NCBI RefSeq assembly: GCF_964188315.1
Contig: NC_135661.1
Location: 77,376,001 to 77,440,000, forward strand
DNA length: 64,000 nt
Reading direction: 5' to 3'
Origin: Podarcis muralis
Taxonomy: Eukaryota
In this document: positions 1 to 64,000 of the stretch, one piece after another
How the letters are laid out: every line of letters begins with the position of its first letter
Numbering within the stretch: position 1 is the stretch's first letter
Notes under the pieces: generated by a model
Seen by the model: only the letters and a program-made list of their open reading frames with translations
Told to the model about the DNA's origin: nothing
Database searches by the model: none
Program-made: the position numbers and the translations under genes

Positions 1-975
1 CTTTTTAATACCTATATGAAACCGCTAGGAGAGATCATCAGGGGGTTGTGCTGACTGTTCATCAGTATGCGGATGATACCCAGCTCTACCTCTTTTTCAA
101 ATCAAAACAAGTGAAGGCAGTGAATGTCATGTGTGAATGTATGGAGGCGGTTGGAGGGTGGATGGCATATAACAGATTGAGGTTGAATCCTGACAAGGCA
201 GAAGTACTGTTTCTGGGGGATAGGGGGCAGGCTGGTGTGGAGAACTCCCTGCTTCTGAATGGGGTAACTATGCCCCTGAAGAACTATGTGCGCAGCCTGG
301 GAGTCATTTCAGACTCACAGCTGTCCATGGAGGCGCAGGTTAATTCTGTGTCCAGGGCAGCTGTCTACCAGCTCCATCTGGTATGCAGGCTGAGATCCTA
401 CCTGCCCCAGACTGTCTTGCCAGAGTGGTGCATGCTCTAGTTCTCTCCTGCTTGGACTACTGCAATGTGCTCTATGTGGGGCTACCTTTGAAGGTGACCT
501 GGAAACTACAACTAACCCAGAATGTGGCAGCTAGCCTGGTGACTGGGAGTGGCCAATGAGACCACATAACACTGGGCCTGAAAGACCTACATTGGCTTCC
601 AGTATGTTTCCAAGCACATTTCAAAGTGTTGGTGCTGACCTTTAAAGCACTAAACCACTTTCAGCCCAGTATACCTGAAGGAATGTCTCCACCCCCATCA
701 TCCAGCCAGGACACTGAGGTCCAGCACTGAGGGCCTTCTGGCGGTTCCCTCACTGCAAGAGGTGAGGTTACAGGGAACCAGGCAGAGGGCCTTCTCAGTA
801 GTGGTGCCTGCCTTGTGGAATGCCCTTCCACCAGATATCAAGGAAATAAAGAACTATCTGACTTTTGGAAGACATCGGAAAGGAGTCCTGTTTAGGGAAG
901 TTTTTGATTTTTGTTGTTTTACCGTGTTTTAAATATTTTGTTGATAGCCATCCAGAGTGGCTAGGGAAACCCAGC
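1..975 (+). mobile_element. L2-clade LINE, 5'-truncated and degraded (RT C-terminal region plus 3' tail)
   Basis: ORF 48-440 contains HQYADDTQLY (YADD RT motif) and LRLNPDKAEVL. The 3' tail (gggaagttttt...ccagagtggctagggaaacccagc) recurs at 13840-14297, 27665-27955 and 37188-37692. Confidence 0.85.
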
Positions 976-1190
976 NNNNNNNNNNNNNNNNNNNNNNNNN
1001 NNNNNNNNNNNNNNNNNNNNNNNNNNNNNNNNNNNNNNNNNNNNNNNNNNNNNNNNNNNNNNNNNNNNNNNNNNNNNNNNNNNNNNNNNNNNNNNNNNNN
1101 NNNNNNNNNNNNNNNNNNNNNNNNNNNNNNNNNNNNNNNNNNNNNNNNNNNNNNNNNNNNNNNNNNNNNNNNNNNNNNNNNNNNNNNNNA
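976..1190. other. Assembly gap (215 N)
   Basis: Run of N inside the L2 tail; the overlapping X-rich ORFs are artefacts. Confidence 0.99.
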
Positions 1191-1702
1191 ATATTGTTAT
1201 TATTATTAACAAGTCATGTCCCCCAGTCTCTCAGTGCATTTTTTACATTTTTTTAAAAAACAAAAACGTAAGGTGGTCATAGTTGCAGGATTGCACTGGA
1301 AGATTTCCAGTGCGCCATCAGAAACCTAGTTTTGCATGAAGAAATGGGGGTTGGAGGTTAATAACTGTGGGGTAAGGAAAGGAAGCTTGGGGGGTTAATG
1401 TAGAGGGAATGATAATGAGATTGGTGAATGGTGTCAGCAGGAAGAAAGATGTTTGTGTGTTTCTATGCTAGCCTAACCCACTTATAGTACTGCAAAAACT
1501 TTAGAGCAAAGCAAACTGGAAAAGGTAACATACAGATCTTCACCCATCCCACTAACCACCCCACTTCCTTCTCCTCCTCCTCCACCTCCTCTTCTTCTTC
1601 TTCTTTAAAAAAAAATATATATTTTATTAAAGATTTTCTACTTCTGATTTTGAGTTTAGGTTTTCTAACTCTTTTTAAATGAGATTCCTCTCTTTTTATA
1701 TA

Positions 1703-1933
1703 CAGTGGTACCTCAGGTTACGGACACTTCAGGTTACAGACGCTTCAGGTTACAGGCTCCACTAACCCAGAAATAGTACCTCGGGTTAAGAACTTTGTTT
1801 CAGGTTGAGAACAGAAATCACGCGGCTGTGGCGGGAGGCCCCATTAGCTAAAGTGGTGCTTCAGGTTAAGAACATTTTCAGGTTAAGAATGGACCTCCAG
1901 AACAAATTAAGTTCTTAACCTGAGGTACCACTG
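1703..1933. mobile_element. Tc1/mariner-type MITE (CAGTGGTACC TIR, TA TSD)
   Basis: TA|CAGTGGTACCTC...GAGGTACCACTG|TA. The paralogous site near 15935 is empty. Confidence 0.85.
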
Positions 1934-2863
1934 TATACAATAATTTCAGACATAGCTAATGAGTTGTTTTATTTTGTATTCCCCCCCCCCCGGAATGGTT
2001 GAATCACTTTTAAAATCAATACAAAGAAAGGTATATTATGAAAAAACACGAGGACCTCTTGTAGCACCCCATCCAGCCATGCAAGGAGCCTCTGGTTGGG
2101 ACCTTCACTGCAGTAAATTATTGCTGATAACCATCCGGAAGAAACAAACAAAACCATTTTTGGACTCAATATTCTTTATTGGGCCTGCAATCTTTCATTC
2201 ACGAAACAGTCTGGAACTTCAAAAACACACTTTGGAGGAGGTGGGGGGAAGTATTGTGGTACTCAAATCAGGATGAGGAAGAAATTCAATTTTGTCTGCA
2301 TGTTAATGAGAAACTAACTCATTTGCACTTTCCAGACCAATATGCAACCTAAAACTCAGCCTTCAAATTTCACGTTTCTCATAATTTTGCAATGTAGTTC
2401 ATAAACCAAACAGTGTATACAAAAATGTATTTATGTGAGGAAAGTGCATATATTAGTGATAATAGCATTCTGTGTCTATTGTTCAAACTGCATGTAAACG
2501 TTGTGTTTATTAGGGTAAATCCATGCTAAAATGTGAGCAGATTTGCAATAGTTTTTTTAAGAAGCTAATTGCCGTAGAAATGTCGAGAACTGAATTTAAG
2601 GTTTAAAAAGTGAGAAACTTAATAGCACTGTAATTTGACAGATCTGTCCATTTCAGTGCCAAAATGCTCATGGCATGAATCCTTCGAGGTGGCTGGCATT
2701 GAGAGAGCGATCAGGAGAGAAACTTCATAAAGAGAAGGCTGGAGATACTAGGTAGCAGGAGGAGGAAGAAGCTCTTCCCCAAGATATGGTTGTCACTCGA
2801 TTTTGTTGTTGTTTTAGTTGTGGCTGGTCTCTGAGTTGTGGCTGATGCAGAACTTCTGGCTGG

Positions 2864-5800
2864 TTAAGCTTTTGCAGCTGGTGCTGGCTTTTCGGCATCG
2901 ACACATGATATTTTATTTATTTTGTAGGGGATTCCTGCAATTGTCACTTCATAGTTCTCTACACCGCACATATTGCTTGTTCCACAACCATGCAGGACGA
3001 ATTTCTTGGCACCTGCAGGTAAATATGGGGATCATCAGCAGATGTCAGTGGTGGCTGCTCTAGTACAGCAAATGGGGCACGACCCCTTCCATTTCAGTCT
3101 GCCCTCACCCAGCCCCCATCATCCTGCCTTCTGACTCACAACCAGGCCAAGCCTGACCCTCCTCCTCCCTTCCTAATTCCCTTCAGGGTTACCAGTTGTT
3201 CCTGTTGCACTGATGCAACTCATTTGACCATCTGTGCATGAGACCTTTCCACCTTTGCATTTCTCCTCCGTCTGAGCATAACATCCAGTTGGACAAGTGT
3301 ACCCATTCTCAGTCCAAGTAGTTGGGAGAACTAGGAAGCAAAGAAGAAAGAAGCAAATGGTCATATATGGAAAGTTTTTACATTAGAATCTCCGAAGAGC
3401 CCCGCTGGATCATTGACAGGCCTGCTTCACACAGACACAGCAGCCGCAGCCTTCCTGATGCATTCACACAACCACCCACTGAGTCCTCCCCACTCCCAGG
3501 TCTTTGTTAGCATATTCTTTGTCAGAATAAAAGAATGAGGTCTAGAGTCACGGGTTTGACACCTTTCCTGTCTTGTGTTAGGATGAAAGGTGTGGAGGGA
3601 CTAAAACTTCCTCTACTCCACCCTGTTCCTGCCAAGTTTCAAAAGCTAATTGAGAATGTTTTCATCATTCTGAAACCAAGGGCCCCACCAGACTGGTGTT
3701 TTATTTCGGGGTCATTTGTTCACCATGTTCTTCAAACTATAACACTGCATTAGTGATGGATTTCTCCTGGTTTCATTTGTCCTGTGGTGTTTCCTACTGC
3801 ATTATTGCTGACGGGAGGGGCTGTGGAACAACAGAAGTGGGACGAAAATAAACCAGGACATTTGTGGCATGAAAGGTGATGGGTTTTCAGGAGGAAGTAA
3901 TGGGATGTGCACTGATTGTAAATGAAGCAGTATGACCACCCCAATACCTCTGCACACGCAAACAGTATTGAGAGTGGAATTGTGTGTGACTGGCTCCATA
4001 GCCTCATGGGCACAAATCACCTTGAATGCACTATAAAAAGGACTTCGGGAGGGGTCCAGGTTTGCAATTCTGATATCAGAGATGGGCAGGTGATGACTTA
4101 CTTCCCCAATCTAAGTTTTTGTTGCACCCATCTTCAGTACAGCAAGCGGAGCTGGAGCGTAAATGTTTCCCGTCTCCTATGGTGATGGTAAAAGCATTGG
4201 CACAAGAATCATTTTTCCCACATGTATAGAATGTTGTAGTAAACTTGACCCCTGTATACCAGAAAAGGAAAAAGACAAACAACATGTCAGGAGATCCCAT
4301 TCCCCAGAATCTCTGCCGAACTCTGTGGTCTCCATTGTGCTTGCCCTTCCATCTGTTCCAAGTTCTCCCAAGGGAATATGGCTTGCTAGAGTACAAGCAC
4401 CTCCATCTTGCTGAATTAAGCTTTGGAAGTTCCAGATCAATTGTGAAGAACCTCAGTTCTGTGGATCAAAAGCAACCTCTTTCTGTTTCTGACCGTTCAG
4501 AAACGGCCCAATCCACACCCCTTACCAACTTCATTTTACATCCACCTTGAGTGTGTTTCCCTGGCTGGTATACATATCTGACAATGATTCTTGTCAGGTG
4601 GCTTCCAACATATATAAAAACATAATAAACATAATAAAACATTTAAAAACTTCCCTATGCAGGGCGGTCTTCAGATGTCTTCTAAAGGTTACATGGTTGC
4701 TTATCTCCTTGGTTCGGGGGTGGGATAACTCCATACCCTCCAACATTTATCCAGTGAAAATAGGGGCATCCTAAGGAAATGCAGGACATTCCAGGATCAA
4801 ATCAGAGACCAGGTCAGCTTCTGTAAATCTGGGACTGTCCCTCGAAAATAGGGAAATTTGGAGGGTCTGCTACCAGCTTCCAACTCCTTCTTAGTCTCAG
4901 AGTTGTCCCTTGCAGAACTCAGCTGGGAGCAGAAGGATGGGGACGAAAGTAGAACGATTTGGCTCTGCCCATCATTGGCCTTCTTCCATACCAGTCCTAA
5001 TGGGCACCAGACTCCATTGGATAGATTGTGGCACAGCGTGGAGCATGCCACCAGGCAAGGCCAACATCTTCCTTACCAAACATTGTGCTCTCATCCTTGA
5101 TGACCACGCAGGCATCCAAACCACTGACACAGTCTGAAACCACAGAACCTTCAGTTCCTTGTTGGCACTTAAGGGCTGGAAGAAGAAAGTAAAGGCTGGT
5201 CAAAATTATATCAGAGTGAAGACATAACAAATATAATGGGAGAAGTTCTGCTGTGGCTCTGTGATTGGAGGAGCCTTCCCCCCCCCCCTTTAGAGGACAA
5301 TTAGGACAATGGGAGAGGTTAAATACCTCAGAAAAAATAAGGGGGCAGATGACGGAGATAAATATATATACAAAATTAAATATTTGGGAATATATTTGAT
5401 AGACAAGAGTATTAAGATATTTAAAGACAATTATGAGAAAATTTGGAAAAGAAATAAAAAGGAATTTAGAAATTTGGGGAAGAATGAATTTGTCATTGTT
5501 AGGAAGAATTTCAGTGACTGAGATGAATGTATTGCCAAAAAATGTTGTTTTTATTTCAATCAATCCCGGTGAGAAGCGATTCGAGCTGCTTCAAAGAATG
5601 GCAAAAAGATATTTCAAAATTTATATGGAAAGGGAAGAAACCAAGAATAAAATATAAACTACGTACTAACAGACATCAAAGATAGAGGAGGTTTCTCTCT
5701 ACCGGATTTAAGATTATATTATGAAGCATCTTGCATCTGCTGGATCCAGGATTGGATAAAAGTAAAAGATACAGATTTGCTAGATTTAGAAGGCCATGAC

Positions 5801-8014
5801 AATAGACTTGGCTGGCATGCGTATATATGGTACCATAAGGCAAAATTACATAAATGATTTTGGAATCATATAATAAGAAAATCAGTTTTTTAGGTCTGGG
5901 AGAAATATAAAGATCTATCAGAACAAAAAACAAAACAAAACACCATGGTGGTTCTCCACGCTAGAAGCAATAGCTCTTAAAAAAATGAATCTGAGGACAA
6001 ATTGGTCCACATATAGATAATCAGTTAAAACTAAAGGAGTTTGTAAAAGTCAGAGAAATGGTTACAGATTGGTTACAATATTTTCAATTAAATGAAACCT
6101 TTAAAAATGATAAAAAGAAAGGATTTAGCTATGAAGTGTCAAGATTTCAGAGAGAGATAATAGACCATACCAAATTACTGTCAAAAATGTATAATATGCT
6201 CTTGGAATGGAATACCAAAGAGGAACAGGTCAAATCTGTCATGATAAAATGGGCAAAAGATGTGGCACACAATATACAAATGATAGACTGGGAAAAGCTC
6301 TGGAAGAGAGATCTGAAATTTATGGCATGTACCTCATTGAAAGAAAACCATATGAAAATGATGTATCGGTGGTATCTAACCCCGGTTGAATTAGCAAAGA
6401 TTTATTGAACAAGATTAAATATGTGTTGGAAATGTAAAGAAGTAGAAGGTACCTTTTATCATACGTGGTGGAAATGGAAGGTTGGATAGTTCTCACCCAG
6501 GGTCACCCACAAAAGTCTCACAATCAGAACAGCGGCCATCAATCTAGTCTCTCACTATAGACTTGCTTTTCATGGGCAAGCCCAAGGTCAATAGTAGGTC
6601 TTAGTTGTGGGATTCCCATAGGCATCTGGCTGAGAATAGGATTGTGGACTATATGGGCTACTGGCCTGATCCTGCAGGCTCTTCCTGTGTTTTTCTACCA
6701 AATACAGAGGTAAAGGGACCCCTGACTGTTAGGTCCAGTCGTGGACGACTCTGAGGTTGCGAGGCTCATCTCACTTTATTGGCTGAGGGAGCCGGCGTAC
6801 AGCTTTCGGGTCATGTGGCCAGCATGACTAAGCTGCTTCTGGCGAACCAGAGCAGCGCACGAAAATGCCGTTTATCTTCCCACTGAAGCGGTACCTATTT
6901 ATCTACTTGCACTTCATGCTTTCGAACTGCTAGGTTGGCAGGAGCAGGGGCCGAGCAACGGGAGCTCACCCTGTCATGGGGATTCGAACTGCTGACCTTC
7001 TGATCGGCAAGCCCTAGGCTCTGTGGTTTAACCCACAGCCCCCCTTGCTATGAGGTGTATAAAAAGCTGAAGCAACAACAGACAAAGAAAACATTACAAA
7101 AATACAGAGTTACATATAAAAACATTACATTAATAGAACATTACTAATATATATATAAATCAATAGCAATTCCTTTCAATCTCTTTTTTATATACATATA
7201 AATTTTATTAGTTTTTTAACATATCATTTTCAACAGTAATTAAACATACTTTTACATCTTATTCAATTTTTTTGACTTCCATCAGTCCTGTCTGGAAATT
7301 TTCCTTCTTAGTATGCATTTCAAATTTTCCCTATTACATTTCAAACTCATAACCAATATCTCTATCTTTTTCTGCTTTGTAACACTTTGTATATTTCTCC
7401 TTACAAAACGTCTTGTAGTCCTACTAGCTTAATTTGTTGATTACAGTTGCTCTTCAAAGAATTTAACAATTCCTTTCATTCTCAGCCTCTCGGTTCTCAC
7501 CCAGGGTCCAAACACACTCTCAGCAAACCCATAAAAGTCTCGCAATCAGAACAGCAGCCATTGATCTAGTCTCTCACTATAGACTTGCTTTTCATGGGCA
7601 AGCCCAAGGTCAATGGTACTTCCTTAGGTTTCCCACAGCTGTGTCCCATTGAGCTGCCCTCTCCACACCCAGTTCAAGGTACAGCAGGTGTGCTAAGTCT
7701 CCCAGGGGGTCCAAAGGATGGGGAAAGTTTCTCCCTCCACTCACAGCTCTTTCTTCACCCTCTGTCCCCTCCTCGTTTTCAAGCTGGCATACAGATCCTC
7801 CTGTGGTAAGAAAGTTCTCTGCAAAGTTTTTAACCCTCTGAGATTAGCATCAAATGATGGCACAGTTGGTATGTGATTCCAAAGTACTAGCCTTTCACTT
7901 TGTCCTTAATAGCATCATAGGAAAAGGGATGTCATCAATGATAAATAACTTACGTGGATCCACAGAGGCAACTAAGAGTGGCGAAAGAAGGCAGAGCACA
8001 AGGAGAGGCACCAT
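2864..8014 (-). CDS. Gene A: PLA2-inhibitor-gamma/PINLYP-like protein with two LU domains, 198 aa, predicted secreted. Exons 7954-8014, 5077-5175, 4102-4251, 3193-3330, 2864-3012
   Basis: All introns are GT-AG and phase 1. Product: MVPLLVLCLLSPLLVASVDP-PLKCQQGTEGSVVSDCVSGLDACVVIKDESTMF-GVKFTTTFYTCGKNDSCANAFTITIGDGKHLRSSSACCTEDGCNKNLDWG-ILPTTWTENGYTCPTGCYAQTEEKCKGGKVSCTDGQMSCISATGTT-GAKKFVLHGCGTSNMCGVENYEVTIAGIPYKINKISCVDAEKPAPAAKA*. It has a signal peptide, a CCxxDGCN LU terminus and an NGxxCP second domain. The frame continues past TAA (2864-2866) to TGA at 2711-2713. AATAAA at 2506-2511. Confidence 0.85.
5330..6480 (+). mobile_element. L1 LINE ORF2 fragment (late RT to C-terminal zinc-knuckle region), frameshifted, in intron 1 of gene A
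   Basis: Broken frames read YLGIYL, LSLLGRISV..MNVLPK, GGFSLPDLRLYYEA and CWKCKEVEGTFYHTWW, typical of L1 ORF2. Confidence 0.8.
6708..7039 (-). mobile_element. Sauria SINE
   Basis: The reverse complement reads gctgtgggttaaaccacagagcctagggcttgccgatcagaaggtc...ggttcgaatcccc (tRNA-derived head) and ends ggtccctttacct. Confidence 0.9.
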
Positions 8015-8973
8015 GGTGTCGTAAGGTAGGGCTAAGGTCCTTGCTGGGCTTGAGTGCTTCTTGTGCACAGATGTATGTGCAAAGGACGTTTTATAGATGG
8101 GTCTCCACTAACATCTTTTAGGGAGTTGCTCCAATGTACCACAGTAAAAGGAGTGCTGTGTAGTGTAAATACCCATAAAGAAAATGGGTGGAGATGCCTC
8201 TCTTATTGTGCCAGGACTTCCTGGAATGAACGGTGGATTCTGACGACAAATTTGGCAAAACTGATGCCAACTTGAGGCATTTCTAGCTTTAGGAATGTTT
8301 GGCATGTACCTTACATACTATTACTTATTCCATTTATTCCCCCGCTCCTCTATGGATCCTCAAGCAGGCAGGCAGGGAGGAGCACTCTTTTATTCTAACA
8401 ACAACCCTGTGAGGTAGGTTCGGCTGAGAGATAGTGTGTAGCCCAAGGAGTTTCATGGATGAGTGGAGATCTGGCTCCAGGTCTTCCTCATCCTGCCATA
8501 TTATCATTTATTGCCTGCTGTGTTCTGAGATTAGTGCAGCCAGCTCCAGAAAACAGGGAAAGTTCAGAGAGGAGCCTCAAAATTCAAGGATGGTGAGCCT
8601 GTAGCCCTCTGGATGTTGATATGGATGCAGTTTCCATCAACCCTAACCAATAGCCATGCTGGCTGCAGTCCAGCAACACCTGGAAGGTGACAAATTCGCT
8701 ACCCCAGCTCAAGTTCAAAATGTTTGAGGAACACTTCTCTCTCAAGCCTCATCTAGTGAGGATCCTATCCAGCAGCAACATAGTTTTTAATAGAAGGACT
8801 ATATGGTAGAAGGTGTCTCATCCTCTTGAGAGTGAAGGCGCTCTTAGCTCTGCTCCTGAAGATTGTTGTTGGTGTGTGTGTGAGTGTGTCAGAGGGGCCA
8901 AATTGCTCTGAAGATTGGGGACGGGTGATGACACACGCATGATGTCAGGATACCGGGAGGAATCAGGGAGTGG

Positions 8974-9477
8974 TGTCAGGTGTCATGGAATCCGATCCCC
9001 ACCCCCACCCCCCATTGTAGGCTGCCAAGAATAGATAGGACAAGGATAGTTCTTACCAATGTCTATTATTCAATAATTACGAAGAGAGGATTAGAAATGC
9101 AGCCTCTTGGAGTAATGGTGTTGCTCTGAGTAATCTCCACCCCACTTCTCTCCTCATTCGTCAACAGCACCACCCACCTTACAGTGCCCGCTTAGGGCCA
9201 TTTGCCTCCAAGCCTTTTGCTTTCCTACTTTCAGTGCTCGCCGGGTTCTGGGAGAAGGCGGGCCTGGAATGCTTTCTAGTGATAACATGTCAGCCAGCTG
9301 CTCCGGCTCTGCTTACCCCTCCGCCTCTTCCATTATTTCCCAAATTTGCCCCTCGTGTCCCTCTGAGCCGTAACCTTCCTCAAACAACTGTTGTAAATCT
9401 ATACTGTCTTCCTCTTCTCTGGAAGGTTCAGGAGGGGGAGGTGGTCTCCACCATTCCTCCTCTATCCAGTCCTGACA
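8974..9477 (-). mobile_element. Solo-LTR-like repeat (TGTCA...TGACA)
   Basis: Inverted terminal pentamers and near-TSD agtgg/ggtgg. Homologous to 9856-10318 in the opposite orientation. Confidence 0.6.
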
Positions 9478-9855
9478 GGTGGAGGCAAATGCAGCGGCAG
9501 TGCGGATTCAATGGCCAGCGGTTCCTCCTCTCTCATGTTCAGCCTTCTCCCCCTCCTCCCTCCACTGCCACTGGATGGGTGCTGCTTCCCCCTCCTTCCC
9601 CTCCGCAGCAGGAGGAGGAGCCAGCCACTGAAGCCGAACCACACGTGGCTCTGTGCTCAGTCTCCTCTGCCCCCTAATTGCTTGGAACATTGGGGGGGTC
9701 ACCCACCAAAATATGGGGCACCCAGAAGAGCAGGGGCCCTAGGATTTGGCACCCCTGGTGTGTGTGTGTTTGTGTGTATGTGTGGAGTCGTTTTGGGGTG
9801 GGATTGCATTTTATTGAAGCAAAAGACAGGCAGAACCATGAGTGACATTGGCTGG

Positions 9856-10318
9856 GCCAGGGACTGGACAGAGGAATAGTGGTGGACACCACCTCCCTAG
9901 CCTGAACCTTCCAGAGAAAAAGAAGACCGTAAAGATTTACAACAGTGGTTTGCGGGGGGGGGGGGTCATAGCTCAGAGCAGGATGAAAGGCAAAGTTGGG
10001 AAATTATGGGAGAAGAGGAGGAGGCAGAGCTGGAGCAGCTGGATGACATGTTATCACTAGAAAGCATTCCAGACCTCCCTTCTCCCAGAACCTGGCAGGC
10101 ATTGAAAATAGGAGACCAAAGGGCTCGGAGACAAATGACCCTAAGTGGCCACCGTAAGGTGGGTGGTGCTGATGACGATTGAGGAAGTTGAGAAAAGAGG
10201 CTGCATTTCTAAGCCTCTCTCTGTGAATATTGAATAAAAGCCATTGGAAAGAACTTTCCTTGTTTCCTCTATTCCTAGCAGCCTTCTGTGGGGGGATCAG
10301 ATTCCATGAAGACTGACA
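9856..10318 (+). mobile_element. Second copy of the same LTR-like repeat, inverted
   Basis: Shares gacatgttatcactagaaagcattccag..ttctcccagaacc, gtaaggtgggtggtgctg and gaggctgcatttctaa with the reverse complement of 8974-9477. Has AATAAA and ends TGACA. Confidence 0.6.
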
Positions 10319-11659
10319 GGCTGTGACTTCAAGAACATGTGCTTGAGCTTGCTTTTCCCTCCTCCTTCCCCTTGCTTTTTCTGCATGTGATGTGTCTTTT
10401 TAGGGTGTGAAGCTGGAATGCAGGAACCATCTTAGTCATGATTTTTATAGTCCACTGTTTTGGCTAAAGGCCACGATATAAATTCCATAAGCAAACAAAT
10501 AAATCCCCACCAGTCATTTTTTTGGATCATTTGGTCAGGTACGTGACATATCTACCCACTTCCTGTTTGGCAGCCAAACCAGGAAGTTTGTTGGGTCTTT
10601 CATGGGCTGCTGTCTCTGGCTGTGTTTTCCCCTCAGTGTAACATGTGTTACCAACCCCTAGATGAAACTAAGGGCTTATTCTCACTTTCCCTTCTCCTAC
10701 TGCTTTCCCCACTCAATTGGAGCAAATGGCAATTTGGGCTTTTTTCCAGATGGATGTTTGTTCTGAACGAGCACTAAAGAGCAGGTTTTCCATGCAAAAG
10801 GAGTGGGGTAAGGGGATGACCGCTCAGACCACGTGGACCCAGGCTTACTAGGCAGGGAACAAGCAGGAATGTGGATGAGCCTTAAAGCCATGTTTGCACA
10901 GTAAGCTTCCTCCAAAGAGTTCCAGGAGTGGAAGTTTGTTAAAGGTGCTGAGAGTTGTTAGGAGACCCCATGTTAAGACGTGGAGAGTCCTCCCCTCCCT
11001 TTGGTAACTTCACAGATAAGAATTAATGAACAGTTTATAATTTATAGTCCTTTTTATTCAGTGATATGGTTGAAAGCAAAAATCCACATCGCTCCACAAG
11101 GAGAGCAGCAACATCCTGGATGCCAACAGGAAGTTCCTCCTCCTCTCTTTGTTCTCTAATACAGACGAACCTTCTAGTTCTTAGGGAGGGAGGGTCCCTC
11201 ACTCTCTCTAATGATGTCTCTGCTGGCTATTCCCTCCCTTCCTTTTATCTATCCATTATCTTGTAGCTAGGTAACTCTTGCTGAAGCTGCTCAGTGTCAG
11301 TATCTGTCCCTGCTTCTGAAACCACTGGAGACCGGGGGGGGGGGCACGCGAATCTTCCCCCTCCAACTGTTCTTCAGATAGGAGTTACTCTGCCTGGAGA
11401 TACATTCTCCAACCCTCTGATTCAGACCATGCCCTGACACCCCAATCCCCCCCCCCTCCGAGCTATAATTCCTAAATTCCCTGAGGAGAGGGGTGGAGAA
11501 CTGTAGCTCTGTGATGGGAAAAGGCAATCTCCAAACAATTCTCTGCCGCCTTAACAAACTAAAGCTCCCTAAATTCTTGGGGGGGGGGGCAATGGGTGTT
11601 TGGCATCATAGTGGTTCAGGAGTGGCTTGGACTGGCACCGTTGAGAAAGGGATGAAGAC

Positions 11660-13418
11660 GGGGGCTGCTAGGGGCGCATTGGAAGATGGCCGACAATTCC
11701 ATCTCTCCGGCTCACACGAGGTAATTAAGAGGCTGATATGGGAGTATGCAGCCTCCCTTGTTACCCCAAGGGACTCTGCCTTGCCTGCGGTTGCCATAAA
11801 TCACCCCCAGATTCGAAAGAAGGGGTGAGGGCACTAGGCACACAGCCCTCGTGCGAGACGGCTCTCCCTTAAGCTGTCTCTGATCGTGCGTCTGGTTGCA
11901 AGAGCTCAAAATAAACAATTAGAGAGAAGCAAATGCACATATTTCGAGTGAACATCGGGAGATAAGACTGCTAATTAAAGTGATCTCTGTGAACTGGAGT
12001 GACGGGCTGGACTCAATCATAAATCAAGAAGAAGATTCCTCAAAGGATCGGTATGTTGGAGCAGGACTGAAAAGGGGGGGGGCTTTTTATTATCTTATGT
12101 GAGTACCTAACAAACCCCCCCCCCAAGAAAGAATCGTTGCAATTACTGATTACAAGCAGGATTATTGAGAACTGTGTGGAAATAAATTACTAATCAAAGA
12201 CATGGCCTGTGGGAACATCGGGAAAGGAATGAAAGCTCTTTGTGACGCAGTAATAAAAAGAGATTTGTTACGGCAGGCCTGCCACAGGATGATCGAGGGG
12301 GAGGAGGACCATGGCTTGTTATTATACCGGACTGTGAGTTTGACCTAGCAGGGCCCCCTGAGAAAATTGAGGAGAGACTGGCAGGCCTGTGGAAATTAAC
12401 AGACAGACTTTGGGAATGCTTTGTACGGAGGTGTGGAAATGGCGTCTGTCTATTTTGATATGGCTCTTGGAGGAGTGTAAAATCCACACAGGATATAACA
12501 ACGTTTGTTTTCAACCCGCTTGTGGAGACCACCAGAGATCACAAAGAGGAATATATGATAACAACAGCCAACAGTGTGACGCGGCAGCTAAAAAAGCCAA
12601 TGCAATTCTGGGCTGCATCAATAGGAGTATAGCATCTAGATCAAGGGAAGTAATAGTGCCACTGTATTCTGCTCTGGTCAGACCTCACCTGGAGTACTGT
12701 GTCCAGTTCTGGGCACCACAGTTCAAGAAGGACACTGACAAACTGGAACGTGTCCAGAGGAGGGCAACCAAAATGGTCAAAGGCCTGGAAACGATGCCTT
12801 ATGAGGAACGGCTAAGGGAGCTGGGCATGTTTAGCCTGGAGAAGAGGAGGTTAAGGGGTGATATGATAGCCATGTTCAAATATATAAAAGGATGTCACAT
12901 AGAGGAGGGAGAAAGGTTGTTTTCTGCTGCTCCAGAGAAGCGGACACAGAGCAATGGATCCAAACTACAAGAAAGAAGATTCCACCTAAACATTAGGAAG
13001 AACTTCCTGACAGTAAGAGCTGTTCGACAGTGGAATTTGCTGCCAAGGAGTGTGATGGAGTCTCCTTTTTTGGAGGTCTTTAAACAGAGGCTTGACAACC
13101 ATATGTCAGGAGTGCTCCGATGGTGTTTCCTGCTTGGCAGGGGGTTGGACTTGATGGCCCTTGTGGTCTATTCCAACTCTATGATTCTATGATTCTATAA
13201 CAGGAAGATGAGGAAAATAACAAAGAGAAGATTGAACAGAACTGTGAATACTATTTTGACAGAACTGTGTACATTAAAGCAGCAGCAAGAGAGATGTTTG
13301 GATCCCGTTCTGACCTTGAAGCATGGGTACCCCCAACAAAAAATTTAAAATTTGGCTGTGTAATTTGGAATTAATGTGATTTGATTGGCCTGTTAATAAA
13401 AATTATTTGAAAAAAAAA
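11660..13418 (+). mobile_element. Short poly(A)-tailed TPRT-type insertion (L1-like 5' end), interrupted by a CR1
   Basis: 17-bp TSD GAGAAAGGGATGAAGAC at 11643-11659 and 13419-13435. Starts GGGGGC...GGAAGATGGCCGAC; AATAAA at 13395-13400; A-tract at 13410-13418. The paralogous site near 26235-26250 is empty. Confidence 0.75.
12562..13198 (+). mobile_element. CR1 LINE 3' fragment
   Basis: Reads [44 protein letters not shown] and ends in the (ATTCTATG)n CR1 tail. Confidence 0.95.
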
Positions 13419-13839
13419 GAGAAAGGGATGAAGACAGTGGCCTGTGCCTGAGAGAGTCTCTCCATGACAAAGGATTTGTTGATTGCCCAAATCATGGGTG
13501 ATCATTCTCAAAGGTCCTTCTCCAACCCTGATGCAGACCTCCTTTCTCCTGTCACAGAAAGGTGAGCTGCAGTATGTCCCTGGATCTTGCTGCTGCTGTT
13601 CAGCTGGCATGAATTCAGGCCATTCCTCTAGGTTCAGAGATTGACTCCTAAAACAGAAATGCTGGATTTACTGCCTGGCAATAAAACTGCCATTGTTGCC
13701 CGTATCACAGTCCCCTGGCTTTGTTGCAAATGCAAACAGGGTTGTAGCCTTTGGCACAGTCAGCCTCTGACGTTGGCCTCACTGGGCACCTACTGAAGCC
13801 CACACCCCACTTGAAGTCCCCTGACTAGCTCTATGCATG

Positions 13840-13883
<44 letters not shown>

Positions 13884-14297
13884 TTATTATTTGTACCCCG
13901 CCCTTCTGGCTGGGTTTCCCCAGCCACTCTGGGCGGCTTCCATAAAAACCAAAAATACAGTAAAATATCACAGATTAAAAACTTCCCTGAACAGGGCTGC
14001 CTTAAGATGTCTTCTGAATTTCAGGTAGTTATTTATCGCTTTGACATCTGATGGGAGGGCGTTCCACAGGGCGGGCGCCACTACCGAGAAGGCCCTCTGC
14101 CTGGTTCCCTGTAGCTTTGCTTCTCACAATGAGGGAGCCGCCAGAAGGCCCTCGGCGCTGGACCTCAGCGTCCGGGCAGAACGATGGGGGTGGAGACGCT
14201 CCTTCAGGTATACTGGGCCGAGGCCGTTTAGGGCTTTAAAGATCAACACCAGCACTTTGAATTGTGCTCGGAAACGTACTGGGAGCCAATGTAGGTC
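13840..14297 (-). mobile_element. L2 3' fragment with (ATT)n tail
   Basis: Reverse complement of the L2 tail at 1-975; microsatellite tail at 13840-13880. Confidence 0.85.
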
Positions 14298-14429
14298 AGA
14301 TGATTGTCAGATGATTGTTGTTCTGGATGGGGTTGCAGTCCCTCTGGTGCAGCAGCTAAGAAGCTTGAGGATAGGGACAGGGAAGACATCCCAATCAACT
14401 TGTACCTCAGTTTCTGCCATGTGGTAATA

Positions 14430-15038
14430 AGTTTCTAGGGGGTTCCAGGCACTCACTCAAGATTTGTGTTTTTCCATTGGAAAATAAGGACACAGTAGAG
14501 TCTGCAATGTCTCAGAAATATGGTTTATTCACACATATTTGCACCTAAAACCTTCAGTGGAGGAAATGCAGAATATGATGCCCCAAGAGTATCTCTTATT
14601 GTTCCTCTCATAGCTATAGCAAGCTTGTCTCCTAAGCAATCATGTCCCCCAGTCTCTCAGTGCAGCGTCTCCCAGCCAGCATACATGGAGTTCTGCTTAC
14701 TTCCTCCTTCTTGCTTCCAGAACTCCTAGCCAAAACCCCTCTGTGTCAAAGGGTGCCCTCCTTTCCTACAGAGACATCACACACCCTTTTCCCCCTGGCA
14801 ACCTTCCTCTGTGTATAGCTTCTGCTTGGTCAGTGACTTCCTTTGAGTGGCTAATGGCTGTCCATCAGCACCATTGTTTCTTCAATGACCTGCCATCACC
14901 AGGCTGGCCTCATGAGCAAGCTCTCTGGTGCTATTCCCAGTCCTTGCTAAGTCCAGGAAACCATGAGTTTGCTCAAACTCTGACACTTCACAGGATGTAG
15001 AGACTATGGGGAGTCTGCCCACCTCCCCCTTCATAACA
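14430..15038 (-). mobile_element. Possible solo LTR
   Basis: On the minus strand it starts TGTTATGAA and has AATAAA near 14530. No clean TSD found. A 24-bp piece (catgtcccccagtctctcagtgca) also sits at about 1216-1239. Confidence 0.35.
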
Positions 15039-15444
15039 ATAGTTTCCAAAACAACCCGCAAACCAAAAGAAAGAAACATCATTCAAAATTGGCATTTCTC
15101 TGAATATTGCATGCAATGTGGTTTGAAATATTGAAAAGATACATTTTCTATATACATTTTAAAAATTGCTTCCATGGAATCATGATGTTATTATTCATAG
15201 CATTGTCTATTTCTCTCTCTGATAACCATTTCTCCATTCAACATTATTTTCATTTGTTGTGGACCATATGGTGTCAAACAGGCAAGTATTGTAATTTTTT
15301 TGTATCCCTCAAACATTTTTATTGTTATATCTAGTGAAATAAAATAATGAAAAATTTGGGGGAAATAGTTTGTACCCGCACTCCCAATATCATTAATAAT
15401 TATTATTTTTAGAGATTGTGAACACTTTTATTTTAATTCCACTG

Positions 15445-15445
15445 T

Positions 15446-15509
<64 letters not shown>

Positions 15510-15510
15510 A
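15445..15510. repeat. (TTTC)n microsatellite
   Basis: Seen directly. Confidence 0.95.
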
Positions 15511-16512
15511 TTTTATCTCATGGATTTGTATAGCCTTTCTTAAATAAAAATATAAAAACATTTTTTTTAAAAAAAAAATGTAAGGTGGTCATTGTTTCAG
15601 GATCACATTGCAAGTTTTCCAGTGCCTCATCAGAATCCAAGAATTGCATGAAGAAATGGGGGTGGGAGCTTAGTAATTGTGTGGGGGTAGGAAAAGGGGG
15701 GGGGATAATGTAGGTGTTTGTGTGTTTCTATGCTATGCAAATACATTAGAGAATACAAACTGGAAAATGTAACATACAGATCTTTACCCATCCCTCTAAC
15801 CACCCCTCTTCTTCTTCAAAAAAAAACCCCACACAAAAATAAAAAAAAAATAAAAACATATATTAAAGATTTTCTACTTCTGATTTTGAGTTTTGGTTAT
15901 CTAACTCATTTTGAATGAGATTCCTCTCTTTTTTATATACAATAATTTCGGACATAGCTAAGGGGTGGTTCTGTTTTGTTTTTTTGTTTTTTTTGGTCCC
16001 AGAATGGCCAAATCACTTTTTGAATCAATATAAAGAAAAGTGTATTATGAAAAACACAAGGATCTCTTGTAATCTCACCAGCACACAGCACCCCACCCAG
16101 CCATGCAAGGAGCCTCTGGTTGGGACTTACCCTTTATTAAATTATTGTTGACAACCAACTGGAAGAAACAAAGAAAACCATTGTTGGACTCAATATTCTT
16201 TATTGGGCCTGCAATCATCTAGAAAACAGTACGGAACCCCATAAACACACTTGGAGGAGGAGGGAGACACATTGTGGTACCCAAGTGAGGATGAGGGGAA
16301 AATACAGTTTTGTCTGATTGTTAATGAGAAACTAACTCATTTGCACTTCCTAGACCAATACGCAAAGTAAAACTCAGTTACACTTATTTCACATTTCTCA
16401 GAATTTTGCAGTGTAGTTCTTCAACCAAACGGTGTATACAAAAATGCATTTATGTGGGGAAAGTGCCTAAAGTGCATATTTTGGTGATGATAACATATAT
16501 ACACATATATAT

Positions 16513-16822
16513 GGCTTGCCATTCAGAAGGTCGGCGGTTCGAATCCCCTCGACGGGGTGAGCTCCCGTTGCTCGGTCCCTGCTCCTGCCAACCTAGCAGT
16601 TTGAAAGCACAAAGTGCAAATAAATAAATAGGTACCGCTCTGGCAGGAAGGTAAACGGTGTTTCCGTGCACTGCTCTGTTCACCAGAAGCGGCTTAGTGA
16701 TGCTGGCCACATGACCCGGAAGCTGTACGCTGGCTCCCTCAGCCAATAAAGTGAGATGAGCGCCGCAAACCCAGAGTCGTCCGTGACTGGACCTAATGGC
16801 CAGGGGTCCCTTTACCTTTACT
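16513..16822 (+). mobile_element. Sauria SINE, slightly 5'-truncated
   Basis: cagaaggtcggcggttcgaatcccc...ggggtccctttacctttac; absent from the paralogous block near 2450. Confidence 0.9.
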
Positions 16823-17257
16823 TTTAGCATATATACAAATGCATTATATTAGGGGGAAATGCTAGCAAAACCCTATATTAGCCAAACTGCAAGTACAAAT
16901 TGTGTTTATTAGGAGAAATGCATGCTAAAATGTGGATGGATTTTCAATAGTTGTTTTTTTAATGCAGATTTATGTGAGGGGAGTGCATATATTCATGATA
17001 ATAACATTTATAAAATCATAAAAATTATAAAAAAGGCAATGCTGGTAAAACTGCATGTACAAATTGTGTTAACCAGGAGACATTCAAGCTAAAACATGGA
17101 CAGATTTTCAATAGCTTTATTTTTTAAAAAAGCAGATTGCTGTAGAAATGTGGAGAACTGAATTTAATGTTCTTTTAAAAAATGAGAAACCTAAGAGCAC
17201 TGGAATGTGACAGATTTGTCCATTCCTTTGCCTAGCTGAATGGCGTGGAGAGAGAGT

Positions 17258-19134
17258 TTAGGAGAGGAACTTCATGAAGAGAATGCTGGAGATACTGGGT
17301 AGAAGGAGGAGGAAGGAATTCTTCCCCAAGATATGGTGAGTGCAAGCCTTTGATGTTGTTTTGGTACTTGTGGCTGGTTTTTGAGTTACGCCTGATTTTT
17401 GAGTTGTAGCTGATGCAGGAGTTGGAGGTTTTGCAGTAGTTGGGGGAGTGTCACACGATATTGCATCCATTTTGTAGGGGATTCCTGCAATTTTCAATTC
17501 AAAGTCCTTTACACCGCACATATTGCTTGTTCCGCAACCCAGCAGGACGAACTTCCTGGCACCTGCAGGTAGACATGTTGATCAACATGTGAATTAGTGA
17601 AGCCTGCTCTAGTAGAACAAATGGGGCATGGCCCCTTCAACATCAGTTTGCCCTCAGCCACCCCTCACCTGCCAGCCATCAGCCCCACAACCAGTCTTGA
17701 CCACCAGCTTCCTCCTCCTGAGTCTCAGTGTTGCCCCTTGTAGAATGGAGCAGGGAAGAGGATGGGGACCAAACCAGAGTCAGTTTACTCTGCTTGTCAG
17801 GGGCTCCTCCCATGCCTATTGGCAATGATCCTATACCAGAGGCGCTGGCTTGGGCCTAACATGGCGTGGGCCCAGTGTCGCACCACACAGACGATGTCAC
17901 AGGCCTAGGACACCTCGCACGTGTCCCACGCCTATGACATCATACATGAAATGCGCATCACACCTGCGACACCAGGAGGTGGTTGAGTGCCACGCAGCTT
18001 CAATGGCTGCAGTTCTACTTCTCTCATGCTTGGGAGGAGCCACTAATGCTGCATCATGCTCGGCGCTCAGAGGATAAAGATGTCTTTATATTGAGCATGC
18101 GAAATAGGTTTTTTTTCCTGCTCCACCCATCACTGTCATCTAACCTCTAAGAAGGGAATTTATTTAGTTATTGAATTTATATCCTACCCTCCCTATAAAA
18201 AGAGCCTGGGCAGTGAGCATAGGCATAACTTATTTTTATTTTTATTGATGCAGTTGTTTTTTTTAAAAAAATCGCCTTCTGTCTGAAAAAGGGACCCCAC
18301 CTTTACCCCTTGTAACTCAAGGTGGCATATTTGGTTCTCACAACCATCACTGCCCTATTTTATGTTTACAATGTGGCTTGCATGGACTCCAACTGAGCCT
18401 CTTTCCTATACCAGGCCTCAGCTACAGCTCCATTCCCAGTATGCAGTTCCAATAACAAGCATATTACTTACTCTTCCATACCAAGTGTTTCTCTGTGTGA
18501 CTGCATCAAGGTAAGCCTCCTCTCCTAACAAGTATTCAGAAGCTGAAAGCCTCAAAGCTGTGTGCTAACTCTGCATATCAGTCAATAGTATTCAGAATCA
18601 TCTGGTAAAACACAGCCCTCTTGGCTAATAGGCATTGGCAGCCTTATCCTTCATAAATATTTCTAATACATTTTTGAAGGCCATCCAGTGTGGTGGCCAT
18701 GATCACTACATGATCATGTACCTACGGGACCGCCTCTCCTGGTATGCCCAACGGAGGACCATAAGGTCCATAAACAGCAACACCCTAGAGGTCCCAGGCC
18801 CTAAGGAAGTTAGATTAGCCTCAACCAGAGCCAGGGCCTTCTCAACACTGGCTCCGGCCTGGTGGAACGCTCTATGTCATGAGACCAGGGCTCTGCGGGA
18901 TCTGATTTCTTTCCGCAGGGCCTGTAAGACAGAGTTGTTCCACCTGGCCTTTGGCTTGGAATCAATTTGATTCCCTCCCCCTCTTTCTTTTTCCTTTCTC
19001 CTCCGGTGAAGAGGCTGCATCCTAATGTTTTAATGTTGTATTTTAATCTTGTTTTTTAAATTGTATTTTAATCAACATGTTTTTATTATTGGTTGTTAGC
19101 CGCCCTAAGCCCGGCCTTGGCTGGGGAGGGTGGG

Positions 19135-19189
<55 letters not shown>

Positions 19190-21265
19190 ATCTCATGGGA
19201 CCAATTCCCATCATTTAACTATGCACTGGGCAAAGAAATATTTTCTTTTGGTCATCAAGAATGTTCCAACATTTAGCTTAATTGAATGGTCCCAAGTTCT
19301 ACTCAAATGAGAAGGATTCAATCACACACTCATGACACTTTAGCGCTCCAAAGAACGATGCACACATGCCAATCCCACCATGCTCTGGCACAGCACCTGT
19401 TCATTTCAATGATGCTTGCACCAGAGAACATCCTGGAAGATGGTTCCCCAAGAGTCAGGGCTGCAAGTCTCTTGTTCTGCCACCTGAGTCATCTCATCTT
19501 GCCTGATGGTTGGTCCACCTCTGGATCGTCCAGAGGCAGCATTCCCCTCCCACCTGCTCCCCCACCCCACGGAATCCCTCCTCCTCCCTTCCTAATTCCC
19601 TTCAGGGTTACCAGAGCTTCCTGTTGCATTGATGCAACTGTTTTGAGCATCTCTGCATGAGACTGGTCTATTCGCGCAATCATTCACCGTCTGAGCATAA
19701 CATCCAATTGGACAAGTGAGCCCATTCTCAGTCCAAGTAGTTGGAAGAGCTAGGAAGCAAAGAAGAAAGCAGCAAATTGTCATATATGGAAAGTTTTTAC
19801 ATAAGAATCTCCGAAGAGCCCTGCTGGATCATTGACAGGCCTGCTTCACACAGACACAGCAGCCGCAGCCTTCCTGATGCATTCACACAACCACCCACTG
19901 AGTCCTCCCCACTCCCAGGTCTTGGTTAGCATATTCTTTGTCAGAATGAAAGAATGAGGTCTAGAGACACAGGTTTGACACCTTTCCTGTCTTGTGTTAG
20001 GATGAAAGGTGTGGAGGGACTAAAACTTCCTCCACTCCACGCTGTTCCTGCCAAGTTTCAAAAGCAAATTGTGAATGTTTTCATCATTCTAAAAACCAAG
20101 GGCCCCTCCAGACTGGTGTTTTATTGCGGGTTCATTTGTGCAACGTGTTCTTCAAACTATAACACTGCATTAGGATGGATTTCTCCTGGTTTCATTTGTC
20201 CTGTGGTGTTTCCTACTGCATTATTGCTGACTGGAGGGGCTGTGGAGTAACAGAAGTGGGACGAAAATAAACCAGGACATTTGTGGCATGAAAGGTGATG
20301 GGCTTTCAGCAGGAAGTAATGGGATGTGCACTGATTGGAAATGAAGCAGTATGACCAGCCCAATACCTCTGCACATGCAAACAGTATTGAGAGTGGAATT
20401 GTGTGTGACTGGCCCAATAGCACCATGGGCACAAATCACCCTGAACGCACTATAAAAAGGACTTCTGATATCAGAGAGGGGCAGGTGATGACTTACCTCC
20501 CCACTCTAAGTCTTTGTTGCACCCATCTTCAGCACAGCAAGCAGAGCTGTGGTGCAAATATCTCCCGTCTCCTACGGTGATGGCAAAAGCATTGGCGCAA
20601 GAATTTCTTTTTCCACAATCATAGAATTTTGTATTGAAGCTGACACCTACTTACCGGAAGAGAAAAATACAAATGGTCAGAAGAGCCCATTCCCCAGAAT
20701 CCTTCACTCTCTGCCTAACTCTATTGTCTCTGCTCTGCCTTCCCCTTCCATCCTTTCCAAGTTCTCCCAAGGGAATATGGCTTGCTGGAGTACAAGCACC
20801 TCCATCTTGCTGAAGTAAGCTTTGGAAGTTCCAGATCAATGGTGAAGAACCTCAGGACTGCGGACCAAAGGCAACCTCTTTCTGTATCTGACCCTTCGGA
20901 ACCGGCCCAATCTACACCCCTTACCAACTTCGTTTTACATCCTCCTTGAGTGTCTTTGCCTGGCTGGTATTTGTCATCGAAATCTGACAATGATTCTTGT
21001 TTTCCTTGACTGGATGGAAGCTAGAGAGAGAGATGGGTGTTTGTGGGCAGAACCTAGCCTATCAAGCTAAAATGTACATTTATTGCTTTGCCCACTTTTG
21101 CTTATGACCCTGCCCAGTCTGGTGTGTGGCCCTCAAAACAGAATGTGGCCCTCAGCTTAAAAGGGAATTCTGCTCTGGAACACTGCCAGAAATCTCAGGA
21201 GGTGGTTAGTGGTAGAGGAGAACGTCCTGGCTGGTCCATTAAGTGAATGGGGTACTTCCTGTTCT

Positions 21266-21309
<44 letters not shown>

Positions 21310-24300
21310 TATTATCATTATTATTATTTTTATACTATTTATACCCTACCCATCTGACTGGGTTGCCCCAGCCACTCTGGGTGGCTTCCAACATATATAA
21401 AAACACAAATAAACATTTAAAAACTTCCCTATCTAGGGCTGTCTTCAGATGTTTTCTAAAGGTTGCATGGTTACTTATTTCCTTGGTTCGGGGGTCGGAT
21501 AACTCCATACCCTCCAACATTTATCCAATGAAAATAGGGGCATACTAGGGAAATGCAGGACATTCCAGGATCAAATCAGAAACCGGGGCAGCTTCTGTAA
21601 ATCCTGCACTGTCCCTGGAAAATAGGGAAACTTGGAGGGTCTGCTACCAGCTTCCAACTCCTTCTTAGTCTCAGAATTGTCCCTTGCAGAACTCAGCTGG
21701 GAGCAGAAGGATGGGGACGAAAGTAGAATGATTTGGCTCTGCCCATCATTGGCCTTCTTCCATACCAGTCCTAATGGGCACCAGACTCCATTGGATAGAT
21801 TGTGGCACAGCGTGGAGCATGCCACCAGGCAAGGCCAACATCTTCCTTACCAAACATTGTGCTCTCGTCCTTGATGACCACGCAGGCATCCAAACCACTG
21901 CCACAGTCTGAAACCACAGAACCTTCAGTTCCTTGTTGACACTTAAGGGCTGGAAGAAGAAAGTAAAGGCTGAACAAAATTATATCAGAGTGAAGACATA
22001 ACAAATATAATGGGAGAAGTTCTGCTGTGGCTCTATGATGGGAGGAGCCCCCCCCCCCACTTGAGAGGACAATTAGGACAATGGGGGAGGTTAAATACCT
22101 CAGAAAAAATAAGGGGGCAGATGACGGAGATAAATATACATACAAAAGTTAAATATTTGGGAATATAGTTGATAGACAAGAGTATTAACATATTTAAAGA
22201 CAATTATGAGAAAATTTGGAAAAGAAATAAAAAGGAATTTAGAAATTTGGGGAAGAACTAGGAAGCAAAGAAGAAAAAGCATATTGTCATCATATGGAAA
22301 TGAATGAATTGCTATGCCCCACAAATAACCCAGAGATGCATTTTAAATGAAAGGACACATTCTACTCATGTAAAAACACAATAATTCCCGGACTGTCTGC
22401 GGGTCAGATTTAGAAGGCGATTGGGCCGGTTCCAGCCCAGGCCTTAGTTTGCCTACCCATGATCTGGATGGTACAAGGTCACATTCCATTCCTTCCACTG
22501 TTTACAGACTAGTGTACGAGCCGCAACCATAAATAACTCACAGAGTACATATCCAAACTCTGCCATTAAAATTCCGGTCTGGAGTTCTTCCTTGGCACAC
22601 AGTTAAAACCATAAGAAAGCATAAGAATGCACAAAGCACCTTGTCCTCTCCCTTTCTTTCTTGGCCATTGTAAGGATTCTCAAGCTTCTAAGAAAATATT
22701 CAGCTACCTTCAAAAAGCCAAGCCCAGCCCTTTTGGCAGCTGATTGATTGTAGCCTATTAGCATATGTCAGTCCAGGAGCACCTCTTGATTCATGCCAAT
22801 TGTCCAAATTATGGAGGAACCAACCGCAACTCATGCCAGAGTTGGAGGCTTGTCCATGGCAAGGACACTCCCAGGTTGCACCCGATCTGCCTTTCAAGTT
22901 GGCAGACACGGGCTTGAGCAGCACAGTGGGGTGCAGTGAGCTCCCCCGATCCCACTGGGGACCATTGCCAATAAATCCTGGCTTTCCCCTGCCTGAATGG
23001 CAGCACGGAGCTACTGGCATTGAGTTCGTGATGTAGCCAGAAACCTACATGGATTTATCTAATCCTGCTTTCGTTCCATCTAACGCAGTACACACCACCC
23101 AACCTTGTGGCAGTGAGTTTTAGAAGGTGGCTATGGATTGTTGTGCAAGAGGAAGCACTTCTTTCGTCAGGCCTAAACTGATTGCTAATTTTCTTAATTG
23201 GGTGGCTCAAGTCAGAAATGAGTCTGTGTGGCCCTCCAGATGTTGTTGGGACTACAATTCCTATCATCTCTGCCAATGTCATATCCTGGTCATTATTAGA
23301 GATCCTTTCCAAAAATTCCACTCATTCAGTGTTCTCCCTGGAATCTGGACTTCCAAATTACTTGTTCTTGCTCCCAATATGAAAAAGATCTGTTGGGAAT
23401 TTTCCATTGTTCCATTTTTTTTAAAGAGTATTTCTTTATATTATATGGATTATAAACTACTAAAGATTATAGCAGCATACAGCCATGAAACTTTAACAAT
23501 AAACAGTTCAACAGTTCTCAGAAATGAAATCAGATATGCATCCTTCAGGAACGTCAGCAAAAAATAGAATAGAATAAAACAAAGGTTTTAGCTCGACAAA
23601 ATGTGTACGATGTCGGAAAGTGTCTAACTATCCTTCATGCACTGCCTCCAGTACATGCAGCATCACGGGGGGGGGGGGGACACCCCATAGATGGTTGCAG
23701 TGAATGGGCAGCTATATAGACAATACTAGCCTATTCCTTGGAAGAAAGCCTGCCAATCAAACTAGTAGCTGTGGTGCCTGTGGTGGGTTGGAAGCATGAC
23801 GTTATCCTTAGATGGCACTGAGACACGGTGATGGGAAGGTGGGGATTATACAGATGCCTCGGCAGGAGCATGGAATGGGGAACTGCATGGCCCCAATCTC
23901 ATGGTCACTCCAGCCCAGACCTGTTCAGGTAAGCATCTTCACATGCTGCTACTGTGAACTTAAGATGCACAGCTGATATTTGTGTGCAGTATAGAGGTGG
24001 TGTACTGCAAGCACCCATTTTCTCTGCTGTCAAAAGTGGCATAATTTCTGCCAGTCCCAGTTCCACCTGCAGCATGTTGAGTTTGTTGAGAAAGCCAAGA
24101 GAAGGACAACTGGGAGCAGGAAACTATTGAGGCAATAGCATTAGGCTGGTTAGATGTCAGGCACCATAGCTACCCATCCAAAATATGCATCTTTGGTGGT
24201 AGCCCTACTCAAAGTAGACCCACTGAAGTCAGTGGACATAACTTAGGTTCAGTTGTTGTGATAGATATACTCTGAGCCGGACTTAGCTGAATAAAACTCA

Positions 24301-25011
24301 CTGCATATTTGAGCCACTGCCATTAAAATTTACAGCGAGCTTAACAGTTGTTCTAACAGCAGTGGTTTGATCTCCAGACAGATTACTACCAGTCTCCTGG
24401 TTGCCAAATCCGCCCACTGAAGTGCTAGTCTTGAAGTCCAAACACAGACACTAGCCCTTGATTTCCCTTGATCAGGCAGGGGAAAGTCACTAGTCACTCG
24501 ATGGCCCTTGTGGTCTCTTCCAACTCTATGATTACTGGTGGATTGATTATTGAATTTCTATACCACTTACTATATTAAAAATATATCTAAGTGGTGTACA
24601 AAAAGCTGAGGCAAAAACAGACAAACAAAATATTACAAAAACACACATTCATTTTCCTTCTGACACATCCTTCCCCTCAGCCTCCGGGTTCTCACCCAGG
24701 TCCAAACAAACTCTCAGCAAACCCATAAAAGTCCCACAACAAGAAGAATTTATGGGAACAGCAGATATCACCCTAGTTTCTCACTCTAGAGCTGCTTTTT
24801 ATGGGCAGGCCCAAGAAGGACAGTTTTTAACCCTCCTAGATTAGCATCAAATGATGGCTCAGTTGATATGTCATTCCAAAGTCCTGGCCTTCCATTTTGT
24901 CCCTAACAGCATAGTAGGAGAATGGATGTGATCAATGATAAATAACTTACGTGGATCCTGAGAGGCAACTAAGAGTGGCGAAAGAAGGCAGAGAACAAGG
25001 AGAGGCTCCAT
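17258..25011 (-). CDS. Gene B: PLA2-inhibitor-gamma/PINLYP-like protein with two LU domains, 250 aa, Ser/Thr/Pro stalk and predicted GPI signal. Exons 24951-25011, 21851-21949, 20497-20646, 19612-19749, 17258-17562
   Basis: GT-AG phase-1 introns; exons 1-4 are the same size as in gene A (61/99/150/138). Product: MEPLLVLCLLSPLLVASQDP-PLKCQQGTEGSVVSDCGSGLDAC...ACCAEDGCNKDLEWG-ALPTTWTENGLTCPIGCYAQTVNDCANRPVSCRDAQNSCINATGSS-GARKFVLLGCGTSNMCG...ISCDTPPTTAKPPTPASATTQKSGVTQKPATSTKTTSKACTHHILGKNSFLLLLPSISSILFMKFLS*. AATAAA at 17116-17121. Confidence 0.88.
18715..19190 (+). mobile_element. L2 3' fragment (second subfamily) in intron 4 of gene B
   Basis: Reads RTIRS..NTLEVPGPKEVRLASTRARAFSTLAPAWWNAL..FRRACKTELFHLAF; (ATT)n tail. 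Confidence 0.8.
22100..22257 (+). mobile_element. Truncated L1 fragment, paralogous to about 5330-5485
   Basis: Near-identical to the start of the gene A intron-1 L1; ends abruptly at a foreign splice-acceptor sequence. Confidence 0.75.
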
Positions 25012-25344
25012 GGTGTCAAAAGGTAGGGCTAGGGACAATGCTGAGCTTGAGTGCTTCTGGTGCCCAAATTTATGTGTAGAGGGCATTTTATAGATAACGT
25101 CTGCAATAACGTAACTGAGGCAGTTGCTCCAATGAAATGCAGTAATTGTGTAGTATAAATACCTGTAAAGCAACTGGGTGGAGATGCCTGTCTTATTGTG
25201 TTGTGCAATGCATTTCTAGGGTGCAAGGACTTCCTGGAATGAATGGTGGATTCTGACAATAAAATTTATGGCAAACATGATGCACGATGCAAACCTTTAG
25301 GTCCGTTTGAGACACCTCTTAAATATTATTTGACACACATCTCA

Positions 25345-25660
25345 CATCTTCAGATATCTCATGGGCTTTCACATGGAAGATGGCGCAAGCTTGTTTTCTC
25401 CTGCGCCAGAGTGTAGGACTCACACCAATGGCTTCGAGTTACAAGAAAGGAGATTCCGACTAAACATCAGGAAGAACTTTATGTCACTAAGAACTGTTTG
25501 ACAGTGGAATGGTCCCCCTCGGGAGATTGTGGACTCTACTTCCTTGTAGATTTTTAAGTACAGGTTGGATGGTTATCTGTCATGGATGCTTTAGCTGAGA
25601 TTCCTGCATTGCGGGGGGTTGGACCCATTCCAGCTCGACAATTCTGCGATTCTGTGATCC
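25345..25660 (+). mobile_element. Degraded CR1 3' fragment
   Basis: ttacaagaaaggagattccgactaaacatcaggaagaacttt...attctgcgattctgtgat. Confidence 0.75.
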
Positions 25661-27376
25661 AGGACAGATAGCCCTCCAACCTCTGCTTTAAAACCTCCAA
25701 TGAAGGGTTAGAGAAAAGTCCTGTTGTCTGAGAGCCCTTCCACTTGAGGACCGTGTTCTTTAAAGTAGGACATTTGCCCAACTTAGTGGGCAAATGCAGG
25801 ATTTGGTGCATGAAAAGGATGGCAAGATTTTAAAGCTGGCCCCAGTGTGGGATGGAGATGATTTTCTATCCCAAGGGCTGCATTATCTTCTGGGCAACCT
25901 GCCAAGGGCCACATGCCAGGTGTGGGTGGGGCACGAGAGAGGATTTTTTAGCTTTGTAGTGGAGCCTGGTTCCTTCCCCCCTAGTGGCACACCCCTTCCT
26001 TTCCCCCCTAGATGAGCAAGAGGCGTCAGAGCACGTCCCACCTAGGAAAAGCTCTTGGGGTGCAAAGAAGTACCAGGGGTGGGTGTGGCCTGGGGAGAGT
26101 TCGGAGGGCCAGAGAGGGAGACTTCAGGGGCCACATTTATCCCCTGAGCCTGAAGTTCCCGAACTCCACCCACAACAGGTGGAGGACCTTCCATGTGGGG
26201 CTTTGCTTCAGGGATGTCTTGGACTGGCACAGTCGAGAGAGGGCTGAACCCAAGGCCTGTGTCGGAGCGTCTCTCTCCTTTGACATTGAATTTATCGATG
26301 GCTCAACTCATCTCCAGTCAACTCCTCCTCCATTCGCAGAGAGCTGAGCTGCAGTGGCTCCCTGGTCCTTGCTGCTGCTGTTCAGCTGGTATGAATTAAG
26401 ACCTTTCCTCTAGGTCCGTAGTCCAACTCGTAAACCAGAAGTGCTTTGTTTACTGCTTGGCAATAAAAACCACTGGTGCTTCCCATATCACAGCTCCCTG
26501 GCTTTCTTGCAAATGATGGCAGGGTTGTAGCCCCTGGAAGGGTCAGCATCTGCGGTTGGCATCACTGGGTTCCTGTTGAAGTCCACAGCCCAGCCAGGGC
26601 CCCATGGCTAACCCCTGGGTCCCCTTGGTCCTCCTCTTCCTCCTGTTTGCTACTGCCCGTTTTTTCATCATCTCTCCCACCCTGCCTCCCTTTATCCTAT
26701 GTTTTTCCTTTCAAGCTATGACCTTGCTCTTTACCTCATGGGCCGCTGTATTCAGGGCCGGGCAGGGATTTTTCCACTTGGCAAATTGGCACTGGCCAAC
26801 TGGCTTTCACCTAACTCAAATCAATCATTAGGCATTGGGTAAGCCTTAGTTTTGGCTGGAGGGGAGGTTGTAGACTCTGCCTGCCCCACTTTGGTTAAAG
26901 CTATCCTGTTATAAAGGGATCCGCAAGGAGTTGCTTCTGTCTGATGCCCAGGCGGCAGCTAGGTCCATAGCACTCGTCTAATGGGGACCCCCTCAGGAAT
27001 ACCCCTATTTTACATAGGTCATAGCCCCTTCCCCCAATGCGGTTTACCCTTAGATGCACTCTCAGCAGATGGGCTGAGGGGAAAATAAATGGCTTCACCC
27101 AATGCCAAACATTTCACATCTGTAATTGATAAAAGTTGTGGCCTATTTGAACCCAAACTATATGCTGCTTTCTTGTCTGGTAATTTATTATCTAGGGAGC
27201 AGCGAGGTCACGGGGCCTTGGCAAGCAAGTGTAAGGTTTTAGAGATTTTAGAGAAATATGGAGGAATGGAAGTTCATGCTGAAAATTAGTGCATTCCTCC
27301 TTGAAGAAAAAAGATGAAGACATGAGTAAGAAAAACCGTAACGTTATAATTCTCGATACCTCGGCACATAGGATTG

Positions 27377-29632
27377 TTACACAGGTGAGGATGCAAACAC
27401 AGAGAAACTCAAGAAAGCAATAACGTTTACAAAGGGGGACCCAGTTAGCTGGATGGCTGCAGAAGGGCCATAATCCTCAGTTTGCCCATCAGTGCAAACT
27501 GCATACTCAGTCACAATGTAGAGTTTTCCTGCATAGGGCACAAGGTCATTGACATCCAAGGAACAAGCTGAATCAGTTGCACAGCCTTTGACGGAGAAGT
27601 TTTGTTCCGGTAAACCTGCAGAGAGAGAAGAGCAAAGACTCAAAATGAGAGGAAGAGCAGGTCCCCTTTCGTACCTCATTGCGAGAAGTGAGGCTACAGG
27701 GAACCAGACAGAGGGCCTTCTCGGTAGTGGCGCCCGCCCTGTGGAACGCCCTCCCATCAGATGTCAAAGAGATAAATAATTACCTGACATTCAGAAGACA
27801 TCTTAAGGCAGCCCTGTTCAGGGAAGTTTTTAATATGTAACGCTGTACTGTTTTTAACACTGATTGGGAGCCGCCCAGAGTGGCTGGGGAAACTCAGCCA
27901 GATGGGCGGGGTATAAATAATAAATAATAATAATTATTATTATATTATTATTATTATACCTAGCTTGTTTTCCCCTGCATATGATGGTTTGTGTCAGAGT
28001 CTAATTGCAGCGGGGGCTTGACCCAGCTGAATCTGGTGTCCGCAGAGCCTCACAGCTCACAGGTTCCCCCAACAGCATGCTATAAAGGAGGGAAGAAGTC
28101 AGGGAGAAGGCAGCAGCCAGAGGTGAAGCATAGGTTTGGAAAGTAGATAGACTTAGAAAGCCAAGTGTGGGAGAAAGAGCAGGCATGGACCTGGAGCTCT
28201 TTCTGGGTCACCACTCAGCAGGGATGGCCCCTCTTATTTCACCACCTGTGGCAAAATGGGAAAACGTTGCCCCTGCCTCCCCTCCAAAATCTTTCTTACT
28301 GGGGTCGTGCAGCTGCAGCGGTGGGAAGACGGCAGTTTGTCCAACCTTTAAACAGCTCACCTGGGCCACTACCACCTGTGTTGCTTGCTTCCTTCGTCAC
28401 TTCCTGCCTGCCATTCTGTCATCATGCTGCCTATGAGCGGCCGTGCAAATTACAGCATGACGACAGCCTTACTTTTATATGTATATAGGAAGAAAAGGAA
28501 GATGGGACAGGAAGCAAAAATGATGATAAAGAAGTGAAAATAAAAGGAAGGTGGGATCTAAAACTTAAAAGAAAAGAATAATAGTCACTCTGAGGGAACT
28601 TCTGAGATTTCTGGGGGGGAAATGGCATGCACCCACCCCTGGGAGCATTGTCTGTGGTGAAAAGTACTAGGTTGGGCAATGTTTTGGGAAGCCTATTCCC
28701 TGTCTACACTTGCCTCCCATCCTTAATTTTGATTTGGGCATTCTTTCTGGAGAATCCCAGCCTTACCGTTTGGTAGTAGGAGACAAAGAGGGACATGGGG
28801 TGATTGTTTTTTTTAAATACACGCACGCAGAGTGGTGGTCAAAAGTGTGCCCAGTGATCATCAAGTCAATTTGAGGGTGTGTAGTGAGGTCACATTCACT
28901 CCTTACTTTACTTTTAACACATGCATATGCCACTTTAAGAGTTGTACCTTCCCCCAAAGAATCCTGGGGATGGTAGTTTGTTAAGCACATTGACCCCATA
29001 GAGCTACAGTGTCCAGCACTCTTAACAAACTACAGTTGCAAGGACTCATTGCGACTATCAAAGTGGTACAAGAGTTCTTGAAATACAGGGTGTGGCTTTG
29101 ACCTAAGTCTCACAGAGTCCTGTTGCCTTTTTCACAAGCTAAGGGCTGTGGATAAAAGATTCCTCCCTGTCCCCACTATCACCGACTTCCCAGGTTCATC
29201 CTACTTTCCACCCACAACCCAGGTTGGAAAAGGGGAAATTAAGGGTAAGGCAGAAGCCATCTTTAAAGGCTTTCAACAAAGCTCCTTGGAAAGGTCCCAG
29301 TAACAGCAGGGTGTGTGTGTGCGTGTGTGTGAAGAAATACCAGCGTATAGCCCAACAAGGGAAATGCACTTTTCTTCGATTCCGGTGCATTCGACGCGCT
29401 CGTGGGCCTGGCAAGGGCCCCGGTTAAAACTCTCACACCCTGGGCAAGTCAACCCGTTTTTGGTAGAACTCGCAGGAGTCACTGGAAAACAATCAGAGGA
29501 AGATCTCACGTGAGCGAGGGCAGCGAGAGGTAGCTCTGATGAAACGGACTCAGCCCATGGAGCTAAGCAAACACGGTAAGCCCCAAACTTATGCACATTT
29601 AACTTGTGCAATTTCAGCTTTACAAGCCTTGC

Positions 29633-29668
<36 letters not shown>

Positions 29669-32600
29669 AATAGGGGGAGGAAAAAGAGACTCTGGCAATC
29701 CCACCTGCCATTGAACTCAATGTGTCCTGACCATACACAATTTTGGCTTTAGCTATGATCCCCAGAAACTAAAACCCACATAAATTGTAGTCTGTGCTTT
29801 GGTAGTCTCAAGGCTAGATTACTGCAGCATACTCTATATGGGGCTGTCCTTGGATCTGGCCTGGAAGCTTCAGCTAGGGAAGAACGTTGCAGGTGGAGCG
29901 GTGATGAGAACAGATCACCGTCAACACATGACACTCCATGGGCCAGGTTGCCCCCAAGAATGAGCCAGATCCACTAGTCTATCTAGTTCAGGATTGTCTA
30001 CTGATTGGCAGAAGCTCTCTGGGGTTTTGGGAGTGCCTGGAGATGCCTGAGAAGGACACACTGCCAGGGGGCATGAAAAGGGGGCTCAAACTGCAGCAGA
30101 CCAGTAGTGTCTGCAGATGTAGGAAGCTGCCTCACAGAGTCAGACCATTGCACCATCTAGCTTAGCACTGACTGCACTGACTGCCAGAGGTGCTCCAGGG
30201 TTCCAGCTTGGGCTGGATGATAGATTGTCCCAAACTGGTTTGAAGCCCGCATTGTGATATTGGTTTCATGATGTATCACGAATCATGATTTGTGTGCGTT
30301 ATGCAAAAATCTCAATGTGGGGAAAACACAGAAGCCAGGTAATGCCTCTACATAGCTCCATCTTTATTTTAGACGTCAGGATATATTGGTATGTTGCTAT
30401 GTTTAGCTGGTGATATATCGTGATGTTGAAGACCAGATATCGCACAGTCCTAATTCCAGGCAGGGGACATTCCCAAGTCCTTCCTGGAGATGCCAGGAGT
30501 TGAACCAGGGACCTTCTGCAAGGAAAGTGCTCTACCACTGAACTAAGGACCTTTCCATGCACTGAGGTCTTCTGCTGAGACCCTTCTTCAAAAGCCTCCT
30601 TCACCAGACAAATGCTCTTCAGTGGCATGGGAGATGGTCTTCTCAGCAGAGGCACCAGTTGCAGAACACCCACCCCAACAAGATTTGCATACCACCTTCC
30701 TTGCTATCTTTTTAGCATCAGGCAAATACAGATTTTTTATTTACCCGGGCATTTTAACCAGTTGCAAATCCTAGCCTGCTTTCAAGGGGTCTGTTCGCTG
30801 CTTGATTTTAGTGGGGTGGTGCTGTGGTTCTTGAATTGTGGCATTAATTTTTGTTGTTACACAGCCCTGAAATCCAAAAAAAGGATGGAAGGTGGTACAT
30901 GACTCCTTTCTTTCCTGTGATGTGAGGTTTGCCTTGTATTGGAATAATAAAGGGCAGGAGTCAGCAAACCCATATTTATTGATAGGAGAAGTATAATAAA
31001 ATAAGGTATTATTTGGGAGTGCAGATCAGGAAGTTTAACTAGGAGAACAGAACACATTGTAGCTTCATCAATGGCAGGCTTCTTCAACCTCGGCCTTCCA
31101 GATGTTTTGAGACTACAATTCCCATCATCCCTGACCACTGGTCCTGCTAGCCAGGGATCATGGGAGTTGTAGGCCAAAAACATCTGGAGGGCCGAGGTTG
31201 AGGAAGCCTGATCAATGGCATATTGGGTACAAACAGGAAACTGTGCATCTTTCATTGTGCAACTATTTAGATATATTTATATAATCTTTGGAAATATATT
31301 AAAGTTAAATTCACAGATCAATTTTTGCTTTTAAATAATAATATTTCCTTGCATTTATAATATAATAAATTCCCTTCTTTGTCCAGATCTGGATGGTGGC
31401 ACATGGGGGGGGGGGGACGTTTTCTGAGAACTCCCTTAGGTCACTGGTTCAAGGTCACTCATTGCAGATTTGCATCCCCATTACGGTTGCTTTATGAACC
31501 TGCCAACTCGAACCTCATGGACCACCATTGTCCTCAAGAGGGAAGCTACCAAAGGCGCACACACACACACACACACACACTGCTTTGAAACACTCTGCAA
31601 GCTCAATCAATACTCACTACTTAGAACCAGTTCTTCGTTGCATCCAGCAGTTCCACAACAGGCTATGTTGCTCCGGATTTGCCTCTCCGTGGATGTGCTC
31701 AGCGTGAAGGCTCCTGGTTTGCAGGCACTGCGGTTGATGCAGCTTTTGTATATCCCAGTGGGGCTGACACCTCTGCCTGGAGAAAAAGAGGATGTGACTA
31801 TTCCTCCTGAGCATGGGAGAAATGTCGTGTCAATTGGATCAAAAGCCTATCAGCAGGGACTGCCTTCTCTGATCGGACCAATGGCACGTGTAGCCCAGCA
31901 TCCTGCTCTCACGGGGCAAAACCTATGGGAAGCCTGAAAGCAGGCTCTGAGCATAAGAGCACCCTCCCTTCCTGAGGATTCCAGCAACTAGAATTCAGGA
32001 GCACGCCGCCTCCGACAGAGGAGGTAGAACATACCCATCAGAGTCAGCAACTGCTGCAAGGCTTCTCCTTCACGAATTTGTTTGGAAGATTCAGGGCAGA
32101 TAAAAGAAACCTTCACACAGCACATGGTTAAAACTATGGAACTCACACCCGCAGAAGGTAATGATGGCCCCCAAATGGGGTGGTTTTAAAAGAGGATTAG
32201 GCAAATTCATGGCCACTAGCCATAATGGCTATGCTCTGGCTCCACAATCGGAGGCAGCAACGCTTCTTCTTCATCATCATCTTTTCATTGGTTTTTACTG
32301 AAGAATTTTTTTGTGCCACAAAACCAATAGACAAACACATATAGCACCTCCACTTGCCATTCAGAGAGTCTTTTTGGCATCAGACACTATTGCCACAGAC
32401 ACTGTGCCGTTGGAGGAAAAGAGAGGGGAGTGGGGGGAGGGAGAGAGATGGGGGGATAATAATGATCTTTCGTTCTATTGCATAGTGTCTGTGCAGGGTT
32501 TTTGTGTCAGCATCACACGGGTAGGTCCTTTATTTATTTATAAATTTGTTCATTTTTATTGTCATTGCAAGAGATTATGGGGTCCAGAGCTTGGATGGTT

Positions 32601-33548
32601 GTGTCTGGTTGGTTGCAGTGTGGTTTCTTTGTATGTATGTGTGCCGGGCAGGGGGGTTGTTGGGTCAGATTAGCCATATCGCTGCATATGCTGTTGTGGG
32701 GCACAGGTCATTGCCTTGTTGTGCTGTATATGTGATACAGGGGAGCCACACCGGGGTGAAGGGGCCCTCCTTCGCTTGTCCCCATGCTCGTGTCGGTTAG
32801 CTTTCCTAGTAGGGTGCAATGCTTCTAAATACCAATTGCAGGAAACCAAAGGAGCAAGAGAGTGCTCTTGAGCTTTTTTCTGGTTTCCCATAGGAATCTG
32901 GACTCGATGGGCCACTGGCCTGATCCAGCAGGCTCTTCTTATGGCTTTAAGTCACCCAACCAACGCTGAGGCTGAGCAGGGATTTGAACTCATTCCTCCC
33001 TAGTGGAGAAGGACCAGAAGCCTACGGCATTTGCCAACAATTGCACCCACCTAACGTGTTGAATGTCGATAGGGTAACACACACTAGCTCTTTATGCGGG
33101 CAATGAATCATCTTGCATGTGGCATCTCCAAGGTCGCACTTTGAACACGATAAATTCCTAGCTTCTGGAAGCAGAAAGAAAGGGCGAGTGATTGCTACAG
33201 AAGGAACTGTAGGGCTCCAACCTGGGGGCTTTGTCGTGGGTCAGCTGGGTGGTGGTCCTGGGTTCACGGAAGTCTGGAGGACCCACTTTGGTGGCAAGAG
33301 GGGGAGTGGAAACAGAGAGCCATATGCACATTACGCCTCTGTAGCTGAGACGGGTCAACTGCAGAGGAAAGCCTGATAGCAAAAAGAGGGGTACAGCTGG
33401 GGCCCCGTTTATGGTCTTTTTGCCCAAGAAGCTCCCCATCCCGAAGCCTGGATCTGCCCATGTAAATAAGGTTTAATGAAGACCACTCACCATTAACAGG
33501 CAGCAGAAGAATGCAACAAGTAAGGCAGTGGAAAAGGATTGTTTTCAT
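27377..33548 (-). CDS. Gene C: PINLYP/PLA2-inhibitor-gamma-like protein with two LU domains, 236 aa, canonical 10-Cys domain 1 and predicted GPI signal. Exons 33491-33548, 33051-33164, 31618-31776, 29341-29481, 27377-27615
   Basis: GT-AG phase-1 introns. Product: MKTILFHCLTCCILLLPVN-EARNLSCSKCDLGDATCKMIHCPHKELVCVTLSTFNTL-GRGVSPTGIYKSCINRSACKPGAFTLSTSTERQIRSNIACCGTAGCNEELVLS-MTPASSTKNGLTCPGCESFNRGPCQAHERVECTGIEEKCISLVGLYA-GLPEQNFSVKGCATDSACSL...VCTDGQTEDYGPSAAIQLTGSPFVNVIAFLSFSVFASSPV*. AATAAA at 27184-27189; possible non-coding 5' exon with a GTGAGT donor at 34293-34298. Confidence 0.9.
27665..27955 (+). mobile_element. L2 3' fragment in intron 4 of gene C
   Basis: Same tail as 1-975; ends in taaataataat/attatt repeats. 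Confidence 0.8.
31075..31210. mobile_element. hAT-type MITE
   Basis: TIR CAGGCTTC.TCAACC; perfect 8-bp TSD ATCAATGG at 31067-31074 and 31211-31218. Confidence 0.85.
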
Positions 33549-36369
33549 CGTTCCTTAGAGAAAGAACGGGCAAGTCCGGCACAGAGAAACTGAGAGGCCT
33601 CAAAAACTGCAAGGTTTAACGCCTGTACTGCAAAGGTAAACTTAGATATTATATGTGTGTGTGTATAACATCAAGGTTAGCCAACGTAGCGCCCTCTGGA
33701 TATTGTCGGAATACAGCTTGCATCACTCCTGGACATTGGCCGTGTTGACCGGGGCTGGTGGGAATGAGGGTATGGCAAAAATATGAAGGGTGCCATTTTG
33801 GCTGCCTCTGGCATACATGGTCAGCTAGCTGCTGGGAACCACAAGTCATGAGAAGGCTGTTGCACTCAGGCCCTGATTGCCGACTTCCCATGGGCATCTG
33901 ACTGGTCACTGTGAGAAGTGGAAGCTGCCCTAGATGGGTGTTTAGCCTGATCCACCTGGGCTGTTCCGAGGTTCTGCTTCTCTGTGCAGCATGGTTCAAA
34001 CCACACATTTCCTTAACCCCGTCCCAATCAATCACAATTCAGGCCCGGCTTTGTCGCTTGCCCCCCCTCCAAGAAGTAGGGCTTCAAGAGTAAGTGGTTT
34101 TCCTTGTGTGTGTTTCCCAGCAGTGTTTGGGAGAAGCCCCCACCCCAACAACAAAGAAGAAGGAATCAGGGGGAAGAAGAGCAGGAGAGCAGCTTTCGTT
34201 TCTGTCTTCCATCAGCCCCAGCCAACAGGGCCTGTGGTCAGGGATGAAAGCAGCTGTAGTCAAACACATCACTTGTTCTTGAGGAATAATCACTCACCTG
34301 TAGTTTGATACAAAGGAGGGTGAGATGCCTCCACCCACCCGAAACTCTTGATTCGTCATCGTTTCTTGGCAGCGTGAATATTTATTTACTTATTGTTAAA
34401 TTTGTTTCCTGCCCATCATCCGAAGATCACAGGGCGGTTCACAACGCAGAAAGGCAAAATGAGAACACAGCATACGTAACAAAACAAAAGCAAACTGATA
34501 ACCTGGCTGGCATTAGACCCACAAGATGAGCCTGGCTGCTAGATTAGGCCCTCAAAAACCATCTAATCAGCATTCAAAATGCATTTTGCAGCTAGCTATT
34601 GGTCCCTTTGTGACCAAGTGAAGGTGCCCAGGTGGCAGGTTTAAGGGGCCGTTTGGCGCCTAGGTCATACACCTGAGTTTTTAGCACTGCATCTAACCCA
34701 ACAACCTCTTCCTCACAATGGCCAACCAGATGTCTATGGGAAGCCCACAAACAGAAACTGAGCACAACAGCCGCCCTCCATTTTTGTCATTCACAGCAAC
34801 TGGTACTCATTCATACTGCCTCCAAGACTGGGGGTAAAACACAGCCATTGTGGTGAGCAGCCGTTGGCAGCTCTAGGCTCCATGAATTTGTCTAATCACC
34901 ATACATTAAAGCACATTCTACCACCACCACCACCCCAAAAAAACCTGGGAACTGCAGTTTACTCCTCCCAGAGCTGCGATTCCTAGCACCCTTTAAGAAA
35001 CTACAGCTCCCAGGATTCTTGGGTCGTGCTTCATATGTCTGGGGTGTTGGGATTTGTTTTTCCCTCTAAGGGTTTTCAATTGGTTTGCAGACTGCCAACG
35101 AAGCCAGCGCTTCCCTGTGTTGCAATACACCAGCAGATTTAAAATTATACAGAAATTGTGTTGCGTGGGAGAGATTAGGAGGCAGCAGCTAATTGGAAAA
35201 GTCACCCCCACCATATTAACAGAGGCCGGAGAAGGGAACTTGGAAAAAAATCCTTCTGCAAATATATAAATGAGATTGATAAAAAGAATACAAAGACTCA
35301 CATTGACTACCAAAGGACCTTCTGTCTCTCTCTAAAAACTAGGCCTCTGGGAATTCACAAGCTCCTACCACCAGGCTGGCAAGGCCTACAAGAAAAGCTA
35401 TACCACCTTGAGGCACGGACAAAATGCATGTCTCTGATTGGCTTAAGACGGCAACATCTGAATGTAACACATAAGACAGGCTCCTCTACTTTTGCCTCTT
35501 CAATGCCTGCTGGGGGGGTTTCCTCTTTCAATTTACAGTAGCACATTTTTTTAAAACTGCTATTTGGATCCATACCAGATTCAAAACAGGTTTCGGATAT
35601 GCAGTTGTTGATATATATTGTTACAGATCTGGGGTTAACAGAGTTTGGGGAGGTGCACGGGCACTCATAACCACTAGAGAACGTTAGAAATAATTAATGG
35701 TCGGATATGGATAATATTTGGAGTAGAGAAGGCCAGGCCTCTCACGTAGCTAAGAATGACAAAAGGTTCTGGAAGCAAGTCAAGGAAAACTCATCCTCAT
35801 CAGGGAGAGAGATTCCCTGCCTGTGGACAAAGAGGGAGCTCCCAGAAGGACAAAGGTTTATGGTTTCAGCTTTCCTGTCTAGGAAAAAGGGAGTGGGCAG
35901 GCTGTACCCACAGGTTTGGGTTTTTTTTTTCTGGCAAGGGTTATAGAATCATAGAATTATAGAAGGGGGGCCTGAGGTTCATCTGGTCCAACCCCCTCCT
36001 ATGCAGGAATATTGACTAAAGCGTCCATGACAGATGTCCATCCAACCTCTGCTTAAAAACCTCCAAGAAGGAGAATCCACAGGCTCCAGAGGGAGACTGT
36101 TTCTGACTGTCCTTCAGTCTGCTTTGCAATGGAAGTGGAAGTCTGGAAGTCCTGAAGGGGGGGAGTAGCAGGGGAGGGTGAAATATAGCAGGCTGAGGGA
36201 GGGTAAAGCACTTTTCTCCACCTGTCAGTTTCTCTACTAGAAACTGAGTGTTCACAACACTTCATATACAAGGGAGAACCAGTGGTCAGGTATGGAAGAC
36301 CTGTTGTGGGGGTGAGGGTGAGGGTGATTTTCTCTCTCTCTCCCAATTGCATATTATTAGGGATGCACG

Positions 36370-36382
36370 CACGCACACACAC

Positions 36383-36422
<40 letters not shown>
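36370..36422. repeat. (CA)n microsatellite
   Basis: Seen directly. Confidence 0.95.
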
Positions 36423-36425
<3 letters not shown>

Positions 36426-37187
36426 AACAGGATTCAATATTATGGGAAAGCCTGGGGGGAAATAGGAGATGTACTGAACATGTCCTGCTCAGTTTTGACC
36501 GGTGGTTCCCAACCTTTTTTTGCCCATGCCCCACCAAAATCCTGATGCCACACACACACACCCCGACATATAATTCTTCTTATTCAAAAAGTGAACTTCT
36601 ATTCATGTGGAGGAAGCCTGAAAGGCCATTAACTTGGTCTAAACATTCTCAAATTGCCTCCCTTAAAAATCAAATTGCCCCACATTGGGAACTACGGGTT
36701 TAGACCCATTGCTATGAATAGGCCTGGCTAACCTTGGTACTTATATTTCAATGACTCTACTCTGAGCAAAAGTTAGTTGACTACAACCCAATGTGTTTCC
36801 AAGGCCCCATTCACACCATGCATTTAAAGCGCTATGACACCACTTCAAGCAGTCATGGCTCTTCCCTCAAAGAATTCTGGGAGCTGTGGTTTCTTAAGGA
36901 TGCTGAGAGTTGCTAGGAGACTCCCCTCATTCCCCTCCTAGAGGCCCAATTCTCAGAATGGTTTAACAATCAGTATCCCTTAACAGGAAACCCTGCTAGT
37001 TATATCCCTGTGAGGGGGAATAGGAGTCTCCTGAAAACTCTCTGCCACACCTGTTTAAAGTGGTATCACAGTGTGTGAATGTGGCCCAAAACACCTGAAG
37101 CGACTGATGGATGAGAGAAATAACACTGCAGAGCCTAGAAGCAATAGTGGAAGATGCTATTTCTATGCTCTGCATCCATCTTAAATA

Positions 37188-37692
37188 ACAACAACAACAA
37201 CAACAAATTATTATTTATACCATGCCTGTCTGTCTGGGTTTTCCCAGCCACTCTGGGTGGCTTCCAACAAAATATTAAAAATATGATAAAACATCATACA
37301 TTAAAAACTTCCCTAAACAGGGCTGCCTTCAGATGTCTTCTAAAAGTCAGATAGTTGTTTATTTCCTTGACATCTGGTCGGAGGGCATTCCACATGGCGG
37401 GTGCCGCTACTGAGAAGGCCCTCTGCCTGGTTCCCTGTAACCTCACTTCTCGCAGGGAGGGAACTGCCAGAAGGTTCTCGGAGCTGGACCTCAGTGTCTG
37501 GGTTGAACGATGGGGGTGGAGACTCTCCTTCAGGTATACCTGGCTGAGGCCATTTAGGGCTTTCAAGGTCAGCACCAACACTTTGAATTGTGCTTGGAAA
37601 CGTACTGGGAGCCAATGTAGGTCTTTCAGGACCGGTATTATGTGGTCTCGGAGACCACTCCCAGTCGCCAGTCTAGCTGCCGCATTCTGGAT
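37188..37692 (-). mobile_element. L2 3' fragment
   Basis: Reads QNAAARLATG..HIIPVLKDLHWLPVRFQAQFKVLVLT..RAFSVAAP..WNAL. Confidence 0.9.
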
Positions 37693-37694
37693 TA

Positions 37695-37903
37695 CAGCGT
37701 CACCTCGGGTTAAGAACTTAATTCCTTCTGGAGGAATTCTTAACCTGAAACTGTTCTTAACCTGAGGTAACACTTTAGCTAATGGGGCTTCCCGCCGCCA
37801 CGCAATTTCTGTTCTCAACCTGAAGCAAAGTTCTTAACCCGAGGTACTATTTCTGAGTTAGTGGAGTCTGTAACCTGAAGCGTCTGTACCCGAGGTATCA
37901 CTG
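37695..37903. mobile_element. Tc1/mariner-type MITE
   Basis: Same family as 1703-1933; TA flanks. Confidence 0.8.
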
Positions 37904-39279
37904 TACTTCCCTCACGTCTTCAGGGGAAAGTCACTGCGGTCAGCTGGAGAAGTAATTTACAGCAGCAAGCATAACCTTGCGACCCATTGCGTGCTTGAAA
38001 AACACCTGACTTTCCCAGTTAGTTTATGACTAACACGTCTTGTTTTTACAAGCAGGTTGTATATACATTACATACACTTTAAAACACACACACCAACACA
38101 CACACTAATACAAGGCATTGAAAACAAGGAAGAATGGCAGGATTTTATCTGGGGGTGTATGTGTAAGAGGATGAACACCCATTTACCTACAGACATGGGG
38201 CAGAGAAGCATTCTGCTCTGGCTGCAAAGAGGTGGGGTGTGTTCCCTATCCCCGAATCCACTCTGCCGCAGTCCTGCAAACATAGAAGCATCCTGAATCA
38301 TTTTAACTTTGCAGAGAGCTGGTGCTCTGGCCTGGACATTTTTATGGTTAGAGGCGCCATTGAGGCTGCTTCCTGACTGTAGCTATTTTTGGGTTGGAAA
38401 TCCAGGACTGTCCCTGGAAAATAGGGACATTTGGAGTGTCTGCAGTTGTTGGAGGATTGCGGCTCCCATCAGCCCCAGTCAGCATGGCCAAGGATGATGG
38501 GAATTGTAGTCCAGCAACATTTGGAGGGCCAAAGGTCCCCCACCTCTGAGTTAGAGGTAAATCCCATTCAGTTCCATGGGACTTGCCCCCTGAGAAAGGG
38601 ATGTTAGATTGCAGACTTAGCCATCTTTCTCACTCCTTATTACCAGGTTTTCAATGGGATGATCAGACTTCACAGGTCAGCTCAGGGTGTGAATCTGCAA
38701 TTCCCACGCTCTGTCTCCCACCTTCCAAATCCTATCTCTGAATAAGGAACGGTGGGGTGGAAATACCAGGACTTTTGGCATCTCTTGACCCATTGTTCTT
38801 GAAGCAAAGGCACATGCACTCTAATGGCAGCGTAATGGCCATAGGATAGCTGAAAGAAGACCAAAATAGCAAAGGAGACTTTGGACTCATTTGGCAGCTT
38901 TCTGCAAACATTTGTTCACGGCAAACACTGGCACCTCTCATAAATAGCACCATTCTGACAGAAGGACAAGCTGTAAAAATTAGGAGAACACAGCTAACCG
39001 GGGATAACCAGAGTTCACAGGCAACAGAAAGTGTGCACACCCTTTTTAAGAACTGGGGATCTCCTAATTCCTACCCACACACCACGTTATTTGAAAAGGA
39101 AAAGTCATCATGATACATGATCAGCAAGAGATCACAAGCAAGGCCAGTTTGTCAATTGGATGGATGATCCATTCTCCCCCCCCCCCCAAAGTACAGCCAA
39201 ATGGCCCACTAGCAGACCACTGGCTAGGAATGAAGGGTGTGAGATTTATATGCTCGGTCAGACTATTTGCCCATCTAGT

Positions 39280-39854
39280 TGTCAGGAGCCAGAGTCAAGA
39301 GTCGGTGAGCAAGAAACACACCAGTGTCAGTGAAGTTAACTCTGTATTAAAAAAAAAACCCCAAAACAGCTCAGGCCTAGTGATGGCAGCAACTCTACCC
39401 AGTAGGTCTTGTGGGGACTGAAGGTCCCTAAACTTTCATAGCTTTCTAAAACTCCTCCCCTGGTTCCAACAACCTGAAGCTCTTGTGTCATGTCTCTCTT
39501 TGCTCCACCCTCTTCATTCCTTTTCATGTGCTGGAACACCAGGGGGGGAGAGGAGATGGTCGCAGCAGGAGGGGGAGACTCCCTGGATTCTTCAGCAGCT
39601 TGCCTCATCTCTGTCTCCTGCCCCCCTCCTCTCCTGCCTCTGATTCTGGACTGCTCTCTGCCAGAGTCTCTTCCTGCTCACTAAACCCTGTTGCCTTTTC
39701 AGCTTCTGACACTTCCTCCTCCCAGTCTGCTCCATCTTCTCCCTGTGACCAGGCATCGTTGTCCCGCTACCACTCCCTGGGCTCTGAGTCCTCTCCCCCT
39801 GGGGGTTTCTTAGCTGTTGCCTCCCACTCCTCTGCCTCGAGCCAATCCATGAAT
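39280..39854 (-). mobile_element. Solo-LTR-like repeat related to 8974-9477
   Basis: Plus-strand ends TGTCA...TGAAT, flanked by ctagt/ccagt. The minus strand reads MDWLEAEEWEA...EEEVSEAE (acidic pseudo-ORF). Confidence 0.5.
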
Positions 39855-41367
39855 CCAGTCTACTACTATCACATACACCAGAGATGAAGGGCCTCAGACC
39901 CAACAAGCAGATGCAGACCACCAGCCCTTGCCATATGGCCCTTGGGACTCTCTCTAGGCCCAGAATGACATCCCCTGGTCTGGTTCTGCTTTGCACACAC
40001 CTCTTGATCATTTTTGCCTGGCTCAAATGCAGTCTCGAACTCTGCTAACGTCTCTTGCTTCCCAGGGTGGAGAACAGAGAGAGGCATGGGAGTGCATGTG
40101 AAACAAGCCAACTGGGCATGGGTAAAGTTCAATTACTCCGCCCGCTTTTCCCTCTGGCCCTGCCCACCACCAACACATGGCCCCCAAAAGATTGTCTGTA
40201 AGGGAATATGGCCCTCGGGCTTAAAATGTTCCCCAACCCCTAATTGGGCTGGGAAAGATCCTCACCTGAAAGCTATTGCCTATCAGAGTGGAAAACAACA
40301 GTGAGCTAGATGGGCCCAATGATCTGGCTTGGTATAAGGCAGCTAGGACCAGCTCAAGGCATTTTGCTGCCTGAGGCAAAGGACAGTATGATGCTCCTGT
40401 ATTCAAAGCCCACCAGACCGCAATGGGACAATGCTGTTCCCTGAGGGTGGGCAACCTAGCTTGGGGGCGGGGCAAAGAAGGCCATGTACCAAGCTCAGTT
40501 TTATCTTCAACACCTTTCTAACACTTGCTGCCCCAGCAACATTCACCACTTGAGGCAGGGGTCTCATTACGCCTAATAGTAGGACCGGCCCTGAAAGCAT
40601 CTTCCCATGTTCCTTACATCAAACAAAGCATCAGTGTCTGTTAAGTGAGCACTTTCAGCTAGCCAGCTATCCAAAACAAGATTCAGCTGTCAGGGTGATT
40701 GGCTTCTGGCCATGGAATGGGGAAGGTTACAAGGTGTGTACACTTGAACTTATGGCCTGTCTGTTGACCACACGTGTGCACTCAATGTGCAAATCTGAGT
40801 GGAATGGAACCTTTCGCACCAAGTCAGACTGTGCATCCATTTAAAATGTGAGTACACCTTCAACTCTTAGGCCCAATTAAGGCTATGCCACACCAGAAAG
40901 TAGGAAGAAAATGGTTTATTACAAGGAAGAGGCAGGGTATATACCTTGCTTTTCATGGCAAGGTTACAGATATGCAGGCAGCAAATAGTTGTTAAGCACA
41001 CACCCACCCCTTCATTCTACGGAGTAAAGAAAACCTGGAGAGTGATCACAGCAACTTTTCACGGACTCAGGCTAAGAGAAAGAAAAATAAGGGATGGGAG
41101 GGGTATACCTGATCTAGGAGCAAGCAGAGCGTGAAGTCAGGGATTTGAGATCTGTGCCTTCTGCGAGTGTTAAGCTCTCCCCCTCAGAATCCTATGCCAC
41201 CAAGGAACAAGATCTCTTTCCTGTTCTTTTGTCTGTGTGCATATAAATATTAGTGGGGGGTGGGGTGGGGGACGACGACAAGGAAAAGCATTGTATTAGG
41301 GAACAGTGCTTTGCAAAACATTTTTTTCCATATTAACTAGGAAGAATTGTATACCAAAATTGATATA

Positions 41368-41593
41368 CAGTGGTACCTTGGGTTACATATGCTTCAGGTT
41401 ACACACTCCGCTAACCCAGAAATAGTGCTTCAGGTTAAGAACTTTGCTTCAGGATAAGAACAGAAATCGGGCTCCGGTGGTGCGGCGGCAGCAGGAGGCC
41501 CCAGTAGCTAAAGTGGTGCTTCAGGTTAAGAACAGTTTCAGGTTAAGAACGGACCTCTGGAATGAATTAAGTACTTAACCCGAGGTACCACTG
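41368..41593. mobile_element. Tc1/mariner-type MITE
   Basis: TA|CAGTGGTACC...GGTACCACTG|TA. Confidence 0.85.
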
Positions 41594-44535
41594 TATTAGA
41601 AATTTGCATTAAACTGCTGCTGAGTTTTCATGAAGATTAAAAAACAACAACTAATGTGGAGTAGTGAATTTAGGATTGGAAAAAACGAGACCTAGGGGGA
41701 GGGGGGAAACCCTGATACTGACAGTCACTCAAATAAAGTGGCACAGTATCCCCTGGTGATTTTATGTATAATATAGCATCAGCAGTAAACAAAGGAAAGA
41801 TTGCCATCTAGCGAGCTCCAGAAACCCTTGCACATGGCAAAACAAACTTTTGCAAAACTTACAAACAGGGTTGGGTAGCTACCCTTTTCTGTACCGAGGC
41901 TTCTATGGCTGATATATATAAAGAAGTCGTTTTCCTTGTAGCTAAAACAGGGTATGCAACGAAATGTTGCAGTATGAAGCTCTGCTATTTAGGATTACAA
42001 GAACTCCATTCCCTCCCCACGCTGAATTTCCCATTCCCTAACCCACTCATTTAGCAAAACATGGCTGCCAAGCCTTCTCAGTACCCATTGTGCTATTTTA
42101 CCGGTTTCTCCTCCCCTTTGTCGCTACCCCCACAAAGATTTGTTCTGCAAACCAAGGGGTTTGACGCCCTGTGCACTGGCGGTGTCATTCAGACTTCATA
42201 AGCAACACCACACACAGGGTCAACATCAGGAGGAGGAGAAATGGCAGTGCTATAGGACAAGGGAGAGAAGTCCTCTTGCACACCTGCATTTAAAGCATTG
42301 GACACTAGTGATGACCTAAGCTTGACGCAGAATCACAACTTGCTGTGGAATTGATGGAAATGGGAGTTACGTTTTTCACCAGGAGAATTTGCTGAGGTGT
42401 CCCCGTCTAAGCTACCCAGCAGCAGGAAAGCCCTGTAACATGGAACTTTCTGCTTTACTTTTTGGTAACTAGGAACACAAGCCCACTGGATCAGGCCAAT
42501 GGTAAGCACTAAAACTATACATCTCAAATGTCAAACAGCAGTGTAAGGAGGTGCGTCTTCAGAATTTGATGGAAATCATACGGTGAAGGAGCCAGATGAA
42601 TGTCTGCGGGGAGGCAGTTCCACAATTTAGAGGATGCCACATAGAAGGCCCTTTGCTGGGCGGCACCCCCCCCCCCCAAAGCTTTCAAGGCAGTCAAGCT
42701 AACAAGAGGGCCTCCTCTGTGAATCTCACCACCCGAGGGGGTCTGTGGAGAAGGACGTGATCCCTCAGATGTTCCCTGTGTTGCACACTGCCTCTTTGTT
42801 TGCTTCACAAGAGTCTCCTTGACCCCAAGGATACAATGAACAAGTCACAAAGGCAGCATATGCAGAAAAATAGAAAAATTTATTGGTTAGACATGCCCTT
42901 TACATTGTAAAAACATAGATGGTACAGAAATATATTTTCCTTGCTGGTCAAACTAATAAGCAATTGCCCTGGGTTATGACTCACGATACGGAGATTGCTA
43001 ACTTGAAAATCAATTATTACTTTCAAAAAGTACATGAGATGGTCAATGCAATTTGATAGCTGGCACGCTACGATAATGGCTCACAATCTACTGAACAGTG
43101 TAACATCAGAGGAAGATTGCTACTGCCTGCACCTGTGATCAAGACGCACCAGAACTCGCACTCACACACAACTTTATTTAATACAAGATGACTCTTATAA
43201 AGAATAAATCTGCTCACAGGCGATGCAGTCCCGGGTCTGCAATGTTAGAACTAGTCACTTCTGAAGTTAAGGTAACAAGCCGAATGGAGTTACAGAAAGT
43301 GCACCTGAAGCTTGCATTTGCAAAGTGATTCCCACAGGAGAGGCAGTTTGCGTCATTTAAAGGGCTGCTTCTCCTTCCAGCTTCACACAATCAAAACCCT
43401 GTGCTTTGGCAGAGTCGCCGCACAATCTTCACATTCCTGGCTCCAATCCATCGTGTTGTGGTCTGCCTCCCACTAGATTCCTTTCTGTTAAATGCATTTA
43501 AAGCCAAGTCAGAATCAAACACAGTCTCTGTGAGTTATGATCTCTCCCAGCACTCCCAGATGTAGCCATTTGAGGAGGAGAGATCCTGCAAAGAAAGGGA
43601 GATAGTGATGGTACTTCTCTGCATTCCATCCTGCAATCACAGTCAACTGGAAAACTGTCTAGCCAGTTTGGTACCCTGTCCGCAGTTACGGCTGAACTAG
43701 GATTTGTCACTGTCATGTGACGTGCCCTTCAGATTGTTGTTTCTCCTGTTGCAAATAGCTGGTGAGCCATATCAAAGCCATGGCATGGGTGGAAAACGAC
43801 TTTCATCCACGGACCTGATCAGAATTGCACCCATGTGTACCATGATTGTGATTTGCAAAGGAAGGAATGATCCCATTGATACTACATCCAGTCTGACCTT
43901 CTGTGGGTGCTCTATAATGCTTCGAAATCTTCAGGGTTCTATTGTCCTGGCTACAGGAGGATAACAAAGTGATTGCACTCACCATCAGTGATTTGGGTCA
44001 AAAATGTTTCCACTTCATCAGTTCATTAGCAACAGTGGATGCCAACTGCAAATATGGCATTAGGGAAGCCTGACTTCTAATCAATGTTTTTAGCTATGTT
44101 TATGAAACACAAATAAAAGCAAGCATGCTGAATTCAATGACTCAAGGGGCTCAGGAAATTTTCCAATGCCAACTGAATTAATTTGCATTGGGATTTTTTA
44201 AAACCTTTTGGCAATTTATTATTTTCCACAAAAAGTTGTATCACTGGACGTTGTATGTAGGATTCTGATAACAGTAACCCACCATAACTAGTAGAACTGC
44301 ACAAGATCTTTCCAGTTAGCATAGCACCATTCATGGAAGGCAGTTATATCAGCGGGTGCATCAGGGTTTTTGGATGGAACTGCCAACGTGAAGGTCATCC
44401 CACAAAGACTTTTGACTGCGTTTTCCTGGGTTAGCTGGACCTAAGTGACTAAGAAGCAGGACTGGTGGATAAAAGAGTGCGGGGAAAGGCACCTATGATC
44501 CCCAAGCACTTTTAAGGAGCTCTCTTGCTCCACCT

Positions 44536-45750
44536 TCAATCAAAAATAAATCCTGGTTCTGGAGGGTAGCCCTGAGACTCATCCTCCAAACCAAAGGCCC
44601 GTCCTAGGACCCTCTGGGCATCTTGTGCAAAGCTATCAAGGGCAGTGTGCAGCAGGTAATAGGCACCTACGAATGAGATGGCCCCAGCTACCATGTTGTC
44701 AAAAAGAGGCACTTTGTTCTTCACCACCCGGGCAGCCACTTGGCCGTACAAGGCGGCTTGGCTCAGGACGGCGTGCACGGCGTTCTCCGAAAGATCCTTC
44801 CCCAATGCTGAGCTCACCTGACTGGTCAGCTCATGGCGGGGCTTGGAGGCCACGAGGGCCAAGACGCCCAGGGACTCGTCGTCCAGGCCAAAACTCTTGC
44901 GGTAGGAGTGTAGGGTTTTCATGAGCATGGGGATGTTGAGGTGGAGGTTCTGGCCAGGCAAGGCCGAGACGGCGCAGGCCAGCAATGCCTTCTTCCAGAT
45001 GTGCTTGCGCAGCGATGCCTTCTTCTTCTCCACAGCTGCTGCCGTGACGCAAGGGAAGGAGAGCAGCAAGGCGTGTCTCTTGTGGCCTTCGAGCTCCTCG
45101 GCCAGAGTGTCTTGCAAGCGCTGGAAGTCAAACCGGTGCAGCTCGAAGCTGGAGACCAGGAAGACCTTGGGGGAATCCAGGCCTTCATTCCGCAGCTGGC
45201 GGAGACAGTCCGCCTCTATCGCCCGCAGCACCTGAGCCTCCTCAAAACGGGCTGGCCTTCGTCGCTGTGAAGCCTTCAGGTCCTGGTCCACCTTGGAGCG
45301 GACAAAGTAGAAACGCTTGCCCATGGAGCCCACGGCGCGGGCCAGCCTGACATGGTTCTCCCGGAACCGCTCCGAGGCGATGATGATGAAGAAATCGTAC
45401 CTCTCGAGACCCACCTGCTCCAGGTAGCGCTCCGCTTGGAAGCATGGGGTGCCGATGCCCGGCAGGTCCCACAGGAGGACGCTGGGCAGACGAGGGTGAG
45501 AGTACGATGTGGGTACGGCTGTGGTTTCGATGACACCGGTAGCGGCAGCACGGGGGTCTCCGTCGCTAAGTCCCAGCAGGGCGTTGATGAAGGTGGATTT
45601 GCCGGCTCCGGATTCGCCTGTCACAGCGATCTCTAGCTTGGTGGTCTCCAGGGAATCCAGGAGCGACTGGACCTGGCTGGACACCTCCAAGACCACACGG
45701 GATTGGATCACAGAGCCCATCTCTCTGAGGTCCATCTCCTGGATTTCCAT
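44536..45750 (-). CDS. IRGC: Immunity-related GTPase, IRGC-like (interferon-inducible GTPase 5-like), 404 aa, single coding exon
   Basis: G1 GESGAGKS, G3 WDLPG, G4 RSKVD, G5 FLVSS. The C-terminal YRKSFGLDDESL and VAGAISF..Y match IRGC as I recall it. Splice acceptor CAG at 45772-45774 and a strong Kozak ACCATGG at 45750, so the 12 upstream residues in the ORF track are not initiated from an ATG. AATAAA candidates at 44215, 43173 and 42879. Confidence 0.9.
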   Translation of the reverse strand: MEIQEMDLREMGSVIQSRVVLEVSSQVQSLLDSLETTKLEIAVTGESGAGKSTFINALLGLSDGDPRAAATGVIETTAVPTSYSHPRLPSVLLWDLPGIGTPCFQAERYLEQVGLERYDFFIIIASERFRENHVRLARAVGSMGKRFYFVRSKVDQDLKASQRRRPARFEEAQVLRAIEADCLRQLRNEGLDSPKVFLVSSFELHRFDFQRLQDTLAEELEGHKRHALLLSFPCVTAAAVEKKKASLRKHIWKKALLACAVSALPGQNLHLNIPMLMKTLHSYRKSFGLDDESLGVLALVASKPRHELTSQVSSALGKDLSENAVHAVLSQAALYGQVAARVVKNKVPLFDNMVAGAISFVGAYYLLHTALDSFAQDAQRVLGRAFGLEDESQGYPPEPGFIFD

Positions 45751-46257
45751 GGTGTCTTTGTGGCGGAGGCTCTGGTAGGAGCACAAGGGGGGGAAAAGAG
45801 AATCAGGGTTTTTGCTGTTCCAAGTCTGCTAGGTTCTTTGTTTCTACTTCTCCTGAATGCCACTGTCTAAATCGCTAATCCTTGGCACCCTTCCAAAATG
45901 AGTAAGGGAAGGAAATCCATAAATAGGGAAGGGTTTCGGCTTCCAAAGAGGACTGAGCTCCTGTTCCTTCAATTAGTTGTGCAGAAGAGGAAATGTTGGT
46001 TGGGGGCATTTGTCAGCCCAGAGTAAGAAAAACTGCACTTGGCAAAATTCCCTCCACACAACTCAACTCGGCTCATACAGCTGGTGCACCCTTTTCAAGC
46101 TTATTGTGATCGGGATGCTAGTCGGGACAGATCTTAGGCCTGATCCACCAGGGCTTTCCTTACATCTTCCATGGCCACCCAATGTGCAAATGGTGAACAC
46201 TTTTTTCAGGTAAGGCTGCAAAGCATGACCAGTTATGCTGTCACGGGGAGGGATGCC

Positions 46258-46442
46258 CAGTGGCATAGGAAGGGGGGGCGGTCCACCCTGGGTGCCACTC
46301 TGGGAGGGGTGACAAAATGGCCCCTGCCTCCCCCCCAGCTGTAGAGCAGCTGAGGGCGCCCACAGTCCATACGGTCGCCGCACATGAGCAGTTCGTACGG
46401 GCTGCGCCGCCCCAGGTGCTGGAGAGGGTTCCTCCGCCACTG
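46258..46442. mobile_element. hAT-type MITE in the IRG intron
   Basis: TIR CAGTGGC..AGGAA; perfect 8-bp TSD GGGATGCC at 46250-46257 and 46443-46450. Confidence 0.8.
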
Positions 46443-46994
46443 GGGATGCCAGCTATTTTTTGTTTAATTATGCCCAATACATTTCAAACAGTTGTTCTTT
46501 TTCAAAAACAGGTCGCAATACAGTCATACCTCGTGTTGCGAACGTGATCCGTGCGGGAGGCACGTTCGCAACCCGCAGTGTTCACAACCTGAAGCGCCGC
46601 ATCTGCGTGTGATGACATGAGTGTGATGTCATTTCGCGCTTCTGTGCATGTGCCAAAATCAGTACTTCCAGGTTCGGCATGGTCCGCAACCCGAAACCGC
46701 ACAACCCGCAGCATTCATAACCCGAGGTATGACCGTAGTTTGCGGGATGAAGTTACTTGTTCAGAAGCAGAAGAAAAGCTGTTTGAAAAGTGCTGGGATT
46801 GATTTAAAGCAAAACGAAACACCCCCAGCTACATCTCCTCCTAAACCCTCCTTTGCACTCTTCCTTGAGTGTTTATGCCTGGCTGGAATGTGTTCTTGAA
46901 CTCTGATTATGCCTCTTCCTTGGATGGAGAACACAGCAGGGTTCATGAGTGGATGTAGACATTAGCCTTCTCCACAATAGTAAGATTTACATTA

Positions 46995-47219
46995 CAGTGG
47001 TACCTTGGGTTTGTACTTAATTCGTTCTGGAGGTCCGTTCTTAATCTGAAACTGTTCTTAACCTGAAGCACCACTTTAGCTAATGGGGCCTCCTGCTGCT
47101 GTCGCGCCACGGGAGCACGATTTCTGTTCTCATCCTGAAGCAAAGTTCTTAACCCGAGGTAATATTTCTGGGTTAGCAGAGTCTGGAACCTGAAGCGTCT
47201 GTAACCCGAGGTACCACTG
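46995..47219. mobile_element. Tc1/mariner-type MITE
   Basis: TA|CAGTGGTACC...GGTACCACTG|TA. Confidence 0.85.
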
Positions 47220-47477
47220 TAATTGTTCTGCTAATGTTTTACTCTGGTCACACCCACCACTATCATGGGGCCCTCAGAAGCTTGCACAGAAGGCAATGTG
47301 GCCCTCGGCCCGCCCCTGACTTCCCTCTTTCTTTTCCTTGCCATTGATTCTATCCCACTTTTCCTTCCTGACAACTATCTAAATGAGTATTTTACTCTAG
47401 CCATTTTCAACATACCACTTAATATAAACATGTGCATCCCTCCAAATCAGGAAAAGAATCAGAAGCAGACTATTTTG

Positions 47478-47479
<2 letters not shown>

Positions 47480-47549
<70 letters not shown>

Positions 47550-47550
47550 T
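47480..47550. repeat. (ATT)n microsatellite
   Basis: Seen directly. Confidence 0.95.
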
Positions 47551-48319
47551 ACTAAGCTCTTCCATTCAAAGAGAGCATTCCAAGCACAGCACGTGCTTAA
47601 AACTACAGAATAATTAGAGGAAATCAATTAAATTAGAAAAACGCTACAAAAGTAAATGAGCAAGCTACAAGAATCTACAAAATAGCTGCCAGTAATAAGA
47701 ACAGTCTGCTGGATCAGGCCAAAGTCCCATCTAGTCCAGCACCCTGTTTTCACAGTGGCCAGCCAGGTTACGTTTTTATATTGTGATTTTATCTTGCAAA
47801 CCGCCCTGAAACTTGCAGGTATAGGGCAGTACACAGACTTAATTAATAATAATAATAATATTCAGAGGCATAGCTGCCTCTGGCAGTTAAGGCAGAGCCT
47901 AGCTATTGTGGTTAGTAGCCACTAATAGCCGCCTCCTCCTCCTCCATGAATTTCACTAATCCTTTTTTAAAGCCATCCAAGTTAATGGACATCACTGCCT
48001 CCCAAGGAAGTGAGTTCCAAAGCAGGGCCTGCTGCAACAGCAATCTCTCCACTAGTGATTCCCAACAGCAGATGACTAAGCAAGCAAATGTAGCTTTGAC
48101 TTAACATGAAAGATTCCTTCTGCACCCACAAATGCGGGACGGAGCCCCATGTCTCACCTCACCCAATCCAACAAGTTGTTAGCAAACCAAAAGAGAAACA
48201 AGACTCCCAGCTGCCGGCTTTCCCTTCTCTAACCACTAGAGCCCACCCTTCCCATATTCAGAAGGGTAGCCAACCCAGTGACTGTCTGCTGCAGCAAAAA
48301 AACAAGAGCCTTGTGACAC

Positions 48320-49260
48320 CCGGAAGTCGGCCACGGTTCGTTGTAGGAAAAGCTTAAGGATTCGAGGCCAGCTGGTCGGATGCTCGGGAAAGCTCCTACT
48401 GCAATCAATCTGCAGGCCTTCAAGGTGTCACCAGACTCTTCGCTCCTTCGAGTTTTCACCAAAGCGCAGCGCTTTTTTTGCAACCGGGCGGGTGGATGTG
48501 TGCGCTCCTTCGCGCCAGCTTTGAGCCCTCCTCTATACTCACAGAATTAATTTTCCAAACCAATTCCCTAAGGCGAAGCAGCCAGCAAGTGAGCAGCAGA
48601 CGTGGCGAACCGGAGGGGATCCTGCCGATCGTCTGTAGGTGGAAAGCAAAACAGAAACCATCACATGGGAAGAGGCGGAGCTGCCGGTGAAAGAAACGCG
48701 CTGGTTGGGACTGACAAAGCAGCAGGCTCTTTAAATAAGAAGAAAAGCCGGACTCGTCCTGAGTGGCTGCTGCAATTAATTCGCGCCCTGGTGACCCAGA
48801 TGCACCAGCCTGAGTCACATCGCAAAGCAGCCACTGCCCGGGGATCCGGGAAGCGTTGCGCGCAGAAAAGGTGATCCCAGGAACGGCCGGCGCACCGGAG
48901 AGGGAGGCGGAGCACGCGCTATCGGGGATTGTTGGGTCGCCTTCTGTGAATTTTTGCAAGCTGTCGAGAAGGGGGAGAGGGATGGAAAAGGGGGAAGGCG
49001 AAGCTGATTTACAAAAACGATCCACATTGGAAAAGTTATTATATTAACTAATGCATACTGATAGCAAAATGACTAGAATTAAAGCCATCACAGACCCCTC
49101 CAAAAAGTGAAATGAAATGTAGGTGTTCGGGGTTCCTCTGGGGAATTAAAAGGGAAACGGTCGTCATGCAATTTCCCTCTGCCCATTTCACGCCTCCTGA
49201 CTCTATAGTACAGTAATGCCATTTTCCACGCTCTATATGTCATACCAATTCCCTGAACCT
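48320..49260 (-). promoter_or_regulatory. CpG island; probable promoter and non-coding first exon of the IRGC-like gene
   Basis: CpG-dense. Minus-strand donor GTGAGT at 48537-48542; TATA-like aatataat near 49040; IRF-E-like motifs at 48641-48659, 49102-49119 and 49148-49158; GAS-like TTCCCTGAA at 49249-49257. Confidence 0.6.
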
Positions 49261-49359
49261 ACTTGACGATAACTCTTCCACAATTACGCAGTCTCCAAGG
49301 TGCTCAGGGAGAAGGGATGTTTGCAATTTCACAGTGGCTAGAAACATTTTTTCCAGCTT

Positions 49360-50033
49360 GGGATTTATTTATTTTTTTTAAAAATTCTGCACTTTAAAAG
49401 CCTTTCAGGTCCCTGTGACAATGCACAACAGTGCCTCTGGCATTTCCCTCACCACCTACCTGACCCAGAATGCTTGGCTTTGGCCATTGGCCCATTTGCA
49501 CCTGCCAGGTGAGGCAACAAGGAGGGGACAGGTGCAGATAAGATGGGAGCTGAGAGTGGTTCTCAAGCAATGCCTGCACAGTGAGTGGCAGGCAGGGACA
49601 GACCAGTGAGGGATCCTTCAGAGCACTGGGGTGCTTAACCTCGATAGCTGTCTGCTGGTCACTACATTGTTTTTATCTCCACTTCCCATTCAGAACAGGG
49701 ATTTATTTATTTTTTAAGAATTCTGCACTTTAAAAGCCTTTCAGGTCCCTGTGACAATGCACAACAGTGGCTCTGGCATTTCCCTCACCACCTACCTGAC
49801 CCAGAATGCTTGGCTTTGGCCATTGGCCCATTTGCACCTGCCAGGTGAGGCAACAAGGAGGGGACAGGTGCAGATAAGATGGGAGCTGAGAGTGGTTCTC
49901 AAGCAATGCCTGCACAGTGAGTGGCAGGCAGGGACAGACCAGTGAGGGATCCTTCAGAGCACTGGGGTGCTTAACCTCGATAGCTGTCTGCTGGTCACTA
50001 CATTGTTTTTATCTCCACTTCCCATTCAGAACA
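49360..50033. repeat. Direct tandem duplication, 2 x about 336 bp, near-identical
   Basis: 49360-49697 matches 49698-50033; the ORF track shows duplicated ORFs offset by 336. Confidence 0.95.
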
Positions 50034-50795
50034 GAAAAAGGGGAGTTATTAGAACTACTGGCAAGTTCCTTGGGTCCTGCTGTCTGGATTTGGTTCCTTT
50101 GATGAGTAGTGAAAACCAGCTTTTTCCAGTACTGTATTTGATATAGGTACAAATACACAACACCACTTGCGCTTCTACAGAGCAACAGATCTACTGTCTT
50201 ATGTCATCTCCCCAGAGGATGATTCCTTAATTTAATCTCAACTCAGTTCTCTCCCGCCCAGTCTCTCTCTTTCTTTCTCTCCCTCTCCCCCCAATTCCTC
50301 TGTCATTCATTCCCACACACTTCACATAAACTGGGCAGGGGGTGGGGGTGATGTGTTCCCTCCCAGCCCTGATAACTCTCTGATTCAGAATATTCCCGAA
50401 AGCTCTCCAGTGATCTCCCAACCATTAGCTCCCATTCAGAAACATCCACTGAACATCCTGGACATCATTCTTTTGTCCAAACTGCTGACTCTGAGAGCAG
50501 GCACTGCTGAAGCAAGATCTTCGAGAGAGCAACCCTACATCATCATCCATGTGGGACCTGCAAAAAAATAATAATGTTGCAGTGAATTTCCGCCTTCTAA
50601 TACAATTACCAAAGCAAGAGTATACGAGGCCCTACTTAGCTTCATAAATGTGCTAAATGTTTTATTACTGCACCACATGTCCACTTTCACCACACCATTC
50701 CAGCACACAAGATTTGTTTTTATTTTTGGATTCTTCATAGTCTGCATTTTCTGTTTAACCACCAGAGTTCACTATTAGAAGGAGTTCTTGCTGTT

Positions 50796-51162
50796 TGTTA
50801 TGTACTGAGTTGAATAGGATCCAAACTGCAGCAGTCTGATTGGTCCTAGAACAATAGGATCCAAAAGGCAGCAGTCTGATTGGTCCTAGAACAATAGGCT
50901 TCAGAATGCAGCAGTCTGATTGGTCCTAGAACAATGCAGCAGTATGATTGGTTGGCAGGAACTACCCAATCATGCTCCAGATAGAAGTGAATCCACAACC
51001 TGATTGGCTTACAGTAGAATTCCGGAATTAGCCAATCATGTGCAGCCCTTGTGTAAATAATGTATATAAAGCAGATACTGAGGGGACATTCATTCATTCC
51101 TCCTCACCACTATGAGCTGAATAAAGAGCATGAAATCACTTGGCGACTCTGAGTATATTTCA
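50796..51162 (+). repeat. 5' LTR
   Basis: TG...CA ends; internal 38-bp tandem units with ATTGG; TATATAAA; AATAAA. Confidence 0.97.
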
Positions 51163-51163
51163 C

Positions 51164-51181
51164 TGGCGACGAGGATGGGAT
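51164..51181 (+). promoter_or_regulatory. Primer-binding site, complementary to the tRNA-Ser(GCU) 3' end
   Basis: TGGCGACGAGGATGGGAT is the reverse complement of ATCCCATCCTCGTCG-CCA (tRNA identity from memory; check GtRNAdb). Confidence 0.8.
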
Positions 51182-51287
51182 CCCGCTGAGCTGACTGCCA
51201 CACACAGCACCGCAGCACCGCCACCTGCCGCACCGCTGCCTCGCACCGTGTATCCAGGCTTCAGCTCCGGGACACAAGGAACTCAGA

Positions 51288-54200
51288 ATGGCAACTGACA
51301 GCAGCTTCTCGCCATTCAACCCAGCATCCGGAGACTGGGAAGCGTACGCCTCCCGTTTCACCTTCCTCCTAGAAGCCAAAGGGGTCACCGATGAAGAAGA
51401 CGCCAAGAAGAGGGCGATATTCTTCAGCGTCTGTGGAGAGGAGACGTTTGAAATCGCCCGGGCTCTCCTTGCACCTGAAGACGTCGCTAAGGTTCCATAC
51501 AAAACAATAATGGAACAGCTGAAGGGGCACTTTTCACCGCAGCCCTCAGTGGTGGCTCGTCGAAATGCCTTCTACGCAAAGCGGCAAGCCCCTGGGGAAA
51601 CCATAACTGGGTTTGTGACCTCTCTCCGCCAAGCCGCCCGGTTCTGCAACTTCTCAGAGCTGGAGAACATGCTTCGTGACCGCCTCGTCGGTGGCCTGAA
51701 GGATGAGAAGCTGCAACGACGCCTCTACGCTAAGAAGGACCTAACGTTCCAGGTCGCTCTGGAGGAGGCCCTGGCAACGGAAGCTGCCGAGAGGTCGACG
51801 CAAGAGGCACGGCTGAGCCTGCCGTCCCAACCGAGGGTCCACCACGAAGACCTCACCGACAACTCAGGATCCGACAGGGAGGAGGTGCACCGAGTACAGC
51901 AGCGCACTCAAGCAGCCCACATACCACACCTGCCTCGACGAGAAGGAGGAAACTGCGCAAGCTGCGGGGAAAGTCACGAGAGGAGGACCTGCCGTTTCCG
52001 CAACGCAGAGTGCAGGCAGTGCAGAAAATTGGGACACATCGCCCGGGTGTGTCGGGCTCGGCCCCCCCAACGCCAGGCATCAGATGACCAATCCAAGAGC
52101 CCCAGGTCCCGGGGCCCAACGCACCAAGGCAACTCGACGGAGCTCACAGACTTCCAGGTATACCAGTTGCCCCACCCCAACGTAGAGAAAATTTATGTAG
52201 AGGTACAGATAGAGGGGGCCCCATGCCGCATGGAGCTTGACACGGGTTCAACTCTATCCATAATCTCGGCAAGGACCTTAAGGAAACTGTGTCCTACTGG
52301 GGGTCCCAAACTCAGGCCGGCCCCATTCACCCTCCGGGACTTCCAGAAACGTAAGGTCCCCACAATGGGGGTGGGGACCTTCAGGGTGCAATACCGAGGG
52401 CGGACGCGGCAACTGGACTTGCTTGTGGTCAAGGGCCCCTACATTAGCTTACTGGGTTTGGCATGGTTTGGACCACTGGGGCTAGCCGTCACTGGGGTGA
52501 ACCACACTAGCTTACAAGTGGACGTGGACGCCATATGCAAGGAATTTCCAGGGCTTTTCGATGGGAAATTGGGACAGTATACGGGGCCCCCCATTGCTCT
52601 ACAGCTTGACCCCGCAGTACGACCAGTCAGGCTCAAGGCCCGCCGGGTCCCGTTCGCCCTGAAACCCCGTATAGATGAGGAATTGGACCGGCTCGTGGAG
52701 CAAGGAGTGCTGGAACCGGTGCCTAATGCTCCCTGGGAAACCCCAATCGTCACACCCGTCAAGCCTAATGGTTCGGTCCGCATCTGCGCAGACTACAAAT
52801 GTACCATAAACAAGGCCCTCACAGCCCATGCATACCCAGTGCCAGTGGTCAGCCATGTTCTCGCCACCCTGGCTGGATCGAAAATTTTTGGCAAGCTGGA
52901 CTTGGCCCAAGCATATCAACAGCTACCAGTAGATGAGGCCACAGCAGAGGCACAGACGATTGTGACGCACAGAGGAGCGTTCAGGGTAAAGCGGCTGCAA
53001 TTCGGTGTCAGTGTGGCACCAGGCATATTCCAGAATCTAATGGACTCGCTCCTTAAAGGGATTCCTGGCGTCACCCCCTTCTTCGATGATGTGTTGATTG
53101 CTGGGCCCACACCAGAGGAGTTTGAGGACCGCCTCCGCACCGTTCTGCACCGTTTCCAGACAGCGGGTCTCAAGGTGAAGCGGGAAAAATGTCTACTAGG
53201 AGTGCCTCAGGTGGACTTTCTGGGATTTATGGTGGACGCAGAAGGGGTCCACCCAACTGGGGACAAGGTACGGGCCATTTGTGATGCCCCAGCGCCCAAG
53301 AACAAGACTGAACTTCAGGCCTTCTTGGGACTATTGAACTTTTACCATTCCTTCCTTCCCCACAAGGCGGCGGTAGCGGAGCCCCTACACAGACTCCTGG
53401 ACAAGCGGGCCCCTTGGGTGTGGGGCCAGCGCCAGGAGGCCGCATTCCAGGCAGTCAAGGACTTGCTTGTCTCAAACTCGGTCTTGGCACACTTCGACGA
53501 GAGGCTGCCGGTGGTGCTAGCATGCGACGCCTCACCCTATGGCATTGGCGCTGTCCTGGGACACCAACTCCCGGATGGAAGAGAGGTGCCGGTTGCATAC
53601 TTTTCCCAGACACTCAATGCAACCGAGCGGAACTACTCGCAAATCGACAAGGAGGGTCTGGCAATCGTGAAGGGAGTAAAAAAATTCCATGATTTCTTGT
53701 ACGGGCGGCCCTTCACCGTGGTGACTGACCACAAGCCGTTGCTTGGCTTGTTTGCCCCTGAAAAGCAGACCCCCCAAGTGCTGTCTCCTCGCGTCCTCAG
53801 GTGGTCAATTTTCCTTGCCAGCTACCAGTATGCACTGATTCACCGCCCTGGGAAGGCGATGGGCCATGCAGACGCCCTCAGCAGGCTACCACTACCGGAA
53901 ACAGGCCCCGACCCAGCACCTGCACAAGAGGTTATGAGCCTGGAGCTGCTTCCCGACCGCCCCATTCAGGCACAAGAAGTTGCACACCACTCCAAGAAAG
54001 ATAGGGTCATCTCCCGGGTCCTGGACTGGGTGTGGAGGGGATGGCCCAGCAGCAGCCCCGGGCCAGAATTCGCCGGCTACACAACCCGCAAACATGAACT
54101 GTCGGCACACAAGGGGTGCCTGTTATGGGGAAGCAGGGTCGTTGTTCCCCAGCCCCTTCGCAAAAGGGTCCTCACAGCCTTACACGAGACACACCCAGGG

Positions 54201-55364
54201 GTAGTAAGAATGAAGGCCCTTGCCAGGAGTTATGTGTGGTGGCCAGGGATCGACGGAGAGATAGAGGCCTGGGTCAAACACTGCCAGGCCTGCCAAGAAT
54301 CCCGCCCAGATCCCCCAAGGGCCCCAGTCCAGTCCTGGGAGTCCGCCCGAGCACCATGGTCACGCCTGCACGTGGACTTCGCTGGCCCCTTTCAGGGGAA
54401 AACATTCTTCATAGTGGTGGACTCCTACACCAAATGGCTGGAAGTCGCACTGGTACCGTCCACTTCTACGTCCGCAGCCATCCGGGTACTACGCAGGCTG
54501 TTTGCAACCCACGGGCTCCCTGACACTCTCGTCTCAGACAACGGGACTGCATTTACGTCAGGAGAATTCCAAACCTTCACAGCGCAGAACGCCATCCGCC
54601 ACATCCGTTCGGCGCCATTTCACCCTGCCACCAATGGCCAAGCAGAACGCATGGTGCGGACCACCAAGGACACCCTTCGCCGCATGACGCAAGGGGATTG
54701 GGAGTACCGCCTTGCCACATTCCTTCTAGCACAACACAGCACCCCCAGCTCAACGACTGGCCGGAGCCCCGCTGAACTACTAATGGGTAGGCGCCTTGCA
54801 ATCAGATTGGACCGCCTTCACCCCGATAGAGCTCAGGATGAGGTAGTGGTGGGGGAAGGCAAGAACTCCCGGACCTTCGAGGCTCAGGACCCCGTGTACG
54901 CAAAGAATTTTGGGGCAGGCCCAGCATGGGTACCCGCCACAGTTACCAGGGTCACTGGCCCCGTGTCGTATGAGGTGCTAACGGATGGGGGGCAATGCTG
55001 GCGCCGCCACTGCGACCAGATACGGCGACGATTCCCGGGAGAAAACCAGGAGGAGGAAAGGGCAGAGGAGTCCCAAGGGAACAGAGGGGCAGTGAGGCCC
55101 ATAGAGCATGAGGGGCCAGCAGGAGAGGCAGAATCAGTAAATACAGAGAGGACCTGCGAGGCCGAAAGGACACCGGAACCAGAACCACAACTGAGCGAGC
55201 CGGTTGCGCCAGACCAAACAGCCCCATCACAGCCAGCATCCTTGGAACACGGGCCAGAACCTGAACCCCGGACCAGGGAACACCCTAGGCCGCAACGCAC
55301 ACGTAGGCCGCCGGCGTACCTCAAGGACTATGAATGCAACCTCCCGGGCAGGACTGGAACTTAG
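51288..55364 (+). CDS. Gag-Pol polyprotein (Gag, zinc knuckles, protease, RT, RNase H, integrase), 1358 aa, uninterrupted
   Basis: Knuckles CASCGESHERRTC and CRQCRKLGHIARVC; protease LDTGS; RT ICADYK, KLDLAQAY, FFDD; RNase H CDAS, TDHKPL; integrase H..THPG..CQAC, VDFAGP, SDNG, AERM. No env. Confidence 0.97.
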   Translation: MATDSSFSPFNPASGDWEAYASRFTFLLEAKGVTDEEDAKKRAIFFSVCGEETFEIARALLAPEDVAKVPYKTIMEQLKGHFSPQPSVVARRNAFYAKRQAPGETITGFVTSLRQAARFCNFSELENMLRDRLVGGLKDEKLQRRLYAKKDLTFQVALEEALATEAAERSTQEARLSLPSQPRVHHEDLTDNSGSDREEVHRVQQRTQAAHIPHLPRREGGNCASCGESHERRTCRFRNAECRQCRKLGHIARVCRARPPQRQASDDQSKSPRSRGPTHQGNSTELTDFQVYQLPHPNVEKIYVEVQIEGAPCRMELDTGSTLSIISARTLRKLCPTGGPKLRPAPFTLRDFQKRKVPTMGVGTFRVQYRGRTRQLDLLVVKGPYISLLGLAWFGPLGLAVTGVNHTSLQVDVDAICKEFPGLFDGKLGQYTGPPIALQLDPAVRPVRLKARRVPFALKPRIDEELDRLVEQGVLEPVPNAPWETPIVTPVKPNGSVRICADYKCTINKALTAHAYPVPVVSHVLATLAGSKIFGKLDLAQAYQQLPVDEATAEAQTIVTHRGAFRVKRLQFGVSVAPGIFQNLMDSLLKGIPGVTPFFDDVLIAGPTPEEFEDRLRTVLHRFQTAGLKVKREKCLLGVPQVDFLGFMVDAEGVHPTGDKVRAICDAPAPKNKTELQAFLGLLNFYHSFLPHKAAVAEPLHRLLDKRAPWVWGQRQEAAFQAVKDLLVSNSVLAHFDERLPVVLACDASPYGIGAVLGHQLPDGREVPVAYFSQTLNATERNYSQIDKEGLAIVKGVKKFHDFLYGRPFTVVTDHKPLLGLFAPEKQTPQVLSPRVLRWSIFLASYQYALIHRPGKAMGHADALSRLPLPETGPDPAPAQEVMSLELLPDRPIQAQEVAHHSKKDRVISRVLDWVWRGWPSSSPGPEFAGYTTRKHELSAHKGCLLWGSRVVVPQPLRKRVLTALHETHPGVVRMKALARSYVWWPGIDGEIEAWVKHCQACQESRPDPPRAPVQSWESARAPWSRLHVDFAGPFQGKTFFIVVDSYTKWLEVALVPSTSTSAAIRVLRRLFATHGLPDTLVSDNGTAFTSGEFQTFTAQNAIRHIRSAPFHPATNGQAERMVRTTKDTLRRMTQGDWEYRLATFLLAQHSTPSSTTGRSPAELLMGRRLAIRLDRLHPDRAQDEVVVGEGKNSRTFEAQDPVYAKNFGAGPAWVPATVTRVTGPVSYEVLTDGGQCWRRHCDQIRRRFPGENQEEERAEESQGNRGAVRPIEHEGPAGEAESVNTERTCEAERTPEPEPQLSEPVAPDQTAPSQPASLEHGPEPEPRTREHPRPQRTRRPPAYLKDYECNLPGRTGT

Positions 55365-55374
55365 AGGGGAGGGG

Positions 55375-55742
55375 TGTTATGTACTGAGTTGAATAGGATC
55401 CAAACTGCAGCAGTCTGATTGGTCCTAGAACAATAGGATCCAAAAGGCAGCAGTCTGATTGGTCCTAGAACAATAGGCTTCAGAATGCAGCAGTCTGATT
55501 GGTCCTAGAACAATGCAGCAGTATGATTGGTTGGCAGGAACTACCCAATCATGCTCCAGATAGAAGTGAATCCACAACCTGATTGGCTTACAGTAGAATT
55601 CCGGAATTAGCCAATCATGTGCAGCCCTTTGTGTAAATAATGTATATAAAGCAGATACTGAGGGGACATTCATTCATTCCTCCTCACCACTATGAGCTGA
55701 ATAAAGAGCATGAAATCACTTGGCGACTCTGAGTATATTTCA
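55375..55742 (+). repeat. 3' LTR
   Basis: Copy of 50796-51162 with one extra T. Confidence 0.97.
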
Positions 55743-56819
55743 CTGTTATAGCTCCTCTCTGTATGCAGTACAAAGCGTATAGCAAACAACCACCAAAAAA
55801 GAGCCATTTACTGTCTTTAAATGAGTTTAAAGTCAGACTTTCGGCAGCATGGAATAACAGAGGACGATGCAACCAAAATGCACATGGGTATAAATGCAGC
55901 TACATGGATTCAGGATTAGTTTCAGCTGGGATTACGTGAGCATTGAGGATTAATGGCCAGGTTAATAATTACTTTTAAGGGAATGCCAAGTATTGATAAG
56001 GGATCTTAAAGAGAACAGTGAGCACACATGAAGATCAACACCCACAGAATTCAATATGCATTTGCGCAAATGTGTGTAATGAAACGTGGAAACGTGCTTC
56101 TTCACACGGTACATAAAACTATGGAACTCACTCCCACTGGAGAGGCAGGGATGGCCACCGACTCAGGTGGTTTTGTTGTAAACCAGAAATTACAACAGCT
56201 TTAAATGAGGATTAGGCAAACCAATGAAGAAGGGGATCTATCAATGGCTGCTAACAATGATGGCTAAGCTCCTGCCTCCACAGTGGAGGCAGTATTATAT
56301 GTGTGTGTGTGTTTAACAGATTGCGTGTGCATGATTGTTCAAAGTTTCTTTCTATGCTTTTAACTGTTCTTATTTCATCCGCAAGCCCCCTGAGACCCCG
56401 CGAGGGAAAATAGCTGGGTGGGTGTTCTTTCATTTGGGAGGTGGGGTTGCTTTAAATTGGTTTTTAAATGCTAGATGTTGATTTGTATTTTTGCATTTGC
56501 ATTTGTTCAGGGCTTTTGTTGAGAAGTGCTTTTTTTTTTTAGTTTGCATACATGACCATTGCTTGTCGTTTAAATGATTGTCATCATGTATGTTGTGTTT
56601 TTGCATTGTAACTTTGTGCTGAGACTTATGGGTATAGGGCAGTATACAAATTTAATAAATAATATAAAAGTATTATAATTATTATTTTATTTTATTAAGT
56701 TGGAAACCACAGGAGGGGAAAGGTGCTCTTGTGCTCAGATCCAGCTTGCACGTTTCCCACATGCGTCTGGTTCGCCCCTGTGAGAGCAGGGATCCGATTA
56801 TGCTCCGACTTCTGTAAGA

Positions 56820-57310
56820 TAGGCAGGGTTTTTGTGCAACACTATTTACGGCGCCAATAATAAAGCTCGCTCACTTCCGGGAATGCCCCTCTTTGAGCTG
56901 CAGGGGGTCTTGCCACCCCCCCCCCCAAGTTAGATCCGCGCGTTGCTTCAGCGCAGCCCTCGCCACCCGCGAGAGAGGCCTATACTAGGCCCCCAAAGAC
57001 CGTCTTTTTCCTAGTTCTGACGTCTCCATGGTTACCGGGCCTCGCGGAGGGGAGGGGGGAGCAGCGGGTAAAACAGAGCGGGGGGGGGGAAGGAAAGCTA
57101 CGTGACGAGCGTCTCATATCTCCCGCTGGGCGTGGCCCGGGAAAAGTCTGGAACTTCGTTTCGATTGGAGGGTGAGGCGCCGCCTCTTTGTTTCCCTATT
57201 GGTTGTTGCGCGCTGACGGGCATCTCGAAGTTCAGCGAAGCTGTTGGTAATTCAACGTTGGGCTTTGCATATCCGAAAGGCGGTGCAAATTTTGCGTTGA
57301 AGACTTTGGT
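56820..57310. promoter_or_regulatory. CpG island / probable promoter, gene unidentified
   Basis: CpG-dense; overlapping ETS/STAT CACTTCCGGGAA near 56873; RFX X-box-like GTCTCCATGGTTAC near 57022; two ATTGG; GC boxes. Confidence 0.6.
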
Positions 57311-57717
57311 CTTGCCACAAGTGTTTCTAAAGTGGAGGTTTTCATTCCACCAGTCGGTATCCATTGGATTTGAAATTGATTTTATGTATTCCAGTCATTT
57401 TAATTGTTTTTTTATAAAAAAAGAAACCCAGATACGCTTGTTTTCATTTTCTAAATATGTATGCAAGTGTTTTATATGTGTTTTTATTTTATTGTGAGAT
57501 TGCTTCAAAATGCTTTGTAGGACACGGTTCAGAAATGAAATCATTCTTCCTCTTTGGATCTTCTTTTGGTGGATTTCTTGTAGGTAATGTTCCACAATCT
57601 CAGGGCTCTGTAGCAGCAAAAAACAAACCAAAAAAAACCACACACACTCCAAAACCCATTATATAGCACTCAGAATTAATAGTTGCTTCTAGATCTCAGT
57701 GTGTGCAAAGGTGCTTA

Positions 57718-57943
57718 CAGTGGTACCTTGGGTTACATACGCTTCAGGTTACAGACTCCGCTAACCCAGAAATAGTACCTTGGGTTAAGAACTTTGCTTC
57801 AGGATGAGAACAGAAATCGTGCTCCGACGGCACAGCGGCAGCAGGAGGCCCCATTAGCTAAAGTGGTGCTTCAGGTTAAGAACAGTTTCAGGTTAAGAAC
57901 AGACCTCCAGAACGAATTAAGTACTTAACCCGAGGTACCACTG
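57718..57943. mobile_element. Tc1/mariner-type MITE
   Basis: TA|CAGTGGTACC...GGTACCACTG|TA. Confidence 0.85.
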
Positions 57944-59363
57944 TACTGGGAAAAGATGTCCCCTTAAGTTTCCCAAGCCCATAATGTAAACAGTTTTAGG
58001 CAAAGTACCTTGAACTTCTCCAGGAAACAAACCTGGAACGTTTTTTGGTTTTTTTTACCCCACTCATCAACCAAAAAGGCTCCCAGAGTGACTTGCATAC
58101 AAGCAAGACAAGACAACCCCTTCCCATAGGCTTACAATTAAAAAAACAAAAAACATGACACACAAGGAAAAAGGCACAGGGAGGGAAGAGGAAAATCAAA
58201 ACTCAGGCACAGTTGCTCTTATATCGACCAGCTGGCACAGTTCAGCGGAAGGAGTTGCTTGATGCAGTGGCTTCCCCCAGATGTCAGCTGTGGGCAACTC
58301 AGTGGTATAACCATGTACATGTGGCTTCTACTGCTGTGTGTATTGTAAACCTTGTGTATGTACAGATAGTGCATTCCTTTATCCTCTCAAGTTGCACAGT
58401 TTGCAATTGCAGCGTAGAAAATCCGAGCGAGGCTCGTGAACCGAATATCAGTGGTTTGTAAAGGCAAAGGCATTAATCTGAGCAAATTAGATCCATGAAT
58501 AATCTCAGGAGGTTTTAATGCATTTTTTTAATTGCATTTTAAACAGGGAGCTTACTTATTCTTCCTTTGTGTCTGCACTGCTAGCATTTTACTGTATTTC
58601 CAGTAGCCTGCAGGCTGCAAGTGATAGAAATTCATTGAAAAGGGAAAATTCCCCCAAACAGTTGACAACCTTTTAAACTGGCTCTTCTCCCCTGGCGCAC
58701 ACCAAAGAAATTGTGGAGTTTTTTTCTGACCTGCAGAAGCAGCAATGAGAAAAGCTTCACCGGTTTAATTCTGTTTGCTGCATTGCTATTTCTAAGTACA
58801 CAACGGCATGGCCAGTCAAAAATGTTGGCACCTTTATTTCTCTTCCCGCCCCATGAATCCACTGATAACAGGTGTCTGGCTGCAACTCGACAAATGAACA
58901 CACTTTGTCTCTGCTGTTAAAAGGCAAGATACGGGATCCAGCATGTTCTCTGTGGGGTCACCCCTCTTGGCTGCCAGTTTCGTATACTGAGAGGGCAGCC
59001 CCCTTGGACTTCAGAAGGCGAATGGTGTTGGTTTACGCCGGCAGAGAAGGTCAGGGAGAGGTGAAACAAGGCCATTTGGCTTTACTGGGCATTTCCTGGT
59101 CCAGGCATCATCATTCGGCCATTTAGGAAAGATTACCAGCCTGAGCTCCAACCTACGTGTGACATTATTCAAGCATGCTTCATCTGACATCTGCTGTTAT
59201 TTTGGAAAAACAACAACACCCTTGCAAGGCCCTGCTCCAAAATGTGTGCTCCCAGTTCTGCTGCTTTATTTATTTATAATTACAGTTATGGGGTGCTAGA
59301 GGAGGGGGAGAGCTAGGGGGAGACGCCATGCTCCTTCTTTGACCACTTTTGGTCTCTACCCAA

Positions 59364-59611
59364 AAGCCAGTGTGGTGTAGTGGTTAAGAGTGGTAGTCTT
59401 GTAATCTGGTGAACCGGGTTCGCGTCTCCGCTCTTCTACAAGCAGCTGTTGGGTGACCTTGGGCTAGTCACACTTCTCTAAAGTCTCTCAGCCCCACTCA
59501 CCTCACAGAGTGTTTGTTGTGGGGGAGGAAGGGAAAGGAGAATGTTAGCCGCTTTGAGACTCCTTCGGGTAGTGATAAAGCGGGATATCAAATCCAAACT
59601 CTTCTTCTTCT
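59364..59611 (+). mobile_element. tRNA-derived squamate SINE (Squam-type), near full length
   Basis: A-box gtggtgtagtggttaag, B-box-like ccgggttcgcgtctcc, (CTT)n tail, and TCTACCCA on both flanks. Subfamily name uncertain. Confidence 0.8.
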
Positions 59612-60058
59612 ACCCAGCACTCAGCTCTCAGCTGTAGCTCCTAGAAGCCATAAGCATTAGACTTCCCCTAGATGAGGCTCATCAACCTGGGAAGGGAGCC
59701 CACCTAGAAGAAGGAAAACTCTGCTCCTAAACCTCCACTGCTTTGTGGCATATTTTCGGAAGAATAAAAAGCTAAGCAGTAAACCGTACACAAATCCAGA
59801 GTGGAGTCTCTAAGGCAGTTGGGTGGCACCTTCTGCTCTTCCGGCAACTCCTGCAGCCAAGCATGGTGTCACAACAACATTGCAAGGTTGGTTAGGCTGA
59901 GAGATTTCAACTTGCACTCAGTGGGCTTTATGGCTGAATGGGAAATTTGAACCTTGGCCTTCCAGACCTTTAGTCTGACACTGGCTGCAACTGCTATTTG
60001 CTCACTCCTGGCTGCTTCCTAGTGGGATGGTGAGGAATGGCAGCCAGGTAAGGGGGTA

Positions 60059-60463
60059 CAGTGGTACCTCGGGTTAAGAACTTAACCTGAAACTGTTCTT
60101 AACCTGAAGCACCAATTTAGCTAATGGGGTCTCCCGCTGCCGCTGCTGTGCGATTTCTGTTCTCATCCTGAAGCAAAGTTCTTAACCCAAGGTACTATTT
60201 CTGGGTTAGTGGAGTCTGTAACCTGAAGCGTCTGTAACCCGAGGTACCACTGAACAGTGGTACCTCTAGATACGAACTTAATTCGTTCCAGAGGTCCATT
60301 CTTAACCGGAAACTGTTCTTAATGAGAGGCATGCTTTTGCTGCAGCCGGGCCGCCGGCACATGATTTCCATTCTCATCCTGGGGCAAAGTTCTCAACTTG
60401 AGGTAACTCTTCCAGGTTAGCGAAGTTTGCAACCTGAGGCGTTTTTAACTTGAAGTACCACTG
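60059..60463. mobile_element. Two adjacent Tc1/mariner-type MITEs (60059-60252, 60255-60463)
   Basis: Two CAGTGGTACC...GTACCACTG units. Confidence 0.75.
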
Positions 60464-61712
60464 TAGTTTTCAGCAGATGACTAGTGCAGGCCCCCAGTCT
60501 GGATCAGGAGTGCATTCTGGATTGGGGCCCTGTGAATGGGTTTCTCCCAGCCCTTCAAAATAAAAACAGGCAGGTTAAGCACGTTTGTTTATAAAGCCCA
60601 TGAAAAAGGTTAGCTGTAGTTTTTCTCTTAAATATGATCAGCCTGGAAGCAAAATGTCAAAATTTACTGAGGGTCCTTTCTTTTAAGTGAAACACCCCTG
60701 AGATAAGAGGCAAAAATAAAAATGGTGCAGCCCTGGAATTTGAACAAACTGCTTCTTAATACAACCGAGTCTAGGAAAGATGTTGTTTTTAACCTAAGAG
60801 TGGGAAAGTACAGACTGAGGTACACGATGGTAACCAAAGTTCAAATTATGGTCCTTGAGGGTGGCTGTGTTTTTCCGCTTGAGAGTCATGTCCCTAGTCT
60901 TAATAGACACTGCAGTCTAAAGAAAAATGTTAGAGCTGAAGCAGCCTGTGATGTGCATTTAACAGGAAAACAGATACAGAGGGCGTTAAAGAGAAACACT
61001 CTGTTTCCCATGAAACCATCCATCCCATTTCCCCCCAAGTGTCTACCACTGCCACACAAAACCAGCACTTTCCTTAAAAAATAAGAAGAAGGCGGAGTAC
61101 AGCACATAGGGGATAAGATCAACAAAAAAGTCAGAAAAACACTAGCTGTTATTCTGGCATTGTAGGGGGTTGGACTAGATGACCCTTGGGGTCCCATCCA
61201 ACTCTACAATTCTATGATTCATTCATTTAAAACATAAATAAATACTGTCTGGTTATAAGAGGGAGGACAGCAGAAATCATGTTGTAAAGGCCTGTCGCAA
61301 CAACAAAAGTTTTCTGAAGGAAGGGAGGGATGTTTCCTGCTGAGTATCTACTGGCAGGGAGTTCCACAGGGCAGGGTCTGCCACTCTTAAGCCTCTGTCC
61401 TGACTTGAAGGCCAGCCAAACCTCAGGAGCATGGAGAACTCAATAATGAAGTGCCCGGGTAATGTTCATCCATTACAATAGTCACATATCACTTGACTTA
61501 GCTGGCACACTGAGCAGGAGATTTCTGAGATTCCCGCATCGCAGGGGGTTGGACTAGATGACCTTTGTGGTCCCTTCCCACTCTGCAGTTTTGGCTGGGT
61601 GGCTTTGGGTCAATCACTGTCTCTTAGCTTAACTTATGTCACAGCACTGTTTATGAGGATATAACGTGGAGGTGAAAAATCCACGTACCCCGTCTTGAAG
61701 GAAAGGTGGGAT

Positions 61713-62576
61713 ATACATCATGCGAAAGGCTGGGCTGGATGAATCCCAAGCTGGAATTAAGATTGCCGGAAGAAATATCAACAACCTCAGATATGCAGAT
61801 GACACAACCTTGATGGCAGAAAGTGAGGAGGAATTAAAGAACCTTTTAATGAGGGTGAAAGAGGAGAGCGCAAAATATGGTCTGAAGCTCAACATCAAAA
61901 AAACGAAGATCATGGCCACTGGTCCCATCACCTCCTGGCAAATAGAAGGGGAAGAAATGGAGGCAGTGAGAGATTTTACTTTCTTGGGCTCCATGATCAC
62001 TGCAGATGGTGACAGCAGCCACGAAATTAAAAGACGCCTGCTTCTTGGGAGAAGGGCAATGACAGGCCTAGACAGCATCTTGAGAAGTAGAGACGTCACC
62101 TTGCCAACAAAGGTCCGTATAGTTAAAGCCATGGTTTTCCCAGTAGTGATGTATGGAAGTGAGAGCTGGACCATAAAGAAGGCTGATCGCCGAAGAATTG
62201 ATGCTTTTGAATTATGGTGCTGGAGGAGACTCTTGAGAGTCCTATGGACTGCAAGAAGATCAAACGCATCCATTCTTAAGGAAATCAGCCCTGAGTGCTC
62301 ACTGGAAGGACAGATCGTGAAGCTGAGGCTCCAGTACTTTGGCCACCTCATGAGAAGACTCCCTGGAGAAGACACTGATGCTGGGAAAGATGGAGGGCAC
62401 AAGGAGAAGGGGGCGACAGAGGACGAGATGGTTGGATAGTGTTTTCGAGGTTACCAGCATGATTTTGACCAAACTGCGGGAAGTAGTGGAGGACAGAGAT
62501 GCCTGGCGTGCTCTGGTCCATGGGGTCACGAAGAGTCGGACACGACTAAACGACTAAACAACAACAACAACAACAA
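61713..62576 (+). mobile_element. RTE-BovB LINE, 5'-truncated 3' portion
   Basis: Reads AGIKIAGRNINNLRYADDTTLMAESEEELK...RRIDAFELWCWRRLL; ends gaagagtcggacacgactaaacgactaaa(caa)n. Confidence 0.95.
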
Positions 62577-62939
62577 GCAAAGGGGTGGAGCAGAGAAGGA
62601 AGAGGCCATCTTCCCCTAATGCTTCATATGCTTAGGTATGCTATTTTGGACAAGCACTCTGCATTTGCTCAGAGGTGCTTTTTCACACCTGTTCAAAATA
62701 TGTCCTGGTGATGCAGATTCTTGCTTCTGCAACACCCTTCAGAGAGTTGAGAAGCAAACATTGCAGCCCCCTAACACACACAAAACCAACCCTAACTTTG
62801 GCCATAAACTTTCCAGGTGGTCTTCTATATAGATCCTTATTCTCTTTCTTCTGTCCCACACCTGCCCTTCTCCCTAAAAATAACCACGCACCCCGACTGC
62901 AAAATTAGAAACTGAACTCATAGCTCCAACGGGAAACTT

Positions 62940-63380
62940 TTTATTTCTGGAGCGCCGGGTGTCACTCCGGGTTGCCGTGTAAACGGGGCGAGGGGCGCGA
63001 AACCGGATCTGCCCCTTCCTCGGCTTCTTGAAAGTTCCACTCCAGCGCCGAGACAGCTGGAGCCCGGCGCCGCCCCTTCCCTCTTTGACAGACAAGCCGA
63101 GCCAGGCCCGGATTGGACGGATTCGAAGCCAAGTCGAGAAGCTTCTGCAAAGTGTCAGCGCCCTTAAACCGGGTGGGGAAGAGAAAAATGCACTAGCGCG
63201 CGCAATAAGAGGGGCGGGGAGGGCGGTCTGCATATAAAGCCTGGGAGTAGCAGGCGGGCGCGCGCGTGCCGACGCTCTCCAGTTGTTTACAGCTGCGGCG
63301 CACTTTCAATATAGATAGCAATTTTTCCATTTGTTATTTCCAGTTGCTGTCAGAAGAAAAGGGGCTGCATCTTGCATAAG
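62940..63380 (+). promoter_or_regulatory. TATA-containing CpG promoter and probable non-coding first exon (about 63262-63380) of an unidentified plus-strand gene
   Basis: ATTGG at 63111, GC box GGGGCGGG near 63210, CATATAAAG at 63231-63239, donor AAG|GTATAT at 63380/63381, candidate acceptor tttatttacag|G at 63912/63913. Confidence 0.6.
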
Positions 63381-64000
63381 GTATATATGGCTGTATTGCA
63401 GCTTGTTTATGTGCATGCATGGGTGGGAGCAGAAGTTTGGCGTCTCTACAACTGCGCACTTTTCCCGCCTTTGCAGCCAGGCGTCTGGGGCGGGCTCCCT
63501 CGGATTCCAGTAAGGATCGCGGGGGATCCTCGCAGGAGGGATCCCCAGGCGCGGGTCGTTCCTGTGGATTGCACCGCGCGAAAGCGAAGAGGCTGCGTGT
63601 ATTCGGGCTACTGTTGTGGAGCGGATGGTTTAATCTCCAGTGCAAGAGTGCCCCTGAGCATAGTGCAGAGTGGCTTTGCTGCCCCGCGGCGTAAAACACG
63701 GGTTCGGTTCTAGGGCTTGACCTGAGCTTCGCCGTTGGTTGCGTTTGGAAACGAGTCGCTGGAATTTGGGGTCCAGCCAGCACCCCAAATTGGGGAGGGG
63801 CGACGAACGCATCTTTCGCCACTTTTTTGTGTGCGCTAATTTGGAATGGGCTGCGGAAGTTACGATCCTGATTGCCTTTTTCTTATGGCCTTTGCAGACG
63901 CTTTATTTACAGGATCCTTACCGTGTTCCAACTCAGAACTTGCTCTCATTGATCATTCTGCAAAGCTTGATTCCTTGCAAACGCAGCTCGGGTCTTATTT

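Follow-up and report, generated by a model that had tools for sequence, protein, structure and literature searches.

Loss of the GPI-anchor signal is an accepted route to secreted Ly6/uPAR effectors (SLURPs, three-finger toxins and serum PLA2 inhibitors), and the mutation behind such a loss has usually been inferred without being seen. The window analysed here, a 64,000-nucleotide stretch of the Podarcis muralis genome (contig NC_135661.1, positions 77,376,001 to 77,440,000), contains a gene, henceforth gene A, whose open reading frame closes at a TAA ahead of a hydrophobic tail. This raises the question of whether a single nonsense codon turned an anchored protein into a soluble one, when it did so, and what became of the gene and of the tail. 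Our analysis makes it highly probable that gene A is expressed and specifies a predicted secreted protein of two LU domains, that a fossil of the anchor signal persists in its 3' UTR, and that the stop is old and shared with the neighbouring gene S.

A stop codon separates the LU domains of gene A from a relic anchor signal

Gene A lies on the minus strand of the window and has the following features.

7954..8014, minus strand: exon 1, coding part; signal peptide MVPLLVLCLLSPLLVASVDP plus 1 nt, donor C/gtaagt
5077..5175, minus strand: exon 2; first half of LU domain 1 (LKCQQGTEGSVVSDCVSGLDACVVIKDESTMF)
4102..4251, minus strand: exon 3; second half of LU domain 1, with a CC...CN motif
3193..3330, minus strand: exon 4; first half of LU domain 2
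2867..3012, minus strand: exon 5, translated part; second half of LU domain 2 plus 11 residues, DAEKPAPAAKA
2864..2866, minus strand: TAA stop (context GCT TAA C), which ends the protein ahead of the stalk and tail
2711..2863, minus strand: relic of a Ser/Thr-rich stalk and hydrophobic GPI-type signal, now 3' UTR; open, in frame, 50 codons
2708..2710, minus strand: TGA, the ancestral stop of the anchored form and the second stop in the last exon
2506..2511, minus strand: AATAAA polyadenylation-signal match in the 3' UTR; an RNA contig continues beyond it, so the 3' end is not fixed

The N-terminus of the predicted protein (MVPLLVLCLLSPLLVAS) resembles a signal peptide, and exon 1 is kept in the tandem paralog B (24951-25011), in P. 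raffonei and in P. lilfordi. Exons 2 and 3 encode the first LU domain and exons 4 and 5 the second, giving two tandem domains in one chain, each with eight Cys residues and the conserved cysteine framework of the Ly6/uPAR superfamily. The last exon, exon 5 (2708-3012, minus strand; acceptor ctgcag/GT), reads ...ISCVDAEKPAPAAKA-TAA (2864-2866), and the minus-strand translation of positions 2708-3013 of the window is GAKKFVLHGCGTSNMCGVENYEVTIAGIPYKINKISCVDAEKPAPAAKA, a stop, PARSSASATTQRPATTKTTTKSSDNHILGKSFFLLLLPSISSLLFMKFLS and a second stop. The TAA falls 11 residues past the last Cys of the second LU domain, and the relic behind it is homologous to the stalk and hydrophobic tail of paralog B.

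17255..25011, minus strand: tandem paralog B (P0007, XP_077788701.1, 275 aa); stalk and hydrophobic tail kept
~24951-25011, 21851-21949, 20497-20646, 19612-19749 and 17255-17562, minus strand: exons of paralog B

At the place of the TAA the last exon of B (17255-17563) has sense codons, followed by a Ser/Thr/Pro stalk and then by ...HILGKNSFLLLLPSISSILFMKFLS and a stop. Within the reading frame, a GPI-type C-terminal hydrophobic signal is thus present in B and absent from A, where it lies behind the TAA. These findings bear out the proposal of an earlier, sequence-only reading of this locus that a nonsense codon in the last exon removed the stalk and GPI-type signal of A, both of which are still recognizable downstream. 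Because the stop is in the last exon, gene A mRNA should escape nonsense-mediated decay. The proteins of A and S are predicted to be secreted, since the signal peptide is present and the anchor signal is absent, and B is predicted to be GPI-anchored.

The predicted protein has the three-finger fold of the Ly6/uPAR superfamily

RefSeq calls members of this cluster "PLA2 inhibitor ... -like". The Pfam family PLA2_inh (PF02988) matched P0008, an allele of A, over two stretches with 34.8 bits against a cut-off of 22. Exon 3, which is 100% identical to P0008 (XP_028598309.1), matched PLA2_inh as a half domain with an E-value of 0.0027, and the translated part of exon 5 did so with 0.011; the half-domain exons gave only such sub-threshold LU and PLA2_inh matches in Pfam and nothing among PDB sequences, and a family-profile search of PDB returned chance RNase matches only. 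An AlphaFold2 model (mean pLDDT 74.3) is all-beta and adopts the three-finger beta fold, and its best Foldseek matches were uPAR, C4.4A, TEX101 and CD177 (E 2e-5 to 2e-2), with a probability of 1.0 to the first three. These proteins (C4.4A being LYPD3) are multi-LU and GPI-anchored, whereas A, with which they share 15-20% sequence identity, has a product without stalk or anchor. In its layout C4.4A instead resembles paralog B: after two LU domains comes a stalk rich in Ser, Thr and Pro, and then a GPI signal. Outside Podarcis, Anolis PINLYP (P0019) is the closest relative with a name; it is 33% identical to the gene S product (P0009), matches family profile A3 with an E-value of 1.8e-19 and, unlike A and S, retains a hydrophobic C-terminus.

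The stop is genuine and gene A is intact and transcribed

Positions 1-5206 of the window match locus L004 with 100% identity, which identifies the window as P. muralis OZ076960.1. The TAA is not an assembly error, because a DNA contig from a separate study (run X4) covers 2500-2979 with no other letters, and the 198-aa protein of the older P. muralis reference (XP_028598309.1) has the C-terminus ...PAPAAKA, stopping at the same residue as gene A. A contig of run X1 covers 2500-2996 with one other letter, whose position is not given, and none is listed at 2864-2866; among RNA contigs of run X19, the deepest bin is the one with the TAA, and no difference is listed there. The newer RefSeq annotation returned no protein identical to the window's own gene A allele. 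A mini-intron that skips the TAA was considered and rejected: the candidate donor and acceptor are less than 40 nt apart, which is below the minimum intron size, and no RNA joint falls within 2700-3012 among the joints listed.

That run X19 is RNA was a guess at its label, and both its exon-peaked depth and a spliced contig argue for RNA. Word depth was 7x10^3-7x10^4 in the bins with the five gene A exons (among them a peak at 7932-8125, the bin with exon 1) and 0-260 in unique intron bins. The spliced contig spans intron 2, joining exons 2 and 3 (joint 4249 to 5076), and loose ends fit the exon 2/3 and exon 3/4 junctions, with the end at 3330 running into the end of exon 3. At least one sample therefore has a very high level of gene A mRNA. 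A second RNA run, X23, had zero reads on any gene A exon, which says nothing beyond tissue specificity.

We considered whether gene A might be a decaying pseudogene, heading for loss once its anchor had gone, with RNA that is noise. Its coding dN/dS is not very low (0.37-0.75, from only 20-27 substitutions per pair), the P. raffonei copy is annotated as a truncated 129-aa product (P0018), and the P. lilfordi model omits the last exon (P0011). However, automatic annotation that fuses or truncates genes of a tandem array accounts for such odd models, and the five exons, their frames and canonical splice sites are intact in P. muralis, P. raffonei and P. lilfordi, which represent different major clades that split ~10-17 My ago. 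Exon RNA depth is also on a 10^4-fold scale and spliced, and the sister gene S, the downstream neighbour of A, has the same architecture and is annotated in all three species. As gene A shows no further lesions, no loss of splice sites and no lack of expression, decay is quite improbable. The sequence-only reading had itself named a sense codon in the reads, or a gene A that is untranscribed or otherwise disabled, as outcomes that would speak against it; we found neither.

The stop is shared by A and S and is old

The TAA recurs at the homologous column in Praf_A and Plil_A, the gene A copies of P. raffonei and P. lilfordi, and in gene S of three species (Pmur_S, Plil_S and Praf_S). All six last exons with the TAA fall into a single clade, apart from B, with support of 100/100. 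Because the TAA is common to A and S of three species and falls in one clade, this alignment indicates that it predates the A/S duplication. It is probably also older than the split of the major Podarcis clades, ~10-17 Mya, which has been placed at 16.7-9.8 Mya (PMC8114931). Gene conversion is active in the cluster, as the Plil_A last exon groups with S-type exons and A and B have introns with 93-98% identity. Conversion or introgression, and not descent alone, may therefore have spread the TAA, which weakens the dating.

The switch had been described as recent, that is, as a TAA that arose lately in P. muralis gene A alone and hence left the tail open. The relic is indeed open, and its last 24 codons show a dN/dS of 0.15 against B, as if constrained until recently. 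The shared column and single clade described above nevertheless refute an A-specific origin, and constraint along the B branch and along the branch that precedes the stop accounts for the low ratio against B. Relic dN/dS within the TAA clade is at least 1, and in simulation the relic stayed open by chance with P 0.31-0.45, so that an open relic is expected without a late stop. The description as recent thus did not hold, and we regard a late, A-specific stop as very improbable. The same simulation led us to reject the open relic as a sign of selection.

The relic drifts neutrally behind a stop that is not of the leaky type

Low-level readthrough of the TAA had also been put forward, which would make A a dual-form gene whose secreted product is accompanied by small amounts of a GPI-anchored one. 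A dual form would suit the findings that Pmur_A, Praf_A, Plil_A and Pmur_S each have an open relic in frame, and that the relic remains similar in hydrophobicity to the tail of B. Against it, the stop of gene A is UAA followed by C. The leaky type in vertebrate readthrough is UGA-CUAG, and UAA-C is not a known leaky context. The substitutions in the relic are mostly amino-acid changing (four nonsynonymous and no synonymous between P. muralis and P. raffonei; 21 and five between A and S) and include Pro and His within the hydrophobic core. In Plil_S and Praf_S, moreover, further stops precede the relic, which is out of frame and yet equally "open". Indels fall in an (ACA)n tract, in which changes by multiples of three are to be expected. 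The relic thus drifts neutrally, and the leaky stop and constrained downstream peptide by which readthrough genes are recognized are both lacking in gene A. Given the stop context, the relic dN/dS, the frame lost in two S orthologs and the chance openness, the readthrough proposal was not borne out, and there is very little probability that A makes both forms.

A model for the origin of A and S and its relation to known systems

We propose that gene A of Podarcis muralis is a functional five-exon member of a tandem Ly6/uPAR cluster of the PINLYP/PLI-gamma-like kind. The ancestral copy would have carried a Ser/Thr-rich stalk and a hydrophobic GPI-attachment signal, as B, D and Anolis PINLYP still do. 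One TAA would then have arisen 11 residues past the last Cys of LU domain 2, before the A/S duplication, and A and S would since have made short, predicted secreted proteins of 198-208 aa, with the former stalk and tail becoming part of the 3' UTR and drifting neutrally. The change is of a known kind, the short protein is already in RefSeq and the event is old. Both the stop and the fossil anchor signal, however, are readable in six gene copies of three species beside intact, predicted anchored paralogs, which makes A and S and those paralogs a natural before-and-after pair for the effect of anchoring on a two-LU protein.

For snake three-finger toxins, insertion of a stop codon before the anchoring region has been proposed (Koludarov et al. 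2023, PMC10421932), and the proposed stop is exactly what gene A shows in a Ly6/uPAR protein that likewise went from anchored to predicted secreted. The toxins derive from single-domain LY6E-like genes in another cluster; A, in contrast, has two domains, is not a toxin and keeps the relic. SLURP1 and SLURP2 are secreted Ly6/uPAR members without a GPI signal (PMC10421932). They differ from A in being single-domain and at other loci. To our knowledge, no relic anchor has been reported for either.

Snake serum gamma-type PLA2 inhibitors (PLI-gamma) share with A the tandem pair of LU domains and, as predicted for A, have a signal peptide and lack a GPI tail. They differ in that in A the relic past the stop still reveals the anchored ancestor. 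A and S might be an independent lizard counterpart of PLI-gamma, abundant, made soluble by one nonsense mutation and diversifying fast, although we consider this unlikely. If it were true, A and S, with a putative PLA2-binding function, could act as circulating binders of viper-venom PLA2 in a prey species, or else as a secreted signal, and the ancestral role at the cell surface would stay with the anchored paralogs. No snake PLI-gamma or other snake protein was among the matches of our homology searches. Our literature search found no paper tying Podarcis to PLA2 inhibitors; neither a paper on the sand-lizard femoral-gland proteome nor one on the association of proteins with lipids in lizard femoral secretions mentions any LU or PLA2-inhibitor protein.

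Several features of the cluster could be signs of such fast diversification. Exons 3 and 4 of A and B are 79-83% identical beside their near-identical introns, exon 4 has a dN/dS of ~2 between the two genes, and reference alleles of gene A differ at ~10 of 198 residues, an amino-acid polymorphism that is unusually high and to which D40V at 4131 also belongs. Among the species seen here, the expansion of genes A, B, S and D is confined to Podarcis, and an exhaustive representative search with the last exon of B gave two matches only. The P. lilfordi paralogs D and E (locus L001), at 70-80% identity, were rejected as orthologs. A PINLYP-like gene, C, lies in the same array at 28.7-33.6 kb, adjoining an IIGP-type GTPase gene. 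Separately, the protein of a further paralog (P0005) ends HILEKSSL, a second truncation, known from the protein alone.

A premature stop in gene A is followed by an open remnant of a stalk and tail

Gene A, a two-LU gene of the Ly6/uPAR family, lies on the minus strand in five coding exons flanked by canonical splice sites, and gene B, its tandem duplicate at 17255-25011, has the same exon structure. Along the gene strand the array reads C, B, A, S, followed outside the window by D and E; S is carried by a P. muralis locus (L004, GCA_964188315.1) that is 100% identical to window positions 1-5206.

Genes and exons of the array and other coding features in the window
7954-8014, minus: gene A exon, signal peptide
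5077-5175 and 4102-4251, minus: gene A exons, LU domain 1
3193-3330 and 2867-3012, minus: gene A exons, LU domain 2
28766-33554, minus: gene C, a PINLYP-like third LU gene; exon ORFs match PLA2_inh (E 2.4e-5)
44536-45786, minus: interferon-inducible GTPase, single-exon ORF of 416 aa (Pfam IIGP, E 1.3e-101)
51288-55364, plus: LTR retroelement, pol-type ORF open for 1358 aa (protease, reverse transcriptase, RNase H, integrase)

An IIGP-type GTPase beside a PINLYP-like gene fits the mammalian PINLYP/PLAUR neighbourhood. The N-terminus of gene C was found within a P. lilfordi model, P0017. Models of the array from automatic annotation are unreliable: P. raffonei A (L005:10001-15338) is annotated as a truncated protein of 129 aa, yet its five exons are intact, and the P. 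lilfordi models (L002, L001) fuse C with B (P0017), fuse A with S (P0011) or mix exons of D and E (P0002).

The reverse complement of 2708-3013 gives GAKKFVLHGCGTSNMCGVENYEVTIAGIPYKINKISCVDAEKPAPAAKA and then TAA at 2864-2866, after which 50 more codons stay open, PARSSASATTQRPATTKTTTKSSDNHILGKSFFLLLLPSISSLLFMKFLS, until a TGA at 2708-2710. Gene B has sense codons where A has TAA, and its frame continues through a Ser/Thr/Pro stalk to ...HILGKNSFLLLLPSISSILFMKFLS. Translation of both genes thus bears out exactly the sequence-only reading of a stop followed by an open frame with a B-like stalk and tail. Assembly error is ruled out as the source of the TAA by DNA contigs from two individuals in two studies, one with no other letters across 2500-2979 (X4) and one with a single other letter across 2500-2996 (X1; its place is not listed, and none is listed at the stop), and by the older P. 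muralis reference individual, in which the protein end is identical (P0008, ...PAPAAKA). The stop lies in the last exon, 146 nt past the final junction, where by the accepted rule nonsense-mediated decay should not be triggered.

Gene A is expressed and encodes an LU-fold protein

Although the RNA label of run X19 is a guess, its RNA nature is argued from exon-peaked depth and a spliced contig. Word depth was 7x10^3-7x10^4 in bins containing A's five exons, as against 0-260 in unique intron bins; one contig skips intron 2 (joint 4249->5076), and loose ends continue precisely with the terminal sequence of exons 2 and 3, which corresponds to the exon 2/3 and 3/4 junctions. Another loose end, ATGSSG, is the form of exon 4 found in the P0008 allele, which this individual therefore carries; VSFNTK, at a further loose end of the run, comes from gene B. 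In the other RNA run, X23, the exons of gene A had zero reads, and expression of the gene is therefore tissue-limited. The stop is thus real in DNA contigs and in the older protein, and the gene that bears it is transcribed, spliced and free of disabling lesions.

X23 covers the stretch only at 6700-7150 and 4440-4830, dispersed repeats of very high copy that reach a DNA word depth of 5.8x10^5; the one at 6700-7150 is probably a SINE, given its tRNA-like end.

Searching with the last exon of B returned a P. lilfordi protein, and word searches identified P0007 (XP_077788701.1, P. muralis, 'PLA2 inhibitor gamma subunit B-like') as exactly gene B. The short product of gene A is already annotated as P0008 (XP_028598309.1, 198 aa), an allele from the older P. 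muralis annotation that is 100% identical to the window's exon 3 and 94% to its last exon, with about 10 residues different overall. This allele stood for the full A protein in the family and fold tests, the window's exons being searched singly. It passes the Pfam PLA2_inh cut-off (34.8 bits against 22), and its AlphaFold2 model (pLDDT 74) best matches uPAR, C4.4A, TEX101 and CD177. The nearest named relative beyond Podarcis is Anolis PINLYP, with 33% identity to the S product, P0009.

The stop is shared among species and between A and S

The sequence-only reading had taken the switch to be recent, a view that the distribution of the TAA does not support. TAA occupies the homologous column in the positional A orthologs of P. 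raffonei (L005; 95% identity in the last exon) and P. lilfordi (L002), and in P. muralis S. In the other two S copies the original TAA persists, still in frame with the relic (the relic being the former stalk and GPI-type signal, 2711-2863 in A), behind an earlier TAA that a 17-nt deletion created in P. lilfordi and that lies two codons upstream, with a frameshift, in P. raffonei. In a maximum-likelihood tree of last exons, the six TAA-bearing exons form a single clade against B (support 100/100), for which the simplest reading is one origin predating the A/S duplication. Each of the three species comes from a separate major Podarcis clade, and the splits among these clades date to 16.7-9.8 Mya (PMC8114931); documented introgression in Podarcis (PMC8114931), as well as gene conversion within the array, qualifies any dating of the TAA.

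Over its last exon (L002:14251-14552), P. lilfordi A is all but identical with P. muralis S rather than with P. muralis A, and the exon groups with that S copy in the tree, a sign of gene conversion linking A and S.

The coding exons are intact, and readthrough into the relic is unsupported

In all three species the five exons of gene A are open and the splice sites canonical.

Substitutions in gene A and in the relic
A coding part, between species: dN/dS 0.37, 0.51, 0.75 (20-27 substitutions per pair)
Relic, P. muralis A and P. raffonei A: 4 nonsynonymous, 0 synonymous
Relic, P. lilfordi A and P. muralis S: 3 nonsynonymous, 0 synonymous
Relic, A-type and S-type: about 21 nonsynonymous to 5 synonymous (dN/dS 1.2-1.5)
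Relic, S-type copies mutually, with P. lilfordi A: dN/dS 0.47-0.63 (5-18 substitutions per pair)
Last 24 codons, A and B: dN/dS 0.15

The low value against B comes from two constrained branches, that of B and the one preceding the stop. Changes in the relic include Pro and His within the hydrophobic core. The three indels in the relic all have lengths divisible by three and sit in an (ACA)n tract, as expected from slippage by three, and when neutral substitution was simulated on the estimated tree, all six relics remained stop-free in 31-45% of runs. Functional readthrough of the TAA, also proposed from sequence, is unsupported, because the stop context is UAA-C and the relics of P. lilfordi S and P. 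raffonei S are out of frame.

An ancestral anchored protein with two LU domains, resembling B, D and Anolis PINLYP in its stalk and hydrophobic tail, would have gained a nonsense codon just past LU2 and so yielded a short soluble product; duplication of the TAA-bearing gene would then have given A and S, the former stalk and tail becoming 3' UTR. The sequence changes, where they fall on the tree, the expression of gene A and the fold are shown directly; from these we infer a secreted A product, with any ligand equally conjectural, and a GPI-anchored B product. A stop codon before the membrane-anchoring region has been proposed for the origin of three-finger toxins (Koludarov et al. 2023, PMC10421932). 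Gene A likewise has its stop ahead of the anchor region, but here the event is directly visible and belongs to another branch of the family. The change is real and a clear new case of a known class, ordinary in kind; its value lies in a natural anchored/soluble pair, very high expression and signs of fast diversification.

Exons of A and B have diverged more than their introns

Introns 1-3 of A and B are 93-98% identical (3193-5500 against 19612-22257), a likeness equal to that of A to its orthologs, beside 79-83% in exon 3 and 81% in exon 4, where dN/dS is about 2. This pattern suggests intron conversion or a young duplication, plus diversifying selection on the LU loops. The exon-intron disparity and the high allelic protein divergence (about 10 of 198 residues differ between the two P. 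muralis reference alleles) are the signs of fast diversification. Exon 2 of the window's allele (5077-5175) reads SVVSDCVSGLDAC, like B, and that of P0008 and of the P. raffonei and P. lilfordi A orthologs SEVSDCASGLNAC, so that a B-to-A conversion tract is likely segregating in P. muralis. At 4131, T>A replaces Asp by Val in the conserved CCTEDGCN motif of LU1; this amino-acid polymorphism occurs in both other individuals' DNA contigs and accounts for about one third of RNA depth.

A further P. muralis paralog of the cluster, outside the window (LOC114602260; P0005, P0016, P0013), is cut short within its hydrophobic tail in the new annotation, where it ends HILEKSSL; the tail is complete in the older allele and in the ortholog of P. 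raffonei. Judged from protein annotation, the anchor signal may have been lost here a second time and independently, perhaps as a polymorphism.

Elsewhere in the window, the pol-type ORF is set in a GC-rich stretch, and a run of N occupies 976-1189.

Follow-up and report, generated by a model that had tools for sequence, protein, structure and literature searches.

Gene models and protein family

The analysed stretch of Podarcis muralis DNA, a window of 64,000 nucleotides, carries two neighbouring genes, here termed A and B, which both lie on the minus strand and code for two-domain three-finger proteins (Table 1). RefSeq models were used for both. The genes of this cluster are already annotated, under PLI-gamma-like and PINLYP-like names that NCBI assigns automatically by homology, and the evolutionary mechanisms considered below are likewise already known. 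Exon 4 has the same architecture in A and B (138 nt, phase 1, AG/GT boundaries), and neither gene has lost a splice site or any of the 16 cysteines. RefSeq protein P0003, an A-type protein that also ends identically to A, shares 87% identity with A in exon 4. The predicted product of A is a secreted protein of 198 aa, its stop codon preceding the stalk and tail; exon 5 of B encodes the same half of domain 2 and continues into a Ser/Thr/Pro-rich stalk and a hydrophobic tail, giving a product of 251-275 aa. This C-terminal tail resembles a GPI-anchor signal, and B is probably lipid-anchored.

Table 1. Coding exons of genes A and B and segments of distinct A/B divergence (window positions).
Feature	Position	Strand	Counterpart in B	Remarks
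Exon 1 of A	7954..8014	-	24951-25011	signal peptide MVPLLVLCLLSPLLVAS
A/B tract, ~95% identical	3155..5484	-		2.3 kb; low-state divergence 0.050-0.053 vs 0.13-0.24 outside
Exon 2 of A	5077..5175	-	21851-21949	first half of LU domain 1
Island 1	4148..4355	-		last 104 nt of intron 2 and first 104 nt of exon 3; HMM
Exon 3 of A	4102..4251	-	20497-20646	second half of LU domain 1, including CCxxxxCN
Exon 4 of A	3193..3330	-		linker LPTTWTENG and first five LU domain 2 cysteines (C116, C120, C128, C135, C142)
Island 2	3196..3267	-		3' half of exon 4; HMM, 22/72 differences
Hypervariable core of exon 4	3245..3268	-	19664-19687	codons 125-132
Exon 5 of A, coding part	2864..3012	-		second half of LU domain 2 (C159, C165, C186); TAA 2864-2866
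Exon 4 of B	19612..19749	-		identical (100%) to P0001 (XP_077788701.1, Podarcis muralis) over residues 129-175
Exon 5 of B, coding part	17258..17562	-		99-100% match to P0001

Eight plus eight cysteines are invariant across A, B and all paralogs, with C24, 36, 43, 64, 70, 90, 91 and 96 in domain 1 and C116, 120, 128, 135, 142, 159, 165 and 186 in domain 2, so that A, B and the paralogs display the two tandem three-finger (LU) units and 16 conserved half-cystines that define PLI-gamma. The spacing in domain 2 is C-x3-C-x7-C-x6-C-x6-C-x16-C-x5-C-x20-C, which we take to fit the LU pattern known from CD59, and fingers were assigned from this cysteine spacing. The assignment of exon 4 to the first half of domain 2, a Ly6/uPAR (three-finger) domain, is supported. 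In profile searches, PF02988 (PLA2_inh) scored 34.8 bits with P0003 (A type) and 20.1 with P0001 (B), at a Pfam cut-off of 22; single exons gave weak matches only, exon 3 of A among them. UPAR_LY6 (PF00021) reached 22-24 bits on domain 2 of B and of the paralogs D and F (cut-off 24.8). Word-based protein searches returned Podarcis proteins and Anolis PINLYP only, the latter (34% identity) being the nearest relative outside Podarcis among these searches; a protein identical to window A was absent from the protein collection searched. A sequence search of the PDB yielded nothing meaningful, and an AlphaFold2 model built on an 11-sequence family alignment was discarded at a pLDDT of 37.6. Binding of PLA2 by A or B would be a prediction from homology.

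Divergence of exons and introns

Exon 4 differs between A and B at 27 of 138 nt (19.6%), and the encoded residue is changed in 16 of 46 codons, comprising 15 of the 45 whole codons and the split first codon (I/A); a single codon, CTC/CTT, is purely synonymous. The adjoining 180 nt of intron 3 hold exactly five differences (Fisher P = 8e-7 against exon 4), and the introns of the similar tract differ at 119 of 1916 aligned positions, or 6.2% (P = 4e-7). Exon 3 shows 27 differences in 150 nt (18%), with 15 residues changed and six purely synonymous codons, while exon 2 is diverged by 3% and differs at 1 of 33 residues. The original prediction had arrived at the same figures for the exon 4 codons, including the exchange of EEKCKGGK for VNDCANRP, for the 180 nt of intron and for exons 2 and 3; its approximate 25 changed nucleotides in exon 4 become 27 on recounting, and the contrast that it had drawn is real. 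It was also right that the changes in exon 4 cluster between cysteines, in a stretch that forms finger 1 of domain 2.

The method of Nei and Gojobori gives exon 4 a dS of 0.12, a dN of 0.27 and a dN/dS of 2.25. Here, path averaging assigns the exon 3.5 synonymous differences rather than one, because of third-position changes in multiply hit codons, and leaving out two synonymous sites at which another individual is polymorphic raises dN/dS to ~4-9. The difference between replacement and silent sites is not significant for the A/B pair (Fisher P = 0.19). With exons concatenated for domains and whole gene, dN/dS is 1.68 for domain 2 (P = 0.25) and ~1.09 for the gene; exon 3 has a dS of 0.25-0.36 and a dN/dS of 0.65-0.73. 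A dN/dS above 1 is not statistically established by the A/B pair alone.

Much of the change falls into a hypervariable core, EEKCKGGK in A and VNDCANRP in B, in which 14 of 24 nt differ (58%) and the eight-codon stretch is replaced as a whole, a level exceeding even the 23% background (P = 2e-4). Judged by cysteine spacing, the core would correspond to the distal part, or tip, of finger 1 of domain 2. Within the window there is no second copy of either core version, and no local donor or inversion that might account for it. Outside the core, silent sites of exon 4 differ at 1.5 of 26.6, a level in keeping with the tract rate and incompatible with 23% (P = 0.008), and replacement sites at 12.5 of 87.4, which is above the tract rate (P = 0.007). 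Overall, divergence at the replacement sites of exon 4 is ~4 times that of the introns and ~4 times that of the exon's own silent sites: the amino-acid change is a real excess, and the silent sites are intron-like, although they number only 31 and, taken alone, are compatible with either history. Given that silent sites look homogenised, replacement sites do not and the core is fully different, selection appears to act on which amino acids make up finger 1 of domain 2.

Mosaic divergence along the two genes

Outside a central tract, A and B are 13-24% diverged, with 18% in the 5' flank, 13% at the start of intron 1, 24% in the rest of intron 4, 23% in exon 5 and 16-22% in the 3' region. The tract itself comprises the 3' end of intron 1, exon 2, intron 2, exon 3, intron 3, exon 4 and the first 41 nt of intron 4. 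A two-state hidden-Markov model (HMM) used for segmentation recovered the same two islands of high divergence within the tract at three settings; these are ~22-30% diverged, compared to ~5% in the rest of the tract. The intron part of island 1 differs at 22 of 99 positions, with 14 gap columns in addition (P = 9e-9 against the tract rate), and its exon part at 23 of 104. Silent sites in the exon 3 island differ at 6.5 of 22.8, as opposed to 5% in introns (P = 0.001). Island 2 is followed by 41 identical nucleotides (3155-3195), which could be a conserved splice element rather than a conversion tract, and then by the 23% background. The longest perfect A/B run, of 137 nt, adjoins exon 2 (P = 0.045). 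The switches in divergence are sharp and independent of exon borders, as is characteristic of gene conversion.

Orthologues, alleles and concerted change

Orthologues were compared at the protein level, using an older P. muralis assembly, P. raffonei and P. lilfordi. B of P. lilfordi differs from window B at 0 of 50 residues in exon 3 and at 2 of 46 in exon 4; D differs between genomes at 0-2 of 50 and 0-1 of 46, respectively; and A, across four genomes, differs at 0-1 of 50 residues in exon 3. In exon 4, A alone shows moderate variation between genomes, of 3-5 residues. Between types, the corresponding numbers are 14-23 of 50 for exon 3 and 15-19 of 46 for exon 4. In a tree of exons 3-5, the stem branches of B and D measure 0.38 and 0.41, as compared to terminal branches of 0.005-0.036. 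Since the B-type exons are nearly the same in P. lilfordi, the differences between A and B would predate the species split and now be conserved. Orthologues of B and D thus give no sign of continuing replacement, and the amino-acid divergence of A and B appears to be old and mostly under constraint at present, rather than the product of ongoing diversification. Polarisation with D, E and F as outgroups places most changes on B; this assignment hinges on where the root is placed, and conversion into A could by itself give A an ancestral or short-branched appearance.

Exon 2 follows a different course. Window A and window B differ at 1 of 33 residues, whereas comparison with A of the three other genomes named above gives 3-4 of 33 for window A, and comparison with P. 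lilfordi B gives 4 of 33 for window B; only the two window copies carry V32. Paralogs within one genome are therefore more alike than orthologues in this exon (at the protein level and at three sites), which points to a recent interlocus gene conversion of exon 2 of window A with B.

Between the two P. muralis assemblies, exon 4 of A has five residue differences, four of them matching the neighbouring gene D, and site 132 is K, Q or P across the A genomes. We also considered variants of another individual as evidence of ongoing exchange between A and B and rejected them: 7 of 12 carry B's base and 5 of 12 lie where A and B agree, a split as predicted for ordinary young polymorphism in A and therefore not evidence for conversion.

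Discussion

We favour the view, at a probability of about 0.62, that A and B are old tandem paralogs in a P. muralis cluster of two-domain Ly6/uPAR genes and that the contrast between diverged exons and conserved introns is mainly a product of interlocus gene conversion. Intron divergence would then be low because copying between A and B has reset the introns, and not because the duplication is recent. Conversion would have homogenised ~2.3 kb in the middle of the gene to ~5% divergence, and two short islands would have kept, or reached, the old level of ~22-30%. The paralog-specific residues of exons 3 and 4 would be older than the split of the Podarcis species, having arisen for the most part in the B lineage, and would have been maintained by purifying selection since. 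The difference in finger 1 might go back to an ancient burst of positive selection in B, to selection removing conversion tracts that would erase the difference, or to both. Conversion of the introns is what we infer from the within-genome pattern together with the three exon 2 residues. The comparison covered two full sequences and protein-level orthologues, which by themselves give neither direction nor age of the tract; its 5% divergence may date back as far as the species split, so that repeated conversion is indistinguishable from a duplication or large conversion with a later burst.

The original prediction had proposed diversifying selection on the ligand-binding fingers of domain 2. 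On the corresponding model, A and B would be recent duplicates, the introns (~5%) would give their true age, and exons 3 and 4 would have been accelerated thereafter by such selection, in the manner known from snake toxin and inhibitor genes, an account that we regard as unlikely. It draws on the excess of change in exon 4 over the adjacent intron (P = 8e-7), on a dN/dS of 2.25 (~4-9 with the two polymorphic synonymous sites discounted), on exon 4 silent sites at intron level and on the full replacement of the finger 1 core, and in so far as exons outpace introns, the replacement excess in exon 4 stands. However, the introns do not serve as a clock of recent duplication when the tract is at 5% and the flanks at 13-24%, with the flanks, intron 4 and exon 5 taken together at 16-24%. 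The exon 3 island runs 104 nt into intron 2, with a dS of 0.25-0.36 and a dN/dS below 1; exon 2 points to conversion; and P. lilfordi has either exon type with hardly a change. The latter observation, together with the non-significant contrast of replacement and silent sites in exon 4 of the window pair (P = 0.19), also speaks against ongoing diversifying selection, as neither B nor D continues to diversify.

Less probable still is the view that a third, more distant paralog donated, by conversion, the diverged patches of B (exon 3 plus the end of intron 2, and the core of exon 4), although the sharp patch edges, the inclusion of intron in island 1 and a core that at 58% divergence is nearly random, and more like a replacement than accumulated point mutations, would all agree with it. 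Likewise, A alleles that differ at five exon 4 residues, four of them shared with D, make patchy exchange within the cluster plausible. A conversion of exon 4 in one copy from a distant paralog had been named beforehand as the event that would overturn the selection hypothesis, yet no donor of the B motifs turned up among the paralogs compared, namely A, D, E (P0005, P0006, P0013) and F (P0007, P0017, P0020), nor in C within the window, P0021 or Anolis PINLYP, and the window as a whole holds none. Moreover, B exon 3 is closer to A (15/50) than to the other paralogs (22-23/50), and the same B sequence occurs in P. lilfordi. That constraint on one copy is relaxed and the copy is decaying, be it a pseudogene or a redundant duplicate, we consider very improbable. 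A whole-gene dN/dS of ~1.09, the lack of a protein identical to window A in the collection and three RNA runs with 0 reads on A exons 2-5 (reads fell on an intronic repeat only) would be in line with decay, but only 6-12% of each run, of unspecified tissue, was read, which says nothing about silence of A. Intact reading frames, splice sites and 16 cysteines in A and B, near-identical orthologues within each type, which require constraint, and the status of B as a current RefSeq model all oppose it.

We raise, tentatively and with low confidence, the idea that specificity is determined by finger 1 of domain 2, which selection would keep different despite ongoing conversion, with patchy exchange among A, B and D adding allelic diversity to A. 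The lizard PLI-gamma-like cluster would then constitute a conversion-driven, MHC-like diversifying system, and it might serve to protect prey from the PLA2 of snake venom or to provide a chemical signal like that of SPF.

CNF, the PLI-gamma of Crotalus durissus terrificus, has 19 + 181 residues and 16 cysteines (PMC5175389). Similar to this snake blood inhibitor (PF02988), the lizard proteins contain two tandem three-finger units and 16 half-cystines, A consists of a signal peptide and ~180 mature residues, and the A-type P0003 lies above the PF02988 cut-off. In contrast, the host is a lacertid lizard and not a snake, and B carries a stalk and GPI-like tail and scores 20.1 where the cut-off is 22. 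Paralogs of snake venom and serum proteins show accelerated evolution, with exons more diverged than introns and KA/KS > 1; among them, the tandem small serum protein genes of Protobothrops flavoviridis have intron distances of ~0.05-0.065 and KA/KS values of 1.5-1.7 (PMC6609765). While A and B come close to these values (intron distance 0.05-0.06, exon 4 dN/dS 2.25), their low intron distance is confined to the central tract, the gene flanks being ~20% diverged, one diverged island includes intron, and the exon differences are conserved between species. In tandem gene families, exons that diverge faster than introns are by themselves not evidence of accelerated evolution, as introns may be reset by gene conversion, with functional segments left behind as islands.

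Concerted evolution of tandem paralogs is known to combine interlocus conversion with conversion-resistant functional segments that selection keeps apart. A and B conform to this picture in switching abruptly between ~5% and ~22% divergence irrespective of exon borders, in an exon 2 that is closer within the genome than between orthologues across genomes, and in the preservation of type-specific residues. Amphibians have two-domain three-finger pheromones, the sodefrin precursor-like factors (SPF), that are related to PLI-gamma and likewise form a secreted, tandemly expanded family; in lizards, gland expression or a signalling role would be conjectural. Within the cluster, the finger tip of domain 2 is where the neighbouring, putatively secreted (A) and probably lipid-anchored (B) products stay different, and these eight residues offer a concrete target for binding studies with PLA2 or another ligand.

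Gene structures and cluster context

Two neighbouring minus-strand paralogs, A and B, each comprise five exons separated exclusively by phase 1 introns (see table) and encode two Ly6/uPAR (LU) three-finger units with eight cysteines per unit, the first from exons 2-3 and the second from exons 4-5. Exon 4 has 138 nt, phase 1 and AG/GT borders in both genes, and yields I-LPTTWTENGYTCPTGCYAQTEEKCKGGKVSCTDGQMSCISATGTT in A and A-LPTTWTENGLTCPIGCYAQTVNDCANRPVSCRDAQNSCINATGSS in B. The B product is identical to Podarcis muralis XP_077788701.1, annotated as "phospholipase A2 inhibitor gamma subunit B-like", while A shares ~94% identity with XP_028598309.1 (P0003), its counterpart model in the earlier P. 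muralis annotation. The A-type protein exceeds the cut-off for Pfam PLA2_inh (PF02988); on B, PLA2_inh and UPAR_LY6 score slightly under their respective cut-offs. These PLI-type names are automatic, and the function they imply for the lizard is putative; a literature search found no paper linking Podarcis with phospholipase A2 inhibitor. Snake PLI-gamma shares the architecture of two three-finger units, with 16 half-cystines and ~180 mature residues (PMC5175389), and in non-venomous snakes it has been proposed to confer prey resistance (PMC9543476).

Owing to an early stop, the A product would be a 198-aa secreted protein, whereas B ends in a Ser/Thr/Pro-rich stalk followed by a hydrophobic tail resembling a GPI-anchor signal. 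Past the TAA of A the frame stays open for 50 codons (2713-2866, minus), reaches the position of B's stop and still codes for stalk and tail; P0003 carries the same stop as A. Given this retained frame and shared stop, A appears to be a secreted form that a single nonsense change derived from a GPI-type ancestor. RNA runs of unspecified tissue gave zero reads on A exons, an absence that does not demonstrate silence, and reads at A were confined to an intronic repeat (4527-4874).

Fused P. lilfordi models place the genes in the order C-B-A-D on the minus strand; one of them (P0009) joins C to B. C, a third and distant member at ~27.4-31.8 kb, is a two-LU-domain gene with a hydrophobic tail in its last exon; by its similarity to Anolis PINLYP (P0022) it is probably the PINLYP orthologue. 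Two pairs of collected proteins, P0005/P0006 and P0004/P0012, each represent one RefSeq gene in its.1 and.2 versions, taken from the earlier and the later P. muralis assembly. The first pair differs at ~9/234 residues and the second likewise at several, which argues for unusually high allelic or lineage variation in the cluster.

Positions of features, A/B divergence and polarised changes in the window
Feature	A or single position	B	Strand	A/B divergence	B-derived changes	A-derived changes
5' flank				18%		
Exon 1	7954-8014	24951-25011	minus			
Start of intron 1				13%		
Exon 2	5077-5175	21851-21949	minus			
Tract introns				6.2%		
Exon 3	4102-4251	20497-20646	minus	18%	12	1
Exon 4	3193-3330	19612-19749	minus	19.6%	8	4
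Rest of intron 4				24%		
Exon 5	3012 to TAA 2864-2866	17562-17258	minus	23%	7	0
3' region				16-22%		
B-specific insertion, intron 4		17780-19575				
B-specific insertion, intron 2		~21000-21380				
C	27377-31800		minus			
C exon-3-like	31628-31759		minus			
C exon-4-like	29351-29476		minus			
C last-exon ORF	27377-27757		minus			
Assembly gap	976-1189					
GTPase-like ORF	44536-45786		minus			
Tandem duplication	49360-50034					
LTR element	50796-55745		plus			
Direct repeats	50796-51165, 55375-55745					
gag-pol-like ORF	51288-55364		plus			
SINE-like copies	1732-1935, 37702-37905, 41366-41595, 46993-47222, 57716-57945, 60081-60252					

Divergence of exons and introns

A and B differ in exon 4 at 27/138 nt, changing 16/46 residues with one purely synonymous codon, in exon 3 at 27/150 nt (15 residues, six purely synonymous codons) and in exon 2 at 3/99 nt (one residue, two purely synonymous codons), and the 180 nt of intron 3 adjoining exon 4 hold exactly five differences. 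This recount agrees with the counts of the original prediction, which had taken exon 4 to outpace its intron under diversifying selection. In habu serum-protein genes, the combination of low intron distance and KA/KS > 1 has been ascribed to accelerated evolution (PMC6609765). The contrast itself stands (Fisher P = 8e-7 against the adjoining 180 nt; P = 4e-7 against all tract introns, 119/1916 differing), but the introns do not form a uniform clock. High identity is restricted to a central tract, A 5484-3155, though the alignment spans the whole gene, and in raw divergence exons 3 and 4 sit at background level.

Segmentation with a two-state HMM, identical under three transition settings, assigned A 4355-4148 to the high-divergence state, that is, 104 nt at the 3' end of intron 2 together with 104 nt at the 5' end of exon 3, and left the remaining 46 nt of this exon in the low state. 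The intron half of this island carries 22/99 differences plus 14 gap columns and exceeds the tract rate (P = 9e-9), and the exon half carries 23/104. Since the island crosses into intron 2, its silent sites are raised (6.5/22.8 differing, above the tract rate at P = 0.001) and its dN/dS is 0.65, exon 3 is a patch of old sequence, not one accelerated by selection on residues. Intron 2 of B also contains an insertion of ~380 nt with (ATG)n/(ATA)n repeats.

Exon 4 has a different profile. The segmentation leaves its first 63 nt, with five differences, in the low state; its last 75 nt hold 22, and A and B agree throughout the following 41 nt of intron 4; there, exactly at the end of the tract, a B-specific insertion of ~1.8 kb begins and divergence returns to the 23% background. 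The core, codons 125-132 (EEKCKGGK in A, VNDCANRP in B), differs at 14/24 nt, more than the old background allows (P = 2e-4), and neither version has a second copy within the 64-kb window. Outside the core, silent sites (1.5/26.6 differing) are consistent with the tract rate and reject 23% (P = 0.008), while replacement sites (12.5/87.4) exceed the tract rate (P = 0.007). Judged by the spacing C120-x7-C128-x6-C135, the core would form the distal end of finger 1 in LU domain 2, and B retains VNDCAN(R/T)P in two species. For exon 4 as a whole, Nei-Gojobori counting gave sd 3.5 and nd 24.5 (dS 0.12, dN 0.27, ratio 2.25), and the contrast of N and S in the window pair fell short of significance (P = 0.19). 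At 3254 and 3326, two of the synonymous differences, another individual is polymorphic and carries an allele with B's base; without them, a post-hoc step, the contrast reaches a nominal P of 0.009-0.065.

Age of the differences and proposed gene conversion

Comparison between genomes shows the A/B differences in exons 3 and 4 to be old. In P. lilfordi, the B orthologue differs at 0/50 residues in exon 3 and 2/46 in exon 4 (I118K, R131T), the neighbouring member D at 0-2/50 and 0-1/46, and exon 3 of A at 0-1/50 across four genomes; between types, 14-23/50 and 15-19/46 residues differ. In a tree of exons 3-5, stems are long (B 0.38, D 0.41) and tips short (0.005-0.036). Continuing diversification is not seen in B and D, whose orthologues are near-unchanged, and is modest in A, where site 132 is K, Q or P in three genomes and where exon 4 of two P. 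muralis assemblies differs at five residues, four of them matching D. With cluster members D, E and F as outgroups, the majority of changes fall on the B branch, a result that is sensitive to the rooting and assumes that A is no conversion mosaic.

Exon 2 follows another pattern, that of concerted evolution. Of its 33 residues, one separates window A from window B, three or four separate window A from the A copies of P. raffonei, P. lilfordi and the older P. muralis assembly, and four separate window B from its P. lilfordi orthologue. V32 is private to the two window copies, window A has D41 as in B instead of the A-type N41, and the longest stretch free of A/B mismatches, 137 nt, adjoins exon 2. 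This pattern is what a recent B-to-A conversion, absent from the other P. muralis assembly, would leave. A and B are best read as old paralogs whose middles were homogenised by repeated interlocus conversion, a reading for which the evidence consists of three exon 2 sites and the divergence pattern inside the window, and two islands would have escaped homogenisation. In exon 4, selection may preserve the residues of finger 1 or may once have driven them apart: the data fit selection against homogenising tracts as well as they fit positive selection in an ancient burst.

Other features of the window

An assembly gap of 214 N lies directly downstream of A. Further along, an intact 1358-aa gag-pol-like ORF is flanked by direct repeats of ~370 nt that are 99.7% identical, marking a putative young LTR retrotransposon. 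Another ORF, 416 aa in a single exon and bearing a GxxGxGKS P-loop, resembles genes for interferon-inducible GTPases of the IRG/IIGP type. The window also holds a tandem duplication of ~338 nt with copies 98.8% identical, and a SINE-like family of ~200 nt, whose eight or more copies are 74-92% similar to one another.
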